64,000 bases of DNA from NCBI GenBank assembly GCA_036339735.1, contig JAYZAL010000088.1:56286-120285 (forward strand), written 5' to 3'. The translations under genes and the position numbers were made by a program. The stretch is from Candidatus Poribacteria bacterium (GTDB taxonomy: Bacteria; Poribacteria; WGA-4E; UBA9662). Shown piece after piece: positions 1 through 64,000 of the stretch; the stretch's first letter is position 1, and the number at the start of each line of letters is the position of its first letter. The notes beneath the pieces are model-generated. The model was not told the origin of the DNA, searched no databases, and saw nothing but the letters and a program-made list of their open reading frames with translations.

Positions 1-1531
1 TAGTCTTGTTCTTTTGAGCTTGTAAAATTTCATCAAGTCGTTTTTGATAATGTATATTATCAGGAGATTTTGATAATGCTTGTCGAATGGTGGCTTCAGC
101 CAGGTGCAACTTGTCTTGACGCAAGTAAACCAGAGCTAGAGTTGCTAATTCTGGTGATGATGGGTTGAGTTTGACTGCTTTTTGTGCAAATTTTTCAGCA
201 TTAACCAAATAAGTTCCAGTTTCAGCGTAGATTTGGGCAATATATAGATAAGGGCGAGAATCGTTTCTCCCACCTTTTATGGCTGTTTGAAAAGCCACTA
301 AAGCTTCATTGGTTTGTCCATTTTCGATACGCAATTGACCAAGCGTTATCATGACATCAGGCCCACAATCACCAAGCTTTACAATCTGTTCATAAACGGA
401 GAGTGCTAAATCAGAATTGCCTTCAGCCAAATGAACTTCGGCCAATCCATGATAAGCTAAAGTTAAACTAGGAGACAATCGAATAGCTTTTTGTAGTAAC
501 TGCTTAGCTTCTTCAAAACGTTGTTGTTTTGTGTAAATCCAACCCAATCTCAGATGTGTTTCCAAAGATTCTGGGCGTAATTGGATGAGACGATCAAAAG
601 CTGAAATAGCAGTCTCAAAATCTCCCATCTGCATATAAATACGACCTAATTGATCCCAAGCCTCACCTATTTCGGGTTGTTCTAATGTAATCATTCTATA
701 GTCGTTCAGGCTAGCTGTCAAATTTTGGTTACGATAATGTAGTTCGGCTATTTCTAGGCGAATTTGGACGTTAGTCGGCTCATCAACTAACATCATTTGT
801 AAATCATGGATTTGGTCAAAGTATTTTTTCAGCGTTTTAAATTGTTTCTGATGATGATTGGCTAACTCACGATTATCTATTTGCTGATAGACTTTTATTA
901 AACCAAAGTGTGGTCGATGATCAAAGGGGTCTAGATCGATCATTTTTTTGAAGTGCTCAATAGCTTTCTGCGTCCGATTTTGTATAAGGGCAATATGACC
1001 CAGTTCTTGATAAGCATCGGAGAAAGTAGAATTTTGTTGGATAGATTGAATGAAAGCGGAGCGAGCATCATCCAATTGTCTCCAAAAGAGATAGACTTTC
1101 CCTATATAGTAATGCGATTCAGCTAAATTAGGCAGAGTTTTTGTGGCTGATTTAGCCTGTTGAAACGCTAAGTCGAGCTGACCTAACTGAAGATAAATTT
1201 CAGCTAACATTACGTGTGTCTGATTAGAAATTAACTCAGTTGGACTAAGATCGAATATTGGGCTTAAAATCTCTGACGCCTTGTGGTAACGGCGCTGCCG
1301 ACGATAACAATCACCCAAATAATAGCGGATCAGAAAGGAAGACGGATTTTTTCTAAGAAGAGGGGACAAGACTCCGATTGCTAAAGGATATGACTCTTGC
1401 TCTATATAGCCAATTGCCAGCTCTAGCTGATGCTTATCGGATGTTGCTGCTGAAAAAAGGAGATTGGAGATTAAGCAGAGTCCAAAAGTCAGACTAAATA
1501 ACTTAGCCGGTGTAGAACCTATACGTTCCAT
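1..1531 (-). CDS. TPR repeat protein with N-terminal signal-like segment (partial; C-terminus lies beyond window start)
   Basis: Minus-strand ATG at 1531-1529 gives MERIGSTPAKLFSLTFGLCLISNLL... followed by repeated TPR-like 34-aa motifs (A/Y/L-rich helices) along the whole 1.5 kb. The ORF runs off the window edge, which is probably why it is absent from the ORF track. It overlaps the stop of the neighbouring gene by 13 nt. Confidence 0.6.
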   Translation of the reverse strand, partial: MERIGSTPAKLFSLTFGLCLISNLLFSAATSDKHQLELAIGYIEQESYPLAIGVLSPLLRKNPSSFLIRYYLGDCYRRQRRYHKASEILSPIFDLSPTELISNQTHVMLAEIYLQLGQLDLAFQQAKSATKTLPNLAESHYYIGKVYLFWRQLDDARSAFIQSIQQNSTFSDAYQELGHIALIQNRTQKAIEHFKKMIDLDPFDHRPHFGLIKVYQQIDNRELANHHQKQFKTLKKYFDQIHDLQMMLVDEPTNVQIRLEIAELHYRNQNLTASLNDYRMITLEQPEIGEAWDQLGRIYMQMGDFETAISAFDRLIQLRPESLETHLRLGWIYTKQQRFEEAKQLLQKAIRLSPSLTLAYHGLAEVHLAEGNSDLALSVYEQIVKLGDCGPDVMITLGQLRIENGQTNEALVAFQTAIKGGRNDSRPYLYIAQIYAETGTYLVNAEKFAQKAVKLNPSSPELATLALVYLRQDKLHLAEATIRQALSKSPDNIHYQKRLDEILQAQKNKT

Positions 1532-2403
1532 TTTTGACGAGCTTGGTGCATAGGGACAGTTTCGCCTTTTTGCCAAGCATAATGACCAATTGGTTCCGAT
1601 CCAACCCAGCGTTCGTCAACCGGTTCATTAGCTGGTTGATAACGTGTATCAGCCGTTAGACGGAAGCGATTAGTTGTATTATCTAATGAGGCATGCATAG
1701 TAAACATACCAAATATTAGAACATCACCAACTTGAAAATTAGTTGTCTGCCACTGTCCACCATATTTATCAATCAATTCGAAAGGGTCGTTTGAAAATGA
1801 ACCAGTAACATGATCTCGGTCCACGTCCATTTGTCCGTATGTTTCTTTGATTATATCAAAACGATGTGAACCCACCAAGATTGCCAGTGGACCTAGCTCT
1901 ATTGGAATATCACCTATGGGCGTCCAACAAGTCAAAACATTATCTGTTCCACGACCCATATAGACAATATCATAATGTGCTCCAGTGAACCCTTTTGGTG
2001 GAACAACCCTTAACCATTTATAATCATAAGTCAAAGCAGTTGTTCCGAAAAATTGGTCAAAAAAATTCATAATCTGTGGGGATTCGACTAAATCTAAAAA
2101 ATTATCATCTCTTGTCATCTCTTTATGACCACCGAAGAAACCACCCCGATGACTGGTTTTTGCCACACCATTCAATAAGGGGAAATCAGTATCAATTTGT
2201 CCTTGAATTGAAAGTTGATTTATCAGGTGCTGTCGAGCGGTCTCCACCAAATTGGCTGGTTGCAGTTTGCGAATCAGTAAATATCCATCTTCTTTGAATC
2301 TCTGATGCAAAGCACTCACTGAATCTAAGATGTCGTTTGATTCTCTTAACCAGCCTAGATATTTCCCACCTAACGTCATTTGGAATTGGTTCATGGTAAC
2401 CAT
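1519..2403 (-). CDS. phytanoyl-CoA dioxygenase (PhyH) family Fe(II)/2-oxoglutarate dioxygenase
   Basis: 294 aa. HxD facial-triad-like motif (GAHYDIVY) plus a distal His (FTMHASLDN) in a PhyH-like double-stranded beta-helix layout. Confidence 0.6.
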   Translation of the reverse strand: MVTMNQFQMTLGGKYLGWLRESNDILDSVSALHQRFKEDGYLLIRKLQPANLVETARQHLINQLSIQGQIDTDFPLLNGVAKTSHRGGFFGGHKEMTRDDNFLDLVESPQIMNFFDQFFGTTALTYDYKWLRVVPPKGFTGAHYDIVYMGRGTDNVLTCWTPIGDIPIELGPLAILVGSHRFDIIKETYGQMDVDRDHVTGSFSNDPFELIDKYGGQWQTTNFQVGDVLIFGMFTMHASLDNTTNRFRLTADTRYQPANEPVDERWVGSEPIGHYAWQKGETVPMHQARQKWNV

Positions 2404-2487
2404 TTATGACTTCTCCTAGATAACAACGTTCTATACAAAAAATTGATGTCGGTTGAAAACAATCATACACTGAATATACTACGGTCT

Positions 2488-3336
2488 TCAACTCACAATG
2501 TTAGTTGTCTCTATTGAGGGCCAAGACCAAATCCTTAGCGCAGTACGCCCTAAAACCCAGGTGAGTTCATCAGCAGTGAAAAATGGCATTTCATTTCTTA
2601 CCACTGACAACGTCTCCGTATAGCTTGCTTTATCAAGACAAACTGGCCAATCCGTTCCCCACATGATTCGATTCGCCCCAAACGATTGATGAACAGATTC
2701 TACAAGGTCGTAAGTATCAACCCACGGGTATTGCTTATGTGAAATAGACCAAGTATGGCTAATTTTGATAAAAACGCGTGGGTAACGGGCTAAATCAATT
2801 AGAAGTTGGCGCTGATTTCTATCATTAATTGGACAGTCTGCCATGTGATCGACAACCACATCCACATCATTATATTGATCTAAAATGTTAGTCAAATCAG
2901 GAAGTCGTTTCGGTTTAGTCAAGACCAGAATAGGAATATTGTGTTTCTCAGCTCTATTAAAAATCGGTCCCATCAAATCTGGTCGAGAAAACCAATCACC
3001 CGAGGAGTCTATTGATGGGCTTAACCGCATTCCTTGCAAACCATGTTCTTCGACCCAGTAACTTAGATGGTCAGCAGCAGATGGGTCTTCAGGGTTAATT
3101 CTTCCTACTCCCACAAATTTGTGAGGGTATTTCCTAACGGTATGAGATACGAAACTGTTATCCCAACGGTAGTGAATAACTTGGACCAAAACTGTTTTTT
3201 CCACGCCGTTTTTATTCATTAGGTCGAGCAACATTTCTGGTGTTGCGTCATCTTTGGGTGGGTTAATCGTCTCTTTAGCCCATGGAAATTTAGGATCATT
3301 TTTCCAAACGTGAACATGAGGGTCAATTATTCTCAC
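2488..3336 (-). CDS. amidohydrolase_2 family metal-dependent hydrolase (TIM-barrel)
   Basis: 282 aa. N-terminal IDPHVHVW metal-binding signature and C-terminal MWGTDWP motif typical of PF04909. Confidence 0.65.
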   Translation of the reverse strand: MRIIDPHVHVWKNDPKFPWAKETINPPKDDATPEMLLDLMNKNGVEKTVLVQVIHYRWDNSFVSHTVRKYPHKFVGVGRINPEDPSAADHLSYWVEEHGLQGMRLSPSIDSSGDWFSRPDLMGPIFNRAEKHNIPILVLTKPKRLPDLTNILDQYNDVDVVVDHMADCPINDRNQRQLLIDLARYPRVFIKISHTWSISHKQYPWVDTYDLVESVHQSFGANRIMWGTDWPVCLDKASYTETLSVVRNEMPFFTADELTWVLGRTALRIWSWPSIETTNIVS

Positions 3337-3715
3337 AGGAAGTTTCCTCTTTTTAAATTTTGGACGATTTCTATAAATAGATTTTCAGCAAGAGAAAACA
3401 AATATCCAGCAACCACAGGGTACCTCTTCACAACTATCTTAGTAATCGTCCGATCAGTTGGTTTACTTCATAAGTACTTTAATCTATCTTGTATCGAGAA
3501 TAAAACCGTAAACGCATGACTGAGTGTTTACTCTTACCTAAGGCTTTCTGGTTTCACGAAGAAGGATAAAAAGACAATCTATCATTCGTTTTCATTTGGA
3601 CTAACGTCGACTGAATCGATTTGATTATCGAGGAATTGCGATTTTGTAATTCTTCACTTTTACGACCGAACGAAAATAACTTAACTGATTATAAATCAAT
3701 ATATTCAGGTGGTGT

Positions 3716-6118
3716 CTATCCTAGAAGCGATTGTTCTAAGACCTGATCAATATGCTTAACAAAAACAAACTTAAGACCACGCTGTGCTTCTTTTGGAATC
3801 TCTGATAAATCTTTTCGATTCTTTTCTGGGGCAATAACTGTTTTGATACCAGCTTGTTTGGCCGCTAACACTTTCTCCTTGAGGCCACCAATCGGTAAGA
3901 CTCGGCCTCGTAACGAAATCTCTCCAGTCATCGCAACCTCATTGGAAACAACCTGATTGGTAGCTAGGGAAGCCAAAGCTGTTGCAATGGTTATACCCGC
4001 AGAAGGACCATCTTTAGGTGTAGCTCCAGCTGGTACATGCAAATGAAAATCGTTTTTTTTGAAAAAATCAGTGTCAATCAACAAGTCTTCAGCCTGTGAT
4101 TTGACATAACTCAGTGCGGCTTGCGCTGACTCTTGCATTACACTTCCAAGCTGACCCGTAACAGTCATTTTACCTTCTCCTTTCATTCGTGTACACTCTA
4201 CAAAGAGAACTTCACCTCCATATGGAGTTACAGATAGACCTGTAACTACACCAATATCACCTTCGCGTTCAGCTACTTCCGATTGAAATTTAATTGGACC
4301 TAAATACGTCTCGATTTTAGAAGCGGAAACATCAATCCGTCGTTTTCGTCCTTGAGCAAACTGGCGGGCTACTTTGCGACAGACAGTCCCCAATTCTCGC
4401 TCCAGGTTTCGTAACCCAGCTTCTCGAGTATAACTACTGATCACTTCTTCTATGGCAGGGTCTTCAAACTGAAGATTTTTGGCCGAAATCCCATTGGCGT
4501 CCAGTTGGCGCGGTACTAGATACTGTTTGGCTATCATCAGTTTTTCTTTTTGAGTATATCCAAGTAATTGCAGAATCTCCATCCGATCCTTTAAAGGCGG
4601 TGGAATAGTATCGAGCTGGTTAGCTGTAGCAATGAACATTACTTTAGAAAGATCAAATGGAACATCAAGGTAATTATCAGCAAAATTATGATTCTGTTCA
4701 GGATCCAATACTTCCAAGAGTGCAGATGCTGGATCTCCCCGAAAATCAGAACTCATTTTATCAAGTTCGTCCAGCATGAAAATCGGATTCTTTGATTCTG
4801 CTTGCCTTAGGCTTTTGATAATTCGACCCGGCATTGAACCAATATAAGTTCTTCGATGTCCACGGATTTCAGCTTCATCATGAACACCACCCAGAGATAT
4901 ACGAACGAACTCTCGTCCCATTGAACGAGCAATCGACCGACCTAAGGACGTCTTACCAACTCCTGGTGGGCCAACAAAACATAGAATTGGGCCTTTCATA
5001 TCTGACTTCAAAGACCGAACAGCTAGATATTCCAGAATTCGGTCTTTGACCTTAGTCAAATTGTAATGATCTTCGTCTAAAATCTGTTGAGCTCGGTCGA
5101 GGTCCAAGTTATCTTTTGTTTCGTGTTCCCAAGGTAAATTAACCATCCAGTCTAGATAGTTTCGACAAACAGTGGCTTCTGGAGAGAATGACTGCATCTG
5201 AGATAAACGTTTTAGCTCTCGCTCAGCTGATTTTAGCGCTTTTTCCGGCATTTCCATTTGCTGTAGTTTATCTCGATATTCTTCAATTTCAGCAGATAAA
5301 TCTTCGGTATCACCTAATTCTTTTTGAATGGCTCGTATTTGCTCTCGCAAGAAATATTCCTTCTGAGACTGATTGATTTCAGCTTCAGCGTCGGACTGGA
5401 TTTTACTCTCTAATTCAACTAAATTCAGTTCCTTGGTTAACATTTTAACCAAGTTTTCCAGTCTTTCCTCGACAGTAACATTTTCGAGCAGTTGCTGCTT
5501 ATCTTCTGTTTTTAAGCTTATGATAGAAGCAATGTAGTCAGCAAGCCGCCCAGGATGATCAATATTATCGGCAATAATGGCAAATTCTTCTTGATAACGA
5601 GAAGAAATAGTTACTATTTGGCTAAATAGATCATTTGCGCTTCTTACCAAGGCTTCAGACTCCATATCACCAAATTTTTCCGAAATCTCATCTTCTAACA
5701 GGGAGACTTCGGCCTTCATGAAGGGGGCTGTATGTAATACTTCATTAATTTCGACCCGAGCTTTGCCTTGAGCCAAAAAGAGAACACTATCGCCATCCTT
5801 TTTATAACGTACAATATGAACCAGTGTTCCGACAGGGCTTAGATCATCAGCAGTTAATTGTTTTGGGTCTTTTTCAATGCTTTGGCGAAACAAACAAAGA
5901 AACCTTTGTTCATTTACCATCGCATATTCAACTGCAGACGACACATTTTCACCTGACAACGCTACATGGTGAGGTGAAAATGGTGGGACTGGGGGCATGA
6001 AGGGGTAAACAACTAAATCTCCTAATACTGGAATAATAGGCAGCTCGTTGCTGATATCAAAGCGAGCTATACCTTCTGATTCTTCGTTTTCCAATGGATT
6101 TTGGTCACTCATCTTCAT
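3716..6118 (-). CDS. lon: ATP-dependent Lon protease (La)
   Basis: 800 aa. LON N-domain, Walker A GPPGVGKTS, and a C-terminal protease domain with PKDGPSAGIT (catalytic Ser) and the lysine region. Confidence 0.95.
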   Translation of the reverse strand: MKMSDQNPLENEESEGIARFDISNELPIIPVLGDLVVYPFMPPVPPFSPHHVALSGENVSSAVEYAMVNEQRFLCLFRQSIEKDPKQLTADDLSPVGTLVHIVRYKKDGDSVLFLAQGKARVEINEVLHTAPFMKAEVSLLEDEISEKFGDMESEALVRSANDLFSQIVTISSRYQEEFAIIADNIDHPGRLADYIASIISLKTEDKQQLLENVTVEERLENLVKMLTKELNLVELESKIQSDAEAEINQSQKEYFLREQIRAIQKELGDTEDLSAEIEEYRDKLQQMEMPEKALKSAERELKRLSQMQSFSPEATVCRNYLDWMVNLPWEHETKDNLDLDRAQQILDEDHYNLTKVKDRILEYLAVRSLKSDMKGPILCFVGPPGVGKTSLGRSIARSMGREFVRISLGGVHDEAEIRGHRRTYIGSMPGRIIKSLRQAESKNPIFMLDELDKMSSDFRGDPASALLEVLDPEQNHNFADNYLDVPFDLSKVMFIATANQLDTIPPPLKDRMEILQLLGYTQKEKLMIAKQYLVPRQLDANGISAKNLQFEDPAIEEVISSYTREAGLRNLERELGTVCRKVARQFAQGRKRRIDVSASKIETYLGPIKFQSEVAEREGDIGVVTGLSVTPYGGEVLFVECTRMKGEGKMTVTGQLGSVMQESAQAALSYVKSQAEDLLIDTDFFKKNDFHLHVPAGATPKDGPSAGITIATALASLATNQVVSNEVAMTGEISLRGRVLPIGGLKEKVLAAKQAGIKTVIAPEKNRKDLSEIPKEAQRGLKFVFVKHIDQVLEQSLLG

Positions 6119-6695
6119 CCTCCTGACGGTTCACTTGAATACCAATCGGTTGTCGTCCAGTTATCATATTTGCTTCAGCCTCGCTATCTAGATTTTGATT
6201 AGTCTTAACTTCAACTACAATCTCCTTAGATTTTCGTTCTTTTTTGGGTATTTTAATTTCCAGAAATCCATTGTCATAACTAGCGGTTGGTGTAACTTCT
6301 TCTACATGAACATTAGGTAAAACTACTCTCCGTTCAAAATGGCCATAGCTTAATCCAGCTTGGTGATAGTGTTGTTTCTTTAGCTCAGTTTTATCTTGAC
6401 GAAAACCACGTATGACCAAGTTATTTTCCTCTAGGCGAATTTTGACGTCATTCTCAGGATCAATTCCAGCGACTTCTAGCTTAACGATAAAACTATCTAC
6501 GGTCTCGTAAATATCCATTGGTGGTCGCCACAAGTCGGTCTCGACATTGGAAGAGGAGAAAGCATCAAATAGTCGCTCAGCCTCACCTTGCATTTCAATT
6601 TTCATTTCAAAAAATTGGTCAATCAGTTCTTTGGAAAACTTCATGCTAATTTTACTCCTGTCGCTGTTGATTTCTCGATTAATGTCTATTTTCAT
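6105..6695 (-). CDS. Hsp20/alpha-crystallin family small heat-shock protein
   Basis: Alpha-crystallin domain motifs (PMDIYET, VKLEVAGI, GFLEIKIPK) and an acidic C-terminal tail. Overlaps the lon start by 14 nt, suggesting translational coupling. The true start may be the internal Met at 6644 (MKFSKEL...). Confidence 0.8.
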   Translation of the reverse strand: MKIDINREINSDRSKISMKFSKELIDQFFEMKIEMQGEAERLFDAFSSSNVETDLWRPPMDIYETVDSFIVKLEVAGIDPENDVKIRLEENNLVIRGFRQDKTELKKQHYHQAGLSYGHFERRVVLPNVHVEEVTPTASYDNGFLEIKIPKKERKSKEIVVEVKTNQNLDSEAEANMITGRQPIGIQVNRQEDEDE

Positions 6696-6737
6696 GTAGT
6701 TAAGTTACTTTTATTGGTTCATATTGTATCGACATCA

Positions 6738-8690
6738 TTAAGGCCAAAATTGATAGAGTGGGGTATTAGTAATGATACTAGCAATGCTCCAAATGCTCCC
6801 GAGGATGTAATCGCCTAGTGCTAAGCCTAGAAAAAACGGAATGGCACGGCGGTAAGACTGTAGACCGCCTTGTTTTAATATCACAGCTTTTAAAAACCAA
6901 GCAACAAATAAACAACACCATAAATTTGCCATCCCCCAGCTATTTGCCATAGCGTAACCAAGAGGGTGGAGAGGCCACCACAAAAACTTAGTTCGAATCA
7001 ACATCATCAAGGTCGTTATTATTACGCCTACTCCCATAAATGCTAAGCCAGGAATATCAACCTCGCGAGGAAATGTTAACCAGCCTTCTAGTTGTCGATA
7101 AACACCTCTTCCGAACCCGAGTGCCCAAGTTTCATAATAACCTGATTCTGCCCCATGGCGATAGTAGCTGTCAAGTAATAGCCAGAATACTACTATTGCA
7201 CCAACTAAAGTAGCCATCAAAATGGAAATCACTATTTGCTTTGAAGGAATCGACCGAGTTTGTGAAATCTTAAATGCTTCCAACATTTGCGGCATTGGAT
7301 GGGCTCGGTAGGCTCGATTAAAAAACATATATAAGGAAAATCCAATGAGGCTACCTGTTCCTATCCGCTGAGTACCGAAAGCCGTCACTAAAATACTATG
7401 TGGATCTATCCTGTGCAAGTCATGTACCAAGAAACCGAGTTCAGCTCTCACACGTGCTATCATAATAGCCAACAAAAAGTAAATCGTAAAAAATAGTAAA
7501 ATTACCCAAGGAGACATACCAATCTGGTAGGAAAAAACACTTAAAAAAGAACAGCCAAAGACAATACCTAGAAAGGCAAATCGGTAGTAAGTGAATTCTC
7601 TAACATCTTCGATTATAGGTTTTAAACCATACTTTATTCCTAAAAGAGACAATAGGTAACGCATGAGAGATTTAAAATGTCCTCTACCGGCCCATAAAGC
7701 AAAGCATAATAAGCCTATGTAAGCACCAAAAGCCTGCTCATTATCGTAAGGGAAACGAGGTATACCACGAAACCCAACTATTTTGCCTACCATCAATTCG
7801 ATCTTGAAAAGAGCATAAAAAAACCAACAAGAAAAAAGTAAATCAAGCGGTATTAAGAAGGCGATACCAATAGCAAATGGGTAAAAGGCAATCTTTACTC
7901 CACCCATCGCATTCCAAGGTCGGGCAGTGAAATAGTGTTGAATAGACTGACGTTTGACCGGTAAATATGGGACTTCAGGGTAAATCGAATTCATCAAATT
8001 CAGAATGCTAATTCCTGCTGCTAAACCGAAACCGAACCAAACTATCCTTCGATGAAAAAATCTGGAATCTGGATTTACCATTTCGAGCGGTAACTGAATG
8101 ATCGGATAAGTTAACCGCTCTCGTTCAGTCCATTGTAATCTCAACAAAATGTTTAGGCAGAGCATGACAATCATTAACACAAGGATAAAAGCAATCCACC
8201 AAACCGCGGGTTTCAGCCATGCATAAATATGATCTTGGGTATAGAGAGTAGAACCTCCTTCGTAATAATGGCGAAGTGCTTTTTCGTCACTGACAGTAAG
8301 CCATTCTGGCAGTTGACGAAGGAATATCTCTCGCCACTCATTTTCTGGTGTGGCGAAACGAAATGGGTGTCCCAAAATCGTGATTAAAATCTCCATCATA
8401 TCGTGGGAACAGAGAGATGAAACCACACATAGCATCACGTAAATAGTTAAAACTTCGGCTTGTGTTAGAACTAGTAAGGAGGAAAGTTGATTCAAAAACA
8501 GACCAATCAAAAGCAACCAGAAAATTATAAAAATAACATTTGATAATGGGTGAATAAGAGTTGGGTGAGTGTATCGAACGACCTCCAACTGTATCAGCCA
8601 AAATACATTAATTGGAATTAAACAGAGAACAATTAGAAAGGATTTGACTGTTAGACCATTCTCGGAAGGTGGATTCACTGATGAATCCAT
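6738..8690 (-). CDS. uncharacterised polytopic membrane protein, paralog 1 of 3 (about 14 predicted TM segments)
   Basis: 650 aa, highly hydrophobic. Shares the conserved motifs FATPENEW...LP.WLTV, RPWNAMG, HPMP.MLE.FKI, WWP.HP.GY and a C-terminal LGDY..GS.WS with the ORFs at 39367..41241 and 50934..52868. Confidence 0.5.
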   Translation of the reverse strand: MDSSVNPPSENGLTVKSFLIVLCLIPINVFWLIQLEVVRYTHPTLIHPLSNVIFIIFWLLLIGLFLNQLSSLLVLTQAEVLTIYVMLCVVSSLCSHDMMEILITILGHPFRFATPENEWREIFLRQLPEWLTVSDEKALRHYYEGGSTLYTQDHIYAWLKPAVWWIAFILVLMIVMLCLNILLRLQWTERERLTYPIIQLPLEMVNPDSRFFHRRIVWFGFGLAAGISILNLMNSIYPEVPYLPVKRQSIQHYFTARPWNAMGGVKIAFYPFAIGIAFLIPLDLLFSCWFFYALFKIELMVGKIVGFRGIPRFPYDNEQAFGAYIGLLCFALWAGRGHFKSLMRYLLSLLGIKYGLKPIIEDVREFTYYRFAFLGIVFGCSFLSVFSYQIGMSPWVILLFFTIYFLLAIMIARVRAELGFLVHDLHRIDPHSILVTAFGTQRIGTGSLIGFSLYMFFNRAYRAHPMPQMLEAFKISQTRSIPSKQIVISILMATLVGAIVVFWLLLDSYYRHGAESGYYETWALGFGRGVYRQLEGWLTFPREVDIPGLAFMGVGVIITTLMMLIRTKFLWWPLHPLGYAMANSWGMANLWCCLFVAWFLKAVILKQGGLQSYRRAIPFFLGLALGDYILGSIWSIASIITNTPLYQFWP

Positions 8691-9811
8691 CCCCGTCCAG
8701 ATTCGATCTGGACGTCTGTGTTTAAACCTTCACACAATTTCTGATATTTTTGGAGTGTAGATGTAGCCTGTTGTCCTTCTGAAATCTGAGGTTGGTATTT
8801 CACCTTTGGGTTTCCGACCCAGACAGGAACTAACTCTATATGCTTAAATTGTCGTTTTTGAAAAACAACTTTTGGTATAACAATTTGGCTGTGTTGCTTG
8901 TCGTATGTTTCGTATATGAGGTCAGCCAAGCTATAAATTATCGGCTTGCCTTCAAATATTTGGATTCCTTGTAGAGTATGTAGGCGTTGAGATAGAACCA
9001 AATCAGCACCTGCAGAGATTAGTGATTGCGCAAAAAACTGCTGCCTTTGGCTGACGATCTCACTTTTTGATTCTTTTCCCCAATGCATCATCACCACCAA
9101 CAAGTCAGCTTGATTCGCCATTTCTTCAGTTCGTTTTATCATGTGAGTATAGAGTGCGCGTGCCACCTTAATCTGTCCATCTTGGCTGAAAGCACCCGCG
9201 TGATAGTAAGTAACAAAGGCAACTTGGACTACTTGACCATTTTTTTGTAGGTTGAACCTGGCAGGTTGTTGTGCTGCATAATCGGAAAGCCCAACACCAA
9301 TTGTCTTAACTCCCATGCGAGTTAAGTGCTGGATAGTATCTTCAACGGCTACTGGACCAAAATCATGCAGGTTGGGGGTTGACAGCGATATCAGGTCCCA
9401 TCCAGCTTGGGCGATAGACGTTGATAGACCAGGTATCGCACGAAAAGACTGTTTTCCTTTCACTTTAGAAAGAGATTGATACTGTGGCTCACCATTTTCA
9501 GAGATACTGGTATTAAGTGTAGCTAACGCAATATCAGCTCCTTGAACCTCGCCCTTAATTAGTTTAAATAGAACATCTAAACCTTGTCGGCGTAGGATAG
9601 GAGTTAATCGACTACCAACTGTAATATCACCACCAACGAGTATTGAAACTTGATCGTTATTCGGATCAGCTTCAGCTAATCCAGTCAGATTGAACCCAAC
9701 AATAAGAAAAGTTATAGGAAGAATAAATCGACGGAGGCTGACCAATAATGAGGGGATTCGACGACATAGAGACATCGTCGCTTCCAGATTCTGGTGAAAA
9801 ATTCTTTTCAT
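8675..9811 (-). CDS. CapA/PGA_cap family metallophosphatase-like protein (poly-gamma-glutamate capsule synthesis-like)
   Basis: 378 aa. Signal peptide from the alternative start at 9775 (MSLCRRIPSLLVSL...), then VGGDITVG, NTSISENG and MMHWGKES (HWGxE) motifs typical of the CapA family. Confidence 0.65.
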   Translation of the reverse strand: MKRIFHQNLEATMSLCRRIPSLLVSLRRFILPITFLIVGFNLTGLAEADPNNDQVSILVGGDITVGSRLTPILRRQGLDVLFKLIKGEVQGADIALATLNTSISENGEPQYQSLSKVKGKQSFRAIPGLSTSIAQAGWDLISLSTPNLHDFGPVAVEDTIQHLTRMGVKTIGVGLSDYAAQQPARFNLQKNGQVVQVAFVTYYHAGAFSQDGQIKVARALYTHMIKRTEEMANQADLLVVMMHWGKESKSEIVSQRQQFFAQSLISAGADLVLSQRLHTLQGIQIFEGKPIIYSLADLIYETYDKQHSQIVIPKVVFQKRQFKHIELVPVWVGNPKVKYQPQISEGQQATSTLQKYQKLCEGLNTDVQIESGRGWIHQ

Positions 9812-9816
9812 CCAGT

Positions 9817-10890
9817 CTAGGGATAGTTATATAGATTACCGGTTTCTGATGAAGATTCCGTAGAGCTAGGATCGGTCGTACTTGTCTGATCTAGCTCTGG
9901 TAACTGGTTAGCCGCAAATTCATCCAAAATGCAAGAGACAGTTTCTTCTGAGTACGCTTGTGAGTCGATGCTAGTTTGGTTTGCTTCCCAGGCCATCCGA
10001 GCAGCAGCTTCGAAATACTCAGCATGACGATAGCTATCGAGGATATCAACACCACGGGAGAAAGTACCGTGACCAGTCCAATACACGACATGACGAAATT
10101 GATCAGAATTCTTATCTGGAAGATCCTTCCCTTGGAATAGTCGTAGACTCTGAAACGACAATTCAGGTATACCTGGAGCTTTCTCCATCACCAATCCAAT
10201 TCCACCAACGCTATCGTATATTATCGGTGTCTCTGGTTCATAACCCTTCAAGAAATCATAAAACTTCTCAGGAACACCATGTTCTGATCGAGAAATCAAA
10301 TTTAGAAACTTAGGTTGTAGGTGTACCAAAGCATTAAATTCGTAATCCCCGAGCTGATCAAAAACTAACATATAGTGAAAAAACTCACTGGTGGGTTTAG
10401 GTAGTTTGTTCCCTGTTCTTTCGAGTTCTGAAATGGTTGGAGTACCATACCTCATCCGGTAGTGAACACCATCTGATTCCATTTCTAATATTGTTACGTT
10501 CAGGGAAGGATGTTCTAATCCAACCAAGTCTAATCTGCATCCAGACTTAGTCAACAAGACATGACGACCAACTAGGTTATTGACAGTAATCGCAGCAGGT
10601 AATCTACCACGTGGAGATTCTTCGATAGGTAGCAGGTAATCCGACCCGACTATTTCTGTCATTAGAGCCCCCATGTTACCAGCTGACCCCCATAAATATC
10701 CATTACGATGGGCATGGCTGCCAGCCCAGCCCATCTGCCCGATCAATGTTCCGATCTCGCTATCAACTCCAATGGGAGCCAAAGTCGGTTGGTATCCTCG
10801 CTCTAGCCACTTTCGATAGCGATAGCTTTGGGCAACAGGAGGGAACTTCTCTTGTGTCAAATAAGGATTGGTTAAACCCGCTGTACTCAT
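9817..10890 (-). CDS. class II aldolase/adducin-family domain protein (divergent; N- and C-terminal extensions)
   Basis: 357 aa. Its motifs align to FucA-type class II aldolases. The phosphate-binding segment WGSAGNMG matches GTAGNVS. SEFFHYMLVFDQLGDYEFNALVHLQP matches SEWRFHMAAYQSRPDANAVVHNHAV, with the second zinc His replaced by Gln. HVVYWTGHGTF matches LLQHHGLI. It ends in an S/T/E-rich low-complexity tail. Confidence 0.55.
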   Translation of the reverse strand: MSTAGLTNPYLTQEKFPPVAQSYRYRKWLERGYQPTLAPIGVDSEIGTLIGQMGWAGSHAHRNGYLWGSAGNMGALMTEIVGSDYLLPIEESPRGRLPAAITVNNLVGRHVLLTKSGCRLDLVGLEHPSLNVTILEMESDGVHYRMRYGTPTISELERTGNKLPKPTSEFFHYMLVFDQLGDYEFNALVHLQPKFLNLISRSEHGVPEKFYDFLKGYEPETPIIYDSVGGIGLVMEKAPGIPELSFQSLRLFQGKDLPDKNSDQFRHVVYWTGHGTFSRGVDILDSYRHAEYFEAAARMAWEANQTSIDSQAYSEETVSCILDEFAANQLPELDQTSTTDPSSTESSSETGNLYNYP

Positions 10891-10903
10891 CCTACTTTTT
10901 TCT

Positions 10904-11191
10904 CTACTTCTTATAAATGATTTGGCCCTCTATTTCGACCATATCCACGATTGCCATAACTACCGAATCTATCGGTTTCCCACTCGTTGAATCGGTATAT
11001 CGAGCGGAACTACCCGCTGCAGTCAAAACCATTTCGCCAATACCAGCTCCCACAGCATCCATTGCAACTGTGTATTGACGTACTAAATGACCGTCTATAT
11101 CAACTGACTGAACAATCATCAATTTGCTACCGATTAGTTTCTCATCTTTCCGAGTGGCAACTAGCGTGCCAACCACCTTTCCCAACGTCAT
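10904..11191 (-). CDS. EutN/CcmL/PduN-family bacterial microcompartment vertex (BMC-P pentamer) protein
   Basis: 95 aa. Aligns along its full length with E. coli EutN. KLMIVQSVDIDG...VAMDAVGAGIGEMVLTAAGSSAR...IDSVVMAIVDMVEIEGQIIYKK matches KLLMVEMIDPQG...VAIDNIGAGTGEWVLLVSGSSAR...VDLCVIGIVDEV..GGQVIF.K. Confidence 0.8.
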   Translation of the reverse strand: MTLGKVVGTLVATRKDEKLIGSKLMIVQSVDIDGHLVRQYTVAMDAVGAGIGEMVLTAAGSSARYTDSTSGKPIDSVVMAIVDMVEIEGQIIYKK

Positions 11192-11923
11192 CTAAATGCT
11201 CTTTTTTCATTGAATAGGCTGTTATGGTAAACTGAAATACAGATCAAAGTCAAGCTTACAATTTGGGTATTCTTCCTCTACATCTTGTTAATCAACATAA
11301 TTTGATCAGTGGATCATAAGAAATCAGAGAAGTAAGAAATTTCTCATCTTATGAAGTAAATATTCCACTGTACATCTCGGGTCAAAAACAATCGAGAATC
11401 GCTTCACACAACGTTACTTACAAAGTAAATGACGTAAAAATTTTATACTGAAGATATTCAGTTTTTCTTCGCTGACACACAGATTACCTGTATGATTGAT
11501 ACAATTTCGTTATGAATTTTTTATCTAACAAAACCAGTATAGCTCTAGCGTCTCTCGTATAATTTAATATCATTGCGTGAGTTTTCAAAAGAGATTAAAA
11601 ATCTCGGAGCCAATAGCTCAAATACATTTTGTCAGCTTTTATATTCTGAGAAGAATACGTTCAGGTGTGTAATAAGATAGACAAATTAGGTATTGACAAC
11701 TATGAATTACACGGTTCATCGTACTATGCGCAGTTGATCAAATTTTTAGACCTATTTTTCTTAAAGTAGACTGACTTATTGGAATGATTTGAAAACGAAC
11801 ACACCAAAAGAGAATAATAATACACAACTAGATAATACTATTTTATTCGTCCGTTGAACCTTGCTAATCCTGTTCGATTTCATATGATTCGATTATATAG
11901 AGTTGTCAAAAACTGATTCGGTT

Positions 11924-13084
11924 CTAGAAATTAAGCATTATCTGTCGATAAATGTCGACGGCTTGAATTACCTGTTGACATTCCACCCATTCTACTGCCG
12001 AATGGGCTTGGTCTATACTGCCAGGGCCAAGCACAATCGATGGAATACCACGAATGGTAAATTTGCTTGCATCAGTACCATAAGGCACACCAGTAATAGT
12101 TGACTGTCCCAAGATATTTTGACAGGCCCGATGACTAATCTGAACAATTTCCTCATGTTCTTCAGTTTCCATCGCATTATCTAATATGATAGCCTCGACT
12201 GTAGCTTCAAATTCTCTATCTTCATTGGTCATCTGTTCAATTAACTGTTGGAATGGGAATATTGCATCAGATGGTTTCTCTCCGGGTATGGTACGACGGT
12301 CGATCTCAATTACACACTGGTCGGGAACAAAGTTGATTTGCGTTCCTCCTGAAATGAGTCCAATGTTCAATGTTGGGCTCCCAACTAGTGGGTGGTCCTG
12401 GTCATGATATGTAGGAAGAATTTGTTCTTCAATTGCCTTAATTATCTTTGTCATTTGAAGAATAGCATTGACTCCTAAATAAGGCTTAGAACTATGGGCA
12501 GCGACACCTTGTGCTCGGATACGGAATCTGGCTAATCCCTTGTGGCTACGAACCACGGATAAATCAGTTGGTTCAGCTACCACCACTGCGGTAACTGATG
12601 ATTCGTTGGCCAATGCTAAGGCCCCACCAAACCCATTCTCTTCATCGACAACTCCGGCATATTGTATGGTAGAATTTGGCTTAATTCCCGCAATTTTCAG
12701 ATCCTTCATGGCCATCATCATGGCTGCGCCACCCGCCTTAGTATCACAAGATCCTCTACCATACAAGTTTCCTTTTCGGATATGTGGATCAAAAGGTGGT
12801 ATATTCATCATTTCAGCAGATGCTGTATCCATATGACATTCAAAGAGCAAAGTCCGGTCTGAGCGTTTTCCTGGTAAAGTAGCAATCACATTATCTCGGC
12901 CAGGGTAAACAGGTTGTCTTTGGCATGTAATATCTAAATCTGTGAAGAATTTTTCAATGTAGTTAGCTACTTCTACCTCTCCTCTTTGACCACCAGGTAA
13001 ACCAGGATTGACACTCTCAATAGATACTAAATCCTGTAATCTAGCCAAAACTTCGTTACTATGTCTGGACCAAGAGTTATTCAT
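11924..13084 (-). CDS. M20 family metallopeptidase (ArgE/DapE-like deacylase)
   Basis: 386 aa. HMDT metal-binding region, GRGSCDTKAGGAAM, VVDEENG and the overall M20 peptidase/dimerisation layout. Confidence 0.8.
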   Translation of the reverse strand: MNNSWSRHSNEVLARLQDLVSIESVNPGLPGGQRGEVEVANYIEKFFTDLDITCQRQPVYPGRDNVIATLPGKRSDRTLLFECHMDTASAEMMNIPPFDPHIRKGNLYGRGSCDTKAGGAAMMMAMKDLKIAGIKPNSTIQYAGVVDEENGFGGALALANESSVTAVVVAEPTDLSVVRSHKGLARFRIRAQGVAAHSSKPYLGVNAILQMTKIIKAIEEQILPTYHDQDHPLVGSPTLNIGLISGGTQINFVPDQCVIEIDRRTIPGEKPSDAIFPFQQLIEQMTNEDREFEATVEAIILDNAMETEEHEEIVQISHRACQNILGQSTITGVPYGTDASKFTIRGIPSIVLGPGSIDQAHSAVEWVECQQVIQAVDIYRQIMLNF

Positions 13085-13466
13085 AAAATTGACCGATTTT
13101 TGTTCTTCATCCTTGTTAGTATTTCAATGAAGGTTAATTCTAGATCTAGATATGTCTGATTTTGGTCTTATTGGTAGCGTCTGTAGTCTAAAGATATTGA
13201 TAACCAATTCTACGAAAGAAAAACTGAAAGAGCCACTACCAAGAATCTTATCAAACTATTCATACGAATTTCATTACTGTAAAAAGGTCTACTACAGTCC
13301 CCACACTCTGATTAGGCAAAACCTGTTTCGAAAACCTTATCTCTCTGGCTAGACTTAGATTTGGTTCACCATGTTTCCAAATGTATCTTTTGTTTTTCAA
13401 TTTCTTCCGGTTGATCATTTTATTGTAAACGGAATCGTCAAACAGCCTGAGTTTTTTACAATAATT

Positions 13467-14648
13467 TCACTTGTTAATCATATTTATGATCAAGGTAGTC
13501 ACGGATATAAAGCTCAAAACTTGAGACCAATTGACTTGGAACTTTTCTGGTATTTCGACTGTATCTCCAGGAGCAAGCCAAATTTGTCCTGACGACTGAT
13601 TCCTTAGATCGTACACTTCTGATTTACCTTCTTTTCTATAAACTAGGACTTTTCGTCGATTCGCGTATTGATCGATCCCACCAGCTAGAGAAATAGCCTG
13701 ACGAACCGAAACCTGCGTTCGATTGCCTTCAGATGTTACCCGTACTAATTGTGGGCCAGGTTGATTAACACGACCTAAAACGTAGATTGGCTCAATTTTG
13801 AAGGCATTAGGAATATACAGAACATCGTTGGGTAATAAATATACGGAGCCCGATCCATCGTCTGAAAGTGGTAAATCTTGCCAAAATTTTTCGGTAGCAG
13901 AGATCGTTTCAATTTTTCCATTTTGGCGCATAATAATACAATTATGTAGGTCAGCCTTATCATGAATAGGGCCACCGGATTTAGCTAACGCTTGATCAAT
14001 CCGAATCTGTTGTCTAAAAAAAACCGGCCCAGGTTTTTGTACTTCCCCTTGAACCTCGGCTCTTTGTAATAAAGGCACATAAACTAGATCACCTGAATGA
14101 ACTAGGATTTGTTCTCTATCGTTTTCTGTGAAGTCATGAGAGCTGAGTTTTCCTTTATAGATCAAAATTACCGATTCCAAATCAGAGTTAATTAAAGTAC
14201 CTCCACCCAAAGCTATTGCTCTATACAAGTCAGTTTTTTCTTCTAGTCCGATACTATAACGACCTGGATTTTTTACATTTCCTCCTACGTATATTTCATT
14301 CTCTTTTAGAATCGGAGCAACCATGACTACCGGGTTTGTGAGTAGCCCTAGCTGTATCAGGTGATCTCGAATCAGCAAATCTGCCTTTCCTTGGCCTACG
14401 ATCATTATATCGCCACCGAAATAGCTGACTTTTCCATCTGGCTGTACAGTAACAGTTTGATTGAAATCTGGTGAGTCAACAACCACAATTTGCAATTGGT
14501 CATTTGGCTTAATTTGGTAAGTCAGAGAGTCCGAAAAGCAGTAAATCGGTAGAAGAAAAATGAGAAAGTGAAAAACTGGTAAATTCAACGGTAGAATAGT
14601 CGGATTTGAATAGGCAAGTATTAGTCGATCAAAAAATCTCTGGTACAT
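13467..14648 (-). CDS. polysaccharide export protein (Wza-like; Poly_export plus SLBB domains)
   Basis: 393 aa. Signal/TM N-terminus, a YQIKPNDQLQIVVVDSPDFN Poly_export signature, and repeated SLBB-like G..PG.Y motifs. Confidence 0.7.
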   Translation of the reverse strand: MYQRFFDRLILAYSNPTILPLNLPVFHFLIFLLPIYCFSDSLTYQIKPNDQLQIVVVDSPDFNQTVTVQPDGKVSYFGGDIMIVGQGKADLLIRDHLIQLGLLTNPVVMVAPILKENEIYVGGNVKNPGRYSIGLEEKTDLYRAIALGGGTLINSDLESVILIYKGKLSSHDFTENDREQILVHSGDLVYVPLLQRAEVQGEVQKPGPVFFRQQIRIDQALAKSGGPIHDKADLHNCIIMRQNGKIETISATEKFWQDLPLSDDGSGSVYLLPNDVLYIPNAFKIEPIYVLGRVNQPGPQLVRVTSEGNRTQVSVRQAISLAGGIDQYANRRKVLVYRKEGKSEVYDLRNQSSGQIWLAPGDTVEIPEKFQVNWSQVLSFISVTTLIINMINK

Positions 14649-14891
14649 ATGTCGCTAAAACACAGAAAGTCCACAAACGATCTCAGCCAAAATTTTATAT
14701 TTTTTCCAGCCTAATCGAGAGACGATCAATGGTTAATTATCCTCTCATAATCTTTACTATTTTTTTTCAGAAAATTATCTGATTTGAAGTAATTTTTCTA
14801 GCGGTTACCAACTCATTTAATCCAATCTGATCTTAAGCCTTAGCCCTTTAACTAGCCCTCAATTATAACTGAGATTGACTGTTTGGGCAAT

Positions 14892-15872
14892 TCACTTGGG
14901 CCAATTATGACTAACCCAACCAATCAATCCGACCAATGTAGCATAAGTTAGAATAATAAGGTGTAAGCTCAAACCGATCGTTAAGGCCGTTTCAAAAGGA
15001 ATGTGACAAGTAATTAACGCCCATGTGAAGGGAACTTCTATTGTTCCTAAATTCCCTACCGATTGGATTGGTAATAAGTTACAAAGATTTGTAAATGAAA
15101 GTGCAAAAATAATTTCTGAAATAGAAAGATCACTTGCCATAAGATGAATCAAGTAGACTTGGAAACTGAACCTTACGAATAAGCTAAGTATTGATAATAC
15201 CCAAATACCTAATTGTCGCTTCCTGATTTGTGGATTAGTTAATGACGCCCACAGATTATCTAAAACGGGTAAGAACCATCGTGAAACGAGAAAATCCAGT
15301 TTGGTATTGATCAGGAAATTCTCAAGAAAAGATCGTAGAGGAAACATAGGTTTCGAGGCCAAGTTACCTACTATAATTATTATTAAGATGAATACAAAAC
15401 TGCAAAAAATCGGCAAATAAAATAAAAAGACATAAGATAAATTCGCAATACCTGCGAAGAAACTGGTGATTGCTAAAATTACTAAAATTAATGATAGATC
15501 AATTACACTAGCTAAAATCAGAGAAATTACACCACTTGAGCTACCAACTGATTCTTCCTTTTTCATCATGTAAAGATAAGAGAGGTCAGCACTTCTGAAG
15601 GGTAATATATTAGAAAGAAAGGTATGAATGGAAAATATAGGAAAGAGAGCCAAAATTGATCTATCTAACCCCAAAATGGCACTAAATCGACCAGCCTTAG
15701 TTGCAACAAAAAATAGGTAGCAGACAAATCCAATAAATAATGAATAAATAGGCAAATTGTTAAGCTGTTTAATTACCTGATCTAGTTCAATTTTAGTTAC
15801 CAACCAGGCAACAGCTATCAGCGCAATTCCAATTGCTAAAATGACTTTTAGGTAATGTTGTAGCAATTTCAT
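14892..15872 (-). CDS. flippase-like / lysylphosphatidylglycerol-synthase-TM-domain (UPF0104) membrane protein
   Basis: 326 aa with about 8 TM helices and an internal charged loop (MMKKEESVGSSSG), typical of PF03706-like proteins found in polysaccharide loci. Confidence 0.5.
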   Translation of the reverse strand: MKLLQHYLKVILAIGIALIAVAWLVTKIELDQVIKQLNNLPIYSLFIGFVCYLFFVATKAGRFSAILGLDRSILALFPIFSIHTFLSNILPFRSADLSYLYMMKKEESVGSSSGVISLILASVIDLSLILVILAITSFFAGIANLSYVFLFYLPIFCSFVFILIIIIVGNLASKPMFPLRSFLENFLINTKLDFLVSRWFLPVLDNLWASLTNPQIRKRQLGIWVLSILSLFVRFSFQVYLIHLMASDLSISEIIFALSFTNLCNLLPIQSVGNLGTIEVPFTWALITCHIPFETALTIGLSLHLIILTYATLVGLIGWVSHNWPK

Positions 15873-16040
15873 TTTTATTTCTTAGGAAACCAATTTTCTA
15901 ATTTTAGATCTTTCTTCCTGAAAATTATAGTTAGGAAACAGCTAAATCGATAATCAATGATACCAAATTAGATTTTTCATCGTTGTATCTGTCGGAGTTG
16001 ATATCAAAATTAGATAAACAACCTAGATGGAGATGATCAA

Positions 16041-16613
16041 ATGCTTTATCTTAACTCACTAGAGAATTCAGCCCTGAGTAATCCAGAGAATCGTTTTGCT
16101 ATTTGCCGTAAAACGACGGAGGACATGCCAACGATTCCAGAACTGGCACCAACAGAACCACTATATACTTTGTGGCAAGATAAATCGATTGCGTGGACAG
16201 AGTTCAAGAATCGATACTTGCATGAAATGCGGCAGGAGTTTACAAATAAACTAAGTCAGTTGAAAAGGATTGCTGAATACAGTTTAAAAAACGATCTTAC
16301 TCTCCACTCTCCGGAACCTAATGGCCAAAACACCTATCGATCCTTGTTAGGTGGGATTATCGATGGTATTTGGCAAAAAAACCAACAAACTGGACAAATT
16401 ATTGATTTGGCGTTAGCTCCAGCTGTCAAATCTCAACACAGCCCAGAAAACCAGAAAATGATGCGGACCATAGCGGAAAAATGCGACTATTTTTCCGCTA
16501 TTAAACATTGGTCTGGTGGTCCTGTTAGCTGCGAAGGATGTTATTATTTGGATCGACAAGTATTGGTTTGCCCGCCAACTAATCAAGTTGTGGTCAACTA
16601 TCATTGGGTTTAG
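16041..16613 (+). CDS. DUF488-like protein with C-terminal Cys-rich extension
   Basis: 190 aa. PELAPTEPLYTLW...WTEFKNRYLHEMRQ resembles the second half of the YeaO/DUF488 fold (E..PS.EL...F......W.EF...Y..EL). Its 3' end overlaps the convergent gene at 16594 by 20 nt. Confidence 0.4.
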   Translation: MLYLNSLENSALSNPENRFAICRKTTEDMPTIPELAPTEPLYTLWQDKSIAWTEFKNRYLHEMRQEFTNKLSQLKRIAEYSLKNDLTLHSPEPNGQNTYRSLLGGIIDGIWQKNQQTGQIIDLALAPAVKSQHSPENQKMMRTIAEKCDYFSAIKHWSGGPVSCEGCYYLDRQVLVCPPTNQVVVNYHWV

Positions 16614-17403
16614 TCGGTCTTTTTGATTTTATCCGATTATTCAAAAAAAATTCAATAATTGATGGAACGAGATGGTCAACGGAATGACCAGATTCTAATC
16701 TTTGTCGAATTTCTGTCGATGAGATCTCAGTATAACAATCCTCGAGTTCCACTAAGTCTACAAAAGGCACAAAATCTGGCCAATTCAACAAAAAACTACT
16801 AATGTCTTCTTTGTTGAAAGTTGATCGATTTGCGACGACTAAACGGCATTGGCCGAACAATTGTTTCAGTGCCTTATTCGGGTCCTTATAATATTTGGAA
16901 TCAAAAATTCGTACCAAGGTATCGTAACCAATAATAAAATTATATTCGGTAAACTGAGTTAATTCTTGTTTCAGAGCCTTGATCTTATCAATAAAACGAC
17001 CATGACTAGACAGCGCTACAGAATAATTGCTCAAAGGGTCGACATACGCAGCCATCATCCTTAATCGTTCAGACAAAGAGAAACCAAAAACACTTTTGTC
17101 AACATTATTCCTAGCTAATAGGAGAATGATTTCGTCTAGCTGGAATTTTTTATGTGCTAACTTCATCATTTGTTCGTGCGCAATTGTTAGAGGGTTGAAA
17201 GATGCGGAAAAGATTCCTACCTTTTTTAGCTTTATGGTATGATCTCCACTAGCTCTTTTAACCCAACGAATAGTCGGCTCGTCATTTTTGTTGAGAGAAT
17301 TAACCAAATCCTGTAAATGTTCCTCTGTGGGTATGGATAAAGACTCGAAAAATGTATTCATGTTTTCACTATCATTAAAATTTAGAATTGTATTGTTTTT
17401 CAT
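16594..17403 (-). CDS. NadD-like nicotinate/nicotinamide-nucleotide adenylyltransferase-family nucleotidyltransferase with about 60-aa N-terminal extension
   Basis: 269 aa. GIFSASFNPLTIAHEQM matches the (H/T)xGH cytidylyltransferase motif of NadD, and the C-terminal SSTEIRQRL matches the ISST/SxxxIR ATP-binding motif. Confidence 0.65.
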   Translation of the reverse strand: MKNNTILNFNDSENMNTFFESLSIPTEEHLQDLVNSLNKNDEPTIRWVKRASGDHTIKLKKVGIFSASFNPLTIAHEQMMKLAHKKFQLDEIILLLARNNVDKSVFGFSLSERLRMMAAYVDPLSNYSVALSSHGRFIDKIKALKQELTQFTEYNFIIGYDTLVRIFDSKYYKDPNKALKQLFGQCRLVVANRSTFNKEDISSFLLNWPDFVPFVDLVELEDCYTEISSTEIRQRLESGHSVDHLVPSIIEFFLNNRIKSKRPTKPNDS

Positions 17404-17407
17404 TATT

Positions 17408-18007
17408 ATGGTACCAGCATTACTAATTCTAATGCTGTCCTCAGTAGGATGCCAAGCGAAACCAACTCCTAACTCACCAATTACTGTCTCAGGAACTGAT
17501 CAACTAAATCAGAGAATAACTGCTATTGAAACCTGGGTGAATGCACGAAACGAGTCCAATAAAAAAGAGTCGAAGGACCTTGAAATACAACCTGATCAAG
17601 TAACAACAGGCCTAGAAATTCAACTTCAATTAATACAAAAGCAGCTAACGGACCTCAAAAATCAATCGCGATTACTAACGACCTTAGATCAAAATATCAC
17701 CCAAATAGAAAAAAGAACGCAAGCCTTAGAGGAACGGGTGAACTTTATTTTATCAAAAACTGACGCAGGCCAGAAAGTTAGACCACCAGATTGGTTGTAC
17801 AAAACGGTTTGGGAAAAAGAGAATATCGTCTATGCAGTCGGAACCGCTAATAATAAAAAATTAGCAATATTGAATGCCAAGAATAAATTGCGTAATTATT
17901 TTAACCACCAGATTATTGACCAAGTACAGGTGCTAGAAGTTTTTAATCAAGGGCAAGAATTGTATATTTTAGTTGCTAAAAACAAAACAGCTGTCAAAGA
18001 ACCGTGA
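17408..18007 (+). CDS. coiled-coil lipoprotein (hypothetical)
   Basis: Starting at the ATG at 17408 gives MVPALLILMLSSVGCQ, a signal peptide plus lipobox-like Cys, followed by heptad-rich Q/L/E/K coiled-coil sequence. The longer track ORF from 17288 would overlap the divergent gene. Confidence 0.5.
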   Translation: MVPALLILMLSSVGCQAKPTPNSPITVSGTDQLNQRITAIETWVNARNESNKKESKDLEIQPDQVTTGLEIQLQLIQKQLTDLKNQSRLLTTLDQNITQIEKRTQALEERVNFILSKTDAGQKVRPPDWLYKTVWEKENIVYAVGTANNKKLAILNAKNKLRNYFNHQIIDQVQVLEVFNQGQELYILVAKNKTAVKEP

Positions 18008-18045
18008 AACTTCTAATTTAGACTGATTTTAGTAAACCCTAGAGT

Positions 18046-19137
18046 CTAAACGTTAAATCGAATTGTTAGAACATCACCATCTTGTACCACGTATTCCTTA
18101 CCTTCCAAACGAAGTTTCCCAGTTGATTTGGCTTCGCTGAAACCACCCAACTGAACTAGGTCTTTCCAAAATATAGTTTCAGCCCGAATGAATCCACGTG
18201 CTAGGTCGCTATGAATAGCACCAGCAGCTTCTATTGCTGTTGATCCTTTTGGCAAAGTCCATGCTCTAACTTCATTTGGTCCACCAGCGGTCAAAAATGT
18301 AATTAGGCCTAACAATCGGTAAGAAACTTGAATGAATCGACTAAGAGCTGGTTCAGGTAGCCCCATTTCTTCCTGAAATATAACAGCCTCATCTGATTCC
18401 AGTTGAGCAATTTCCATCTCAAGTCGAGCTGACAATGCAAAAATTTCGGTTTCCGACCTTTCAGCATAAGATGAAAAAACACCTTCAATTTTTTCTACTC
18501 GTTCGATTTCATCCTCTGCGATATTTAGAATGATCAGTAATGGCTTTTGAGACAAAAACTGATAACCACGGATCATTTTTTCCTCAACCTCAGAGAAATT
18601 TAACTCCCGAATAGCTGTACCACCTTGTAAGGATTCTTCGCACCTACGTAGCACCTCAAGTTGATTTTGCAGATCGGCGTTGTTTTGAACCCTTAAGTCT
18701 CTTTCTATCCGTTCAATTCGTTTTTCAATAATCTGTAAATCTGCAACAGCAAATTCTAACTCGATTGTTTCGATATCTCTAATTGGATCGATTGAACCGT
18801 CGATGTGTGGCACAGACTCGTCCGCAAATACACGCACAACTTGAGCCAGAGCATCAACTTCTCTTAGGTCCGCGAGAAAACTGGCTTCGAACCCGATTCT
18901 TTCAGAGTCGCCCTTAGAAAGACCCGCCACGTCAATATAGTCAATGGTAGTTGGTGTTACTTTTTTAGGCTTAAAAAGTTCTGCTAACTTTGTCAAACGA
19001 GGATCTGGTACTTGTACGGAATTTACGTTCGAGGATTGGCTAGCAGCGTAATTACCGGTTTCTGCATCCGATCGGGTCAAAGCATTAAAAATGGTAGTCT
19101 TCCCTACGAAAGGTAAACCGACGATACCTACTTTCAT
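18046..19137 (-). CDS. ychF: redox-regulated ribosome-binding ATPase YchF (Obg-like GTPase family)
   Basis: 363 aa. N-terminal G1 motif GLPFVGKTT and a C-terminal TGS domain (YVVQDGDVLTIRFNV). Confidence 0.9.
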   Translation of the reverse strand: MKVGIVGLPFVGKTTIFNALTRSDAETGNYAASQSSNVNSVQVPDPRLTKLAELFKPKKVTPTTIDYIDVAGLSKGDSERIGFEASFLADLREVDALAQVVRVFADESVPHIDGSIDPIRDIETIELEFAVADLQIIEKRIERIERDLRVQNNADLQNQLEVLRRCEESLQGGTAIRELNFSEVEEKMIRGYQFLSQKPLLIILNIAEDEIERVEKIEGVFSSYAERSETEIFALSARLEMEIAQLESDEAVIFQEEMGLPEPALSRFIQVSYRLLGLITFLTAGGPNEVRAWTLPKGSTAIEAAGAIHSDLARGFIRAETIFWKDLVQLGGFSEAKSTGKLRLEGKEYVVQDGDVLTIRFNV

Positions 19138-19161
19138 ATTTATCTTTTCCTGTGTCCTGAA

Positions 19162-20241
19162 TTAACATAATCCGAGTTCGCGTCTGACAACATCTACACC
19201 AGCTACCATATTAGTTAACTTTTTCCTCGCAGCCCAACGTGCTGTTTGGCTTAATCCACAATCAGGAGCAAAAGACAATTTTTCCGCTGGTGCATAAGCC
19301 AAGCATCTACGTACTCGGTCAGCAATGTCTGATACGGTTTCTATATAGTAGCTTTTTACATCGATAATACCGACAGCTACATCTTTTACCTTGGCTATTG
19401 AACTAATAATATCCAGCTCAGAAAATTCACGGCTAGCCATTTCCAAGTGTATTTCATTTACATCCATTTCTAGAAAATGAGGGAACATTGGCTTATATTG
19501 GCGCAATCCAACAGCCCTTCCCTTATAGTTTCCAAAACAAAGATGAATCGAGAGTCTAACCTTCCCAGAAACAGGTGCTACTGTTCGGTTGAAAATATCA
19601 ACCAACCGAATTGGATCCTCTCGGTGTGCGTAACAACTCATAGATGGCTCGTCAACGGTAAGTTCTTGACAGCCGGCATTCACTAAATTTACTATCTCTT
19701 GTTGGACAATAGGTATGAGTGCTTCAGTGATGGCGTACCGATCGATATAGTCTGAGTTTGGTAATAATCGACCACTCAGCGTATATGGACCTGGTACGGA
19801 GGCCTTAAGAATGGGTGTAGTATCTAGATGTGCAACTGACTGTTTCAGTTTTTTGAAATCAGATAAGGTTCCAAGACCTTTGGGTGCTGATAGCTGACCG
19901 ACAATTTGATGTTTACCTCTTTGGTCGTGAGCAGGAGGTCCAAAAAGGCGGGATGTAGTCGACTCCATTTTAATGCCTTGTAGAAAACCATAAAATGAGA
20001 GATTAAAATCTAGTCGACTCTGCTCACCATCTGTGATCATATCTAAACCGGCTCTCAATTGATCTTGAACTACGGTTGTAACCGCATCACTTTGCAATTC
20101 AGCTAAATCTTCTGAGCCAAACTGATCTAGGTTTTGTGCTGAAAACTCTAACCATCCTGGCAATGGGTAGCTACCAATAACGGTAGTTTGCAAGGGTTTT
20201 CGTGGAAATTGATTAATGTCATATTTTTTCATTTTGCTCAA
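19162..20241 (-). CDS. cobalamin-independent methionine synthase II family protein (MetE C-terminal-like, short form)
   Basis: 359 aa. VIGSYP..GWL N-terminal motif, IHLCFGNY zinc-ligand region and CGL near the C-terminus, typical of the Meth_synt_2 family. Confidence 0.75.
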   Translation of the reverse strand: MSKMKKYDINQFPRKPLQTTVIGSYPLPGWLEFSAQNLDQFGSEDLAELQSDAVTTVVQDQLRAGLDMITDGEQSRLDFNLSFYGFLQGIKMESTTSRLFGPPAHDQRGKHQIVGQLSAPKGLGTLSDFKKLKQSVAHLDTTPILKASVPGPYTLSGRLLPNSDYIDRYAITEALIPIVQQEIVNLVNAGCQELTVDEPSMSCYAHREDPIRLVDIFNRTVAPVSGKVRLSIHLCFGNYKGRAVGLRQYKPMFPHFLEMDVNEIHLEMASREFSELDIISSIAKVKDVAVGIIDVKSYYIETVSDIADRVRRCLAYAPAEKLSFAPDCGLSQTARWAARKKLTNMVAGVDVVRRELGLC

Positions 20242-20254
20242 TCAAGACTAATTT

Positions 20255-20812
20255 TTAGGTGTTTTCCCAAGGTGATGGCAAGGCCGCGGTTAACGTAAAA
20301 GTTGATTTTGCTAGTTCATCTAATCTTTCGTTGATCTTCTCTGACTGTACAAACATTTGTGGCGTCCGGTCATTACCAAAATCATCCCCAGTAGCGTAAA
20401 CAAATCGAGGATTAATTAAGCAACGAAAATCAAGCATCAGACTATTAGCAATACTCATTACCGACATATAACTAGAATGACCACCTGCAGCACAGGCGAA
20501 CCCAACAACTTTTTGACTCCACCTGCGGCCAGTTAATTCGATCATATTCTTGGCAGCAGAGTTAATGTCGTAGTTATAAATTGGTACAGTTAAGATAATT
20601 GCCCGAGCTTGTTCGATACTTTCTTGCAGAAACTGCACATGTGGATTTTCAGATGCACCGCTTGTGCCGCATAGTGGGGCTGGGTGTTTCCGTAGATCAA
20701 CCAAAGGTGACTCTGCTCCCAAATGGGATAGTTTTTCACTTAATTCTTTAGCTAGCACATAAGACCGACTTTGCGGATGAAGCGAACAACTAATAATAGT
20801 AATATTCATCAC
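20255..20812 (-). CDS. NAD(P)H-dependent FMN reductase (flavodoxin-like fold)
   Basis: 185 aa. N-terminal ITIISCSLHPQSRS flavodoxin-like phosphate-binding loop and PIYNYDI motif. Confidence 0.7.
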   Translation of the reverse strand: MMNITIISCSLHPQSRSYVLAKELSEKLSHLGAESPLVDLRKHPAPLCGTSGASENPHVQFLQESIEQARAIILTVPIYNYDINSAAKNMIELTGRRWSQKVVGFACAAGGHSSYMSVMSIANSLMLDFRCLINPRFVYATGDDFGNDRTPQMFVQSEKINERLDELAKSTFTLTAALPSPWENT

Positions 20813-20835
20813 TCTATGATACTCTTAATTTTTTT

Positions 20836-22671
20836 CTAATTGAATATTTGGTTAAGTTCTGGATGATTCTCCACTATTTGATCAACTCTTTGGTTAACTG
20901 ATTTTGATTCTATAAGTGGAGGTGCATTGTGGGGCTTGAAACGAGCATCAATCACTAATGGCCCTTTCGTTCCCCAGTGCTTATCTATTATGAATGAACT
21001 GGCGCCATAAATATCGGTAGCAGGATTAGAACGTGTGAATGTCAGCCACAGAAAATTTGACCAATCATCTACACAAAATTCTATATCATCTACAAGTACG
21101 ACTAATGGAAGACTAGACCATCGACGTGGTTCAATAGCAGAACATAGACTCTCAACTTGACCTTTTGCTATTTCATAATTTTCAGTAAATCTTGGTGCTC
21201 CCACAGCACATATGCCAGGTATAACGATCTTTGAATGATTAAAAGGTGAAGCTAACTGTTGTGGGATTTCAGTTGCTAAGTCCCTAATTTTTGAGCCGGC
21301 CGCAGCAATCACGACCTTAGAGCCGAGATTTAGCTCAGGGGTAGAGTAATCTAAGGTATCTATAGTCGTTTGGGTTTGAAAGTGAAGATCTCGACTCAAA
21401 TCAACTCGCTCTAATAAATGAACAAAAAAAGATTGGGTACATTGCGTTGACAGGTCAGAATTATCTTCTTGGGCTACGATAAACAAATACTTAGCTAGGC
21501 TACATTGATTGAATCCTAAAATTGCGTTAGCTTGGGTCAATAGTTCCATTGGTAATCGTTGTTGATAAGGCACATACCGCTCACTACCAATGGCGAGTAG
21601 CAATGGATGTACCCCTGCTTCATCAACAGCGTTTAGTTCTTTTACACCGGGTATTTCAACTGGTACCATAGGTTTGGTAATTTCGTGTATTAAATGACCA
21701 AAAGTGCTGTCTTCTTGTGGTGGACGACCAACGACGGTAAACGGCCAAATAGCATTTGGCCGATGGAAAACCTTTTCGACCTTCATATAAGGAAATTCGT
21801 GAGTTAGGCTATAATAACCCAGATGATCTCCAAAGGGGCCTTCTGGTTTGGTTTTTTGGGGATCAATCGTTCCAACCAGACAGAAGTCAGCGTCAGCTAA
21901 AATCGGGTACTCGTTCCAACGAGTATAACGTACATTACGATCAGCCATCATACCAGCAAAGACAATTTCAGATAAGCCTTCTGGTAAGGGCATTACGGCA
22001 GCCAAAGTGTGGGCAGGGGGGCCACCAACAAAAATACATACTTTCAAAGGTTGCTTTTTCTTGATGGCTTTGGCGTGATGTATACCAATACCTCTATGAA
22101 TCTGGTAGTGAAGCCCAACTTCTTCATTGTATCGGTAGTCATTACCCGACAGCTGTACCCGATACATACCTAGATTTGTATTAAATAAACCTCCCTTTTC
22201 TGGATCTTCGGTCAAAACCTGAGGCAAGGTGATGAAAGCACCGCCATCCATTGGCCAACTAATAATTTGTGGGAGTTGGGATACCGTTGTCTGGCTGGCC
22301 AATACTGGGGCTAAACGAGTCGGTATCGGTAAGGATCGTAAACCTGCGGTAGATAACGGAAACAGATTCTTCAGATCGGAAAAAACACTCGCCGGTCTGG
22401 CTTTGAATCGGACCGCAGTTTTTACTGGAGAAAGGCTCTTTCTAAAAATGTATCGGCTGCGTTCGATCGTACCAAACAAGTTGGATGTAGCACGGAACGG
22501 TGTACCAATCACTTTCTCAAAAAAGAGCGCAGGTCCACCAACTTTGTAAACTCGACGGGTGAGTTCAGCCATCTCTAGATTGGGGGAGATTGGTTCTGTT
22601 ACCCGAATCAATTGGTTTGTTTTATCTAAATCTCGGATGCAGTCTTCGGTACATCGATAGGCTTTGGTCAC
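20836..22671 (-). CDS. UbiD-family (prFMN-dependent) decarboxylase with C-terminal extension
   Basis: 611 aa. The N-terminal region matches 3-octaprenyl-4-hydroxybenzoate carboxy-lyase-family proteins (GGPALFFEKV, WPMDGGAFITLP, FGDHLGYYS). Confidence 0.75.
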   Translation of the reverse strand: MTKAYRCTEDCIRDLDKTNQLIRVTEPISPNLEMAELTRRVYKVGGPALFFEKVIGTPFRATSNLFGTIERSRYIFRKSLSPVKTAVRFKARPASVFSDLKNLFPLSTAGLRSLPIPTRLAPVLASQTTVSQLPQIISWPMDGGAFITLPQVLTEDPEKGGLFNTNLGMYRVQLSGNDYRYNEEVGLHYQIHRGIGIHHAKAIKKKQPLKVCIFVGGPPAHTLAAVMPLPEGLSEIVFAGMMADRNVRYTRWNEYPILADADFCLVGTIDPQKTKPEGPFGDHLGYYSLTHEFPYMKVEKVFHRPNAIWPFTVVGRPPQEDSTFGHLIHEITKPMVPVEIPGVKELNAVDEAGVHPLLLAIGSERYVPYQQRLPMELLTQANAILGFNQCSLAKYLFIVAQEDNSDLSTQCTQSFFVHLLERVDLSRDLHFQTQTTIDTLDYSTPELNLGSKVVIAAAGSKIRDLATEIPQQLASPFNHSKIVIPGICAVGAPRFTENYEIAKGQVESLCSAIEPRRWSSLPLVVLVDDIEFCVDDWSNFLWLTFTRSNPATDIYGASSFIIDKHWGTKGPLVIDARFKPHNAPPLIESKSVNQRVDQIVENHPELNQIFN

Positions 22672-22695
22672 TCTTCTGGGTCGTTCAACTTGTTG

Positions 22696-22974
22696 CTAAC
22701 AACCCCCTCCCATAGCCGGCAAAAAATGTACTTCTGAGTTAGGTCCGATAGTTGATCGCATACCTCTGTCGATCAACACACCATCAACATAGACACCAAT
22801 ATAAGGGCTAATACGTTCAATACCATCATCGTGGTGGCATAGCCGATCTTTCACACCAGGGAACTCCGCTTCCATATTGTCCAATAATTCTCGTATCGTT
22901 GTTCCCGTAATTTCAACTTGACTTTTTTCGTTAGTCAAATCACGCATCAAGGAAGGAATAGAAACAATGGCCAA
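22696..22974 (-). CDS. MoaD/ThiS-family ubiquitin-like sulfur-carrier protein
   Basis: 92 aa beta-grasp-like sequence ending ...FLPAMGGGC. The glycine-rich C-terminus is typical of the family, with one extra Cys after the Gly run. Confidence 0.55.
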   Translation of the reverse strand: MAIVSIPSLMRDLTNEKSQVEITGTTIRELLDNMEAEFPGVKDRLCHHDDGIERISPYIGVYVDGVLIDRGMRSTIGPNSEVHFLPAMGGGC

Positions 22975-23058
22975 AACTTAACCCATAGTTGAAGTGTTCG
23001 GATAATTTTCCCAATCTATAAACCAAAGGTAATCAATAATCGCAATAGAGAGGGGTCT

Positions 23059-25299
23059 CTAAATTTTATCTAGAGCTTTAAGAACTACACCCGGGTTCAT
23101 CGGCAAATCAGTCATTCGAACACCAATGGCGCGCGAAACTGCATTGGCAATAGCTGCTAAGGGGGGTACCAATGGTACTTCACCAACGCCACGCACTCCA
23201 AATGGATGACCAGGGTTCGGTACTTCGACCAAAACAGTATCAATCATCGGAGTATCGTAGCAAGTCGGCATCCGATAGTCAAGAAAGCTAGAGTTTTTCA
23301 TTTCTCCATTTTCACCAAAAACGTACTCTTCACTCAAAGCCCAACCAATTCCTTGTACCACTCCACCCTGCATCTGTCCTTCGACGTAACTAGGGTGGAT
23401 AGCAGTCCCAACGTCTTGCACGGCCGTATAGCGTAAAATTTCAACTTTTCCTGTTTCTTCATCAACTTCTACGTCCACAATATGTGTACCGAAACCACCA
23501 CCAGCTCCACCAGTAGATTCAGTAACAGAACCAACAACCGGAGCACATATTTTTGCCGCTTCCTTGAAATCACAGCTCTTATTACTGCTCGAGAAGACCC
23601 CATCTGCGAATTCTACTTGATCCGCTTCCCAATGATCTGCCATTTGATCTATCATCTGGGCAATAACATCTTCTGCTGCTCGGATTGCGACTAAACCTGT
23701 AGCATGAGTAGTTCGACTGCCTCCAGTCACACCAGTCTCTCCGATAGTATTAGTATCAACTACTGCTGGTCGCACATCTTCCGACGCAATTCCTAAAACC
23801 TCCGCGGCTTGCATCGCAATTGAGGCACGAGAACCACCGATATCCGTCGACCCCTCGAGTAGCATAATGGTCCCATCTCCATTAACGGTTAGATTAACGC
23901 TTGACCGACCTGCCCCATTTCCCCAATACCCAGACGCAATACCGCGACCTTGTCGCTTAAGAATATCAATCTCACTTTGGTAGTGTTTGTGTTTTTGTGC
24001 TGCTGAAACAGTTTCTAGGTAACCTATTTTTCCGTGAATGGGTCCAGTCGGTCGACGGTCACCTTCTTTAGCTCCATTGAATAGACGAAATTCTAGAGGG
24101 TCAATCTCTAATTTTTGACAAATTTCGTCTATTACACACTCTGCAGCAAATGATCCATTTGGGGCACCAGGAGCTCGATAAGCCGATGAACGTGGTTTGT
24201 TAACGACAACATCAAATCCATCTATCCTTAAGTTGGGTATCTTATAAGCTGTAAACATACAGTTAGCACCAGCTCCAACAGCAGATCCTGGGTAGGCACC
24301 AGCTTCGTAGAATAGGTCAGCCTCAGCTGCGGTAATACGTCCATCTTTTGTTGCTCCGATCTTGACTCGAATCAAAGTCGCAGGAGCTGGCCCAGTCCCT
24401 TCAAATACTTCTTCCCGACTCATGGTGATTTTGACCGGAAATCCAGTTCTAATAGAGATCAGCGCTGCTAGTGGGCTAACATAAACACGTATTTTACCAC
24501 CGAATCCTCCACCAATCTCTAGTGGAACTACCTTGATTTTACTAGCAGGATGTCGCAGAATTTCAGCCACTTGATCACGGACAGCAAATGCCCCCTGCGT
24601 ACTAGTCCAAACTGTCAATTCTCCATCAGGATTATATTTTGCCGTTGCCGTATGGGGTTCAATATATCCTTGATGTACGGTTTGAGTTGTAAATGTTCTT
24701 TCAACAATTACCCCATTAGTCTCGGCCTGTGAGAAACCTAGACTCAAGTCGCCATTTTCGTGTCGAAAATGAGAGGCAATGTTGGTAGGTGTTTCTGTTT
24801 TCTCACCAAGTGTGTTTGTTGTCAAAGACTGGTGAAGTACTACTGCATCTGGGGCAATTGCTTCTTCTACGGAAGTTACCGATGCAAGTATTTCATATTC
24901 AACGTCAATTAGATCAACCGCTTCTTGGGCTGTGTGAATATCAGTAGCTGCAACGACTGCAATCGGCTGTCCCTTATAAAAAACTTTTTCACTAGCCAAC
25001 ACATTGTCGCTCAGGAAACGCATATTTTCTGGTATCTCACCAAATTCTGCGATTCTTTCTTCCACAATAGGTAAGTCACTACCAGTGATAATATCCTTAA
25101 CTCCTGGATATTCCAGAGCCTGACTAACATCTAGAGAAATTATCTTGGCATGTGCGTGAGGGCTACGTAGGACTTTTCCATATAACATATCCGGAAAATT
25201 CAGATCGGCTCCATACTTTGCCCTACCAGTTACTTTGTCTACCCCATCATGACGAATAGGTCGACTACCAATAACTTTGTAACCATTTCCATTTTTCAT
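23059..25299 (-). CDS. xanthine dehydrogenase/CO dehydrogenase-family molybdopterin-binding large subunit (CoxL-like)
   Basis: 746 aa. Ald_Xan_dh_C/C2 hallmarks (GGGFGGK, the SAYRAPGAP active-site loop in the AYRGAGR position of form II CoxL, and the GHPFGVRGVGE C-terminus). Confidence 0.9.
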   Translation of the reverse strand: MKNGNGYKVIGSRPIRHDGVDKVTGRAKYGADLNFPDMLYGKVLRSPHAHAKIISLDVSQALEYPGVKDIITGSDLPIVEERIAEFGEIPENMRFLSDNVLASEKVFYKGQPIAVVAATDIHTAQEAVDLIDVEYEILASVTSVEEAIAPDAVVLHQSLTTNTLGEKTETPTNIASHFRHENGDLSLGFSQAETNGVIVERTFTTQTVHQGYIEPHTATAKYNPDGELTVWTSTQGAFAVRDQVAEILRHPASKIKVVPLEIGGGFGGKIRVYVSPLAALISIRTGFPVKITMSREEVFEGTGPAPATLIRVKIGATKDGRITAAEADLFYEAGAYPGSAVGAGANCMFTAYKIPNLRIDGFDVVVNKPRSSAYRAPGAPNGSFAAECVIDEICQKLEIDPLEFRLFNGAKEGDRRPTGPIHGKIGYLETVSAAQKHKHYQSEIDILKRQGRGIASGYWGNGAGRSSVNLTVNGDGTIMLLEGSTDIGGSRASIAMQAAEVLGIASEDVRPAVVDTNTIGETGVTGGSRTTHATGLVAIRAAEDVIAQMIDQMADHWEADQVEFADGVFSSSNKSCDFKEAAKICAPVVGSVTESTGGAGGGFGTHIVDVEVDEETGKVEILRYTAVQDVGTAIHPSYVEGQMQGGVVQGIGWALSEEYVFGENGEMKNSSFLDYRMPTCYDTPMIDTVLVEVPNPGHPFGVRGVGEVPLVPPLAAIANAVSRAIGVRMTDLPMNPGVVLKALDKI

Positions 25300-25781
25300 T
25301 ATAGGTCGTCCTCTCCGTTATCTGCAGCATCCAAGACAGCACGCACAATCTTGTCATATCCGGTGCAACGACAGAGGTTTCCAGCCAACCAGAACCGAAC
25401 TTCCTTCTCAGTTGGATTGGGGTTACTCTCAAGTAAAGCTTTTGCATTCATAATGAACCCTGGTGTACAAATACCGCATTGCAAGGCGGCATGCTCCAAG
25501 AATTTTTGCTGCAGTGGGTGTAACCCTTCAGGTGAAGCAACACCTTCGATAGTTTCGATTTTATTTCCCTCGGCCTCTACACCTAACATACAACATGAGT
25601 TAACAGGTCGACCTTCGACCATTATGGTGCACGCACCACAGTTCCCATTGTTACATCCTTCTTTAGCACCTGTTAAATCAAGATCGTCTCGAAGAACTTC
25701 GAGCATACTCTGTCGGGGCTCGCATAAAAACTCAACACTGTCACCGTTAATTTGCGTCTGTACATGAACTTTTCTTGACAT
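25299..25781 (-). CDS. (2Fe-2S)-binding small subunit of molybdenum hydroxylase (CoxS-like)
   Basis: 160 aa. Two [2Fe-2S] cysteine clusters: CNNGNCGAC (plant-ferredoxin type) and CGICTPG...CRC. Confidence 0.9.
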   Translation of the reverse strand: MSRKVHVQTQINGDSVEFLCEPRQSMLEVLRDDLDLTGAKEGCNNGNCGACTIMVEGRPVNSCCMLGVEAEGNKIETIEGVASPEGLHPLQQKFLEHAALQCGICTPGFIMNAKALLESNPNPTEKEVRFWLAGNLCRCTGYDKIVRAVLDAADNGEDDL

Positions 25782-26653
25782 TAAGCAGTCTCCTTAATTC
25801 GGCTGATGGCACCATTCAACGCCCGCTTAGTCAATACACCAACCAAATGTTTCCTCTGTTCTGCACTACCTCTCATATCGCTAATTGGACGAGCGACGTC
25901 TTGTGCTGCAGAACATGCTGTTTGAATCGATTCCTCGCTAACCGGTTGTCCAGCTAATATGCTACCAGCTTCCTCCGCAAAGAGTGGCGTCGCAGCAACT
26001 GCTCCGAGAGCAATACGTGCTGAAACGAAGGTTCTGTGATCGGAGGTCAACTCTACCGAGGCTCCTACACCAACTACAGCAATATCCATTTCATTACGAG
26101 GAATAAAGCGAAGGTAGAAACTACTAGAGTTGTCAGCTGGTTTAGGTAAAACTAACTTGACCAATAGTTCATTACTAGATAGTGCCGTCTGTCCAGGCCC
26201 AGTACAGAATTCTTCCACTGCGACTTTTCGATCTCCGTTTGGTCCTTGAATAACACAGCTCGCTCCAAGTGCAATCAGTGCTGGGATAGAATCTGCAGCC
26301 GGCGACGCATTACACAAGTTGCCTCCAATGCTGGCCCGACTTTGAATTTGCACTCCACCGATGATACTCGTGGAATCAACTAGAGCTGGAAATAATCTTT
26401 GCACATCCTCATTGCCATAAACTTGATAGCAAGGAACGGAAGCCCCGATCTGCAAATCCCCATTGTAAGAAATCTCGTTGAATTCGGGAATTTTTTTGAT
26501 ATCGACTAATAAGTCAACTTGGCGACGGTTTTCTCGAACCTGAACAATCAGGTCTGTTCCACCACTCAAAATTCGAGCTTGATCTCCGTGCTTATCTAAG
26601 AGGCCTATGGCTTCCCCCAAACTTTCGGCTGCCACATATTCGAATGCTTGCAA
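25781..26653 (-). CDS. FAD-binding medium subunit of molybdenum hydroxylase (CoxM-like)
   Basis: 290 aa. ILSGGTDL FAD-binding motif and GGNLCNASP motif of FAD_binding_5/CO_deh_flav_C. Start and stop codons abut the neighbours, giving M-S-L order. Confidence 0.85.
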   Translation of the reverse strand: MQAFEYVAAESLGEAIGLLDKHGDQARILSGGTDLIVQVRENRRQVDLLVDIKKIPEFNEISYNGDLQIGASVPCYQVYGNEDVQRLFPALVDSTSIIGGVQIQSRASIGGNLCNASPAADSIPALIALGASCVIQGPNGDRKVAVEEFCTGPGQTALSSNELLVKLVLPKPADNSSSFYLRFIPRNEMDIAVVGVGASVELTSDHRTFVSARIALGAVAATPLFAEEAGSILAGQPVSEESIQTACSAAQDVARPISDMRGSAEQRKHLVGVLTKRALNGAISRIKETA

Positions 26654-26834
26654 ATCGAACTCCTTTAATCTGTTTCAGTTATGTACCCAAATCTATAACA
26701 CACTAAACTAATTAAGGTCGTTTAAGACCCAGAGAGACTATCATCATTCTCTCACATCAAGGTTTATCAAATCGAAAAGAGCGTGCAAGACACACACCTC
26801 TGATTTTCGATTGTATCTGATACCCAAATAAATG

Positions 26835-27347
26835 TCAACGGCTAAAGCCACCAAGCAATAGGTCAATATAGGACTCGCCGACGGGGATTATAGAACAAAT
26901 TTTTAATCGTTGTTTTATCTGATTATGCTCATTTGTAGCTGTTTGGATTGAATGATGTTGTATCACTGTTTCAAGCTCGATGAACTGCCCCAAATCTTTA
27001 ACAAAGTCAAGATGAATGCGAGTATTGTCAAGAAGCCAGAGATATCGTTTCTTTACTACTACTCCTCTTACGCCTAGGGTTTTCTTCAAGATTTGTTTAA
27101 GAATTGAGGGGTTCGAGACAGGCATTACTTGATAATTACTAAGCCGGGAAGATTGGTCGTTAGCTCTATGGTAACCTATCAATTCCGAGCAATCATCCAT
27201 TTGCCGTAACTTCAAACGGCCAGAAGAAACTCGGAAATATGTGTCAATTTGGTGTAACTCGGATTCGAATCGAGCTGACATCTTCTCTAATTCGTTAATG
27301 CAACCTTCATAGTCGTTAAGGGGGACTTTCAGCTCCAGGTTTTTCAC
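26835..27347 (-). CDS. CYTH-domain protein (class IV adenylyl cyclase / triphosphate tunnel metalloenzyme-like)
   Basis: 170 aa. N-terminal NLELKVPL (ExK-like) and alternating charged beta-strands typical of the CYTH/CyaB fold. Confidence 0.55.
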   Translation of the reverse strand: MKNLELKVPLNDYEGCINELEKMSARFESELHQIDTYFRVSSGRLKLRQMDDCSELIGYHRANDQSSRLSNYQVMPVSNPSILKQILKKTLGVRGVVVKKRYLWLLDNTRIHLDFVKDLGQFIELETVIQHHSIQTATNEHNQIKQRLKICSIIPVGESYIDLLLGGFSR

Positions 27348-27360
27348 AGCTCGTTCCCTC

Positions 27361-28224
27361 TTACTTCACTCTCAATTTCCCTTCAAGGTCATCGATAAAC
27401 TGGCGAGCAATTCGCCCAGAACGATCACTAGAACTCGCTTCCCACTGTAACGCTAATCGCTGCACATCTGATTCCTCTATATCCAGATTCCGTTTTTTAG
27501 CGTAGTAATTGACAATTTTAAGGTACATTGGACGGGAAATACGCGTGAAGGCTAAACGCAAACCGAAACGATCACTCAACGACACTTTCTCTTCAGTTGA
27601 TTCTCGTGGGTAAAGCTCATCTTCTTGACTAATTGGATACTTGTTATCATTGACTTGGCGAGGCATCAAATGTCTCCGATTCGATGTTGCATATACCAAC
27701 ACATTTTCAGGTAGAGCTGAAACACCACCTTCCAACATAGCTTTTAATTCACGGTAGGTAGAATCCTCATTACTGAAGGACAAGTCATCACAAAACAGGA
27801 TATACTTTTCTGGTCGACTCCAAACTGCTTCAACAATCTCTGGCAGGAATAGTAACCCTTGTTTACTTACCTCAATCATACGCAGTGCGTCTTTCGAGTA
27901 ACGCGTCAATAACCCTTTCACTAAGGATGATTTTCCTGTCCCACGATCACCCCATAGCAAAACATGATTAGCTGGTAGATTCTGTAAAAACTGTCGTGTA
28001 TTTCGATCTAATTGCTGAATTTGTCGATCAATTCCAATTAAATCTGAAATATCAGTTAAGTCTGGGTGTAAAACTGCTGTCAGTTGTTTGTGCTGATGAT
28101 GCCATCGAAAGGCTAAATGTTGATCAAAGTCAGGTAATTGATCAATAGAAGTAGATTGTTGAATGAATTCATCTAGGTGATGTATCAGTCGCTCAAGTTG
28201 ATTGATAAGAATGTTTAGGCTCAT
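27361..28224 (-). CDS. DUF815-family P-loop ATPase
   Basis: 287 aa. Walker A LWGDRGTGKSSLVK and Walker B-like ILFCDDLSF in the DUF815 layout. Confidence 0.6.
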   Translation of the reverse strand: MSLNILINQLERLIHHLDEFIQQSTSIDQLPDFDQHLAFRWHHQHKQLTAVLHPDLTDISDLIGIDRQIQQLDRNTRQFLQNLPANHVLLWGDRGTGKSSLVKGLLTRYSKDALRMIEVSKQGLLFLPEIVEAVWSRPEKYILFCDDLSFSNEDSTYRELKAMLEGGVSALPENVLVYATSNRRHLMPRQVNDNKYPISQEDELYPRESTEEKVSLSDRFGLRLAFTRISRPMYLKIVNYYAKKRNLDIEESDVQRLALQWEASSSDRSGRIARQFIDDLEGKLRVK

Positions 28225-28390
28225 TGATAACTGAAGTATTAGATTGATTAATTATATTTTATTGGATTAGTGCTACATACCCAAAGTGGGCTCAACAAAG
28301 TGAAGACACGGTCTCCTACAATCATGAAAGCGTGTAGTTAATTTTCTTCGTACTACATTCTTTTTATTGAATTAGTTTGGAAACTGGTTA

Positions 28391-29377
28391 TCACTCACCC
28401 ACTGTTTCAGCGTGCGTGATGATAGCTTCAGCAACGTTAATTTTTGTAACAGCTTCTATTTCTTCTAATCCTGGAGAAGGATTGACTTCCAACACAACAT
28501 ATTCTGCGTCAGCTATCATGTTATGTGCTTCGAGTAGATCTACACCAGCTACATCCAGCCCCAGAGCCTTCGTAGAACGAACAGCGAGATCAGATAATTG
28601 GTTTGAAATGTTAATCGGTCGACCTTGACCACCTCTGTGGACATTGGCCCTATACTCCCCGCTAGCAGCAGTTCGTTTCATCGCGGCTACAACACGACCA
28701 CCGGCCACGATAATCCGAATATCTTGACCGGAAGCTTTACCAATGAACGGTTGCATCATGTAGTCTTGGTGAAACTCGCACATGGCTTCCACAGATGAAT
28801 GTAGAGATAAAGGGGTATCCATCAGCATGAAACCTCGACCATGTGTACCTTGGAATGGCTTCATTAAAATTGGATAATCTCCTATCTCGTTTACTGATGC
28901 GTCTAAAAAATCCGGAGAACCTATTGTAAAGCTTGGAACCACTGGTATGTCGTTTTCGGCTAATCGGCGTAAACTACGAAACTTATGTCGTGCCACTAAA
29001 ATTTCTTGTGACCGATTTAACAGAGGTACACCTATGCTTTCAAAATGCGAGAGCACTTCAGTAGCAAACGTTACGGTCGTGCTACTGAGACGAGGTATAA
29101 TCAAGTCGAGATCAAAAATAGGTTTTCCATCGTACAGTATATGTAAGCAGTCAATGTTACCGTGTTCACTTGTTCTACCCACTCCAGCACTTTTTGGTTG
29201 TTTAGTCTGATCTGGTCTAAAACGAAGCTGTCTTTGGTAACAAGTGGGCAAATCGATATGAAGTGAAAATCGAAAAGGATCCAAGACAATAACCTGATGC
29301 TGTGCTGACTTAGCCGCTTCGACTAACCTTCTGGTCGAATAACTATGACTAGCCCGAGACAAAATGCCAATTCTCAT
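28391..29377 (-). CDS. rimK: RimK-family alpha-L-glutamate ligase (ATP-grasp) with an internal insertion of about 30 aa
   Basis: 328 aa. Colinear with E. coli RimK: MRIGILSR matches MKIAILSR, DIRIIVAGGRVVAAMKR matches DIRCLVVGDEVVAAIER, ANVHRGG matches SNLHRGG, and LDVAGVDLL and EVNPSPGLE also match. There is an extra segment between residues about 45 and 95. Confidence 0.8.
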   Translation of the reverse strand: MRIGILSRASHSYSTRRLVEAAKSAQHQVIVLDPFRFSLHIDLPTCYQRQLRFRPDQTKQPKSAGVGRTSEHGNIDCLHILYDGKPIFDLDLIIPRLSSTTVTFATEVLSHFESIGVPLLNRSQEILVARHKFRSLRRLAENDIPVVPSFTIGSPDFLDASVNEIGDYPILMKPFQGTHGRGFMLMDTPLSLHSSVEAMCEFHQDYMMQPFIGKASGQDIRIIVAGGRVVAAMKRTAASGEYRANVHRGGQGRPINISNQLSDLAVRSTKALGLDVAGVDLLEAHNMIADAEYVVLEVNPSPGLEEIEAVTKINVAEAIITHAETVGE

Positions 29378-29397
29378 TCGAATCAGTGATAGGGCAG

Positions 29398-30465
29398 CTA
29401 GATGGTAACTATCTTTCCTGTTATGACTGATTCGGCTTCCTTATAGCATAAAGCCAGAGCATCCCTAGCTTTTGTACCTGACAAGAAACCAGAATCGGCC
29501 GATTGTCCACTATTGAGGTGTGAAATCGCATAATCGATTTCGTTAGTGAAAGCATCTACCGGATCAACCTCTCCCAAATCTGGATAGTATACATCACCCG
29601 TATTTTGTATCAGCGTCAATGGTTGCGAAACACCTTGGCCACCTAAAGTAGACGATGAAAAAGTCAACGTTGCTTTCTCGAAGAAAATTTCAAAACCGTG
29701 ACTGAATGAACGCCCTTTTGCTGAAATCCCGCCCGACCAAGTAGAAACTGCTAACTGTGGTCTTTCGGGATAAATATATTGGGTTGAAAGGTAGTCCACA
29801 AACTGAGTATTCTTTCCATCTTCAGTTGTGGCAATTTTACCCTGAGAAAAAACTGCTGAAGGCATTCCACACAACAGCTGAATAAAGTGAGTATCGTGGA
29901 TATGTAAATCTATACCGGGTGCCCCACTTTTGGTGATCTCTTGCAGCGTTCGCTCCGACGGTTGGCTGATTAATCGACGTAAATGAAGTCCCAACAAATC
30001 TCCGTGTTCGCCACTTTGAACTGCTTTTAGAGCATAGTTGAATTCGGGGAAAAACGGCAAAACATGGGCAACCATAAAGTGTTTTTCACTCTGTTCGCTA
30101 ACTGCTACCATTTCGTTTGCAGACTGGATATCAACTTCAATGGGTTTCTCACATAGAACATGCTTACCAGCTTTTAGGGCTGCGATAGTTACTTCTTTGT
30201 GATATTGAGTGGGCAAACAGATGTCCACCAAATCTACGTTGGGATCGGCCAGTAAGTCATCAATCTGGTCGTATGTTGATAACCCTGACAAGTCTTCTAT
30301 TCCACCACGAGGTCCAAAGTTACCTTGAATACTACTCCAGTCCCCAGATAATTTTTTGGGATCCCGTGTACAGATAGCGGTTACTTGACATCCCTCAACT
30401 TTTTTGGCCCCATAATAGTGAATCATACCCATAAAACCAAGTCCAATAATGCCAATTCGAGTCAT
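29398..30465 (-). CDS. Gfo/Idh/MocA family NAD(P)-dependent oxidoreductase
   Basis: Start chosen at the internal Met (MTRIGIIGLGFMG, Rossmann GxGxxG) at 30465, which avoids overlapping the upstream gene. The track ORF extends to 30525. Confidence 0.8.
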   Translation of the reverse strand: MTRIGIIGLGFMGMIHYYGAKKVEGCQVTAICTRDPKKLSGDWSSIQGNFGPRGGIEDLSGLSTYDQIDDLLADPNVDLVDICLPTQYHKEVTIAALKAGKHVLCEKPIEVDIQSANEMVAVSEQSEKHFMVAHVLPFFPEFNYALKAVQSGEHGDLLGLHLRRLISQPSERTLQEITKSGAPGIDLHIHDTHFIQLLCGMPSAVFSQGKIATTEDGKNTQFVDYLSTQYIYPERPQLAVSTWSGGISAKGRSFSHGFEIFFEKATLTFSSSTLGGQGVSQPLTLIQNTGDVYYPDLGEVDPVDAFTNEIDYAISHLNSGQSADSGFLSGTKARDALALCYKEAESVITGKIVTI

Positions 30466-30502
30466 ATTTTTATCTCCAAATCTGATATTTTTTTTCAGGC
30501 AA

Positions 30503-31309
30503 TTAAAAAGGGAATGTACCAGCATAGCCTAGCTGATCCAGAGTAAATTGTGGATTACTAACGAATCTTATGCCTGGAAACATCGGATTTTGCTGATAGT
30601 GTAGAACAATATTGGCACGAGGTTGATTCGGCTCGTCGCTCCCAATTTTAGCTCCTTGATGTGGAATGTGGCTATAGAAAATGACAGCATCTCCAGCCAT
30701 AGGGTGCAGATCAACATATGATTGGTTGTCACACCAGGCCTGAAAAGGATTTTTTCGATCGTCTGTATAGTGGGCATGTGGACGTACGTCAGGTGGAATC
30801 GATTTAGAAAAAAAATCGCTCAAAAAACGCAATCGGCCCTTTTGTGGAGGGTTGTCTGTTAGATAAAAAGTCGTATTCATACACAACCCGATAACTGGTT
30901 GCTTAGATTCTGCTCGTTCTTCTTGGTACCAATAATCATAAAAATCCATATGCCACTCCTGTAGATAAGACCGTGGGTTCACATGAGCCCGTAGACTGCG
31001 GAGTTGACACTGTTTACCCAGAATAGATTTCAGGTACGGCGAGACACTCTCGTGAGCAATCAGTTCTTTTGACTTTTCAGGTTCTATCTCCAGTAATTTT
31101 TCAAAAGCTACATTACCAACACTATTGTCGATTTCATACCTTTCTTCTTGATATAAAGAATAGAGAATTTTTTGCCATTTGGTGACCAGACCAGTACTTA
31201 GAGCATTTCTAATCAACAGAAAACCGTGCCGGTTTAAATAATCTAATTTTTCTTCAAATATACTGTTCCCGTCCACGCTAATCTCCCTTTTAATGTTTTC
31301 ACTAATCAA
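30503..31309 (-). CDS. phytanoyl-CoA dioxygenase (PhyH) family Fe(II)/2OG dioxygenase
   Basis: 268 aa. WHMDFYD (HxD) and FYSHIPHQG (distal His) motifs. Confidence 0.6.
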   Translation of the reverse strand: MISENIKREISVDGNSIFEEKLDYLNRHGFLLIRNALSTGLVTKWQKILYSLYQEERYEIDNSVGNVAFEKLLEIEPEKSKELIAHESVSPYLKSILGKQCQLRSLRAHVNPRSYLQEWHMDFYDYWYQEERAESKQPVIGLCMNTTFYLTDNPPQKGRLRFLSDFFSKSIPPDVRPHAHYTDDRKNPFQAWCDNQSYVDLHPMAGDAVIFYSHIPHQGAKIGSDEPNQPRANIVLHYQQNPMFPGIRFVSNPQFTLDQLGYAGTFPF

Positions 31310-31372
31310 GTTAGAGGCCAGTTTAAGTGGCCGAACCCTTGGTGTTAATTAGCTTAGTTCAGAATTAGTAAG

Positions 31373-32149
31373 TTATTCCGGTGTTACATACGCTGATGAG
31401 ATTCCACCATCAACTACAAAATCTGCTCCATTGACATAACTTGAGTCATCACTAGCAAGAAACAGAGCGGCTTTTGCCATTTCTTCGGCTAAACCAAATC
31501 GCCCCATGGGAACATGAACCAGGCGCCGCTGTTTTTTTTCGTCGGTGTTTAAAAAGTCCATCAATAGTTTGGTATGAAGTGGTCCTGGACAGAGAGCATT
31601 ACATCGGATATTTTCCTTAGCATGAACAATCGCTAATTCTCGAGTCATCGCTAGAACCCCGCCTTTACTGGCAGTGTAAGCTAGCTGAGGTGTAGCAGCC
31701 CCCATCAGTGCCACAAAAGATGCGGTGTTGATTACACATCCTCCACCACTTCGTTGAATAGCAGGTATTCCAAATTTACAGCCTAGGAAGACTCCCTTTA
31801 GGTTGACATCCATCGTCAGATCCCAAATTTCTTCTGGAGTCTGCATTGCATTGCCGTCGTCTGGGTGCATTATGCCAGCATTGTTGAATAAAATGTGAAG
31901 GCCACCAAATCTTTCTTCAGCAATACTAATCATGTCCTTACAGTCATCAGACTTCGACACATCCGCATGGCAATAAATCACCTCAGAACTGATCTGTTTT
32001 ACTAAATCAATTGTCTCGTGTCCCTCTTCAGTATTTACATCTACTGCGACAATGCTTGCCCCTTCTTGCGCGAATAGCAATGCAGTCGCTCGACCAATAC
32101 CTCCGGAGGCTCCTGTTATTAGTGCAACTCGACCGTCTAATTTTCCCAT
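31373..32149 (-). CDS. SDR-family short-chain dehydrogenase/reductase
   Basis: 258 aa. TGASGGIGRA cofactor motif, NNAG, and the catalytic YTASK (YxxxK). Confidence 0.9.
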   Translation of the reverse strand: MGKLDGRVALITGASGGIGRATALLFAQEGASIVAVDVNTEEGHETIDLVKQISSEVIYCHADVSKSDDCKDMISIAEERFGGLHILFNNAGIMHPDDGNAMQTPEEIWDLTMDVNLKGVFLGCKFGIPAIQRSGGGCVINTASFVALMGAATPQLAYTASKGGVLAMTRELAIVHAKENIRCNALCPGPLHTKLLMDFLNTDEKKQRRLVHVPMGRFGLAEEMAKAALFLASDDSSYVNGADFVVDGGISSAYVTPE

Positions 32150-32151
32150 TT

Positions 32152-32874
32152 TTATGATTTTTCTTTATTGTTTTGGGGGCGGCAGTGCTGGACAAAATCT
32201 TCGAACAGCCGCCTCTGAATCAAATCATTAGGTTTACTCATTTCTGGGTGCCATTGTACAGCGATTCGCCAAATTTTACCATCCATCTCCACAGCTTCGA
32301 TCGTTCCATCTGGGGCCCAAGCAACAACGGATAATGAATCAGCTACAAAATCTAGCGCCTGATGGTGTAAAGACGGAGCTGAAAAATTCGTACTCTGAAC
32401 TATATCCGCTAACCGAGAATTAGTATCAACGGCAATCGAATGATTAGTTGGTTTACGTGGTGGCAGTCGGTGCTTAACCGATTCACCAACAATATCAGGC
32501 AAATTCTGAATCAATGTTCCTCCTAGAGCTACATTTAATATTTGGATGCCGCGACATATTCCGAACAATGGTTTTTCGGATTCAATCACTTTGTGTGTTA
32601 AAGAAAGTTCATGGCGGTCTCGCTCTAAATCCACACCGTAAACCAACTTGTGTGGTGGTTGATTGTAATGGCTTGGGCATATATCTCCGCCACCGATTAA
32701 CAACACGCCATCTACCGATTTTACTTGCTCTACTTCATCCCCTATTGGTGGTAACATGAGTGGTAGGCCACCAGCATCTGCAATAGATTTAATATAATCA
32801 TGTGGTATTGAATACCGCTGATCCTGATTGAGTCCGTACATGGTCAGCCCAATCACCGGCCTGTCAATTTTCAT
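32152..32874 (-). CDS. gamma-glutamyl-gamma-aminobutyrate hydrolase family protein (PuuD-like class I glutamine amidotransferase / peptidase C26)
   Basis: Start chosen at the Met at 32874 (MKIDRPVIGLTMYG), which abuts the upstream stop at 32876. GICRGIQILNVALGG nucleophile elbow and a C-terminal His (VQWHPE). Confidence 0.75.
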   Translation of the reverse strand: MKIDRPVIGLTMYGLNQDQRYSIPHDYIKSIADAGGLPLMLPPIGDEVEQVKSVDGVLLIGGGDICPSHYNQPPHKLVYGVDLERDRHELSLTHKVIESEKPLFGICRGIQILNVALGGTLIQNLPDIVGESVKHRLPPRKPTNHSIAVDTNSRLADIVQSTNFSAPSLHHQALDFVADSLSVVAWAPDGTIEAVEMDGKIWRIAVQWHPEMSKPNDLIQRRLFEDFVQHCRPQNNKEKS

Positions 32875-32875
32875 T

Positions 32876-34240
32876 TCAGATCCTTTCAAAATACCGTTTA
32901 CGTTCCCAATCAGTGACGGCATTCTCGTATTCACTCTGTTCATTTTGATAAAAATGGACGTAATGATCATGCACAGGTTCGCCTAAAGTACGCCGTACAA
33001 AGTCACTGTTGGAAAAAACTTCTATAGCCTCTCTAAACGTCGTGGGTACAGCTTTCGTTGTTTCCAGATCGTAGGCATTTCCGACGAACTCATCTGGCGG
33101 ATTTAGTTGCCTTTGTATGCCGTCTAGGCCAGAAGCAAGCGAGGCTGCCAAGGCCAGATACGGGTTGCAGTCTGCCCCCGGTATACGACATTCAATCCGC
33201 AAGGAGTCACCACTACCAACCACTCGGAATCCCGCAGTTCTGTTATCATGACTCCAAGCGAGTGTAGTTGGTGCCCAACTACCATGTTGGTATCTTTTGT
33301 AAGAGTTTACAGTCGGAGCATAAAAAGGCATAAATTCTGGTGCATGCTCGATCCATCCTGCAAGGAATTTCAGGAAAAGATCAGAACATTTGATCCGTCC
33401 AAATACTTGATTGCCAGCAAAGACATTTCGTCCATTTGACCACAAACTCAGATGAATATGGCAACTCGATCCTGCCTGATCCTGTTCTTGTTTTGCCATA
33501 AAAGTTACGCTAATGTCGTTCTGATCGGCTAGTTCTTTGGCACATTGCTTGATTAATAGGTGGCGGTCCGCCATTTCGCCAATTTCAGCATATGCCACAT
33601 TAATTTCATGTTGTCCTAGCCCCCACTCACCTTTAGTAGATTCAACGGGAATGCCGGATCGTTTCAATTGTCGACGTAATTCCCCGTGATAACTCTCTCG
33701 GCGTGCACCTTGTAAGATGTGATAGTCCTCTAAGTACCATCCGCTTGGTGTTAAATTTACAAAATTTTGTTGATGTGCTTGTTCGAAGCTTTGCCGAAAT
33801 AAATAGTATTCTAATTCTGTTGCGGCTTTAGCCTGGTAACCTTGTTCAGAGGTCAATTGAATCTGATTCTTCAGGATGCTACGTGGTAGCTGAGGGACCA
33901 ACTGATGTGATGACTCATCAACAATGTCGCAAATAACAACCGCTGTTCGATCTGCCCAAGACAGAACCCGTAAGGTAGAAATATCTGGTTGCATATGAAA
34001 ATCACCGTAACCCTCGTCCCAGTTAGCGAAAGTATATCCTTCTACCGGTTCCATTTCCATGTCAACAGTTGCCAGATAATTACAACCATGTGTTCCTTTC
34101 TGAGCCACAGAATTCAGAAAAAAATCGGCGTCAAATCGTTTTCCCAAGAGTGTGCCATAAAGGCCCGGAAACGCGACAACAACTGTATCTACCGATCCAG
34201 TATCTACTTTCTCCCTAAGTTGCTCAATGGATATAATCAT
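32876..34240 (-). CDS. glutamine synthetase-family gamma-glutamyl ligase (PuuA/GlnA3-like)
   Basis: 454 aa. GS catalytic-domain motifs (GSSCHIHLSLW, NSYKRY, and a C-terminal region resembling the GS ATP/NH3 site) without a canonical GSI N-terminus, as in gamma-glutamylpolyamine synthetases. Confidence 0.8.
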   Translation of the reverse strand: MIISIEQLREKVDTGSVDTVVVAFPGLYGTLLGKRFDADFFLNSVAQKGTHGCNYLATVDMEMEPVEGYTFANWDEGYGDFHMQPDISTLRVLSWADRTAVVICDIVDESSHQLVPQLPRSILKNQIQLTSEQGYQAKAATELEYYLFRQSFEQAHQQNFVNLTPSGWYLEDYHILQGARRESYHGELRRQLKRSGIPVESTKGEWGLGQHEINVAYAEIGEMADRHLLIKQCAKELADQNDISVTFMAKQEQDQAGSSCHIHLSLWSNGRNVFAGNQVFGRIKCSDLFLKFLAGWIEHAPEFMPFYAPTVNSYKRYQHGSWAPTTLAWSHDNRTAGFRVVGSGDSLRIECRIPGADCNPYLALAASLASGLDGIQRQLNPPDEFVGNAYDLETTKAVPTTFREAIEVFSNSDFVRRTLGEPVHDHYVHFYQNEQSEYENAVTDWERKRYFERI

Positions 34241-34373
34241 TCTGGCCTCCCATTAGAAATGATTTCTCTAAAATTGCAGATTCATTTTCAAATTGTTTGT
34301 TCCTTAGCCTAACTTTTTTATTACTAAGTTAAGCTCTGAGAAAATAAACATATGATAATTGAAAAGTCCATTT

Positions 34374-35600
34374 TTAGCCTTCTAAAGAGAAACAAATCAG
34401 TTTATCAAGAGAACGAACATAAATCTTGTCTCGACTGACTGCCAGATGAGCCCAAGTTTCTGACTTGCTAATTTTCTGCTTATCAATAACTTCAAATTTT
34501 TCAGGTGAAGCGTTTACCAGATACAAAACACCTCTCTGGTCAAGACCTAAGATTCGATCTCCATCTGTAACCATGCTCCAGTATTTACCAAATGGTTTAC
34601 TAGTCCAAGCGATTTCTCCGGTCTGAAGATCCATACAGATCACACGTTGGTTACGCAAATGCATGTAAACGTGATCTTTGAGAATTAAAGGACTAGACAT
34701 ATAACCCTGGATGGTATTAGACCATTTTGATTCTTTGGCTAGAACACCGGAATCTAATTCGTACAAAAAGGACCCACCACCGTATGAACTGGTAAAAAAA
34801 CTATTTTCGTAGCGTGAAGGGGTTTGAATGTTCATACCACGAAATGCAGGAATTGTGACACCCCACAATTTTTCACCATTATGCCAATTGATGCTGGCTA
34901 ACTCTGTACGAGTTTGAACTATCAATTGAAGATCATTATCAATTACTTCAATAATTGGAGATGAAAATGCGCCCCCATACATTCCCCCACTATCTTTTAG
35001 CGCTTGCCAAATAACCTCACCTGTATCAACATTCAATTGAAAAACACCACCGGAGGCTTGAACTACGACCTTATCTTGATATACTAGAGGTGAACAAACA
35101 AAACCAAAAGAAGACATAGTTGTTTCGAATTGCTCGACGAAGTCTACTTGCCAAATCTTCTCACCATCCTCCACACTAAGACAAGTTAAAACGTCTCTCA
35201 TGCCAGCTACAAAAATCTTGTCCCCAGCCACTGTAGGTGTAGACTTGATCCAACTTCCGTTCGAGGCTGCAAAAAAAGGTACTTTCATGGCACCAAGCCA
35301 CTTGGAAGTCCATATTAATTCACCAGTTGCTGCATTATAGCAATAAACAACTTCGTATTTCTCATCAACTGTCGCCGTGGTAAAAACTTTTCCTTCGTAA
35401 GTTACAGGTCCTGAATAACTAGGGCTAAGATCTATTTCCCACTTTTTCTGCAAACCAGATAGGTGTTCTGGCAATTCAGAAATAAGCATTCCATCTCGGC
35501 TTGGTCCTCTCCACTGACTCCAATCTAGTTTTTCAGCAGCAGGCAAGCTATTATAACTCAAAAACAGCAGAAGCATAAAAGCATTCAAAAAAAATATCAT
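34374..35600 (-). CDS. secreted PQQ-like beta-propeller repeat protein (BamB-like fold), paralog A
   Basis: 408 aa. Signal peptide, then DWSQWRGPSRDG, then repeated (Y/W)xxxxG..W beta-propeller blades. Confidence 0.7.
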   Translation of the reverse strand: MIFFLNAFMLLLFLSYNSLPAAEKLDWSQWRGPSRDGMLISELPEHLSGLQKKWEIDLSPSYSGPVTYEGKVFTTATVDEKYEVVYCYNAATGELIWTSKWLGAMKVPFFAASNGSWIKSTPTVAGDKIFVAGMRDVLTCLSVEDGEKIWQVDFVEQFETTMSSFGFVCSPLVYQDKVVVQASGGVFQLNVDTGEVIWQALKDSGGMYGGAFSSPIIEVIDNDLQLIVQTRTELASINWHNGEKLWGVTIPAFRGMNIQTPSRYENSFFTSSYGGGSFLYELDSGVLAKESKWSNTIQGYMSSPLILKDHVYMHLRNQRVICMDLQTGEIAWTSKPFGKYWSMVTDGDRILGLDQRGVLYLVNASPEKFEVIDKQKISKSETWAHLAVSRDKIYVRSLDKLICFSLEG

Positions 35601-36044
35601 TATATTTCCCTTTTTAATAAATAATAAGGTCTTAAAAAAATAGCTATCAGCTCTCGTTTGTAACTCAGATTGTTTAAACTAAAAATAATTTGCAACACAT
35701 TCATTTATTGTTCATCAAATCATTTTGTACTGGAGGGAATATTATTAGTCACATATTAGTCACAGCTGAATGATTTTTCCCTTCTCTGAACCAAACTCAA
35801 ATTGTAAGACGAGATTAATCGATAGTCCAAAAAATTAGCACCATTAACCTAGGTTATTTATCGGCAAGAAAGCATCCAAGGATTTTTAGCCCCATGTAAT
35901 GGAAAAAATATAATGGGAACTGTCCTATGTAGATTCTTTATAAAAAGTTATCTATACAGGACTACTAATCTACAGAAAAGACGAAAAGTAGCTAGTATGG
36001 GAAAGGAATATATTGATAGGCAAATCTGGCTAAAACGCGAAATC

Positions 36045-36890
36045 TTATGGAATCGACCCGATATTCACCTCTGCAATAACAGGAAGATGATCAGATGGAA
36101 ATCTTCCGGACCAAGAATCGCTTAAAGTTGCGTAACTCAAGACGGTAACGTTGTGTTTGACGAAAATATAGTCAATTCGACTTCCTGGTATACCGGGAAA
36201 CTGAAACTTGCTTACCGTGCCTTCTGGCCCATGTGGGGGTTGAAGCGACAGTGATCTCGCATCACTCACAACTCCTGACTCATCACCTTCTGTGAGAATT
36301 CGATAAGGGCTAGACGTCGGCGATGTATTAAAATCACCAGTCAATAAAACAGGAAGATATTCTGAGTTCATCTGTTCGATCTTGGATCGAATGAGTTCAG
36401 CACTTTTTACTCTTGCTATTTCTCCCCGATGATCAAGATGTGTGTTAAAGTGAAAAAAGACCTGGTTTGTATGTGAATCATGAAATTTCACCCAAGTGAC
36501 GATGCGGGGCAAACTAGCATCCCATCCAGTTGTTGGCATTTTAGGTGATTCAGATAACCAAAAGGTATCACTTTGCAAAACCTGAAAACGATTTCTCCGA
36601 AACCAGATGGCACTATATTCGCCGTCGGTTAGACCATCGTTTCGACCAACTCCTACAAAATCATAGTCTGGTAATAACTTAACTAAGTCTTCCATTTGCT
36701 CATGTAATGCTTCTTGTACACCAATCAAATCAGCTCGGTGAAATAGGATGGTACTTTGTACCATCTGTTTTCGATGAGGCCAAGAATTGTACCCATCGCT
36801 GGAAGTGTTAAGTCGGATATTAAAGCTCATGACTCGTACAGGATGATGCTGGTCGTGTGAAACCGATGGCGATGAATTAGATGAAATCAT
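36045..36890 (-). CDS. endonuclease/exonuclease/phosphatase (EEP) family protein
   Basis: 281 aa. VMSFNIR N-terminal motif, GDFN, and SDHLPV C-terminal motif of the EEP fold. Confidence 0.75.
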   Translation of the reverse strand: MISSNSSPSVSHDQHHPVRVMSFNIRLNTSSDGYNSWPHRKQMVQSTILFHRADLIGVQEALHEQMEDLVKLLPDYDFVGVGRNDGLTDGEYSAIWFRRNRFQVLQSDTFWLSESPKMPTTGWDASLPRIVTWVKFHDSHTNQVFFHFNTHLDHRGEIARVKSAELIRSKIEQMNSEYLPVLLTGDFNTSPTSSPYRILTEGDESGVVSDARSLSLQPPHGPEGTVSKFQFPGIPGSRIDYIFVKHNVTVLSYATLSDSWSGRFPSDHLPVIAEVNIGSIP

Positions 36891-37153
36891 AAATAATTAA
36901 GATATGCATTAGAAAAGAGTTAATAAAACAGTTACCCCTTTCAGGATAACAAAATTTCGATTTTTTTTAAATAGTGAATAGGTACACATAAAAGTAATAG
37001 AAGCTTTTTCTATCTTCCACTTCTATACTCAAAGATTACCCACATATTTCACGAAAATATCATAACGAATTTCGATTGGCATCGAAATCATCAGAAGACA
37101 ATCCGGCTACAGTACACAAAAAAGATACCTGAAACATTTAGGTGCTCACTGGC

Positions 37154-38251
37154 TCAAGTAATTGTATCGAAAGTAGTACATAGTTCTTGTGCTTGACCTG
37201 TTTTTGCTGACCTATAACCCGCGTCGAAGATTTCAATCACGTGTCGAGCATGCTCAGCCGTTGCAAGCGTTGGTTTATCAGTTCGGATCCAATCCACTAA
37301 CTGCATGATGTCTTCGTAAACATGGGCTTCTTCTATTTGGAGGTGTTCACCAACAACATGTGGCAGACTAGCCCTAGGCGTATTTATGTCGATCGGTTGA
37401 CCGTTCAATTCGCCTCCAGATATAGTACCTTTTGTACCAAAAATAGCAAATCGACCTATATTTGGTAAACCGCCTGCTGCAGTACCATATACAAACCCAA
37501 ACAAAGATTGCCCAAAGTCAATTGTTAACAAGGTATTATCATCCATATCACAGGGAAGCATTTCACCTCGAAACTCTCTCTCATTGATTCGTATGCCGGA
37601 AAATGCAGTCACACGTTTAGCTGGACCTAAAATACCAGTCAACGCATGCAGCCCATAAACAGTCATGTCGTACAGTGGTCCACCACCAGGCTTCCGATAA
37701 TACCAAGCCGGATTTATATTAGAAAGGATATCTTCACCATGTCTCACAGATTCCTTTTCATGATACTGACCAAAAGCTGATCCAGCTACGGCCCAAGTTA
37801 GTTGTCCTAGTGCACCTTCCAGAATCAATTGCCGTATTCTCTGGTTAATAGGTCGTAACATTTCGCCGGGAGAAGAAACTAATTTCACGCCTTTTTTTTG
37901 TGCTAGTTCAATTAAGTTATTAGCTTCATCGACTGTTGTAGTCATCGACTTATTAAAATGCACGTGCACACCGGATTCAATTGCCATTTTTCCTTGCTGG
38001 TAGTGAAAGCTAATAGGGGACGCAATGGTGACAGCATCTACTTTTTTAGAATCTAGTAAATCTCGGTAATCTTCAAAGGCATAGGGAATATTAAATCGAT
38101 TACTAGCAGCTACAGCTCGACCTGGAACAGGGTCGCAGACAGCAGTCATTATTACACGATCATGCACATCATCTAAAGATAAATGAGGCATAATACCACG
38201 CACAGAGATACTACCAGCCCCAACTATACCAAGCCTGACAACTTCACTCAT
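37154..38251 (-). CDS. Gfo/Idh/MocA family oxidoreductase
   Basis: Start at the internal Met at 38251 (MSEVVRLGIVGAGSIS) forms an ATGA overlap with the upstream epimerase stop. The track ORF extends to 38314. Confidence 0.8.
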   Translation of the reverse strand: MSEVVRLGIVGAGSISVRGIMPHLSLDDVHDRVIMTAVCDPVPGRAVAASNRFNIPYAFEDYRDLLDSKKVDAVTIASPISFHYQQGKMAIESGVHVHFNKSMTTTVDEANNLIELAQKKGVKLVSSPGEMLRPINQRIRQLILEGALGQLTWAVAGSAFGQYHEKESVRHGEDILSNINPAWYYRKPGGGPLYDMTVYGLHALTGILGPAKRVTAFSGIRINEREFRGEMLPCDMDDNTLLTIDFGQSLFGFVYGTAAGGLPNIGRFAIFGTKGTISGGELNGQPIDINTPRASLPHVVGEHLQIEEAHVYEDIMQLVDWIRTDKPTLATAEHARHVIEIFDAGYRSAKTGQAQELCTTFDTIT

Positions 38252-39162
38252 GATAGGTGGCCTCTCCAGCTGGTTTGGTGTTTCCAACCAACTGCTTGTT
38301 CTAGTTTTTGACAATTCAAAAAGGATTGGTATCCTACCAAATCCTGAGTGATTTCCAACAAATCAGGTCTGAAACGCTCGACTAACTCAGCGGACGATTC
38401 TAAAGCTGTTGTATCCTCTGAGTTCAGGAAATATACATCATGATCAGGGATAGAGTTGCCGCGTTGGCCCGTTGAGGATTCCATAATTAGGCGATGAGCG
38501 GAAGCCACATCCTCACTACCTACCCAACACCAAAGCCACGGGTTCCAGCTTCTGGCTGGTTGAACGTCTTCCGCCATAGTTACACGTCGTTCGGGTGGCG
38601 TAATACCTGCCGGTCGGGTCATATAAGTTCGAATACCATAAGCTCTAGTGTAGGTGGCTAATAGTTCTTCACCGGCACGTTTTGAATAGCTATAGGAGTC
38701 TTCAGGAAAGCAGGGATGAGTTTCGTCAATTGGTAATTGTTGGATTGGGAATGGTGTATTACTAATTCTAAAACCATGTCCTAAGGCACAGTTGCTACCT
38801 GACATGATAACACTTTTTACACCAGCCTCGACTGCTGCTTGTAGTAGATAATATGTACCAAGCATATTAGTCTTAAAAGTCGTATCGAATGGTACACCTT
38901 TTTCTTCCGCTGCAGTCCTGAGGTCCGGATGATCGACTGGATTAGGTTGGGCTCCCAAATGTTGGATGGCATCTATTCCTTGGACAGCTTTTTGACAGTC
39001 AGAAAAATTATTAAGATCGCCTTGAATCCATTGCAAATCAGCAAATTCCGCGCTAGGTGGACGACGAGAAGTCAATACTAGTTCGTAACGACTTTTTAAC
39101 TCACTAATGACATAGCCCGATAGTCGACCACTAGCTCCTGTAACCAAAACTTTCATAAACAC
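38248..39162 (-). CDS. NAD-dependent epimerase/dehydratase family protein
   Basis: 304 aa. VLVTGASGRLSGYV Rossmann motif and the catalytic YSYSK (YxxxK). Confidence 0.8.
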   Translation of the reverse strand: MFMKVLVTGASGRLSGYVISELKSRYELVLTSRRPPSAEFADLQWIQGDLNNFSDCQKAVQGIDAIQHLGAQPNPVDHPDLRTAAEEKGVPFDTTFKTNMLGTYYLLQAAVEAGVKSVIMSGSNCALGHGFRISNTPFPIQQLPIDETHPCFPEDSYSYSKRAGEELLATYTRAYGIRTYMTRPAGITPPERRVTMAEDVQPARSWNPWLWCWVGSEDVASAHRLIMESSTGQRGNSIPDHDVYFLNSEDTTALESSAELVERFRPDLLEITQDLVGYQSFLNCQKLEQAVGWKHQTSWRGHLS

Positions 39163-39366
39163 CTTTTAGATCTGAATTTTGTCGAATCAATAATGAGAGA
39201 AAAAACTGTTAACATTGAATAGAGACTGACACCTAATTTTATATACGGTTGACACGGATCGATAAGTGTCTGTATTATAATCATCAGATTTACCAACGAC
39301 AAGTCTCTCCTCAAAAAGTAGGCTTTCCTTTCGACCAAATCTATCAAGGAAAATCCCATACGATCA

Positions 39367-41241
39367 TTGAGTCAGCAACCAGAACTTGGTTCAAGTACCC
39401 GTTTCATTTCACGCGTTTTAATTTTTGGATCTCTCCTTATTGCATTAAATTGCTATTGGATTATTTCAGCGGAGAACCGAGTCGTATGGGAACTAACCGA
39501 TTTTTCGGTGTTTCCTACTGTTCTTTTTACTTTATTTGCTGTTTCTGGCGTAAATTTATTACTTAAGCGAACGTTCACCAGTCTGGCTTTACAAAACTCA
39601 GAGATCGCTACTATTTACATTATGGTCTCGGTATCGACCGCCTTGGCTGGACACGATATCATTCGACAGTTAGTGCCACTGATGGCAAATCCATTTTGGT
39701 TTGCCACTCCAGAAAACGAATGGGAGGAGCTATTTTTTCGTTATCTGCCTGATTGGTTAACAGTTCCAAATAGAAGTTTATTACGTGGTTACTTTGAAGG
39801 AGACGAAAATTTTTGGCAACCTCAATATTTTAATGCTTGGATTTTTCCTATATTGGCTTGGAGCGTTTTTGTAATTCTGTTGCTATTCGTCACTCTATGT
39901 ATTAATATCATTATCCGTCAACAATGGATTGAGCATGAGAAACTCAGTTATCCACTGACAGTCATGCCAATTGAGGTCATTTCAGATACCTCCAAACTCT
40001 TTTCAAATAAACTCGTGTGGATCGGGTTTTTGATAGCATTTGGTTTAGAGATAATAGCTGGCTTAAACTACCTCTACCCTTCAGTTCCCCCGCTAAAGAT
40101 AAAATATATAGTTCCCACAAACATTCGCCCTTGGAATGCTATGAGTTGGGGATTTGCTATTTACATTTATCCGTTTGCCATAGGGTTAGCTTACCTAATG
40201 CCGTTGGATCTTTCTCTGTCCCTTTGGTTTTTCCTACTAACCTGGAAGTTACAACCGGTGATTTTAACTGTGCTTGGATTTAATACGGCCGTTGGGCTGA
40301 TGAATGAACAACGATCAGGAGCTTGGATCGGTATTGGCGTAATTGCACTGTTAACCAGTCGTAATCACATTATCAAAATAGTGAAAGGTGTATTGACTCG
40401 AAGAGAAAATAGCAGTTTATACTATCTAGCCGTTTTTGGCATGATTTTTGGCACTGCACTGATGGTTCTATTTTGGTATCAAGCCGGTCTATCTCCTTGG
40501 GTTGCCATAACTTACTTCTTGATTTACTTTGTAATTTGTATTGGAATGACCCGAATGCGAGCTGAATTGGGACCACCAACTCACGAACTACACGGTGCAC
40601 ATCCAGACCGATTAATGGCCGGTTTTCTTGGCACACGCGCAATTGGTCCCGCTAACTTAACTAATACTACCCTACTTTCTTGGTTAGCTTATGGATACCG
40701 ATGCCACCCGATGCCGCACCAATTAGAAGGATTCAAAATTGGTTCCTATTTTGATGTCCGCTATCGCCGTTTGATAATTTCCATGATTGTTGCCTCGATC
40801 GTTGGAGCTTTCCTATCAATTTTGCTTCATGTCTCTCTTTATCACCGTTTTCAGTTTGCTCGATGGGGAGTTGGTGAATTCAACCATTTGAGAAATCAGA
40901 TTTTATTTCCTAAAGAAGCAAATCTTGAAGCCATGCAGCATGTAGGCATTGGGTTTGTAATCACAGCAGTTTTGACGGTACTTAAACGTCGTTTTATTTG
41001 GTGGCCTTTCTATCCAGCTGGTTATGCTGTTAGTAAAGGATGGGCTATGACTTGGATGTGGTTCTCTATTTTACTAGGATGGCTAGCCAAAAGACTAATG
41101 TTTGCCACCGGTGGTGTGAAATATTACCGAATAATGCTACCTCTATTTCTGGGTTTTATATTTGGACAATTCTCAGCAGGTAGTTTATGGAGTTTGATAG
41201 CCATAATCACTGGTAAAAACATGTATACGATGTTCCCCTGA
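39367..41241 (+). CDS. uncharacterised polytopic membrane protein, paralog 2 of 3
   Basis: 624 aa. Same motif set as 6738..8690 (FATPENEWEELFFRYLPDWLTV, RPWNAMSW, HPMPHQLEGFKIG, WWPFYPAGY, ending ...YTMFP). Divergently transcribed from the epimerase/Gfo pair. Confidence 0.5.
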   Translation: MSQQPELGSSTRFISRVLIFGSLLIALNCYWIISAENRVVWELTDFSVFPTVLFTLFAVSGVNLLLKRTFTSLALQNSEIATIYIMVSVSTALAGHDIIRQLVPLMANPFWFATPENEWEELFFRYLPDWLTVPNRSLLRGYFEGDENFWQPQYFNAWIFPILAWSVFVILLLFVTLCINIIIRQQWIEHEKLSYPLTVMPIEVISDTSKLFSNKLVWIGFLIAFGLEIIAGLNYLYPSVPPLKIKYIVPTNIRPWNAMSWGFAIYIYPFAIGLAYLMPLDLSLSLWFFLLTWKLQPVILTVLGFNTAVGLMNEQRSGAWIGIGVIALLTSRNHIIKIVKGVLTRRENSSLYYLAVFGMIFGTALMVLFWYQAGLSPWVAITYFLIYFVICIGMTRMRAELGPPTHELHGAHPDRLMAGFLGTRAIGPANLTNTTLLSWLAYGYRCHPMPHQLEGFKIGSYFDVRYRRLIISMIVASIVGAFLSILLHVSLYHRFQFARWGVGEFNHLRNQILFPKEANLEAMQHVGIGFVITAVLTVLKRRFIWWPFYPAGYAVSKGWAMTWMWFSILLGWLAKRLMFATGGVKYYRIMLPLFLGFIFGQFSAGSLWSLIAIITGKNMYTMFP

Positions 41242-41367
41242 AGAGATTGTTTATGTGGGATTCAGGATTTTGAATAAAATCTATGTCCAGAATTTATTAG
41301 GTCAAAAATTGCACAATATCTACTCGTAGTAGTTAAGCTTAGTATAGATAAAAAGTGTAATATTGGA

Positions 41368-41398
41368 ATGACACGGATGCTGGTGAAAATGGTATAAT
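41368..41398 (+). promoter_or_regulatory. candidate sigma70-like promoter (aTGACA, 19-bp spacer, TGgTATAAT extended -10) about 230 bp upstream of the LamG-like gene
   Basis: ATGACA at 41368-41373. TG at 41390-41391 followed by TATAAT at 41393-41398. Pattern match only. Confidence 0.25.
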
Positions 41399-41630
41399 CT
41401 TCGCTTCTTTCAAAAAGAACACAAAATCTTGTTTTCTAGTATGTACTTATATCCAACTACAATGGAACGGGAACGATGTATAACAAGTAGATGTCTTGCT
41501 CGAGAAGATATTTGTGTGTGATGAACAAGCCTAACTATTTTGTTTATCCTAAACCAATCGAAATCAACCAATTGGCTAGCGTAGTTAAAAAATAAATGAT
41601 AATAAATAAATAGCCAAAAAGGGGAAAATT

Positions 41631-42407
41631 ATGTTTTTCAATCATAAAGCTAATAAACTATTCATACTACTGTTAATAGGTATTGTTTCTTCATTGCAAA
41701 CTCTCAGTTGGTCAGTAGAACCTGATAAAGATTTACTTCTATATTTTCCAATGGAAAAAGATCTCTTAGATGCCAGTGGAAACAAAAATGATGGAGAACT
41801 TGCAAATGGAAAAGTATCTTTGCAAAAAGGAAAATTTGGAAAAGCTATTGAATTAGCAACGGATCAGCCAATTGTAATCGAACCTTCGGATAGCTTACAT
41901 GGGGATATATTTCTCGAACCGTTTACTTATACCTTATGGATAAACCCAGATTTCAAAGGAACGGAGTGGGGCCATTTATGGCGTAGTTTGCCTGGAGCTT
42001 CTGGGCATAATACTTTATTTCTCAACTCGGCTCAAGGATTATTCTCTTTTAGAGGTGTCGTCGGTGGGTGGACCATTCTCTGTCAAACTGACGGTGGATT
42101 AGTCAAAAAGAACACTTGGTACCAAGTTACTCTAACTTCTGATACTAAGAAATTTAGAATCTATCTCAATGGAAAGCTAGAAAAAGAAGCTGACTACCAA
42201 AAGACAGCAGGAAAAATTGCGGAGTTTCGCATCGGTGGTTCTGGTGGTGAAACTTATTCAGGTTTGATAGATGACGTTGCTTTTTACAGACGAGCCTTGG
42301 GCAAAAACGAAATCGAATCCATTACCGAAAGTGGAATGGAAGCGTTTCTCTCAGTCGATCCTAAAAGAAAACTAACGGTCAGTTGGTCCAGAATAAAGAC
42401 AGAATAG
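41631..42407 (+). CDS. secreted LamG-like (concanavalin A-like lectin/glucanase fold) domain protein
   Basis: 258 aa. Signal peptide, then a jellyroll-type pattern ending with the DD.AFY (LIDDVAFYRRAL) motif characteristic of LamG/laminin-G_3 domains. Confidence 0.55.
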   Translation: MFFNHKANKLFILLLIGIVSSLQTLSWSVEPDKDLLLYFPMEKDLLDASGNKNDGELANGKVSLQKGKFGKAIELATDQPIVIEPSDSLHGDIFLEPFTYTLWINPDFKGTEWGHLWRSLPGASGHNTLFLNSAQGLFSFRGVVGGWTILCQTDGGLVKKNTWYQVTLTSDTKKFRIYLNGKLEKEADYQKTAGKIAEFRIGGSGGETYSGLIDDVAFYRRALGKNEIESITESGMEAFLSVDPKRKLTVSWSRIKTE

Positions 42408-42491
42408 ATGATGTCCAAGGTATCAGCTATCAACTCGATTCCTCGTACAATTTAAATCATCAATATTTGAATCACAATATTTATTGATGGT

Positions 42492-42547
42492 CTTTCGTTG
42501 CAGTTACTTATCGGTCAATGCCGAATGGCAAGTAACTGCAACGAAAG
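42492..42547. terminator. 18-bp perfect inverted repeat (20-nt loop) between convergent genes, with a T-run 15 nt downstream on the plus strand
   Basis: CTTTCGTTGCAGTTACTT at 42492-42509 pairs with AAGTAACTGCAACGAAAG at 42530-42547. GTTTTTCTC follows at about 42560. Confidence 0.45.
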
Positions 42548-42711
42548 GACTGATCCGTCAAGTTTTTCTCGATTGTTTAGAATGTAACTAGTAATCGATG
42601 TTCAATTTTGGTATCTGGAACAATTTAATAAAACTTGCGTTTGTCGACTTGTGTAAACTCAGTACGAAACAACAAACACGAAAATTTTATTAGGATGAAT
42701 AATTCTTTGAA

Positions 42712-43872
42712 TTAACAAAAATCGTTCCCGCCTCTGATAATTGTGTAAACGTTTGTAGCACTTGCCACATAGTTGGGCACTTTAAAGTAATCCTTATTCA
42801 CACATTCGTTTATACCGTTTTCCCTGAAGTCTTGTATTACTTCGTTCAAGATTTCTTTCGCAATCCTGAGGCTTTTTCGGGAAATGACCGGTATGACCCA
42901 TGCTAACGGTGTTGCCCAAAAAGCTCCATTCTGGTACGTGCCAGTTTCACACGAGATAAATGTTTTATCCCAACCTTTATCTCTTGGCGACAAGTGCTTC
43001 AGCTGACCTTTAAAAAATAGTTTTTCCTTATTATCAATTAAATATTGGATAATTCTGTTCGTTTGCTCTGGGGTTGTTATTCCTACAGCAACAGCAAATG
43101 CACTCCCCCAAATATCAATTTGTCGACAATCGATAGTAGCAGCCAAAAACATTCCTGATTCGCTATCATAAAGCTTGCTGATATTTTTCTTAATGTTTTC
43201 TCTCCAAATCCTGTAGCATTCCCCGCTATCTATGGAATATTTCATGCATAATTTTTCCATTTCCATACTAGATTGAAAAAACAAAAGAGATGAGAATAAA
43301 AGATTACCAGTCTTTTTCACAATATCCGTGAATCCATAGTTACACTGAGGATTCAAGGGGTCATTGAATACTAAACCATCTTTATCTCTATTAACAAATC
43401 GTAACCCATCTTTAATAACCGTTTGCATTTTCGTAAAGAATTCATCATCTTCAAAACGGTTAGTGTACGAACATAAAAGCAATGCCGTGAATGGACCATT
43501 ATCAAGTGCATGATCGGCTAGCGGACTTAAATCTCCTCCAGGACTATATATTGGTTGACCATCGGAATTTACTCGGTCAGGCATGCAACCATCTTTTCTC
43601 TGTCCATTTATCAAATACTTGATGCAAATCTTGATTTCTTCTGGATCCATCAGGTCTCCAGCATATTCGACCATATAGTAGAAATCTCTCGTCCATAAGG
43701 CTTTGTAATTACCTATACCGTCTGGTGTATAAAGCCATAAACCTGATGATGACCTTATTCTAGACCCATTTAGTTGATCCTTGGTCGCCTGCGTTAACCA
43801 ATATGTATCAGCTCGAGAAGGGCCATATGTATTTTCAGAAAAATTAAAGTCTTTTGGGTAATGATCCGACAC
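42712..43872 (-). CDS. hypothetical protein, possibly (alpha/alpha)6-barrel glycoside hydrolase-like
   Basis: 386 aa, no signal peptide. WTRDFYYM and W/Y-rich segments reminiscent of six-hairpin glycosidases, but no catalytic signature could be confirmed. Confidence 0.3.
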   Translation of the reverse strand: MSDHYPKDFNFSENTYGPSRADTYWLTQATKDQLNGSRIRSSSGLWLYTPDGIGNYKALWTRDFYYMVEYAGDLMDPEEIKICIKYLINGQRKDGCMPDRVNSDGQPIYSPGGDLSPLADHALDNGPFTALLLCSYTNRFEDDEFFTKMQTVIKDGLRFVNRDKDGLVFNDPLNPQCNYGFTDIVKKTGNLLFSSLLFFQSSMEMEKLCMKYSIDSGECYRIWRENIKKNISKLYDSESGMFLAATIDCRQIDIWGSAFAVAVGITTPEQTNRIIQYLIDNKEKLFFKGQLKHLSPRDKGWDKTFISCETGTYQNGAFWATPLAWVIPVISRKSLRIAKEILNEVIQDFRENGINECVNKDYFKVPNYVASATNVYTIIRGGNDFC

Positions 43873-44196
43873 CCATCGCTCCTTAAATACCTGTATTATA
43901 GGTTAAAAAAGTTTCGGATTTTCGAACTGTCTGGCTATTTCAGCGAATTTTTGTCATGATGTTTATTACTTAACTTTTAATTTGGTCACTTTGAACGAAA
44001 TAAGATGAACGCTGAATTAGTCGTAGGGATAATGAAATTCAAAAATGAATATTATTGTTCAAAAAGAAGATATCATTCATAAGATATTACTTTCATAGTT
44101 CTAACGCAAATGGTTTTATTGTAAAATAACCTCGTTTGAGAATTCTATAGATTTAAGTTTTAAATATCCATATAAAATGGGAGCTTTCATAATATT

Positions 44197-46203
44197 ATGC
44201 AAACTTTTTCTTCTTCCCTCCTATCAAACGATAAAGATACAGATCAACAACTTGTATTGAAAGGTACAAATGTCACACCACATCTTATCGCGGAATCGAT
44301 GAGATACAGTGAACCCCCTGAACCAGCCTCAGGTGCCAAAGTTCAGCTTTTTTTGTACAATAATAGCTCTAAATCTTTGTCGATCACCAATCAAACTCCT
44401 GTTCAGTTTGCTGGAAAATCTGCCCAAGAGTTATTGGAAGAAAATATTTGGTCTTGGCATGACACTCCGTCAGTACGAAACGATTTGGACCTTCTCGATT
44501 CAGATCAGATGACCGTTTGGACTTTCAATAGCAAACACCCAACTTTTGGTCCTAATGCAGAACTGAACATGAAAATTGGTCCTACTAACGAACCATGGCT
44601 TTCGGGAAATCTAAGCCTAAAACCTTCTAAGTGCTGGATGTCATCTGTGACTTTTTTAGCGCCAGAAGGCGAAATCCATCCAGAAAATTTAGTCATTCAT
44701 ATGGCAAACACATCTGAAAAAGATATTTCTATTAGTTCTTGTCGGCTTTGGCTAGCCAATGAGCCCTCAACTCCCCGTATACTTTCACTACAAAAAATAT
44801 TGGAGCCAATCAAATTATTCAATGATCAAGAGGTAATTCCCGCGAGCGAACTTGGTGGGTTCATGATCAAAACTGATCCACTACCGCTGACATATGCAGC
44901 TATTGAGATTATTATTACACCAACTGATGGTCCCTCCTATTCTATCTGGTCTTATCTTCGTATCAAAGTGGAACAATTTGATATTTCAGGAGGATGGGTC
45001 AACGATTCAGGAAATCATCTTCAAAATGAGAATTTTCTTAAAACACTTAAACGACTATATGTCAACACTTCACATAATTCCATTATGGACGGCTATAGCG
45101 ATACTGATTTGTATGAAAAGTATCCTTTGAAGTATTTTGGTGGCTTACAGCCTTTTGAAGTTTATGATACCGATGAGATGTTGCCCAAAATCCATGCTGT
45201 CGAGTTTTTGGGAGAGCCACAATATGGCGGAGGAACTCCCGTACCTCCACAAGACGTTTGGGAAGCTCTGTCACCTTACGCTGTTACCCGATTAGCCACT
45301 ACCTTGACACACAGCGAAGAACGAATATGGCGTGATTACGCAGGTTTAAGTGATTACCCACATTATGACGCTTATCGTGTGTCGGCACCTTCTCCTGATT
45401 CTTGGAGAAAATATGATCGTTGGAATGGAAACATAATTGGTTGGGGTTCGCCTCTTGAAACTATTGGAGACATGTGCCGATCACTCAAGGAACTCAATCG
45501 ACCAATGCCTTGCGCGATTTGGTCTCAGGGACCTCATCACAATTGGTCGGTATATGATCATCGAACAAGGACCTCTCCGACCCCAACGGAAATTAGAATG
45601 CAAGCCTACCACGCTATTTCAACACGTATTACTTCGCTTTACTGGTTTAATCTTAGTTTGAAGTCTCTATGCTCATGGAGAGATACTATGGAGGAACTGG
45701 TACATATTGGGCGCGAACTCAGACTGATTGATGAATTTTTATTGGAAGGCGATGCTTATGAGCATAAACGTCTGACGGATACAAATGGACATTTAGATTG
45801 GGATATTTCTTCTGTTTTTGGCCCCAGAGCAGGGATCTTGTTCGCAATGGATATTAACTACGAGCCTGACTTAGAAGAAAGGGTTTTCAAATACGGACCT
45901 CCCAGAAATGCACAATGGTCATTCTCACTTCCTACTTATTTACAAAAGGTCAGTGATGTATTTAGGATAGATGCTGATGGGGTCTATGATGTCGACTGGA
46001 ACCTAGTTGACAACTCGATCGAAATTTCTAACCAAGCCAGTCAAGTTATGGTTTATCTCGCAACTGAGGATCCGAAACTACGATTTAAGCTAGAAGTCAA
46101 ACGTCAGCAATTATTGGAAGAAGAAAGCAGAATTGGATTTGATCCTGTGAAAAACGATGCAGACTTTCATACTTTGCAGGAAGTTCTTGGATCTGCAGAT
46201 TAA
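44197..46203 (+). CDS. large hypothetical protein (668 aa), no recognisable family
   Basis: Long ORF of coding-like composition, with no signal peptide, TM segment or motif I can assign. Confidence 0.5.
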   Translation: MQTFSSSLLSNDKDTDQQLVLKGTNVTPHLIAESMRYSEPPEPASGAKVQLFLYNNSSKSLSITNQTPVQFAGKSAQELLEENIWSWHDTPSVRNDLDLLDSDQMTVWTFNSKHPTFGPNAELNMKIGPTNEPWLSGNLSLKPSKCWMSSVTFLAPEGEIHPENLVIHMANTSEKDISISSCRLWLANEPSTPRILSLQKILEPIKLFNDQEVIPASELGGFMIKTDPLPLTYAAIEIIITPTDGPSYSIWSYLRIKVEQFDISGGWVNDSGNHLQNENFLKTLKRLYVNTSHNSIMDGYSDTDLYEKYPLKYFGGLQPFEVYDTDEMLPKIHAVEFLGEPQYGGGTPVPPQDVWEALSPYAVTRLATTLTHSEERIWRDYAGLSDYPHYDAYRVSAPSPDSWRKYDRWNGNIIGWGSPLETIGDMCRSLKELNRPMPCAIWSQGPHHNWSVYDHRTRTSPTPTEIRMQAYHAISTRITSLYWFNLSLKSLCSWRDTMEELVHIGRELRLIDEFLLEGDAYEHKRLTDTNGHLDWDISSVFGPRAGILFAMDINYEPDLEERVFKYGPPRNAQWSFSLPTYLQKVSDVFRIDADGVYDVDWNLVDNSIEISNQASQVMVYLATEDPKLRFKLEVKRQQLLEEESRIGFDPVKNDADFHTLQEVLGSAD

Positions 46204-46235
46204 TATCGTTTATTAAATCACTGATATCTTCCTTG

Positions 46236-46301
46236 AAAATAACTTTGTTCAGTTATTAGTCATGTTGATTCATTCAGTCATCAATTGAACAAAGTTATTT
46301 T
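46236..46301 (+). terminator. 16-bp perfect inverted repeat with 34-nt loop followed by a T-run, 3' of the 668-aa ORF
   Basis: AAAATAACTTTGTTCA at 46236-46251 pairs with TGAACAAAGTTATTTT at 46286-46301, followed by TTTATC. Confidence 0.4.
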
Positions 46302-46476
46302 TTATCATACTGATTGTTCAAAGCTAAAAATCACCTAGATTGTCGTGCCTTCATCGGCGCGATATTACTAATCATATTAATTCATTTTCTCAGCTCAGAA
46401 CAGATTGAAAGATAATAAATTGATAAGCTTATACATTGAGTATCAAAAAGTCCTATTCACTTGATAACTAGTTTAA

Positions 46477-47178
46477 ATGAAAAACCAAACAATATTTACT
46501 ATAGGCCACTCAAGGCACAAAATTGATTGCTTTATAAAGCTATTGCGTTGCTATCAGTGTAATATCATCATCGATGTCAGAAGCCTTCCATATAGTCGAA
46601 TTGCCCCACAGTTTAACAGAAATAGATTGAGTTTATCCTTAAGAGAAAACAAGATACACTATATGGATTTTCAAAACGAATTCGGTGCAAGACAAACGAG
46701 TGCTTACTTGCTGGACCCTAATGGGAAAGTCGATTTTGATAAAGTAAGATTGAGTTCTTCATTCAGGGATGGGATAGCTAGACTCACAAGAGGGTTAGAT
46801 TTAGGATATAGAATTGCATTAATGTGTTCAGAAGCTGACCCTTTTGAATGCCACCGTTTCTCTTTAATTTCATATCAGATTATTCAAGAAGGTGGTCGAG
46901 TCAGTCATATATTGAAAGATGGCGATCTGAAGGAAAATGGAAAAATGGAAGACGAACTAATTTCTAAATATAAAAACAAACTACCACAGAGCGACTTATT
47001 TAAACAAATTACAAGGAAAGATCAAATTGAAAAAGCTTATCGACTTAGAGGTAAGGACATAGCTTTTTCTTTGGCAGAACAAAAAGAAAAAATGAAAGCT
47101 AAAGAAATAGAATATTCAGTACAGTTACCCAGTAATATTTTACAAAATCAACACTATAAAACACCTAATTTGTTTTAG
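46477..47178 (+). CDS. DUF488 (YeaO-like) family protein with C-terminal extension
   Basis: 233 aa. Classic DUF488 N-terminus IFTIGHS....F...L....IIIDVRSLPYSRIAPQFNR. Confidence 0.65.
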   Translation: MKNQTIFTIGHSRHKIDCFIKLLRCYQCNIIIDVRSLPYSRIAPQFNRNRLSLSLRENKIHYMDFQNEFGARQTSAYLLDPNGKVDFDKVRLSSSFRDGIARLTRGLDLGYRIALMCSEADPFECHRFSLISYQIIQEGGRVSHILKDGDLKENGKMEDELISKYKNKLPQSDLFKQITRKDQIEKAYRLRGKDIAFSLAEQKEKMKAKEIEYSVQLPSNILQNQHYKTPNLF

Positions 47179-47324
47179 AATGATGTTTGTGGGCAAGATT
47201 AAATTCGATATAAATTCCACTAGTGTAGTAAAAGACCTAGTCACAGAAGCTAGTGTCGCCGAGATTAAGCGTAAATCCCAAAATCAATCTTATTTTTTAT
47301 TTATGCAATAATAAAATTTGTTCA

Positions 47325-48341
47325 TCAAGTTTCTGCTGATTTTTGTTCTAGAGAATCCATTTTGGGATGAATCAGCCGTCTCCACAATGGAGGTATCATA
47401 CAAGGCCAAAAGCAAGCAAAATACCCTGATGGAAGTTTAAGTGACTTAGTTGTTGATTTAAGTTGCCAGAATGGGATATTTGCTTTTAAATGATGCGATG
47501 AATGCCGACTCAGTTCCAACAACATCCACCGACTCCAACGAGCTTCAGAATCCCAGCTATGGAGTTCTGAAACAGATTCTCCATCCTCTCGGCGAAGTCC
47601 ATAGTGCCGAATATAGTTTACATATTCGAGAAGAAATACCGCTGATGCTGAATAAATCAACCATGCCGAACTCATGAAGGGATCATATAAAAAGAGCGCC
47701 ACGACAATAACAAGTGATAATGCAGTTCTCAGCAAAATAGGGTTGCGAATACCAGAAGATTTTTGTTCCATTTCTCTATATATACTGACCCATTGAAGAG
47801 GAATAGTTAATGCAAGATGTTTCCAGAACCCTCGGTTCCTAGGTGCGCTTGCACCGTCTTTACTCGTTGCCACGTATCGATGGTGATTTCGGTTATGTTC
47901 TTGTGTGAAGTGTGGGTAGGCTACCACTTGCATCATCAAATTTGCTAACCATCGACGTGGTCCTCGATTGTAATGCCCGAGTTCATGAGCCGGAACAATA
48001 CCCGAGACCCCAGCACAGAATCCACTAGAAATAGCCGCAATTTTTGTATGCCAAAAAGAATCATTATTATCAATTAATACAAATAATGAGGCCAAAATAG
48101 CCAGCTGAAAAACAACATGTAGAGCAGGTATCCATTCGAGATAGAATGGGGGGTGGAAGACTGGAAAATTTTCTTTTTCAACACTGAAAAACACATCCAG
48201 CAATGGGTATATAACAAGAGGAATTATAATTCCTAGGCAGGTTGTCCAACCGCCCACAAACATTGTGGTAAAGACAATTGTCGGTTGGATAAAACTGAGC
48301 AGGTAAATGTGGCTGAATTTCACTCGCTTTGATTCAAGCAT
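47325..48341 (-). CDS. AlkB-like integral-membrane alkane hydroxylase / fatty-acid desaturase family di-iron protein
   Basis: 338 aa. TM helices plus three histidine boxes HELGHY, EHNRNHH and LSRHSSHHL, matching the AlkB HELGHK / EHNRGHH / LQRHSDHH pattern. Confidence 0.75.
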   Translation of the reverse strand: MLESKRVKFSHIYLLSFIQPTIVFTTMFVGGWTTCLGIIIPLVIYPLLDVFFSVEKENFPVFHPPFYLEWIPALHVVFQLAILASLFVLIDNNDSFWHTKIAAISSGFCAGVSGIVPAHELGHYNRGPRRWLANLMMQVVAYPHFTQEHNRNHHRYVATSKDGASAPRNRGFWKHLALTIPLQWVSIYREMEQKSSGIRNPILLRTALSLVIVVALFLYDPFMSSAWLIYSASAVFLLEYVNYIRHYGLRREDGESVSELHSWDSEARWSRWMLLELSRHSSHHLKANIPFWQLKSTTKSLKLPSGYFACFWPCMIPPLWRRLIHPKMDSLEQKSAET

Positions 48342-48531
48342 AATTAGGGGTCTTCAGTATTTGACAGTTTTAATTTTCTTTTCCTTTATAGGAAATTAGC
48401 TTTCACACTTGTACAGATATTTTTATTTTTTACAATCAGATACCTGTGAGCGACAGACAAGATTAGATTAAAAACCCTACTAGTTGATTATGAACGAGAT
48501 AAGACGAATTAATTCTAGATCTATCCCCGGG

Positions 48532-49557
48532 TTAAAAAGACAGATTAGACAAAACTTCACTTATCCAATCTTCTGATATTTCTTCATCATCAATTACAGT
48601 AAACCATAGTTTAGGTCTACTCTTAACAAAAGATTTCAAATTTATTAACGATTTAAACAAGTCGTCATATTTCAGGTCCATGGATTTCGGCTGGTAATCT
48701 AATCTTACATCATCCATAATTTTAGTAATTTCTTCAGCTTTATTTTCTTGTAATCGACTCATCAAGTAGATTCCCAATCCTATGATGTGTCCGTGGATAA
48801 AAGGTCGTCTAAGCCGTTCTTCTAATTCGTAAAAAAGAAAATGTTCTGAACCTTCTTCTACACGATAGTGATTAATAGGAAGACATATTGTGTTCAGTTT
48901 CATGTAACCTTGAACAATAGCAAGTATTCCGTTATCGGTAACGTCTCTTATATCGGGAATAATTTCGTATAAATCATCTATGATCCCTCGGGCTTCCTGG
49001 ATTGCAGACGTAGAAAATGGGTACTTGGATTGATTTTTACTTTCTGCATATTCCCAATCAAAACTAGCAGTATGTATAGACAATAAGTCTCCAATACCTG
49101 CAATATTCAAGGTCGCAGGTGCTGTACGAATAATATCATAATCTATGATCAAAGGATCTGGGCTAGTTTGTCCAACATATTCGATTTCGTGATTAACTCG
49201 TACACCGGCAGCAGGGGTGACAAATGCGTCGACACTAATCACAGTTGGAATTGTCACTAATCTGATGCTACGTTTCCAAGAAAAGTATTTGGCTGCATCG
49301 ACGGCTTGCCCACCACCAATCCCAACTACAGTATCACAGGGTGGTAATTTTAGAAGTTTACTATCTAGTACGCTCTGATCCACAGAATCAATAAATACAA
49401 CTTCTTCTGGAGTACCGCCAAGCAAATTTTGTGTAACTTTCCATGGAATATCCATTGTCGCAACAACGAATCTTCCGATCTCATTACCGATACCTTTTAT
49501 ACTACCAGAACCGAATCGATATGATGATACGTTCGTCTGGCCTGATATTTGCCTCAT
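48532..49557 (-). CDS. iron-containing alcohol dehydrogenase-family protein (glycerol-1-phosphate dehydrogenase/AraM-like subgroup)
   Basis: 341 aa. GIGGGQAVDAAKY NAD-binding glycine motif, a VISVD-type loop and a C-terminal HG.IIGLG. The length and motif spacing fit G1PDH-like Fe-ADH_2 better than classical Fe-ADH. Confidence 0.55.
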   Translation of the reverse strand: MRQISGQTNVSSYRFGSGSIKGIGNEIGRFVVATMDIPWKVTQNLLGGTPEEVVFIDSVDQSVLDSKLLKLPPCDTVVGIGGGQAVDAAKYFSWKRSIRLVTIPTVISVDAFVTPAAGVRVNHEIEYVGQTSPDPLIIDYDIIRTAPATLNIAGIGDLLSIHTASFDWEYAESKNQSKYPFSTSAIQEARGIIDDLYEIIPDIRDVTDNGILAIVQGYMKLNTICLPINHYRVEEGSEHFLFYELEERLRRPFIHGHIIGLGIYLMSRLQENKAEEITKIMDDVRLDYQPKSMDLKYDDLFKSLINLKSFVKSRPKLWFTVIDDEEISEDWISEVLSNLSF

Positions 49558-50065
49558 CTTGCAATCTCCCTTGTCTAGAAATTAATTATAATTTTTATTG
49601 TTAAAGTAACCTGAATTTCCACTCGATTCGCCAGCAGAATTTCTCTTTAAGTCCCCACATCATACTAAAAATGATAATTCTGGCCAAATTTCTTTGGATG
49701 ATTTTCTGAATAACTAGAAACTGGAAACTAGAACCGCTAGCTTATAAGAATTAACCAATATCAAGTATCTAGTTTGAGATAGATGTAACCATGAGTTAAT
49801 CATGATTCCTTAAATATCCTTATGGTAGGAAACATGACCGTAGGAACTACTAAGAAATCTCGGACATAAGATTTATCGACAATACATTACCCGTAGGGGT
49901 TTATAATTTTTTAGTTTATCTCATTATTCTTCTGTCGGGTGATCAAATAAATTTATCACTGAGCAATCCTCACGGTAACATCTTCTTAGATACTATCTTC
50001 GCATTCTATTTTATATTTGAATGAGTTTAGCCTTGTGATTCAATCGTTTAAATGAGGAGCAAATT

Positions 50066-50557
50066 ATGAATGTATTTTACTTGGATCATGACACAAAAAT
50101 CTGCGCTGAGTACCACAACGATAAGCATTGTGTTAGGATGGTACTTGAATATGCCCAATTATTATCAACCGCACACAGAATTATTGATCGAGATATGGCA
50201 AATAGGTTCGTCTATAAAGCAACCCACAAAAATCATCCATCTACGATTTGGGTTAGACAAAATCAGTCAAATTACGATTGGCTTTACAGCCTATTTGTTG
50301 ACTTAGCTGAAGAATATACGTATCGGTATGGGAGAAAACATTTGAGTTATAAAAAACTCAAACATATTTTAGCTTATCCACCCAACAATATAGAGGAAGG
50401 TGCTTTCACACAACCGACCCCGGCTATGCCAGATCATTGCAAAATTCCAGGAGACTCACTCTCTTCTTATCGCCGTTATTACAAGCAAAATAAAAAACAC
50501 ATTTCTAAATGGACAAAAAGGCCAATTCCTAGTTGGTTCACCGATAACGTCGTATAG
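50066..50557 (+). CDS. orphan hypothetical protein (163 aa) inside an AT-rich, low-coding island
   Basis: ORF with basic C-terminal half and no assignable motif. It is flanked by about 500 bp and 375 bp of non-coding AT-rich DNA. Confidence 0.35.
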   Translation: MNVFYLDHDTKICAEYHNDKHCVRMVLEYAQLLSTAHRIIDRDMANRFVYKATHKNHPSTIWVRQNQSNYDWLYSLFVDLAEEYTYRYGRKHLSYKKLKHILAYPPNNIEEGAFTQPTPAMPDHCKIPGDSLSSYRRYYKQNKKHISKWTKRPIPSWFTDNVV

Positions 50558-50933
50558 TCTTTTTGCCGACGATATTTCGTATAACCTCCAAAAAATTACC
50601 TAACGGTCGTTGAGATCATGTAATGATTCAGTTGACAAAAGAGTTAGTATGCACATAATCAAAGAAGATTAGAGATAACCCCAATTAATTGATTATTGTA
50701 ATTCATCAAGTAATAGATCTAGATTGTTTTACTACGAGTAGTAATATGAAAGATTGAAGTAGACAAGGTACCACTTGTAAACGCTTATGCTTAATTTTAG
50801 ATTTGATACTCAGAATAGAGATAATTCGGGTTTTCAATTATCTTTCGTGAAAAACTTGCTCATCAATGGTAATTCAATCAGACGGTTCTTTGAGAATATC
50901 GCTAGTTTTTAATTTCAATTCCGATGCACCTGC

Positions 50934-52868
50934 TCAGTTCGGAAATACGCGGTACATTGGAATGTCGAGCAGGGTACCAATGAGGCTAAAAATACTACCG
51001 CTTAAGTAGTCCCCCAGCAGCAGACCAATAAAAAATGGCATTGCTTTTCGGTATAGACGAATCCCACCGTACTGGAGAATAACCTTTTTTAGGCACCAAG
51101 ACACAAACATTGGTGTCCAAATTAGGTCCATGTTAAAACTATGACCAACTGCATAACCAATTGGATGGATCGGCCACCACAAAAAGTGAGTACGTAAAAA
51201 CATCAGAAGGAAGGTTGCTAAAATCCCACCACTGATAAAGGGTAAGCTACTGAAACCAATGTCAGTTGGAAAATCCAGCCAGTTTTGCAACTGGCGATAT
51301 GGAATCAGCCCCATGTTCGTACGCCATGAGTTGACGTACGGTGTACCTGCCCCCTTAATATAATACATTCTGAGGATATTCCAGTAAGCAGCAATAATAC
51401 CGACGATCATTGCCAATACAATAATGCCTAACATAGATCGAGTTTCTATTTTACTGACTTTGCCAATTCGAAGACCTTCCAACTGGTGTGGCATCACTGC
51501 ACAACGATAATCTAGATTAAACCATTGAAAGTAAGCCAAAATAGTTAAGTCCCTTGGATTTAGTAATCTGGAACCAGCCACATGTACGATCAATTGTGGT
51601 GGATTTATATAGGGACCAAAATTCCATATTACGCCACCTTCCGAGCGTATTCTTGTCAATCCAATCATATAAAACAGAAACAAAGATATAAAGATAATAC
51701 CCACGATTAAGCGCAAGCCGGCCAAATAGGAAAAGGTTACTAGTACCAAAATGCCAATCAATAAACCTAACCAAGTATATCGCTCGTGAATAGGCTCATC
51801 CGAAGATTGACCCGACCAGGCAATATAGAAGGTTTGAAGTAAATGTTTTCGACTGATCCACAAAGCCAAAAAAGCCAGTCCGAGCCATGCTCCAACGCCC
51901 TGCTCAAGAATGGCTGGATAACGACCAGTTGGCCCCCAAACGGATCCTCCTCCACTAATTAATGCGGCTCCCAACACTTGTTGTCCTTTGCGAAATAGAA
52001 AGAAAAACCAGCAACTAAAAGAAATTTCAAGTGGAATGAAGTAAGTCAAACCAATGACACAAGGGTGAAAAGCCACCGGCAACCAACCTACCGCATTCCA
52101 CGGCTTTTGACTAAATAAGTGTCCAATATCAAAAGGCTTGACTTTTATATAAGGAAGATACGGATAGTAATACTGCAGCGAATTATTAATTTGTATAGTA
52201 GCAGCAATTAGGAAGCCAATCCACAGGTATCGATTTCTCAAGTAATCGCCGAAACGTTTCTCCCTGAGACTCAGTTCCACAGGCAACGTAGTGATGGGGA
52301 ATGACAGCTGTTCTTGTTCTAACCATCTCTTCCGTAGAAGTACGTTAATACATAGCATGACCCACAGAAAAGAAAAGGTGAATCCACTCCAAGTCAGGAT
52401 CGGAATCAGCCATGCTTTGAGATGGTCAACACGGTAAATAGTTGAATCGCCAAGATACAGTCGTTGAATTGCATCTTTACTTTGTGGCACGAACCAACTT
52501 GGTATATTAGGTAAAAAATCCCGCCAACTATTCTCCGGAGTTTCGTACCAGAATGGATTACACAATGCTGTAACCAGAAACCCGAACATACCAATACCAT
52601 TGATGCTCATGCCGATATTAAGCATGACAAAGATAGTTAGTATTTCGGCGGCCGAAAGAGCGGAATTAGGTACAATCTTTTCTAATACTGTATTAGTCAG
52701 TATTAAGAGAAACAAGATGAAAACGGAACCGATCAGAAGTGAAGTTGAGGTGATTTCAGTCACACCCGTAACCATCTCTGAGTTCGAAACCCAAAATGAG
52801 CTAGTAATAATTAGCAAAAGACCAATCAAAATTGACCTTTTAGTTGCCTTTTGCTCAAGGGTTTTCAT
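50934..52868 (-). CDS. uncharacterised polytopic membrane protein, paralog 3 of 3
   Basis: 644 aa. YETPENSWRDFLPNIPSWFV, KPWNAVGW, VMPHQLEGLRIGK, WWPIHPIGY, LGDYLSGSIFS, ending ...YRVFPN. Divergent from the Gfo/Idh/MocA gene at 53395. Confidence 0.5.
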   Translation of the reverse strand: MKTLEQKATKRSILIGLLLIITSSFWVSNSEMVTGVTEITSTSLLIGSVFILFLLILTNTVLEKIVPNSALSAAEILTIFVMLNIGMSINGIGMFGFLVTALCNPFWYETPENSWRDFLPNIPSWFVPQSKDAIQRLYLGDSTIYRVDHLKAWLIPILTWSGFTFSFLWVMLCINVLLRKRWLEQEQLSFPITTLPVELSLREKRFGDYLRNRYLWIGFLIAATIQINNSLQYYYPYLPYIKVKPFDIGHLFSQKPWNAVGWLPVAFHPCVIGLTYFIPLEISFSCWFFFLFRKGQQVLGAALISGGGSVWGPTGRYPAILEQGVGAWLGLAFLALWISRKHLLQTFYIAWSGQSSDEPIHERYTWLGLLIGILVLVTFSYLAGLRLIVGIIFISLFLFYMIGLTRIRSEGGVIWNFGPYINPPQLIVHVAGSRLLNPRDLTILAYFQWFNLDYRCAVMPHQLEGLRIGKVSKIETRSMLGIIVLAMIVGIIAAYWNILRMYYIKGAGTPYVNSWRTNMGLIPYRQLQNWLDFPTDIGFSSLPFISGGILATFLLMFLRTHFLWWPIHPIGYAVGHSFNMDLIWTPMFVSWCLKKVILQYGGIRLYRKAMPFFIGLLLGDYLSGSIFSLIGTLLDIPMYRVFPN

Positions 52869-53394
52869 GTTTTATGTACGACCAAATAGATGCGACAACC
52901 AAGCAACCTTAGCTTAATAGGATTGTACACTTATTCCTTTTTTAATCTGCTTAAACCTATCCCGACAGTATAAATCACTTATAGCATTAATGGGAATTAT
53001 TTGATCGTAGGTCTGTGAATCCACAAATCTAAGACTTTGATTCTAAGTTCGTGAAATTTGGCCGGTTCAAAAACAATACAAGATTATCCGATGAATAGAA
53101 TACTTGGTAGATCTACATACCAACAGTACAACAATAGTCTAGTACTCTTCCGATATCGAAAGTAATACGAGATATTGAAAATCAAAGATATCTCATAACG
53201 TACTCCCATACAGAAGTTTATAACCTTTTAGGCTACCTATATTATTTAGCATTAAACCCAACTCAAGCCAATTTCTTAGGTCTTTACAGCAGCATCAGTT
53301 CTTGATAGAATCAAAATATGCGTCCTGCCAATTTGTAAACAAATTCACTACTTAGCTATCCTGTATTAACCTGCGCAACTAATAAGGATCAACT

Positions 53395-54555
53395 ATGAAA
53401 AATGAATTTTACCGTGTAGCAATTTTGGGGTGTCGTAGCCGAGGCCGAGCAGCAGCTCTAGCCTACCATGACCATCCTCGTACTAAGATTGTTGGTCTCT
53501 GTGATTTAATTCAAGACCGCCTTACTGAATTGGGAAACGAGCTTAGCATAACAGCCCAATACACAAATTTGGGTCGAATGATTGAAGAAACTAAGCCTGA
53601 TATTGTGGTAATTGCAACCGGTACAGAGTTTCACTATGATCTTTGTATGCAAGTTCTAGAATATGGGGTTCATATTGAGGTTGAAAAGCCGATGTGTGTT
53701 GACTTAGTTCAGGCTGATGAGGTAATAAGCAAAGCAGAATTAAAGAAATGCAAGATAGCGGTTCACCATCAAGGCCGCGTAGGTCCTGCAATGTTAGCTC
53801 TACAGAAGGCTATTGACCAAGAGAAAATTGGCGAAATTCGTTATCTATACGGAAGTGGTAAAGGATACTACGGTGGTTATGGACTAATGAACATTGGTAC
53901 TCATATGATAAATAACATGCTCCGGTTCACCCATCAATGCCAAAGTGTTGTCGCTCATACGACGACTAATGGTCGGTCGATTGAAACGAAAGATGTTTTA
54001 GCATCTCCAAGTGGCATGGGTACGATTACCGGAGAATATATTTCAGCCAGTTTTCAGTTTTCTAGTAATGTTACGGGAACACTTTTACAGCACCGATTTG
54101 ACAAAATGGATACCAGCGCTTACGTAATGGAAATTTACGGTTCTGAAGGGCGTTTATTCTGGAGATCCAATCAAGCTTGGTGGCTACCTCAACCTCATTA
54201 TGTTCCTGGCATGAAATGGGAACCCTTAGACCCAATTTTTCCTAAATGTTATCAGCCAGGAAATCTATCGGATGCCGACGATTTTAGTTTTGTCGATGAG
54301 TATGTACGAGCACTTGATAATGATGACCAGCATGAGTGTAGCGGTTATCAAGGCCGACATGTTTTAGAAATTATGATGGGAATCTTTGAATCGTCTACCG
54401 ATGGAACTAGAGTAAATCTGCCTCAAGTAGATCGACAACATCCACTCTTGCGCTGGAGCGCTGACAGCAGTTCAAACGAGAAGAGTGGAAATTTGGAATC
54501 GCTACCACGAGACTATCCATCATGGCTCTCAAAACTAGGAATTAATAGCTTCTAA
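53395..54555 (+). CDS. Gfo/Idh/MocA family oxidoreductase
   Basis: 386 aa. N-terminal Rossmann motif VAILGCRSRGRAAA and the EKP motif (HIEVEKPM). Confidence 0.8.
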   Translation: MKNEFYRVAILGCRSRGRAAALAYHDHPRTKIVGLCDLIQDRLTELGNELSITAQYTNLGRMIEETKPDIVVIATGTEFHYDLCMQVLEYGVHIEVEKPMCVDLVQADEVISKAELKKCKIAVHHQGRVGPAMLALQKAIDQEKIGEIRYLYGSGKGYYGGYGLMNIGTHMINNMLRFTHQCQSVVAHTTTNGRSIETKDVLASPSGMGTITGEYISASFQFSSNVTGTLLQHRFDKMDTSAYVMEIYGSEGRLFWRSNQAWWLPQPHYVPGMKWEPLDPIFPKCYQPGNLSDADDFSFVDEYVRALDNDDQHECSGYQGRHVLEIMMGIFESSTDGTRVNLPQVDRQHPLLRWSADSSSNEKSGNLESLPRDYPSWLSKLGINSF

Positions 54556-54953
54556 TTATTGAATTTAAGCACCCTTCGTAGAGAATATTAGATAAATACA
54601 GAAATAGAGTTGGGAAAACAATTCTATCAAGACTGTCACGTTCTGAAAAACAATATTAGGATCATGTATGATATAAATTTGTTTGAAGTAGGACTGGTTA
54701 CGATTGCAAACAAATTGGATCGATTATAATCCTAATTTCTATCGAAGAATTCAATTACACAATATTGCAAGTTAATTTTGGGTCTATGCTTGATCTTGCA
54801 GGAAAGACGAATAGATGGTACGATTTTGCGCTGACATCTTGTCAGTATTTCGGTCTAGGTGTGCTGGCTAAATCTTAGTATGATTTACTCATTCTCTATT
54901 TAGACCTAACTAAATTTAAAACTTTAAAAACGAAATTTTTCTGTAGGAGACTA

Positions 54954-55667
54954 ATGCACATGAAAAATAATATTATGTTGATCTTGGCAGGATTTCTATT
55001 ATTGGTCAGCACAATGACCAATATAGAAGCCGGGGTAAAAGTCCCAGGAACAATAATAGGAACAGGTACCAAAGCTTTATTAGGAGGAGACCTGACTGAT
55101 CCAGAAGATGATGGCGCACCTGAAGAAGATACAAATTACAATGCCAAATTCACCTCCAGTGATGAGCCAGGATTTGGAGGAGGAGAATTTGCCTTTAATG
55201 TATTTGATAATATACTTGGGCCAGGAAATGACAAGTGGTGTTGCGGTAAAGGTGGCATAGGAGATGGCGAAGGTATGCATATAACGGCCGAACTTGATGC
55301 TCCACATTTATTGACACATTTTACTTTATCTTCAGCCAACGACGTTCCTGATAGAGACCCTACAACTTGGGAAGTTCAAGGATCGAATGATGGCAAAAAA
55401 TTTACAACCATCTTTTCTTATGATGGCGATAACCTTTTTACTGATCGGCTTCAGGTCATTCGTTTCGATGCAGGAGAAGACTTCGATGCACAAACCACCG
55501 GGTATCGATTTTTCAGACATATCACTTTCAAAACAGCTAATTGGCCAAACGGAGCTTTCTTTCAAATTGGTGAAATTGAGTATTTTGGCACCCCAGCTGA
55601 CGATACTGCTGTGAATCCTAAGTCCAAGCTTGCAACACAGTGGGGAATATTGAAAAATAATCGGTAA
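54954..55667 (+). CDS. secreted discoidin (F5/8 type C)-like domain protein, tandem paralog 1
   Basis: 237 aa. Signal peptide, acidic linker (DLTDPEDDG), then the F5/8-C-like pattern FNVFDN...KWCCGKGG...MHITAELD...LTHFTLSSANDVPDRDPTTWEVQGSNDGKKFTT. Confidence 0.6.
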   Translation: MHMKNNIMLILAGFLLLVSTMTNIEAGVKVPGTIIGTGTKALLGGDLTDPEDDGAPEEDTNYNAKFTSSDEPGFGGGEFAFNVFDNILGPGNDKWCCGKGGIGDGEGMHITAELDAPHLLTHFTLSSANDVPDRDPTTWEVQGSNDGKKFTTIFSYDGDNLFTDRLQVIRFDAGEDFDAQTTGYRFFRHITFKTANWPNGAFFQIGEIEYFGTPADDTAVNPKSKLATQWGILKNNR

Positions 55668-55699
55668 ACCTTGTAAAACAATAGTGTTTACTATCTATA

Positions 55700-55737
55700 C
55701 AAGATTGAGGTGAAAATAACTAATCACCTCAATCTTG
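55700..55737 (+). terminator. 14-bp perfect hairpin (10-nt loop) in the spacer between the tandem discoidin paralogs
   Basis: CAAGATTGAGGTGA at 55700-55713 pairs with TCACCTCAATCTTG at 55724-55737. The trailing TCTTAGTT is only a weak U-tract, so this may be an attenuator or processing site rather than a strong terminator. Confidence 0.4.
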
Positions 55738-55786
55738 TCTTAGTTGGCACTTATTTTCAAACTTATTTTATGGGAGTCAATTACGA

Positions 55787-56470
55787 GTGAAAGTTAATAT
55801 TTCGATGTTGTTAGTGGTTTTACTATTGGTCTCTGTTGTTGATATTTCTATTGCTGAAAAGGACTTAGGTACAGGTACAGACTCACTTCTAGGAGGAGAC
55901 CTAACTGACCCAGAAGACGATGGAAAGCCAGAACAAGATAAAAATTACAATGCTAAATTTACTTCTAATGATGAACCTGGTTTCGGAGGAGGAGAATTTG
56001 CATTTAACGTATTTGATAATGTTCTTGGGCCAAGCAATGATAAATGGTGTTGTGGTAAAGGCGGTGGTGCCAAAGAAGGAATGTGGGTAACTGCAGAATT
56101 TGATAAGAAATATGCATTGACTCATTTTACCGTATCATCAGCTAATGATGTTCCTGCTAGAGATCCACTGGTATGGGAAGTTCAAGGATCAAACGATGGC
56201 AAGAAATTCACTACTATTTACTCACATGACGAGAAGAAACCCATTTGGACTCAGAGGCTTCAAGTCATCCGTTTCGACGCGGGAAAAGACTTCAAAAAGC
56301 AAACCGTCGGATACAAATTCTTCCGTCATATTACCACTGAAACTCAATCTTGGCCGAATGGAGCCTACTTCCAGATTGGTGAAATTGAATACTTTGGTGA
56401 TACGAATTTTCCAGTAGACCCTAAATCCAAACTAACAAGTTCATGGGGAAGGATCAAAAGTAATCGATAG
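55787..56470 (+). CDS. secreted discoidin (F5/8 type C)-like domain protein, tandem paralog 2
   Basis: 227 aa, about 70% identical to the upstream paralog by eye over the whole mature region (same KWCCGKGG, SSANDVPARDP, WEVQGSNDGKKFTT and QIGEIEYFG blocks). Confidence 0.6.
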   Translation: MKVNISMLLVVLLLVSVVDISIAEKDLGTGTDSLLGGDLTDPEDDGKPEQDKNYNAKFTSNDEPGFGGGEFAFNVFDNVLGPSNDKWCCGKGGGAKEGMWVTAEFDKKYALTHFTVSSANDVPARDPLVWEVQGSNDGKKFTTIYSHDEKKPIWTQRLQVIRFDAGKDFKKQTVGYKFFRHITTETQSWPNGAYFQIGEIEYFGDTNFPVDPKSKLTSSWGRIKSNR

Positions 56471-56567
56471 GCACTGCTAACTAGAGCTTGTCTAAAAACT
56501 CTGGCTGTGTCCTTCTATTGTAGGCATGGTGTCATTGTTTGTTTAATGATTAACAACTTCAGCACGG

Positions 56568-56600
56568 AAGGGACCTGTTCTATTAACGGGTCCCTTTTTT
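56568..56600 (+). terminator. rho-independent terminator downstream of the second discoidin paralog
   Basis: AAGGGACC at 56568-56575 pairs with GGTCCCTT at 56589-56596 (GC-rich 8-bp stem, 13-nt loop), running into TTTTTT at 56595-56600. Confidence 0.6.
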
Positions 56601-57545
56601 GATTCTACGAAAAGATTCTCTTAAAAGCTAAACTCACCGGATCAGATATTTGAGGAATTCGAGCAAGGTCATTTTGAGTGAAGTTAATCTGCTTGTCCCC
56701 TATCTCATTTTTAAACCACCGCGTTTGTTTTCTTCGTCTTGGTAACATTTATGTTATCTAAAACAAGAGAATGGATATTCCGATAGTTAAAGGAATAGTA
56801 TGTTGGCCCAAAAAGACACGTTAATTGGTCAGATTCAGCCTCTTCCATAGCTACTAATTAAGTCATACCAAGAGATTCTTGGTAAGGTTCCTCGAATAAA
56901 TCGAAACAATCAAATGCGATATACCTTCGAGAGTAACTCCAAATTTGGTATCCGTCCTAGTAATTCTTTCTAAAACTTCACGTGCTATGTAATCCCCTTC
57001 GGTTTAATTAGCAGGATTGTGGATCGACAAACAAAATTGACTTGAATAATTCTGGTACTTTTTATCTAATTAGAGAAAACTCAATATATTTAGGCCATGG
57101 ACCTGTTGGTGACATACGAAGATGTTTTAAATGATCCGGTGATCCATTTGGCTTATGTATGCAGTAGAACTAAGGCAACTGATTTTCATTCAGTAGACAA
57201 GCCCAATCTTTCGGATTGATTATAAGAATAATTGTGTCGCTGGTAATTGAAAGTTGATCAATGCCCGTCTAATCAGTTCCCATTATATTTTTTCCATTTG
57301 AAACACTAATTTCTTCCAGTAAATTCTCCCCCGAATCATACTTTTATCCTCATCCTCAAAAACTCTACCAGTAGCTGTCCGATTTTCAACATGATCTAGC
57401 AACGTAAAACACAAGAAAATTACAAGTTATTATAATAAATTATTTCATTCGAATATCCTCTTTGGGATTGCTGGATGAAAATAAATTTATTTCTAACATG
57501 TATCGTATTCCGGCGTTCGAAAAACTCATTTAAGTTTATGTTAAT

Positions 57546-58712
57546 TTACTTTCTAGAAAAATTCCATCTTTTGAAGATTAATCGAAAATCTTGAAGGATA
57601 CGTTTTTTACTCAGACCAAATTGAACAAGAGAATACTGGTGCCTACTTATATAGCGTGAGCTGTTCTCCATTATCTGTTTTACTTCTTGATCATAAACTG
57701 ATGAATACTCGAGATCTAATTGATGGTAGATACGTTTGATTTCGTTCCGAGGGTCATTACGAAATTCATCATAATTTAAAATTTTATACCGATTTTCTTT
57801 GTAGGCTGTGAGTTTAGTCAACGGATAGTGGTACCAATGACGAATCATTTCCATCGTGCTTTCAAAAATAGGAGTCCTATTTTTAAAGACTCCTTCATTA
57901 ACGTTAGCCAAGTGAGTACATAAGTACTGGAATACACTCAGATTAGAGGGAATTGTACTAATTGGATTACGGATAATTAAAATAAAACGAGATTCTGGCA
58001 AGAACGTCATTATAGATTCAATACGAGGACAAAAATGAGGATTTTTAGATAAAAAACTTTTGTTGGGTCCAAAAACATATAGGTGCCGACGGACGCAATT
58101 CTTGTAAAATTCCATTTGCTTTTTTCTAATACTATAAGGCACTTCCTGATCATAGTAGATATAAGGTTTAAAATCTTCCTGATAAGGAAATAAATAGATT
58201 AAGAAAAAGCTAGAAAACTGGTGAAGAAATATCGCTTCGTCTTCTTCCATGTCGAACCAAGATAACTGATGAAGTTGATGTAGGTTTTTAAACCACCAAG
58301 ACTCAAAATTCGCCATCAATTGAAAAATAGAAGAACCGAACAGACGGTCCAACCGACCTAAAAATAAGAAAATGTACTTCTGGCAAATGGCTGGAGCAAC
58401 GCATACTTCCCAAAGGCTCATACCTGTAAATTGGGCATGGTCTTTCGAAATAATTCTTTGCAGAAAAGTTGTACCGCTTCTTGGCACACCGATGATAAAG
58501 AGCGGTTTAACTTCGATCTTTTTATAACTATTAAAGAAAATATCGTCGAGATAAAAGCATATCCAGTTAAATATCTGTTGAGGTATAAACCAAATTGAGA
58601 AAAGGAAAAGTACGAATAATTGCTTAAAACGTGGCTTATTTGGTTGCCGAATTGTGTCTGAGAAAAGTTTAGACATCAAGGTTATAAAAAACCGGTAATT
58701 AAATACATTCAT
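57546..58712 (-). CDS. sulfotransferase family protein (PAPS-dependent)
   Basis: 388 aa. N-terminal TM segment, 5'-PSB motif GVPRSGTTFL and 3'-PB-like IIRNPISTIPS. Confidence 0.7.
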   Translation of the reverse strand: MNVFNYRFFITLMSKLFSDTIRQPNKPRFKQLFVLFLFSIWFIPQQIFNWICFYLDDIFFNSYKKIEVKPLFIIGVPRSGTTFLQRIISKDHAQFTGMSLWEVCVAPAICQKYIFLFLGRLDRLFGSSIFQLMANFESWWFKNLHQLHQLSWFDMEEDEAIFLHQFSSFFLIYLFPYQEDFKPYIYYDQEVPYSIRKKQMEFYKNCVRRHLYVFGPNKSFLSKNPHFCPRIESIMTFLPESRFILIIRNPISTIPSNLSVFQYLCTHLANVNEGVFKNRTPIFESTMEMIRHWYHYPLTKLTAYKENRYKILNYDEFRNDPRNEIKRIYHQLDLEYSSVYDQEVKQIMENSSRYISRHQYSLVQFGLSKKRILQDFRLIFKRWNFSRK

Positions 58713-59572
58713 CTAGTCTGGTAGGTATGTTCGCACTTTCTCTTGATTTCATTTAGTTAATTTGTAGATTCATCACAGTAGGAAACAACTAATACCCTTG
58801 ATGACAGCACCAGTTCAAGAGGATAAAAGAAAGAATAATGTTTTATTGTGAAAAGAATAAATTTAGGTTACAAAAAAATACGATCTAGTTTTGTCTGCAC
58901 TCTGAATTAATTATTTTTCTGGTTATGAATAGAACGGACATAAGATGATAAGCGGCTTTTGTCTATCGTCTTTGGGCTAAATTAAATATAAAAATATCAA
59001 AAGAACAAAGGATATCACACTCGAAAATATAGAGCATTAGTTGTACCAAAATAATTTACTCGATATCGAATGATCGTAGTTTCTGTTTTGCTAAATTGAT
59101 TTAATTATGAACACTAGGTCGTTTAGATGATTAGCACAATTAGTTTGGTAGCTGTTTATCAACTATTGGCGGTCAAGCCTTAGGGGTCAAATAACCAAAA
59201 CAGAAGAGTGCAAAATCAATGCTAATTTTTTACTGGTAAATCAAGTGGTCTATCTTGACAAGAAAATTTATGACGATAGTCTCTTAGTTCAAATACTATC
59301 GATCCTGGCGCCTATGGTAAACCAAAAGTATAAGCTAACACCTAATGTAGACCTGTGCTTTTCCAACATAATACTGACTTAATAACTAACAGAAACTGAT
59401 TATCTTTTCTAAATATATGGATAATGTTCATAGAATGATACTATCGCAGAATTGGTTGAGTTTTCTACAAAAAACTATAGGTCAATCAGGGTAAAATGAA
59501 ATCTATTTTAAGATAAGCTGAAAACAAAATCATATCCAGGCAGAGGTGGAATCATAATCTATTTGGTCCCAC

Positions 59573-61111
59573 CTATCTATTCGATATTTTTTTCCTAGTC
59601 AGATGTAGGTTGCCTTTAGGGATGGAAAAAATGAATGCAGTAACAGCAGTGGCTGCAATTCTAGAGTCGCTTCCATAACCAGCATTATCACGATTAGGCT
59701 GATAGTAGAAGCTACCATCAGGACACTGGGCGAGTGTGAACCACCAACGGTTGGCCTCCATCAACTGGCGAAAGCAGTCGGAATCGACGTTAGCTCCGAT
59801 AGCTGTATAACCCATACCCATAATTGGTGAGCCATGGGTGTCAGGAAAGCTCTGTGGATGTTGGCCTATTACCTTAGCCTGTAAAAAAGCAAACTTACTA
59901 TGTTCATTCCCCTGATAAGGGCTCAATTGGTGAGCGATGGCAGAAGCTCCTGTACGTCCCATATCAGCCCAATCATTTGGCCCAGCAGGTTGGTCTTTAT
60001 ACCAGACGTAACCATTGGCTCCAGCAGAACGTCGCAAAAAGTTATAGGCCGCTACATGCCGGTCTGGGTCAACATCGATTCCACAACGGTGCATCAAGGA
60101 GAAAGCTAAAGCCCCTTGAGCGGTTAGCATACTGATCGGTCCATAACCTTCAAATCCGGGATTGTGTCCCCATCCACCGTGAGAATCCATCTTATCTTTT
60201 GGATAAGCGTGAGGATGTGTCTCTTTTACTTTTTCATTAATCTGATTCATATCGATGTATTGGGTGGATACCAGAAATTCATATACTTCCTGAATTTCTT
60301 TCAGTACCCATTTTTCTCTTGTGAATAAGTAGTATTCACTCATAACGATAGCTGCAGACATATAACGCCAGTTTATCAGCCAAGAGCTGTCTTCTGAACT
60401 TGTGGTCCGTGCGTGCATCTTTACGTTTTTCTTAACAGCATCTAGATATCGTTTTTCACCGCTAGCCAAAAGAGCTAATGGTGCAAAAGTGTTCTGTGGT
60501 GGTATCCCCCAAGAACCATCTTCGCCTTGATGGTCGACCAGATACTGATACAGTTGATCCCGAATAAGATTTGTTTTTTTGCAGTCGAATGGGAAATTTT
60601 GACCATAGGTTCCAGATTGATGCCCGATATTGAGTAGGACATTCTCTGTAGCCCCTCGACGATCTAGAGTTACAGATAAAGCTCCCATCGCTGAGGTGTT
60701 TTGGCAATTTTCCAGTGCGATAGCAAAGTCAAGGACTGGTCCATCAGCGCCAAACTTATCCATACCGTATCCATTTTTGTGTTCGGTATTGAACAGTTCG
60801 TTGTTAACACCAATTATTAAATCACCAGGAGAGATTTTTCCGTCAGCCGGCGAGCGGGGAAATACATATTTGACTAAAAGATACTTAGGTTTATCAGCTA
60901 CTAGTTCAACACGGATGCCAGTAACACCCAAATTGTAGTACCAGCCCCCAACCACAGCGTCAGGACCAGTTTCAGATTTTTGATTCCAAGGGCTACCATT
61001 ACCCAAGTAGTGGACCTGGGCTGAAGAAAAAGGGACACTACCAAGAATTAGCATAATACCTAGAATTAACAAGATAGGACATTGAAACAATAAAAATAAC
61101 GTGTTTTTCAT
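59573..61111 (-). CDS. secreted prenyltransferase/squalene-oxidase (terpenoid-cyclase-like QW) repeat protein
   Basis: 512 aa. Signal peptide plus QW-type motifs (LVDHQGEDGSWG, LAQCPDGSFYY) characteristic of alpha-alpha toroid repeat proteins. Confidence 0.5.
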   Translation of the reverse strand: MKNTLFLLFQCPILLILGIMLILGSVPFSSAQVHYLGNGSPWNQKSETGPDAVVGGWYYNLGVTGIRVELVADKPKYLLVKYVFPRSPADGKISPGDLIIGVNNELFNTEHKNGYGMDKFGADGPVLDFAIALENCQNTSAMGALSVTLDRRGATENVLLNIGHQSGTYGQNFPFDCKKTNLIRDQLYQYLVDHQGEDGSWGIPPQNTFAPLALLASGEKRYLDAVKKNVKMHARTTSSEDSSWLINWRYMSAAIVMSEYYLFTREKWVLKEIQEVYEFLVSTQYIDMNQINEKVKETHPHAYPKDKMDSHGGWGHNPGFEGYGPISMLTAQGALAFSLMHRCGIDVDPDRHVAAYNFLRRSAGANGYVWYKDQPAGPNDWADMGRTGASAIAHQLSPYQGNEHSKFAFLQAKVIGQHPQSFPDTHGSPIMGMGYTAIGANVDSDCFRQLMEANRWWFTLAQCPDGSFYYQPNRDNAGYGSDSRIAATAVTAFIFSIPKGNLHLTRKKISNR

Positions 61112-61260
61112 AATTCAACCAAATTTCTCAATCCTTTGATGTCAATTCGTGAAAAAGAATTAACATGATATTTTTATAATTGTCTACCAATATCTAGGCA
61201 TTAATCTGATAAATTACAACAAACGCTCTTAAATTTTATTTGTAGACGTATTACAAGAGT

Positions 61261-62553
61261 TTATTTGCTCAGATTAATGCAGATTAACTCTTCATCATTG
61301 CGGACAAATATATGCTTATTAGCAAAAGCGGGGTGCGACCAGCAGACACCGCCACGGCGGTTCAACTGATCTTTTGTTGGCTTAATGATTTGGGAACGAC
61401 TGATCAAATTAACTTTTTCCGGAGAAAGTTTAGTTAGTAATAATTCTCCTTTCTCATTAAATATCCATACATAATCCCTGTTTTTAACGAAGTGAGCTGT
61501 ACTCCATCTTTCAATAGGAGCAATAGTAACGTCTTCAAAAACACGGTCCCCAGTAGCAATATCTAGACAGCGAAAATGGCCATAGCTATCAATACCGTAA
61601 ATAAAATCTCCAATTAATATGGGAGTAGAAATCAGAGAGTGAAGACTATCTGTTTGATGCTCGTCTTCTCCTCTTCGGTGCCACACCTTTTCTGCTCGTA
61701 ATTCAGATGAGTCAAGACGAACTAGCATTGAACCATCAAAAAAATTGCTGATAAACACATGGCCTTGATGATGAACTGGGGTCGCAATACCAATGGCCAT
61801 TCGAGAAGGATGGCAATCAATTTCCCAATAAGTTTTTCCACTTTCAGGAGACAAACCAACTAGATGGTTACCCGTATAACATACCAAGACTTTTTCGTTG
61901 GCCTGCTTGATCAAAATTGGTGTGGAATACGATGCAGGATCTGATCTAGCAGTCCACAATTCCTCACCAGTCTGACGGTCTAATGCCACCAAGCAAGCAC
62001 TCTTTCCACCGATTTGTAAAAACAATTTATTTTCTTCTACTACTGGTGAGGCTGCAATCCCCCAAGTTGGCATCTGGATTTGGTAAATCTGATTGAGGTC
62101 TTTTTTCCACTTCACTTGTCCCGTTTCTGCTACGAAACAATGGAGGTGGCCCATTGTTCCCAAGGCATAAGCCAATCCATCGACAATAACCACAGAGGTT
62201 CGTGGACCAGCGGTATAACCCACATTTTGATACTGACATTCATAACTATAACTCCAAACACGATGACCTGTTTCGGCTGAGAAACAGTGAACATTTTCTA
62301 CCTGTTTGGGTTTTGTTTCTCGGTCCATGACATAAACTCGACCTTCGGATACCGTTGGTCCACTGTACCCACTACCAATAGGTACTCGCCAAGTAGGCTT
62401 TTGTAAATCTTCGGTATCAAAATGATTAATAATTCCAATTTCATTCCAAGTACCATCCCTGTTAGGTCCTCGCCATTGATACCAATCTTCAGCTGGGAGC
62501 CAAACAGATAACAAGCCAAGTAGGAATAAACATAGCAGGAAACGTCCATTCAT
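61261..62553 (-). CDS. secreted PQQ-like beta-propeller repeat protein, paralog B
   Basis: 430 aa. Signal peptide, then WYQWRGPNRDGTW (the same N-terminal box as paralog A at 34374..35600) and repeated propeller blades. Confidence 0.7.
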   Translation of the reverse strand: MNGRFLLCLFLLGLLSVWLPAEDWYQWRGPNRDGTWNEIGIINHFDTEDLQKPTWRVPIGSGYSGPTVSEGRVYVMDRETKPKQVENVHCFSAETGHRVWSYSYECQYQNVGYTAGPRTSVVIVDGLAYALGTMGHLHCFVAETGQVKWKKDLNQIYQIQMPTWGIAASPVVEENKLFLQIGGKSACLVALDRQTGEELWTARSDPASYSTPILIKQANEKVLVCYTGNHLVGLSPESGKTYWEIDCHPSRMAIGIATPVHHQGHVFISNFFDGSMLVRLDSSELRAEKVWHRRGEDEHQTDSLHSLISTPILIGDFIYGIDSYGHFRCLDIATGDRVFEDVTIAPIERWSTAHFVKNRDYVWIFNEKGELLLTKLSPEKVNLISRSQIIKPTKDQLNRRGGVCWSHPAFANKHIFVRNDEELICINLSK

Positions 62554-62865
62554 GTCACTAGTCCTTGATAAATGAATAATAAAGATATAATTTTAGAAAA
62601 AAATCGGGAATGTAAAAGAAAGACCTAGTTTGATTTATCGATTTTTGTTTCATCTCGCCTTCTGATTCTAACTAAATTTGTTGACCTGTCAAGGTCCTGC
62701 GATCAGAATAATCATTCTCAAAAGTAAAAAGAAGCCAAGATAGTTTACAAAAAACTTTGATTTGTCGGCTATTGTCTATCAGTGGTAAAAGTAGAGGAAT
62801 CATTGGAATACTTGATTTTGATTTGAGCTGACTAAATCTATAAGTTGAGATAATTCGTATTTATT

Positions 62866-64000
62866 TTATCTGCTAATTGGCTTACTCGCGACCAGACTAT
62901 TTATATACTCTTCTAAGTTGGTGTAACCATCACCGTCTTGATCGCTAATGCCATCACTAGGATCTTCCGCGTCTAGTCCGTTTGATTTTTCCCAGTAATT
63001 AGGTATACCATCTCGGTCAATATCCCAATCTTTCGGTCTTTGTTCTGTTGGGTAATGATCCCAACCACCAACTTGTCTTTGTGAGTCAATCAGTACGCCT
63101 TTCTGCATAACGATATTTTCGATAACTCGTTCGTCTACTGTATCTCGCACTAATGAACAACCTGAATACTTTAGACAGTTTGAATAGGCATCTTTAGCGG
63201 TTTGTGTTGGCACAGAAAACTCACCGCAATCGATTTCTGATTTCAATTCCCATCGATTGCGTGATGTCGACATATAACTCCCAGTATTCGTATATTCTAT
63301 TGCTGTAAAGTTATCTGAGTTGAAAACTTCTGACATCCCATCAAAGTAGTTACCTTGAATAAAACCTTTAGCTCTAGTTGTATCATGATCCTTAATTCGT
63401 AATGGTGGCGTAGAATAATTTTTTGTACATGGACCAGGTCTATAATAGTTATTGATGCAGTTAATTTGTACTCCACCCAAATTCGTTGGACCACTCCAGT
63501 TATAATTAACGCAGTTTCGAAAGTCAACAATCCAGTTCGATCCACCTTTTTTAGCACCAGACCCTATAGTTGGATGACGATTTCTAGAAGTGGAGTAGAT
63601 ATTGCCGTAAATGGTCGTGTTACCAAAACAGTCTCGTAGCGAAGTGGCCATGGCATGTGCTCCCTTTCGATGGAGCGATCGATTAAGTGCTTCGCTATAA
63701 ATTAACCACTGTAACGTCATGTTCTTATTACCGCGATAATCAGAATTACCATCAATCCCCCAACTTAGCGAAAGATGATCTAGGATAATTTGGTCATTAT
63801 AGTTTACTGTCATAACGTCTGGTGCCGCCCCCTGTTCTTTGTTTTCATCTCCTAGCCTTACGCGAATGTAGCGGACAATGATTTGTTTACTTTCTTTGAT
63901 AGAAAAATTTTGATCACGTAATGTAATTCCTTTACCCGGAGCTGTTTGACCAGCTAAAGTCAAATAACTCTTACCTTTAATTTCCATTGGACTCTTTAAG
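62866..64000 (-). CDS. pectate lyase (PL1-like beta-helix) with C-terminal Ca-binding dockerin/TSP3-like D-x-D-G-D repeats; N-terminus lies beyond window end
   Basis: IILDHLSLSWGIDGNSD resembles the PL1 vWIDH...DG..D motif. C-terminal DIDRDGIPNYWE...DQDGDGYTNLEEY. The frame stays open upstream of the listed Met to the window edge, and the protein lacks a signal peptide at that Met. Confidence 0.55.
   Translation of the reverse strand, partial: LKSPMEIKGKSYLTLAGQTAPGKGITLRDQNFSIKESKQIIVRYIRVRLGDENKEQGAAPDVMTVNYNDQIILDHLSLSWGIDGNSDYRGNKNMTLQWLIYSEALNRSLHRKGAHAMATSLRDCFGNTTIYGNIYSTSRNRHPTIGSGAKKGGSNWIVDFRNCVNYNWSGPTNLGGVQINCINNYYRPGPCTKNYSTPPLRIKDHDTTRAKGFIQGNYFDGMSEVFNSDNFTAIEYTNTGSYMSTSRNRWELKSEIDCGEFSVPTQTAKDAYSNCLKYSGCSLVRDTVDERVIENIVMQKGVLIDSQRQVGGWDHYPTEQRPKDWDIDRDGIPNYWEKSNGLDAEDPSDGISDQDGDGYTNLEEYINSLVASKPISR

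What the first reader, a model, noticed from the sequence alone, without database searches (positions are those of the whole stretch)
20255..26653. coxM-S-L-ordered molybdenum hydroxylase with a non-canonical active-site loop, flanked by a MoaD-like protein, a UbiD-family decarboxylase and an FMN reductase
The gene order FAD subunit, then 2Fe-2S subunit, then Mo subunit, with abutting start and stop codons, is the CO-dehydrogenase/form-II-like arrangement. The large subunit has SAYRAPGAP where form II enzymes carry AYRGAGR, so the substrate is unknown. Directly downstream sit a MoaD/ThiS-like carrier ending GGGC, a 611-aa UbiD-family decarboxylase and an NAD(P)H-FMN reductase, but no UbiX. This could be a pathway for hydroxylation and decarboxylation of an aromatic or N-heterocyclic acid.
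Basis: partly seen in the sequence, partly recalled or inferred. Interest (0 to 1): 0.5.

Follow-up and report, generated by a model that had tools for sequence, protein, structure and literature searches.

The report
Molybdenum hydroxylase cassette with sulfur-carrier partner
A marine Poribacteria genome carries a three-subunit molybdenum hydroxylase of unknown substrate. Its one conserved partner across at least seven phyla is a small CysO-like sulfur-carrier protein, while the neighbouring UbiD decarboxylase and FMN reductase are bystanders found only in this lineage.

Summary
All six genes are real and lie on the minus strand. They encode an FAD subunit, a 2Fe-2S subunit, a Mo subunit, a ThiS/MoaD-like protein ending GGGC, a 611-aa UbiD and an FMN reductase.

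The hydroxylation-plus-decarboxylation pathway idea is not supported. UbiD and the FMN reductase sit next to the enzyme only in close relatives (the carrier at least 70% identical). The ~610-aa UbiD family is a stand-alone gene in three unrelated contexts in other lineages.

The SAYRAPGAP loop is unusual only when compared with CoxL. AYRAPG is invariant in this enzyme family and also occurs in 6-hydroxypseudooxynicotine dehydrogenase.

The conserved unit is a four-gene cassette, FAD–FeS–Mo–small carrier. The Mo subunit lies directly upstream of the carrier gene in 67 of 80 species loci, spanning Poribacteria, Chloroflexota, Latescibacterota, Gemmatimonadota, Planctomycetota and Bacillota. The carrier resembles CysO most closely, in both sequence and predicted fold. 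No XdhC, MoeB, MoaE or JAMM gene recurs near the cassette.

My best reading is an enzyme of unknown substrate with a dedicated thiocarboxylate sulfur donor for maturing its molybdenum cofactor. This parallels the MoaD genes known beside tungsten aldehyde oxidoreductases. The carrier's role is inferred, not shown.

The parts
26810..26838 (-). Best sigma-70-like promoter match (TTGACA-17-TACAAT, 11 of 12) in the 181-nt gap upstream of the FAD-subunit gene. Possible cassette promoter.
   Evidence: The number of such sites in the region does not exceed shuffled controls, so this is only a lead.
25781..26653 (-). FAD-binding medium subunit (CoxM-like, 290 aa, TTG start). It lacks the [4Fe-4S] insertion of HcrB.
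   Evidence: Pfam FAD_binding_5 7e-46 and CO_deh_flav_C 3e-25. Best solved relative is the CO dehydrogenase medium chain 8uem_B at 1e-44. HcrB scores only 3e-14, and query residue 111 aligns to chain residue 152, so about 41 residues are missing.
25299..25781 (-). Small subunit with two [2Fe-2S] clusters (160 aa). Its ATG overlaps the FAD gene stop codon (TAATG).
   Evidence: Pfam Fer2_2 2e-32 and Fer2 4e-7. Cysteine motifs C43-x4-C48-x2-C51...C63 and C102-x2-C105...C137-x-C139 were read from the translation. Junction sequence.
23059..25299 (-). Molybdopterin-binding large subunit (746 aa). Gln235, Glu707, EIGGGFGGKI (261-270) and NKPRSSAYRAPGAP (367-380) are present. Its ATG overlaps the FeS gene stop codon (TAATG).
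   Evidence: Pfam Ald_Xan_dh_C, MoCoBD_1 and MoCoBD_2. Below all NCBIfam cut-offs. PDB ranking. Q235, E707 and the core R375-A376-P377 of the loop are invariant in 70 family members, and the flanking A373, Y374 and G378 are nearly invariant.
22696..22974 (-). CysO-like ThiS/MoaD-family sulfur-carrier protein (92 aa, TTG start). It has the conserved HFLPAxGG C-terminus followed by a one-residue Cys tail. It is the only accessory gene conserved with the enzyme.
   Evidence: Pfam ThiS 1e-7. The family profile matches A. orientalis CysO (4n6e_B) at 3e-18 and M. tuberculosis CysO (3dwg_C) at 2e-13. AlphaFold2 model pLDDT 84.6, and the Foldseek top hits are CysO with TM 0.84-0.86. The Mo subunit lies directly upstream in 67 of 80 species loci.
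20836..22671 (-). UbiD-family decarboxylase (611 aa) with a conserved ~150-aa C-terminal extension. It is a neighbour, not part of the conserved cassette.
   Evidence: Pfam UbiD_N, UbiD and UbiD_C cover residues 12-457. TIGR03701 scores 334 against a cut-off of 496. Homologues are 57-65% identical across phyla and stand-alone in the three loci examined. It lies next to the cassette only in L002 and L014-L016.
20255..20812 (-). NAD(P)H-dependent FMN-reductase-family flavoprotein (185 aa). It is a neighbour, not part of the conserved cassette.
   Evidence: Pfam FMN_red 6e-23. Found near the cassette only in L002 and L014-L016, and absent next to UbiD homologues in L011-L013.

Best explanation
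Window 26653-22696 (minus strand) is a self-contained four-gene cassette.

Three genes encode a xanthine-oxidase-family molybdo-iron-sulfur flavoprotein: a CoxM-like FAD subunit, a subunit with two [2Fe-2S] clusters, and a Mo subunit. The Mo subunit keeps the Gln235 and Glu707 catalytic pair. As in all members of this family (established knowledge), Mo(VI)=S abstracts hydride from a substrate carbon while the Glu-activated Mo-OH attacks it. Electrons then pass through the two [2Fe-2S] clusters to FAD and on to an external acceptor. The substrate is unknown. It could be an aldehyde, an N-heterocycle or an acyl-CoA aromatic, but it is not CO and probably not xanthine.

The fourth gene encodes a CysO-like beta-grasp sulfur carrier. 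I infer that its C-terminal Gly-Gly is exposed by removal of the terminal Cys. An E1-like MoeZ/MoeB enzyme encoded elsewhere would then adenylate it and convert it to a thiocarboxylate. The thiocarboxylate would supply sulfur for maturing this enzyme's molybdenum cofactor, either the dithiolene sulfurs or the terminal Mo=S.

The UbiD decarboxylase and FMN reductase downstream are lineage-specific neighbours with no demonstrated link.

Status of each step:
- Shown: gene content, conserved catalytic residues, cassette conservation, CysO-likeness, and non-conservation of UbiD and the FMN reductase.
- Inferred: thiocarboxylate formation and the role in cofactor maturation.

Sub-confidences: about 0.85 that the cassette is the unit and UbiD is unrelated, and about 0.45 for the carrier's role in cofactor sulfur supply.
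For: - Domains and catalytic residues.
- Carrier-centred survey: more than 586 species genomes encode a relative. Of the best 80 loci, 67 have the Mo subunit directly upstream (median gap 50 nt) and 5 more have FAD-FeS directly upstream. The loci span Poribacteria, Chloroflexota/Dehalococcoidia, Latescibacterota, Gemmatimonadota, Planctomycetota, Opitutales and Bacillota, and their flanking genes differ.
- Large-subunit-centred look-ups all show the carrier gene downstream: L001, L002, L094 and L095.
- CysO-likeness: profile E 3e-18 and 2e-13. Foldseek top three hits are CysO, ahead of SAMP1 and well ahead of canonical MoaD.
- The GG terminus is invariant, with variable tails after it.
- No XdhC, MoeB, MoaE, JAMM or desulfurase family recurs within about 6 kb in the 80 loci.
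- Precedent: MoaD genes strictly adjacent to tungsten aldehyde:ferredoxin oxidoreductase genes were proposed to make cofactor for that enzyme (PMC1779556; PMC2948915).
Against: - There is no experimental or expression evidence.
- The carrier's activating E1, its tail peptidase and any MoaE are not in the window or in any cassette flank, so the sulfur-transfer chain is inferred entirely by homology.
- CysO's characterised role is cysteine or thiosugar synthesis, not cofactor maturation.
- Thirteen of the 80 loci lack an adjacent Mo subunit. Five of these keep FAD-FeS-carrier, one keeps only the FAD subunit upstream, six are orphan carrier genes and one sits too near a contig end to judge. The link is therefore strong but not obligate.
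- The conservation could partly reflect the cassette moving between genomes as a unit rather than functional coupling.
Confidence: 0.6

Rival explanations
1. First reader's model. The Mo hydroxylase, UbiD decarboxylase and FMN reductase form one pathway that hydroxylates and decarboxylates an aromatic or N-heterocyclic acid, with the FMN reductase supporting prFMN supply.
For: - The genes are co-directional with gaps of 13-84 nt, and no terminator-like site was found on the minus strand between 26715 and 17773.
- The whole block is kept in L002 and L014-L016.
- The UbiD keeps the PEGPFGDHLGYY catalytic stretch.
- Bremerella cremea has an orphan carrier gene 1.2 kb from a 53%-identical UbiD homologue.
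Against: - The block is confined to one lineage, with the carrier at least 70% identical and the large subunit at least 77% identical.
- Sixty-three other cassette loci and L001, L006, L007, L009, L094 and L095 lack UbiD and the FMN reductase.
- UbiD homologues at 57-65% identity are stand-alone in unrelated contexts, without a Mo enzyme or an FMN reductase.
- The gene array continues in the same tight spacing into a MetE-like gene and YchF, so spacing alone is uninformative.
Confidence: 0.06
2. The carrier delivers sulfur to a metabolite rather than to the cofactor. Enzyme and carrier would together make or process a thio-compound, as CysO does with CysM or BexX, or QbsE/PdtH do in thioquinolobactin and PDTC synthesis.
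For: - The closest characterised relatives of the carrier donate sulfide to small-molecule intermediates.
- Variable tails after GG resemble QbsE-type precursors (the comparison with QbsE rests on my own knowledge).
Against: - No CysM, BexX, AMP-ligase, JAMM or E1 gene recurs near the cassette.
- To my knowledge, no xanthine-oxidase-family enzyme catalyses sulfur insertion into substrates.
Confidence: 0.12
3. The small protein is not a sulfur carrier. It is a ubiquitin-like structural subunit, an assembly chaperone or a protein modifier (SAMP/Urm1-like) acting on or with the enzyme.
For: - The best NCBIfam matches, both weak at 31.9 bits, are SAMP1 and archaeal MoaD.
- SAMP1 structures rank 4th to 8th by Foldseek.
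- Beta-grasp subunits without a sulfur role exist, for example TmoB (Table 1 of PMC1779556).
Against: - The invariant C-terminal Gly-Gly on a disordered tail (pLDDT below 50 for residues 90-92) is the hallmark of adenylation-activated carriers.
- Similarity to CysO is much stronger than to SAMP1.
Confidence: 0.12
4. The enzyme is a bona fide xanthine dehydrogenase, as KEGG-based annotation of Poribacteria suggests, or a form I/II CO dehydrogenase.
For: - Sources name homologues 'xanthine dehydrogenase family protein'.
- Burgsdorf et al. report a KEGG xanthine dehydrogenase annotation for the poribacterial CoxSML-like complex (PMC8941161).
- The gene order and the FAD subunit are Cox-like.
Against: - All XdhA, XdhB and PucD NCBIfam equivalogs are far below their cut-offs: 448 against 780, 431 against 916 and 345 against 784.
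- The CODH models are also far below: 280 against 991 and 289 against 950.
- The residue after GGGFGGK is Ile, not the Glu that binds xanthine in bovine XDH (this comparison is from my own knowledge and was not aligned here).
- The loop is AYRAPG, not VAYRCSFR or AYRGAGR.
Confidence: 0.05

Closest known systems
4-hydroxybenzoyl-CoA reductase HcrCAB (Thauera aromatica, 1rm6)
   Same: The alpha subunit is the closest solved relative of the large subunit (6e-96, 326 bits, aligned end to end). The Gln and Glu positions and the R-x-x-G loop are shared.
   Different: The gene order differs. The FAD subunit lacks the ~40-residue [4Fe-4S] insertion. The TIGR03194, TIGR03195 and TIGR03193 cut-offs are not met. 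The loop is AYRAPG rather than AMRGHG.
Aerobic CO dehydrogenase CoxMSL (forms I and II)
   Same: M-S-L gene order with overlapping stop and start codons, and the FAD subunit is closest to CoxM/CutM (1e-44 to 7e-38).
   Different: The active-site loop is AYRAPG, not VAYRCSFR or AYRGAGR. The CODH NCBIfam scores are less than a third of their cut-offs. No coxD, E, F or G genes are present.
6-hydroxypseudooxynicotine dehydrogenase (Agrobacterium tumefaciens S33, 7dqx)
   Same: Same three-subunit architecture and an identical AYRAPG loop.
   Different: Only 243 bits of overall similarity. No nicotine-pathway genes are nearby.
MoaD genes strictly adjacent to tungsten aldehyde:ferredoxin oxidoreductase genes (Iyer, Burroughs and Aravind 2006, PMC1779556)
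   Same: A ThiS/MoaD-family carrier gene is tightly and sporadically linked, across distant phyla, to one specific pterin-cofactor enzyme. This suggests enzyme-dedicated sulfur supply for the cofactor and a mobile cluster.
   Different: The partner here is a xanthine-oxidase-family Mo enzyme, not a tungsten AOR. The carrier is CysO-like rather than MoaD-like. No MoeB, MoaE or MoaA accompanies it.
CysO sulfur carrier (M. tuberculosis 3dwg; A. orientalis 4n6e)
   Same: Best match in both sequence and fold. It shares the N-terminal IP(S/T)(L/I)(M/L)R motif and the C-terminal LPAxxGG.
   Different: It is not next to cysM, mec or moeZ. About 63% of family members carry extra residues after GG.
XdhC/PaoD plus cysteine desulfurase (NifS4) system for Moco sulfuration and insertion
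   Same: It fills the role expected for an accessory gene in a bacterial xanthine-oxidase-family operon (review PMC13653126).
   Different: There is no XdhC-family gene in the window or recurring near the cassette. The accessory protein here is a beta-grasp carrier, which would imply different chemistry: a thiocarboxylate rather than a persulfide.
UbiD / futalosine-pathway decarboxylase (TIGR03701, SCO4490-type)
   Same: The downstream 611-aa protein has all three UbiD domains and the PEGPFGDHLGYY stretch.
   Different: It scores 334 against a cut-off of 496 for TIGR03701. It has an extra conserved C-terminal ~150 aa, there is no UbiX or UbiA nearby, and it is not part of the cassette.

Membership tests
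Xanthine oxidase / molybdenum hydroxylase family (three-subunit bacterial type) | Large subunit with Ald_Xan_dh_C, MoCoBD_1 and MoCoBD_2 domains | tested here: met
   E-values 7e-31, 1e-67 and 4e-57.
Xanthine oxidase / molybdenum hydroxylase family (three-subunit bacterial type) | Small subunit with two [2Fe-2S] binding motifs (Fer2 and Fer2_2) | tested here: met
   Pfam hits. All eight Cys were read in the translation.
Xanthine oxidase / molybdenum hydroxylase family (three-subunit bacterial type) | FAD subunit with FAD_binding_5 and CO_deh_flav_C domains | tested here: met
   E-values 7e-46 and 3e-25.
Xanthine oxidase / molybdenum hydroxylase family (three-subunit bacterial type) | Catalytic Glu near the C-terminus and Gln near the Mo=O | tested here: met
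   E707 aligns with the GVGE Glu of the D. gigas enzyme (Glu869 by my own knowledge). Q235 aligns with the O. carboxidovorans CoxL Gln (Q240 by my own knowledge). Both are invariant in 70 sequences.
Xanthine oxidase / molybdenum hydroxylase family (three-subunit bacterial type) | Bound Mo-molybdopterin (cytosine dinucleotide) with a cyanolysable Mo=S | not testable with these tools
   Requires purified protein.
Form I / form II aerobic CO dehydrogenase (CoxL) | Active-site loop VAYRCSFR (form I) or AYRGAGR (form II) | tested here: not met
   The loop is SAYRAPGAP. It aligns to the CoxL loops in 8uem and 1n5w. Core R-A-P is invariant and the flanking A, Y and G nearly so.
Form I / form II aerobic CO dehydrogenase (CoxL) | NCBIfam TIGR02416 / NF040766 cut-off | tested here: not met
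   280 against 991 and 289 against 950.
Xanthine dehydrogenase proper (XdhA / PucD / XdhB types) | NCBIfam equivalog cut-offs | tested here: not met
   448 against 780, 431 against 916, 345 against 784 and 255 against 850.
Xanthine dehydrogenase proper (XdhA / PucD / XdhB types) | Substrate-binding Glu after GGGFGGK and Arg880-equivalent (bovine numbering) | tested here: inconclusive
   The residue after GGGFGGK is Ile in 59 of 70 family members. The bovine reference residues were recalled from memory and not aligned here.
4-hydroxybenzoyl-CoA reductase | Beta subunit with a [4Fe-4S]-binding insertion | tested here: not met
   The FAD subunit is 290 aa. Alignment to 1rm6_B jumps from query residue 111 to chain residue 152. 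TIGR03195 matches in two stretches at 114 bits against a cut-off of 405.
4-hydroxybenzoyl-CoA reductase | Alpha-subunit equivalog score | tested here: not met
   467 against 995.
ThiS/MoaD/CysO sulfur-carrier proteins | Beta-grasp fold | tested here: met
   Pfam ThiS. AlphaFold2 model pLDDT 84.6. Foldseek finds CysO, SAMP1 and MoaD, with TM up to 0.86.
ThiS/MoaD/CysO sulfur-carrier proteins | C-terminal Gly-Gly on a flexible tail | tested here: met
   G90 and G91 are invariant in 26 sequences. In this protein they are followed by one Cys, and 52 of 140 relatives end exactly at GG.
ThiS/MoaD/CysO sulfur-carrier proteins | Activation by an E1-like adenylyltransferase and formation of a thiocarboxylate | not testable with these tools
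   No ThiF/MoeB gene in the window or recurring in the flanks.
Canonical MoaD (MPT synthase small subunit) | Match to bacterial MoaD models or structures and association with MoaE | tested here: not met
   No TIGR01682 hit, only archaeal MoaD/SAMP1 at 31.9 bits against cut-offs of 49.5 and 60. E. coli MoaD ranks 18th by fold with E 0.02. No MoaE nearby.
UbiD family (prFMN-dependent decarboxylases) | UbiD_N, UbiD and UbiD_C domains and the TIGR00148 cut-off | tested here: met
   Pfam hits. TIGR00148 scores 245.3 against 244.85, which is marginal.
UbiD family (prFMN-dependent decarboxylases) | Partner UbiX prenyltransferase | tested here: not met
   Absent from the 64-kb window.
Futalosine-pathway menaquinone decarboxylase (TIGR03701) | Equivalog cut-off | tested here: not met
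   334 against 496.

The most novel reading that the evidence does not exclude
The CysO-like protein is a dedicated thiocarboxylate sulfide donor. It would install or repair the terminal Mo=S (sulfido) ligand of the adjacent xanthine-oxidase-family enzyme, independently of XdhC.

That would be a second bacterial route for Moco sulfuration. It could also be the first in vivo repair system for desulfo enzymes in bacteria. A 2026 review states that no such repair has been identified (PMC13653126).

The chemistry is plausible, because free sulfide under reducing conditions re-sulfurates desulfo enzymes in vitro (my own knowledge; the review describes the same for formate dehydrogenase).
Probability: 0.2. 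Interest if true: 0.75.

Novelty: new variant of a known kind. Interest (0 to 1): 0.42.

Why it matters
CoxL-like (COG1529) enzymes are among the most expanded gene families in sponge symbionts and marine Chloroflexota, and more than half have no assigned substrate (PMC8941161).

This work defines one coherent clade of them. The clade has invariant AYRAPG, Gln235 and Glu707. It is found in hundreds of species across at least seven phyla, and it always travels with a CysO-like sulfur carrier and never with an XdhC-type chaperone gene nearby.

If the carrier feeds sulfur to the cofactor, this extends the idea of an enzyme-dedicated MoaD from tungsten aldehyde oxidoreductases to the xanthine-oxidase family. 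It would also offer a tractable test of how, or whether, bacteria sulfurate or repair Moco without XdhC.

There is a practical warning too. Tight co-directional spacing in this compact genome (UbiD, FMN reductase, MetE-like, YchF) should not be read as a pathway.

Tried and rejected
1. Moco or other riboswitch upstream of the cassette. Rfam gave no hit at gathering thresholds over the whole window. Across 22600-27000 the only hit was a chance-level PYLIS match at E 0.16.

2. Operon boundaries from promoter and terminator scans. The counts do not exceed shuffled controls. Only the 11-of-12 promoter-like site upstream of the FAD gene is worth noting.

3. Rosetta-stone fusions of the carrier. Three long relatives are fused to an alpha/beta hydrolase, a VTT domain or a methyltransferase. 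These are inconsistent and are probably read-through or chance.

4. Substrate inference from neighbours. Dehalococcoidia share the order CoA-transferase III, cassette, PIG-L, DHDPS, alpha/beta hydrolase, enoyl-CoA hydratase, MR/MLE enolase. This hints at an aldehyde or acyl-CoA substrate. It is confined to one phylum and absent in Poribacteria, so I did not adopt it.

5. Searching the flanks of the 80 loci for XdhC, MoeB, MoaE, JAMM, MocA or desulfurase. No such family was among the recurrent clusters I scanned.

6. Literature searches for a MoaD/ThiS-like gene linked to xanthine-oxidase-family operons. No paper was found, only the link to tungsten AOR.

7. A functional link between UbiD and the FMN reductase. 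It is not seen outside the lineage.

It was rerun with alignment A2.

9. I did not build a formal phylogeny with characterised large subunits, because their sequences are not retrievable here. HMM and phmmer scores served as a proxy.

Full report
**Observation**

The window is AT-rich (about 40% GC). Contig names and source labels mark it as a marine Candidatus Poribacteria genome recovered many times in Tara Oceans assemblies.

All six genes of the finding are on the minus strand at the stated coordinates:
- FAD subunit, 26653-25781
- 2Fe-2S subunit, 25781-25299
- Mo subunit, 25299-23059
- ThiS/MoaD-like protein, 22974-22696
- UbiD, 22671-20836
- FMN reductase, 20812-20255

Pfam confirms each domain architecture with strong E-values. 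The two subunit junctions are TAATG overlaps preceded by GGAG-like sites. SAYRAPGAP is at residues 372-380 of the Mo subunit, and the small protein ends LPAMGGGC. No UbiX-like gene was found among the ORFs scanned across the 64-kb window.

**The enzyme**

The large subunit falls below the curated cut-off of every NCBIfam equivalog:
- 4-hydroxybenzoyl-CoA reductase alpha: 467 against 995
- XdhA: 448 against 780 and 431 against 916
- glyceraldehyde dehydrogenase alpha: 376 against 790
- PucD: 345 against 784
- CODH: 280 against 991

Among solved structures the closest is Thauera HcrA (6e-96, 326 bits). Next come mycobacterial CoxL (248 bits), 6-hydroxypseudooxynicotine dehydrogenase (243), the D. 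gigas aldehyde oxidoreductase (241) and O. carboxidovorans CoxL (232). Mammalian XDH reaches about 170 bits. Its own family members score above 1000 bits at 61-64% identity. It therefore belongs to no characterised clade.

The FAD subunit is CoxM-like (1e-44). It lacks the roughly 40-residue [4Fe-4S] insertion of HcrB. The small subunit carries both canonical [2Fe-2S] cysteine motifs.

In the residue-level alignments, E707 matches the catalytic Glu of the D. gigas enzyme (GVGE) and Q235 matches the CoxL Gln.

The loop is not exotic. 7dqx has the identical AYRAPG, the D. gigas enzyme has AFRGYGAPQ, HcrA has AMRGHG, and only the CoxLs have the AY(A/R)CSFR type. Across 70 family members from several phyla, Q235, E707 and EIGGGFGGK are invariant or nearly so. 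The loop reads NKP[KR][TS]xAYRAPG[AS][PT], with R-A-P invariant and the flanking A, Y and G nearly invariant.

The phrase 'non-canonical active-site loop' overstates the case.

**Which neighbours matter**

I tested conservation from two directions.

Starting from large-subunit homologues:
- A sponge-type Poribacteria chromosome (64% identity, L001) keeps FAD-FeS-Mo-ThiS but has no UbiD or FMN reductase.
- Contigs labelled Chromatiales (L094) and Tectomicrobia (L095) do the same.
- Only a 77%-identical relative (L002) keeps the whole block DUF815-CYTH-M-S-L-ThiS-UbiD-FMNred-MetE.

Starting from the small protein:
- A scan of one genome per species found at least 586 genomes encoding a relative.
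- In the best 80 loci, the Mo subunit lies directly upstream in 67 (median gap 50 nt).
- FAD-FeS lies directly upstream without a Mo gene in 5, the FAD gene alone in 1, and none of the three in 7, one of which sits at a contig end.
- These loci come from Poribacteria, Dehalococcoidia and other Chloroflexota, Latescibacterota, Gemmatimonadota, Planctomycetota, Opitutales, Symbiobacteriaceae and other Bacillota. Their outer flanks differ between phyla.
- UbiD and the FMN reductase appear only in L014-L016, where the carrier is 70-93% identical and the lineage is the same as the window's.

The ~610-aa UbiD family is 57-65% identical across Bacteroidota, Acidobacteriota, Calditrichota and Methylomirabilales. 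It sits alone in unrelated neighbourhoods in Pontibacter, a Calditrichota genome and the nearest outgroup at 65% identity.

The conserved unit is therefore the four-gene cassette. The proposed link between hydroxylation and decarboxylation is not supported.

**The small protein**

Its family has an invariant N-terminal motif MA.V.IPSLM and a C-terminal SEVHFL, followed by nearly invariant P-A, then x-G-G.

A profile of the family hits Amycolatopsis CysO (4n6e_B, 3e-18) and M. tuberculosis CysO (3dwg_C, 2e-13). These are far ahead of a Thermus MoaD-related protein (2e-8). Canonical E. coli MoaD and ThiS are not found at all.

An AlphaFold2 model (pLDDT 84.6, disordered last three residues) matches CysO best by Foldseek (TM 0.84-0.86). 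SAMP1 comes next and canonical MoaD ranks about 18th.

The family is large, with 647 clusters at 50% identity and E at or below 1e-10. Of the 140 relatives with a recognisable C-terminus, about 37% end exactly at GG. The rest carry tails of one to dozens of residues, including the single Cys seen here. This implies proteolytic exposure of the Gly-Gly, as is known for some carrier precursors (my own knowledge).

Clustering every ORF in the 80 loci and Pfam-scanning the recurrent clusters found no XdhC, MoeB/ThiF, MoaE, JAMM, MocA or cysteine desulfurase. The recurrent families were all lineage-specific:
- Dehalococcoidia: CoA-transferase III, PIG-L, DHDPS, alpha/beta hydrolase, enoyl-CoA hydratase and MR/MLE.
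- Latescibacterota, Gemmatimonadota and Planctomycetota: Wzz, Poly_export, AcrB and MatE.
- Sponge Poribacteria: an ECF sigma factor.

**Mechanism**

Shown:
- A complete xanthine-oxidase-family electron-transfer chain with intact catalytic residues.
- A co-conserved carrier of CysO type.

Inferred from established knowledge of the families:
- The enzyme hydroxylates an activated C-H (or an aldehyde) using water, passing electrons from Mo through the two [2Fe-2S] clusters to FAD.
- The carrier is adenylated by an E1-like enzyme encoded elsewhere and converted to a thiocarboxylate.

My best-supported proposal is that the carrier is an enzyme-dedicated sulfur donor for cofactor maturation. The precedent is the set of MoaD genes 'strictly adjacent' to tungsten aldehyde:ferredoxin oxidoreductase genes. 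Those were proposed to synthesise pterin cofactor for that enzyme and to form a mobile cluster (PMC1779556; confirmed for archaea in PMC2948915).

Two sub-models cannot be separated here. The carrier could supply the dithiolene sulfurs, or it could supply the terminal Mo=S. The second is the more novel reading. [quoted passage not shown] No XdhC gene accompanies this cassette in any lineage examined.

Evidence against over-reading this:
- Thirteen of the 80 loci lack an adjacent Mo subunit.
- CysO's known roles are in metabolite sulfuration.
- The cassette may simply move between genomes as a unit.

**Comparison, novelty and score**

The enzyme is a new, uncharacterised member of a known family. 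This is consistent with the report that more than half of CoxL-like proteins in sponge symbionts have unknown substrates, and that the poribacterial ones are annotated as xanthine dehydrogenase by KEGG (PMC8941161).

In the searchable literature I found no description of a CysO-like carrier coupled to a xanthine-oxidase-family enzyme. It is best classed as a new variant of a known kind of association.

The original pathway hypothesis is ordinary and unsupported. The cassette is moderately interesting and experimentally testable. Overall interest is about 0.4.

Noticed in passing
window 20836-22671 (-); L011-L013; alignment A3: The 611-aa UbiD belongs to a distinct subfamily. Members are 57-65% identical across Bacteroidota, Acidobacteriota, Calditrichota, Methylomirabilales and Poribacteria, and stand-alone in the three other contexts examined. 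The ~150-aa C-terminal extension is strongly conserved (DD..F...NFLW[VL]TFTRSNP..D..G....KHW....[VI]DAR.K.H.APPL) and no Pfam model covers it. It scores below the futalosine-pathway decarboxylase cut-off (334 against 496). Its function is unknown.
   Followed up: partly
L062 6001-6261 (+) and 7502-9358 (-) (Bremerella cremea JCM 17758): A cultured planctomycete has an orphan copy of the CysO-like carrier with no Mo-enzyme genes within 6 kb. The copy lies 1.2 kb from a 618-aa UbiD homologue (53% identical) on the opposite strand. This is a second lineage where the carrier and this UbiD subfamily are close together. It may be chance and remains unexplained.
   Followed up: partly
L026, L033, L047, L053, L085 (Gemmatimonadota, Opitutales, Latescibacterota): Cassette variants read FAD-FeS-carrier, with the Mo-subunit gene missing from between FeS and the carrier (about a 100-nt gap). 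Relatives with the same flanks (AcrB/MatE upstream, Wzz/Poly_export downstream) keep it. The remaining three ORFs look intact, which suggests a large subunit encoded elsewhere.
   Followed up: partly
L019, L023, L032, L074 (MoL-MoL-carrier); L009, L010 (MoL-carrier-MoL): Tandem or flanking duplicate large-subunit genes share one FAD/FeS pair and one carrier gene.
   Followed up: no
L018-L093, Dehalococcoidia/Chloroflexota loci: Phylum-specific extended synteny: CoA-transferase III, cassette, PIG-L deacetylase, DHDPS-family aldolase, alpha/beta hydrolase, enoyl-CoA hydratase, MR/MLE enolase. It hints at an aldehyde or acyl-CoA substrate in that phylum. In L073 and L091 the carrier stays with PIG-L and DHDPS without the enzyme.
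   Followed up: partly
window 10904-11191 (-) and 9817-10890 (-): A lone EutN/CcmL-type microcompartment vertex protein gene (2.5e-27) sits next to a class II aldolase-like gene. No shell hexamer genes were seen in the window.
   Followed up: no
window 6738-8690 (-), 39367-41241 (+), 50934-52868 (-): Three paralogous large DUF6785+DUF6784 proteins (E about 1e-147 to 1e-158) lie within 64 kb. A fourth homologue follows the MetE-like gene in relative L002.
   Followed up: no
window 29398-34240 (-): Upstream co-directional genes resemble a gamma-glutamylation amine-catabolism set. They are a glutamine-synthetase-like gene (Gln-synt_C), a Peptidase_C26/GATase, an SDR, a PhyH-like dioxygenase and a GFO/IDH/MocA oxidoreductase, followed by RimK, DUF815 and CYTH. 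Such pathways need an aldehyde-oxidising step, but the link to the Mo enzyme is speculative and was seen only in this lineage.
   Followed up: no
window 19162-20241 (-): A 359-aa protein consisting only of the MetE catalytic domain (Meth_synt_2) scores below all methionine-synthase equivalog cut-offs. It starts 13 nt after the FMN reductase gene ends and is conserved there in the same lineage.
   Followed up: no
window 22001-26000: The cassette region has the highest GC content in the window (0.445-0.455, against about 0.36-0.42 elsewhere). This is compatible with acquisition as a unit or with coding constraints.
   Followed up: no
carrier family (P0121-P0154, P0275-P0423): About 63% of family members have extra residues after the Gly-Gly, from one residue (Cys in the window's lineage; Ala or Val elsewhere) to more than 30. 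This implies a processing peptidase that is not encoded near the cassette.
   Followed up: partly

What the first reader, a model, noticed from the sequence alone, without database searches (positions are those of the whole stretch)
54954..56470. Tandem duplicated secreted discoidin-domain proteins separated by a perfect 14-bp hairpin
Two roughly 230-aa secreted proteins, about 70% identical by eye, each carry an acidic linker and an F5/8-type-C-like domain with an unusual conserved KWCCGKGG Cys pair. A perfect 14-bp hairpin (55700-55737) lies between them, and a canonical GC-stem-plus-T6 terminator (56568-56600) follows the second gene. This looks like a recent tandem duplication of a small carbohydrate-binding or adhesin module, possibly with differential read-through.
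Basis: seen in the sequence. Interest (0 to 1): 0.5.

Follow-up and report, generated by a model that had tools for sequence, protein, structure and literature searches.

The report
Paired exported discoidin-fold genes in Poribacteria
The two genes are old, strongly conserved copies of a multi-copy Poribacteria family of small exported sugar-binding-fold proteins, whose odd Cys-Cys pair is replaced by Cys-selenocysteine in some relatives and whose ends carry an apparently undescribed, phylum-specific C-terminal tag.

Summary
There are two ORFs (54954-55667 and 55787-56470) that are 73% identical. Both hit Pfam F5/8-type-C above threshold. A perfect 15-bp hairpin lies at 55699-55738 and a canonical terminator at 56566-56600.

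"Recent duplication" is wrong. Synonymous sites between the copies are saturated (pS 0.67, dN/dS 0.15), and each copy has its own 96%-identical orthologue in a TARA/SAT10 Poribacteria genome.

The genes belong to a Candidatus Poribacteria family, often with several copies per genome. The "acidic linker" is a conserved, confidently folded part of an extended CBM32-like module.

Two things go beyond the finding:
- **Cys/Sec dyad.** In six relatives from five genomes the second Cys codon of KWCCG is an in-frame TGA (KWCUG). The reading frame is intact, selection continues downstream, and a small SECIS-like hairpin follows. The dyad is therefore probably redox-active.
- **C-terminal tag.** The last ~19 residues (V-[DE]-P-x2-K-L-T-T-x-W-G-x-[IL]-K) also end unrelated exported Poribacteria proteins: 41 ORFs against 0.19 expected. 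The tag sits where homologues outside this family carry PEP-CTERM.

The hairpin sits where family genes usually have a terminator, but it lacks a U-tract. It keeps its pairing in the sister species, so leaky termination is plausible but untested.

The parts
54945..54949 (+). Shine-Dalgarno AGGAG of gene 1. It lies 4 nt before ATG 54954 and 10 nt before ATG 54960, which is the likelier start.
   Evidence: Sequence. Homologue P0001 starts at the second Met.
54954..55667 (+). Gene 1: exported discoidin-fold protein (237 aa, or 235 aa from 54960). Cys form of the family.
54954..55031 (+). Predicted Sec signal peptide of gene 1 (cleavage IEA|GV).
   Evidence: By inspection of the translation. The alignment shows an equivalent hydrophobic N-terminus ending AQA|E in homologues.
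55053..55595 (+). Extended discoidin/CBM32-like module of gene 1 (residues ~34-214). It includes the conserved N-terminal extension LGTGT..GGDLTDPEDDG.
   Evidence: Profile matches to positions 28-210 recur in 2,810 representative proteins. AF2 pLDDT is 89. Foldseek matches CBM32 modules.
55239..55244 (+). Vicinal Cys-Cys dyad of gene 1 (TGT TGC; C96-C97 in KWCCG). In six relatives the second codon is TGA.
55608..55664 (+). C-terminal tag of gene 1: AVNPKSKLATQWGILKNNR.
   Evidence: Modelled as disordered (pLDDT below 50).
55699..55738 (+). Intergenic stem-loop: 15-bp perfect stem, 10-nt loop, no adjacent U-tract.
   Evidence: Pairing is kept in L001/L004 with one A-U to G-C double change.
55760..55786 (+). 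Translation-initiation region of gene 2, with GGGAG at 55772-55776. It is identical in the window and in SAT10/TARA.
   Evidence: Alignment A4.
55787..56470 (+). Gene 2: paralogous exported discoidin-fold protein (227 aa, GTG start). Cys form.
56048..56053 (+). Vicinal Cys-Cys dyad of gene 2 (TGT TGT; C88-C89).
56411..56467 (+). C-terminal tag of gene 2: PVDPKSKLTSSWGRIKSNR.
56566..56600 (+). Rho-independent terminator after gene 2 (GGGACC/GGTCCC core plus T6).
   Evidence: Conserved in L001/L004.
41631..42407 (+). Unrelated exported LamG-type gene in the same window. It ends in the same kind of tag (LSVDPKRKLTVSWSRIKTE).

Best explanation
**What is shown**
- The locus holds two anciently diverged paralogues of a highly conserved, often multi-copy family. 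All named relatives are Candidatus Poribacteria.
- Each protein has four parts:
  - a signal peptide;
  - a ~180-residue extended discoidin/CBM32-like beta-sandwich;
  - an invariant vicinal Cys-Cys dyad (KWCCG);
  - a ~19-residue, apparently unstructured C-terminal tag.
- In some relatives the second Cys is encoded by an in-frame UGA.
- The tag is shared with unrelated exported Poribacteria proteins.
- The tag occupies the position where homologues outside this family carry PEP-CTERM.

**What is inferred**
- After Sec export, the tag directs the proteins to, or holds them at, the cell surface or envelope. The machinery is not yet identified. This would play the role that PEP-CTERM/exosortase or T9SS C-terminal domains play elsewhere.
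- The beta-sandwich binds a conserved ligand, most likely a glycan of the cell's own envelope or matrix, given the very low dN/dS.
- The CC (or CU) dyad carries out thiol/selenol redox chemistry or covalent capture at that site.

**Transcription (inferred)**
- Gene 1 is transcribed from its own promoter.
- The stem-loop 31 nt after its stop codon is the positional equivalent of the family's usual 3' terminator hairpin. It lacks a U-tract, so it acts as a leaky terminator or 3'-end stabiliser.
- Gene 2, with its own conserved GGGAG ribosome-binding site and GTG start, is expressed from read-through transcripts. These end at the canonical terminator at 56566-56600.
For: **Family and taxon**
- 458 close homologues at 58-97% identity (best 120); every organism named is Candidatus Poribacteria.
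- 327 genomic relatives; all of the best 80 are Poribacteria, and at least 19 genomes have two or more dispersed loci.

**Age and constraint**
- pS 0.67 and dN/dS 0.15 between the copies. Orthologue dN/dS is 0.046 and 0.057.
- Tree.

**Fold**
- Pfam hits above cut-off.
- AF2 pLDDT 89.3, pTM 0.84.
- Foldseek E 2e-9 to the F5/8 domain of GH92 7nsn. TM 0.74-0.76 (normalised to the target) to CBM32 4a41/4a44.
- The profile also hits 7nsn at 1e-13.

**Extracellular context**
- The same module occurs 1-3 times in large proteins that also carry PA14, TSP3, RTX, PKD, cadherin-like, dockerin or LamG domains.

**Dyad**
- C70 is invariant and C71 at least 90% conserved, even in distant homologues.
- Six genes in five genomes read KWC-TGA-G, with full-length HMM matches of 339-458 bits.
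- Downstream of the UGA, dN/dS is 0.14-0.65, similar to upstream (0.20-0.89).
- The hairpin core TTCCGGNGGAA is present in 6/6 Sec genes and 9/103 Cys genes. One compensatory pair is seen.
- Poribacteria are listed among phyla with Sec-containing hydrogenase variants (PMC13582414).

**Tag**
- 41 non-family ORFs end in the motif, against 0.19 expected.
- 32/40 have signal-peptide-like N-termini, against 231/1045 in the background.
- Cargo domains are LamG, 3-keto-disaccharide-hydrolase-like, PA14/RhaB_D2 and PD40.
- 118/120 discoidin hits and 55/60 LamG hits carry the tag.
- 0 of ~1,990 ORFs in the sampled Poribacteria loci have a PEP-CTERM-like end. The same regex finds 12/13 positive controls.
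- Stand-alone homologues end in true PEP-CTERM, with TIGR02595 above its cut-off.
- MAFFT aligns VDP of the tag with PEP.

**Hairpin**
-.
- In L001/L004, 13/15 pairs are kept, with one double compensatory change and two wobble changes.
- The 70 nt after family genes fold at a mean of -20.1 kcal/mol, against -11.5 for other genes.
Against: - There is no expression, localisation, binding or redox data of any kind.
- The window's own genes are Cys forms. The Sec forms come only from sponge-associated relatives.
- The SECIS-like hairpin is small (8 pairs, -8 kcal/mol). It overlaps conserved coding sequence and also occurs in 9 Cys genes.
- The Sec machinery was not checked in those genomes.
- No sorting enzyme was found. 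The only recurrent neighbour, a DUF6785/DUF6784 membrane protein, is itself multi-copy, so the association is weak.
- The tag has no membrane-spanning segment, unlike every established exosortase/sortase-type signal.
- Hairpin conservation rests on a single independent comparison. The spacer as a whole diverges at about the synonymous rate.
- In most other tandem pairs the spacer is 165-563 nt and several hairpins are full terminators. Independent transcription is therefore the family norm.
Confidence: 0.55

Rival explanations
1. One reading: a recent tandem duplication of a small lectin or adhesin module, with the hairpin setting mono- versus bicistronic expression.
For: - The genes are in tandem, on the same strand and 119 nt apart.
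- They have a discoidin domain.
- The family does duplicate and convert. In L001 the last ~110 codons of the 8001-8690 copy are identical to those of the 10747-11430 copy (pS = 0).
Against: - For the window pair, pS is 0.67 along the whole gene, with no low-divergence tract.
- Both copies have separate orthologues in SAT10/TARA.
Confidence: 0.05
2. The two genes are independent transcription units. The hairpin is simply gene 1's terminator, working without a U-tract or with the help of Rho. Gene 2 has its own promoter, which overlaps the hairpin's 3' side.
For: - Family genes normally carry their own strong 3' stem-loop, often with a T-run.
- Spacers in other tandem pairs are long enough for promoters.
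Against: - Only 48 nt separate the stem from the GTG start.
- No sigma-70-like site was found on the + strand in the spacer.
- A TGGCAC (-24-like) motif at 55745-55750 lacks the -12 GC and is not conserved in L001/L004.
Confidence: 0.3
3. The C-terminal motif is not a sorting signal. It is a shared structural or interaction peptide, for example a strand that docks onto a partner or mediates oligomerisation. Alternatively it is a degenerate, non-functional relic of PEP-CTERM.
For: - It has no hydrophobic segment and no basic cluster.
- No dedicated enzyme was found nearby.
- NCBIfam and Pfam have no model for it.
Against: - A relic would not remain at W 41/41, K 41/41 and V 39/41 across unrelated protein families.
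- It would also not stay restricted to the extreme C-terminus of exported proteins: 41 terminal against 7 internal occurrences.
- A docking peptide is still a localisation device, so this rival overlaps with the main explanation.
Confidence: 0.2
4. The in-frame TGA copies in relatives are pseudogenes or sequencing errors. The CC dyad would then be purely structural (a vicinal disulfide) or metal-binding, and the proteins would be plain lectins.
For: - The SECIS-like hairpin is weak.
- The Sec machinery was not verified.
- Several of the genomes are metagenome-assembled.
Against: - The same codon is TGA in six genes from five genomes, which come from several different sequence records.
- There are no other frame disruptions.
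- Purifying selection continues after the TGA.
- The TGA aligns exactly with a conserved Cys, the classic Cys/Sec signature. The abstract of PMC1794560 describes Sec evolving from redox-active Cys.
- The hairpin motif is enriched 6/6 against 9/103.
Confidence: 0.15

Closest known systems
Family 32 carbohydrate-binding modules / bacterial F5/8-type-C domains (e.g. Clostridium perfringens GH89 CBM32-5, PDB 4a41/4a44; the F5/8 domains of Neobacillus novalis GH92, PDB 7nsn)
   Same: - Same beta-sandwich fold: TM 0.74-0.76 (normalised to the target) for the CBM32 modules 4a41/4a44, and E as low as 2e-9 for 7nsn.
- They share the SxANDxxxRDPxxWxxxGSxDG stretch with 7nsn.
- Pfam PF00754 is above its cut-off.
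   Different: - These proteins stand alone rather than being appended to a glycoside hydrolase.
- They have a conserved ~40-residue N-terminal extension (LGTGT..GGDLTDPEDDG..YNAxF).
- They have an invariant vicinal CC/CU dyad directly after the canonical Trp.
- They have a C-terminal tag.
- Sugar binding is untested.
PEP-CTERM / exosortase-sorted surface proteins (TIGR02595; PMC1569441)
   Same: - Stand-alone homologues of the same module, 230-310 aa long, end in genuine PEP-CTERM.
- The Poribacteria tag begins with V-[DE]-P at the aligned position of PEP.
- The cargo range (lectin-like domains, small secreted proteins, many per genome) resembles PEP-CTERM repertoires.
   Different: - There is no transmembrane helix and no Arg cluster after the motif.
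- TIGR02595 does not hit.
- No PEP-CTERM-like termini were found among ~1,990 ORFs in the sampled Poribacteria loci.
- No exosortase was identified.
Gly-Cys-Sec-Gly redox centre of mammalian thioredoxin reductase (recalled from general knowledge, not tested here)
   Same: A vicinal Cys-Sec followed by Gly (W-C-U-G) in the Sec-containing relatives. Such a dyad can form an eight-membered selenenylsulfide ring.
   Different: - It sits inside a beta-sandwich lectin-like domain of an exported bacterial protein.
- It is not on the flexible C-terminus of a cytosolic flavoenzyme.
- No FAD/NADPH domain is present.
- The window genes have Cys-Cys.
Intercistronic or 3'-end stem-loops that set differential expression within operons (e.g. 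REP elements in malEFG, the puf operon hairpins; recalled from general knowledge)
   Same: A stable stem-loop without a U-tract lies directly after the upstream cistron. The downstream cistron has its own ribosome-binding site.
   Different: It is a single-copy sequence, not a dispersed repeat. Function was not tested.

Membership tests
F5/8 type C (discoidin) domain, PF00754 | Match to the Pfam model above the gathering score | tested here: met
   31.4 and 32.6 bits against a cut-off of 28.2.
F5/8 type C / CBM32 fold | Galactose-binding-like beta-sandwich superposable on solved members | tested here: met
   AF2 pLDDT 89.3. Foldseek: 7nsn E 2e-9; 4a41/4a44 TM 0.74-0.76, normalised to the target.
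CBM32 (functional membership) | Demonstrated carbohydrate binding | not testable with these tools
   This needs glycan arrays or ITC on recombinant protein.
PEP-CTERM sorting domain (TIGR02595) | PEP motif followed by a transmembrane helix and a basic cluster at the C-terminus | tested here: not met
   No NCBIfam hit at E<=1 for either window protein, nor for the three relatives that NCBI names PEP-CTERM. There is no hydrophobic stretch after VNP/VDP (sequence). More distant homologues do meet the definition.
T9SS C-terminal sorting domain (PF18962) | A C-terminal domain detectable by the Pfam model PF18962 | tested here: not met
   There is no Pfam hit. The tag is about 19 residues long and modelled as disordered.
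Rho-independent terminator (hairpin 55699-55738) | Stable stem-loop immediately followed by a U-tract | tested here: not met
   The stem is present. The 3' flank is CTTAGTTGGCAC, and the site was not called by the terminator scan.
Rho-independent terminator (56566-56600) | GC-rich stem-loop immediately followed by a U-tract | tested here: met
   14 pairs, 6 of them G-C, then T6. Conserved in L001/L004.
Bacterial selenoprotein (the window genes themselves) | In-frame UGA at a position where homologues have Cys | tested here: not met
   The window codons are TGT TGC and TGT TGT. These genes are the Cys forms.
Bacterial selenoprotein (six relatives of the family) | In-frame UGA aligned with Cys, an intact frame, and selection continuing downstream | tested here: met
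Bacterial selenoprotein (six relatives) | SECIS stem-loop shortly after the UGA | tested here: inconclusive
   An 8-pair hairpin has its GGN loop 20 nt after the UGA. Its core is present in 6/6 Sec genes and 9/103 Cys genes, with one compensatory pair. The hairpin is small and overlaps conserved codons.
Bacterial selenoprotein (six relatives) | selA/selB/selD and tRNA-Sec in the same genome | not tested
A paper lists Poribacteria among phyla with Sec-containing hydrogenases (PMC13582414).
Recent tandem duplicate | Low synonymous divergence between the copies | tested here: not met
   pS 0.67, dS about 1.7.

The most novel reading that the evidence does not exclude
Poribacteria export a family of discoidin-fold proteins whose active site is a vicinal Cys-Cys or Cys-Sec redox dyad. 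That would be a new selenoprotein family on a lectin scaffold. They and many other secreted proteins are delivered by a previously unrecognised C-terminal sorting signal that has no transmembrane helix (V-[DE]-P-x2-K-L-T-T-x-W-G-x-[IL]-K). In this phylum the signal would take the place of PEP-CTERM or T9SS domains and would imply an undiscovered sorting machinery.
Probability: 0.35. Interest if true: 0.75.

Novelty: new variant of a known kind. Interest (0 to 1): 0.55.

Why it matters
As flagged, the tandem pair is ordinary: old paralogues of an annotated 'discoidin domain-containing protein' family. The family itself raises two questions that can be tested.

**A Cys/Sec exchange inside a CBM32-like fold.** This suggests redox or covalent chemistry on a scaffold normally regarded as a passive sugar binder, and in an exported protein. 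It would add a new family to bacterial selenoproteomes. It would also explain the 'unusual' CC pair.

**A short, well-defined C-terminal tag.** It is shared by unrelated secreted proteins, and so far it has been seen only in Poribacteria. It offers a handle on how this uncultivated, sponge-associated and pelagic phylum builds its cell surface. It also gives a clean phylogenetic-profiling target for finding the enzyme or receptor that recognises it.

Tried and rejected
- **First structure model.** The model built from close homologues only was poor (pLDDT 63.8). A more diverse alignment fixed this.
- **Foldseek afdb50.** This library was unavailable.
- **Tag-only protein search.** It returned only 41-64-aa fragments and said nothing about taxonomic range.
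- **Taxonomy of distant homologues.** The cluster look-up gave no organism names for the PEP-CTERM homologues.
- **NCBIfam.** There is no model for the family or the tag. The 'CCXG family PEP-CTERM' model matches homologues only in their PEP-CTERM end, so it is not the same family.
- **Rfam.** Nothing was found in 54400-57600. For the conserved 3' element of relatives, only sub-threshold noise appeared.
- **Conserved operon partner or sorting enzyme.** No consistent neighbour was found. DUF6785/DUF6784 membrane proteins are in 24/84 loci, 13 of them within 1 kb. They are also multi-copy, with three in this window, so enrichment is at best about 2-3-fold.
- **Sigma-54-like TGGCAC at 55745.** Rejected: it has no -12 GC and is not conserved.
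- **Gene-free stretch 56600-57546.** I suspected a decayed transposase, but Pfam gives nothing.
- **Literature.**
  - No paper holds the tag sequences.
  - None links Poribacteria with discoidin or CBM32 proteins of this kind.
  - None meaningfully links Poribacteria with PEP-CTERM; only incidental co-mentions turned up.
  - None links selenoproteins with bacterial discoidin domains.
- **tRNA-Sec.** None is present in the window.
Full report
**1. The observation**

The region contains two same-strand ORFs: 54954-55667 (237 aa) and 55787-56470 (227 aa, GTG start). They are 73% identical over 204 residues by BLASTP. Over the full codon alignment they are 69.5% identical in protein and 68.6% in DNA.

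Both exceed the Pfam gathering score for F5_F8_type_C, at 31.4 and 32.6 bits against 28.2.

The intergenic inverted repeat is perfect: arms 55699-55713 and 55724-55738, 15 nt each, with a 10-nt loop. The spacer folds far better than shuffled controls (z = -5.4).

A canonical terminator follows gene 2. Its stem runs 56566-56598 and its T-run 56595-56600.

The copies cannot be an assembly artefact. They differ at about a third of nucleotide positions. The same layout also occurs in a TARA Oceans scaffold (L001) and in a Candidatus Poribacteria MAG, isolate SAT10 (L004).

There is one small correction. AGGAG at 54945-54949 and the 97%-identical homologue P0001 both favour the second ATG (54960) as the start of gene 1.

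**2. Not a recent duplication**

By the Nei-Gojobori method, pS between the two copies is 0.67. That is saturated (dS about 1.7). dN is 0.25 and dN/dS 0.15, with no low-divergence tract along the gene.

Each copy has its own orthologue in L001/L004, 96% identical in protein. For those pairs dS is 0.31-0.36 and dN/dS 0.046-0.057.

In a neighbour-joining tree of 100 family members, each window copy groups with its own orthologues (bootstrap 200/200 and 151/200). All pelagic copies together form a weakly supported clade (96/200).

The duplication therefore predates the split between the window organism and SAT10. It probably happened within the pelagic lineage, and both copies are under strong purifying selection.

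The locus itself is unstable.
- SAT10/TARA carry two extra paralogues where the window has a DUF6785/DUF6784 membrane-protein gene and a GFO/IDH/MocA gene. L001 retains a 70-residue remnant of the DUF6785 gene.
- One extra copy in L001 has been converted over its last ~110 codons by the gene-2 orthologue (pS = 0).

**3. The family**

A search of 5.8 billion proteins gave 458 close homologues. The best 120 are mostly ~230 aa long and 58-97% identical. Every organism named is Candidatus Poribacteria.

A scan of one genome per GTDB species found 327 relatives. The best 80 are all Poribacteria, and at least 19 genomes have two or more dispersed loci among those 80.

Within 84 loci, tandem pairs occur in about a dozen.

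Conservation is extreme: mean column identity is 75%, with 59 invariant positions among 49 sequences.

With a more diverse alignment, AlphaFold2 models the mature protein at pLDDT 89.3 (pTM 0.84). The N-terminal extension scores 93-98, and only the last ~20 residues fall below 50.

The fold is the galactose-binding-like sandwich.
- The best solved match is the F5/8 domain of the Neobacillus GH92 mannosidase 7nsn (E 2e-9).
- Clostridium perfringens CBM32 modules 4a41/4a44 follow (TM 0.74-0.76, normalised to the target).
- The sequence profile also hits 7nsn at 1e-13 through the shared SxANDxxxRDPxxWxxxGSxDG stretch.

**4. The wider module**

An exhaustive profile search found 2,810 representative proteins, 242 of them below 1e-30. 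They match profile positions ~28-210.

Many are large multidomain proteins that carry the module one to three times. It appears with PA14, bacterial TSP3, RTX, PKD, cadherin-like, dockerin and LamG domains. That is an extracellular, adhesin-like context.

Stand-alone relatives of 230-310 aa keep the LGTGT..DLTD extension and the WCC dyad. They end, directly after the ...EIEYFG strand, in genuine PEP-CTERM domains, with TIGR02595 above its cut-off in seven of ten tested.

**5. The C-terminal tag**

Where those relatives have V-P-E-P plus a helix plus an Arg cluster, the Poribacteria proteins have V-[DE]-P-x2-K-L-T-T-x-W-G-x-[IL]-K-x3 and then stop. MAFFT aligns VDP with PEP.

The tail is not peculiar to this family.
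- In 1.49 Mb of Poribacteria DNA, 41 non-family ORFs of at least 100 aa end in W-[GA]-x-[ILVM]-K within seven residues of the stop. The motif's internal frequency predicts 0.19. It occurs internally only 7 times.
- The aligned consensus is [LT]-[AP]-V-[ED]-[PA]-x2-K-L-[TA]-T-T-W-[GA]-x-[LI]-K.
- 32 of 40 such ORFs have signal-peptide-like N-termini, against 231 of 1,045 other ORFs.
- Their domains are LamG, 3-keto-disaccharide-hydrolase-like, PA14/RhaB_D2-like and PD40.

The window itself has a third example, a LamG protein at 41631-42407 that ends LSVDPKRKLTVSWSRIKTE. Of its 60 homologues, 55 carry the tag and all named ones are Poribacteria. One outlier (42% identity) instead carries dockerin plus a T9SS C-terminal domain.

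The tag's distribution is sharply bounded.
- 118 of 120 close discoidin homologues carry it.
- None of 149 more distant representatives do, and 34 of those have PEP-CTERM-like ends.
- No PEP-CTERM-like end exists among ~1,990 ORFs in the sampled Poribacteria loci. The same regex recovers 12 of 13 positive controls.
- Pfam and NCBIfam have no model for the tag. No paper in the library contains the tag sequences.

I infer a phylum-specific localisation signal that is functionally analogous to PEP-CTERM or T9SS domains. Its mechanism and machinery are unknown.

**6. The Cys pair**

The dyad provides the only cysteines in either window protein. C96 is invariant and C97 at least 90% conserved, and this holds in the distant PEP-CTERM relatives too.

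While checking apparently 'split' family ORFs (92 + 126 aa) in relatives, I found that the split is an in-frame TGA. It replaces exactly the second Cys codon, giving KWC-TGA-G.

This occurs in six genes from five genomes (L023 twice, L045, L072, L076, L081).
- Read through, each is a family protein with signal peptide and module. Five are complete, with the tag; L045 is cut by the contig end. HMM scores are 339-458 bits.
- The region after the TGA evolves under purifying selection (dN/dS 0.14-0.65), similar to the region before it (0.20-0.89).
- All six have a small hairpin, GGC-A-TTCC-GGN-GGAA-G-GCC, whose GGN loop begins 20 nt after the UGA. It is retained as CCTTCC-GGC-GGAAGG in the one gene whose protein sequence differs there.
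- The core of that hairpin occurs in 6/6 TGA genes and 9/103 Cys genes.
- A 2026 paper lists Poribacteria among phyla with Sec-containing [NiFeSe] hydrogenase variants (PMC13582414).

This is the classic Cys/Sec signature. It implies that the second Cys is a reactive, probably redox-active residue. The abstract of PMC1794560 describes Sec evolving from redox-active Cys.

W-C-U-G recalls the G-C-U-G centre of mammalian thioredoxin reductase. That comparison is from memory and was not tested.

The window genes are Cys forms: TGT TGC at 55239-55244 and TGT TGT at 56048-56053.

**7. The hairpin**

Family genes are characteristically followed by a strong stem-loop.
- The 70 nt after their stop codons fold at a mean of -20.1 kcal/mol, against -11.5 for other ORFs.
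- 47 of 98 share one conserved ~65-nt 3' sequence that ends in a stem plus a T-run.

The window hairpin sits at the same place, 31 nt after the stop codon. It has a different sequence and no U-tract, and the terminator scan did not call it. It is not a dispersed repeat and matches no Rfam family.

In L001/L004, 13 of 15 pairs survive six substitutions. One is a double A-U to G-C change and two are wobble changes. Overall, though, the spacer diverges at about the synonymous rate.

The 27 nt before the GTG start, including GGGAG at 55772-55776, are identical between the window and L001/L004. No promoter-like site was found in the spacer.

Leaky termination or 3'-end stabilisation with read-through into gene 2 is the best reading. 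Independent transcription remains a serious rival.

**8. Verdict**

The flagged feature is real but ordinary in itself: old tandem paralogues of an annotated discoidin-domain family, separated by the family's usual 3' stem-loop.

The value lies in what the family shows:
- a lectin-fold exported protein with a Cys/Sec-exchangeable vicinal dyad;
- a well-defined C-terminal tag, found in no domain library or paper searched here, and seen so far only in Poribacteria.

Both are in-silico inferences that need the experiments listed under next steps.

Noticed in passing
L023 11349-12044 and 12611-13291; L045 5308-5829; L072 10951-11655; L076 9989-10693; L081 10004-10699: Six family genes in five sponge-associated Poribacteria genomes have an in-frame TGA in place of the second Cys of KWCCG. 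The frame is otherwise intact, selection continues downstream, and a small hairpin follows the TGA. They are predicted selenoproteins (KWCUG).
   Followed up: partly
window 41631-42407 (+), and 40+ ORFs in loci L010-L083: Unrelated exported proteins (LamG, 3-keto-disaccharide-hydrolase-like, PA14-like, PD40) end in the same V-[ED]-P-x2-K-L-T-T-W-[GAS]-x-[IL]-K tag. These genes often sit in tandem pairs.
   Followed up: partly
70 nt after the stop codon of family genes, e.g. L008 10694-10763, L015 9764-9830, L084 1006-1060: 47 of 98 family genes share one conserved 3' sequence: RCGCAAATATCRGACATTTTCTAAATCGGCTTGAATCCAG...CTTGGTTTGAGCCGTTTT. The unpaired 25 nt in front of the terminator stem look as conserved, by eye, as the stem itself. 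That hints at a 3'-UTR regulatory element. Rfam has no match.
   Followed up: partly
L001 8001-8690 versus 10747-11430: The last ~110 codons of two paralogues that lie 2 kb apart are identical at synonymous sites, while their 5' halves are saturated. This indicates recent gene conversion within the array.
   Followed up: yes
window 50934-54555 versus L001 6640-8690; window 56649-56812 versus L001 9463-9626: The window has a DUF6785/DUF6784 gene and a GFO/IDH/MocA gene where SAT10/TARA have two extra paralogues plus a 70-aa remnant of the DUF6785 gene. A 164-nt segment that lies downstream of gene 2 in the window lies upstream of gene 1 in L001. The locus is a rearrangement hot spot.
   Followed up: partly
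window 56600-57546: About 950 bp hold no ORF longer than 47 aa, only broken reading frames on the minus strand. The equivalent spacer in L001 is 295 bp. I suspected a decayed mobile element, but Pfam gives nothing.
   Followed up: partly
window 6738-8690 (-), 39367-41241 (+), 50934-52868 (-): There are three paralogous ~640-aa DUF6785+DUF6784 integral membrane proteins within 64 kb. The same family lies within 1 kb of a discoidin-family gene in 13 of 84 Poribacteria loci. Its function is unknown and the association is weak.
   Followed up: partly
NCBI names of P0024, P0053, P0068: NCBI names three family members 'PEP-CTERM sorting domain-containing protein'. The current NCBIfam models give no hit at E<=1 and the proteins have no transmembrane tail, so the name looks inherited from more distant homologues.
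   Followed up: yes
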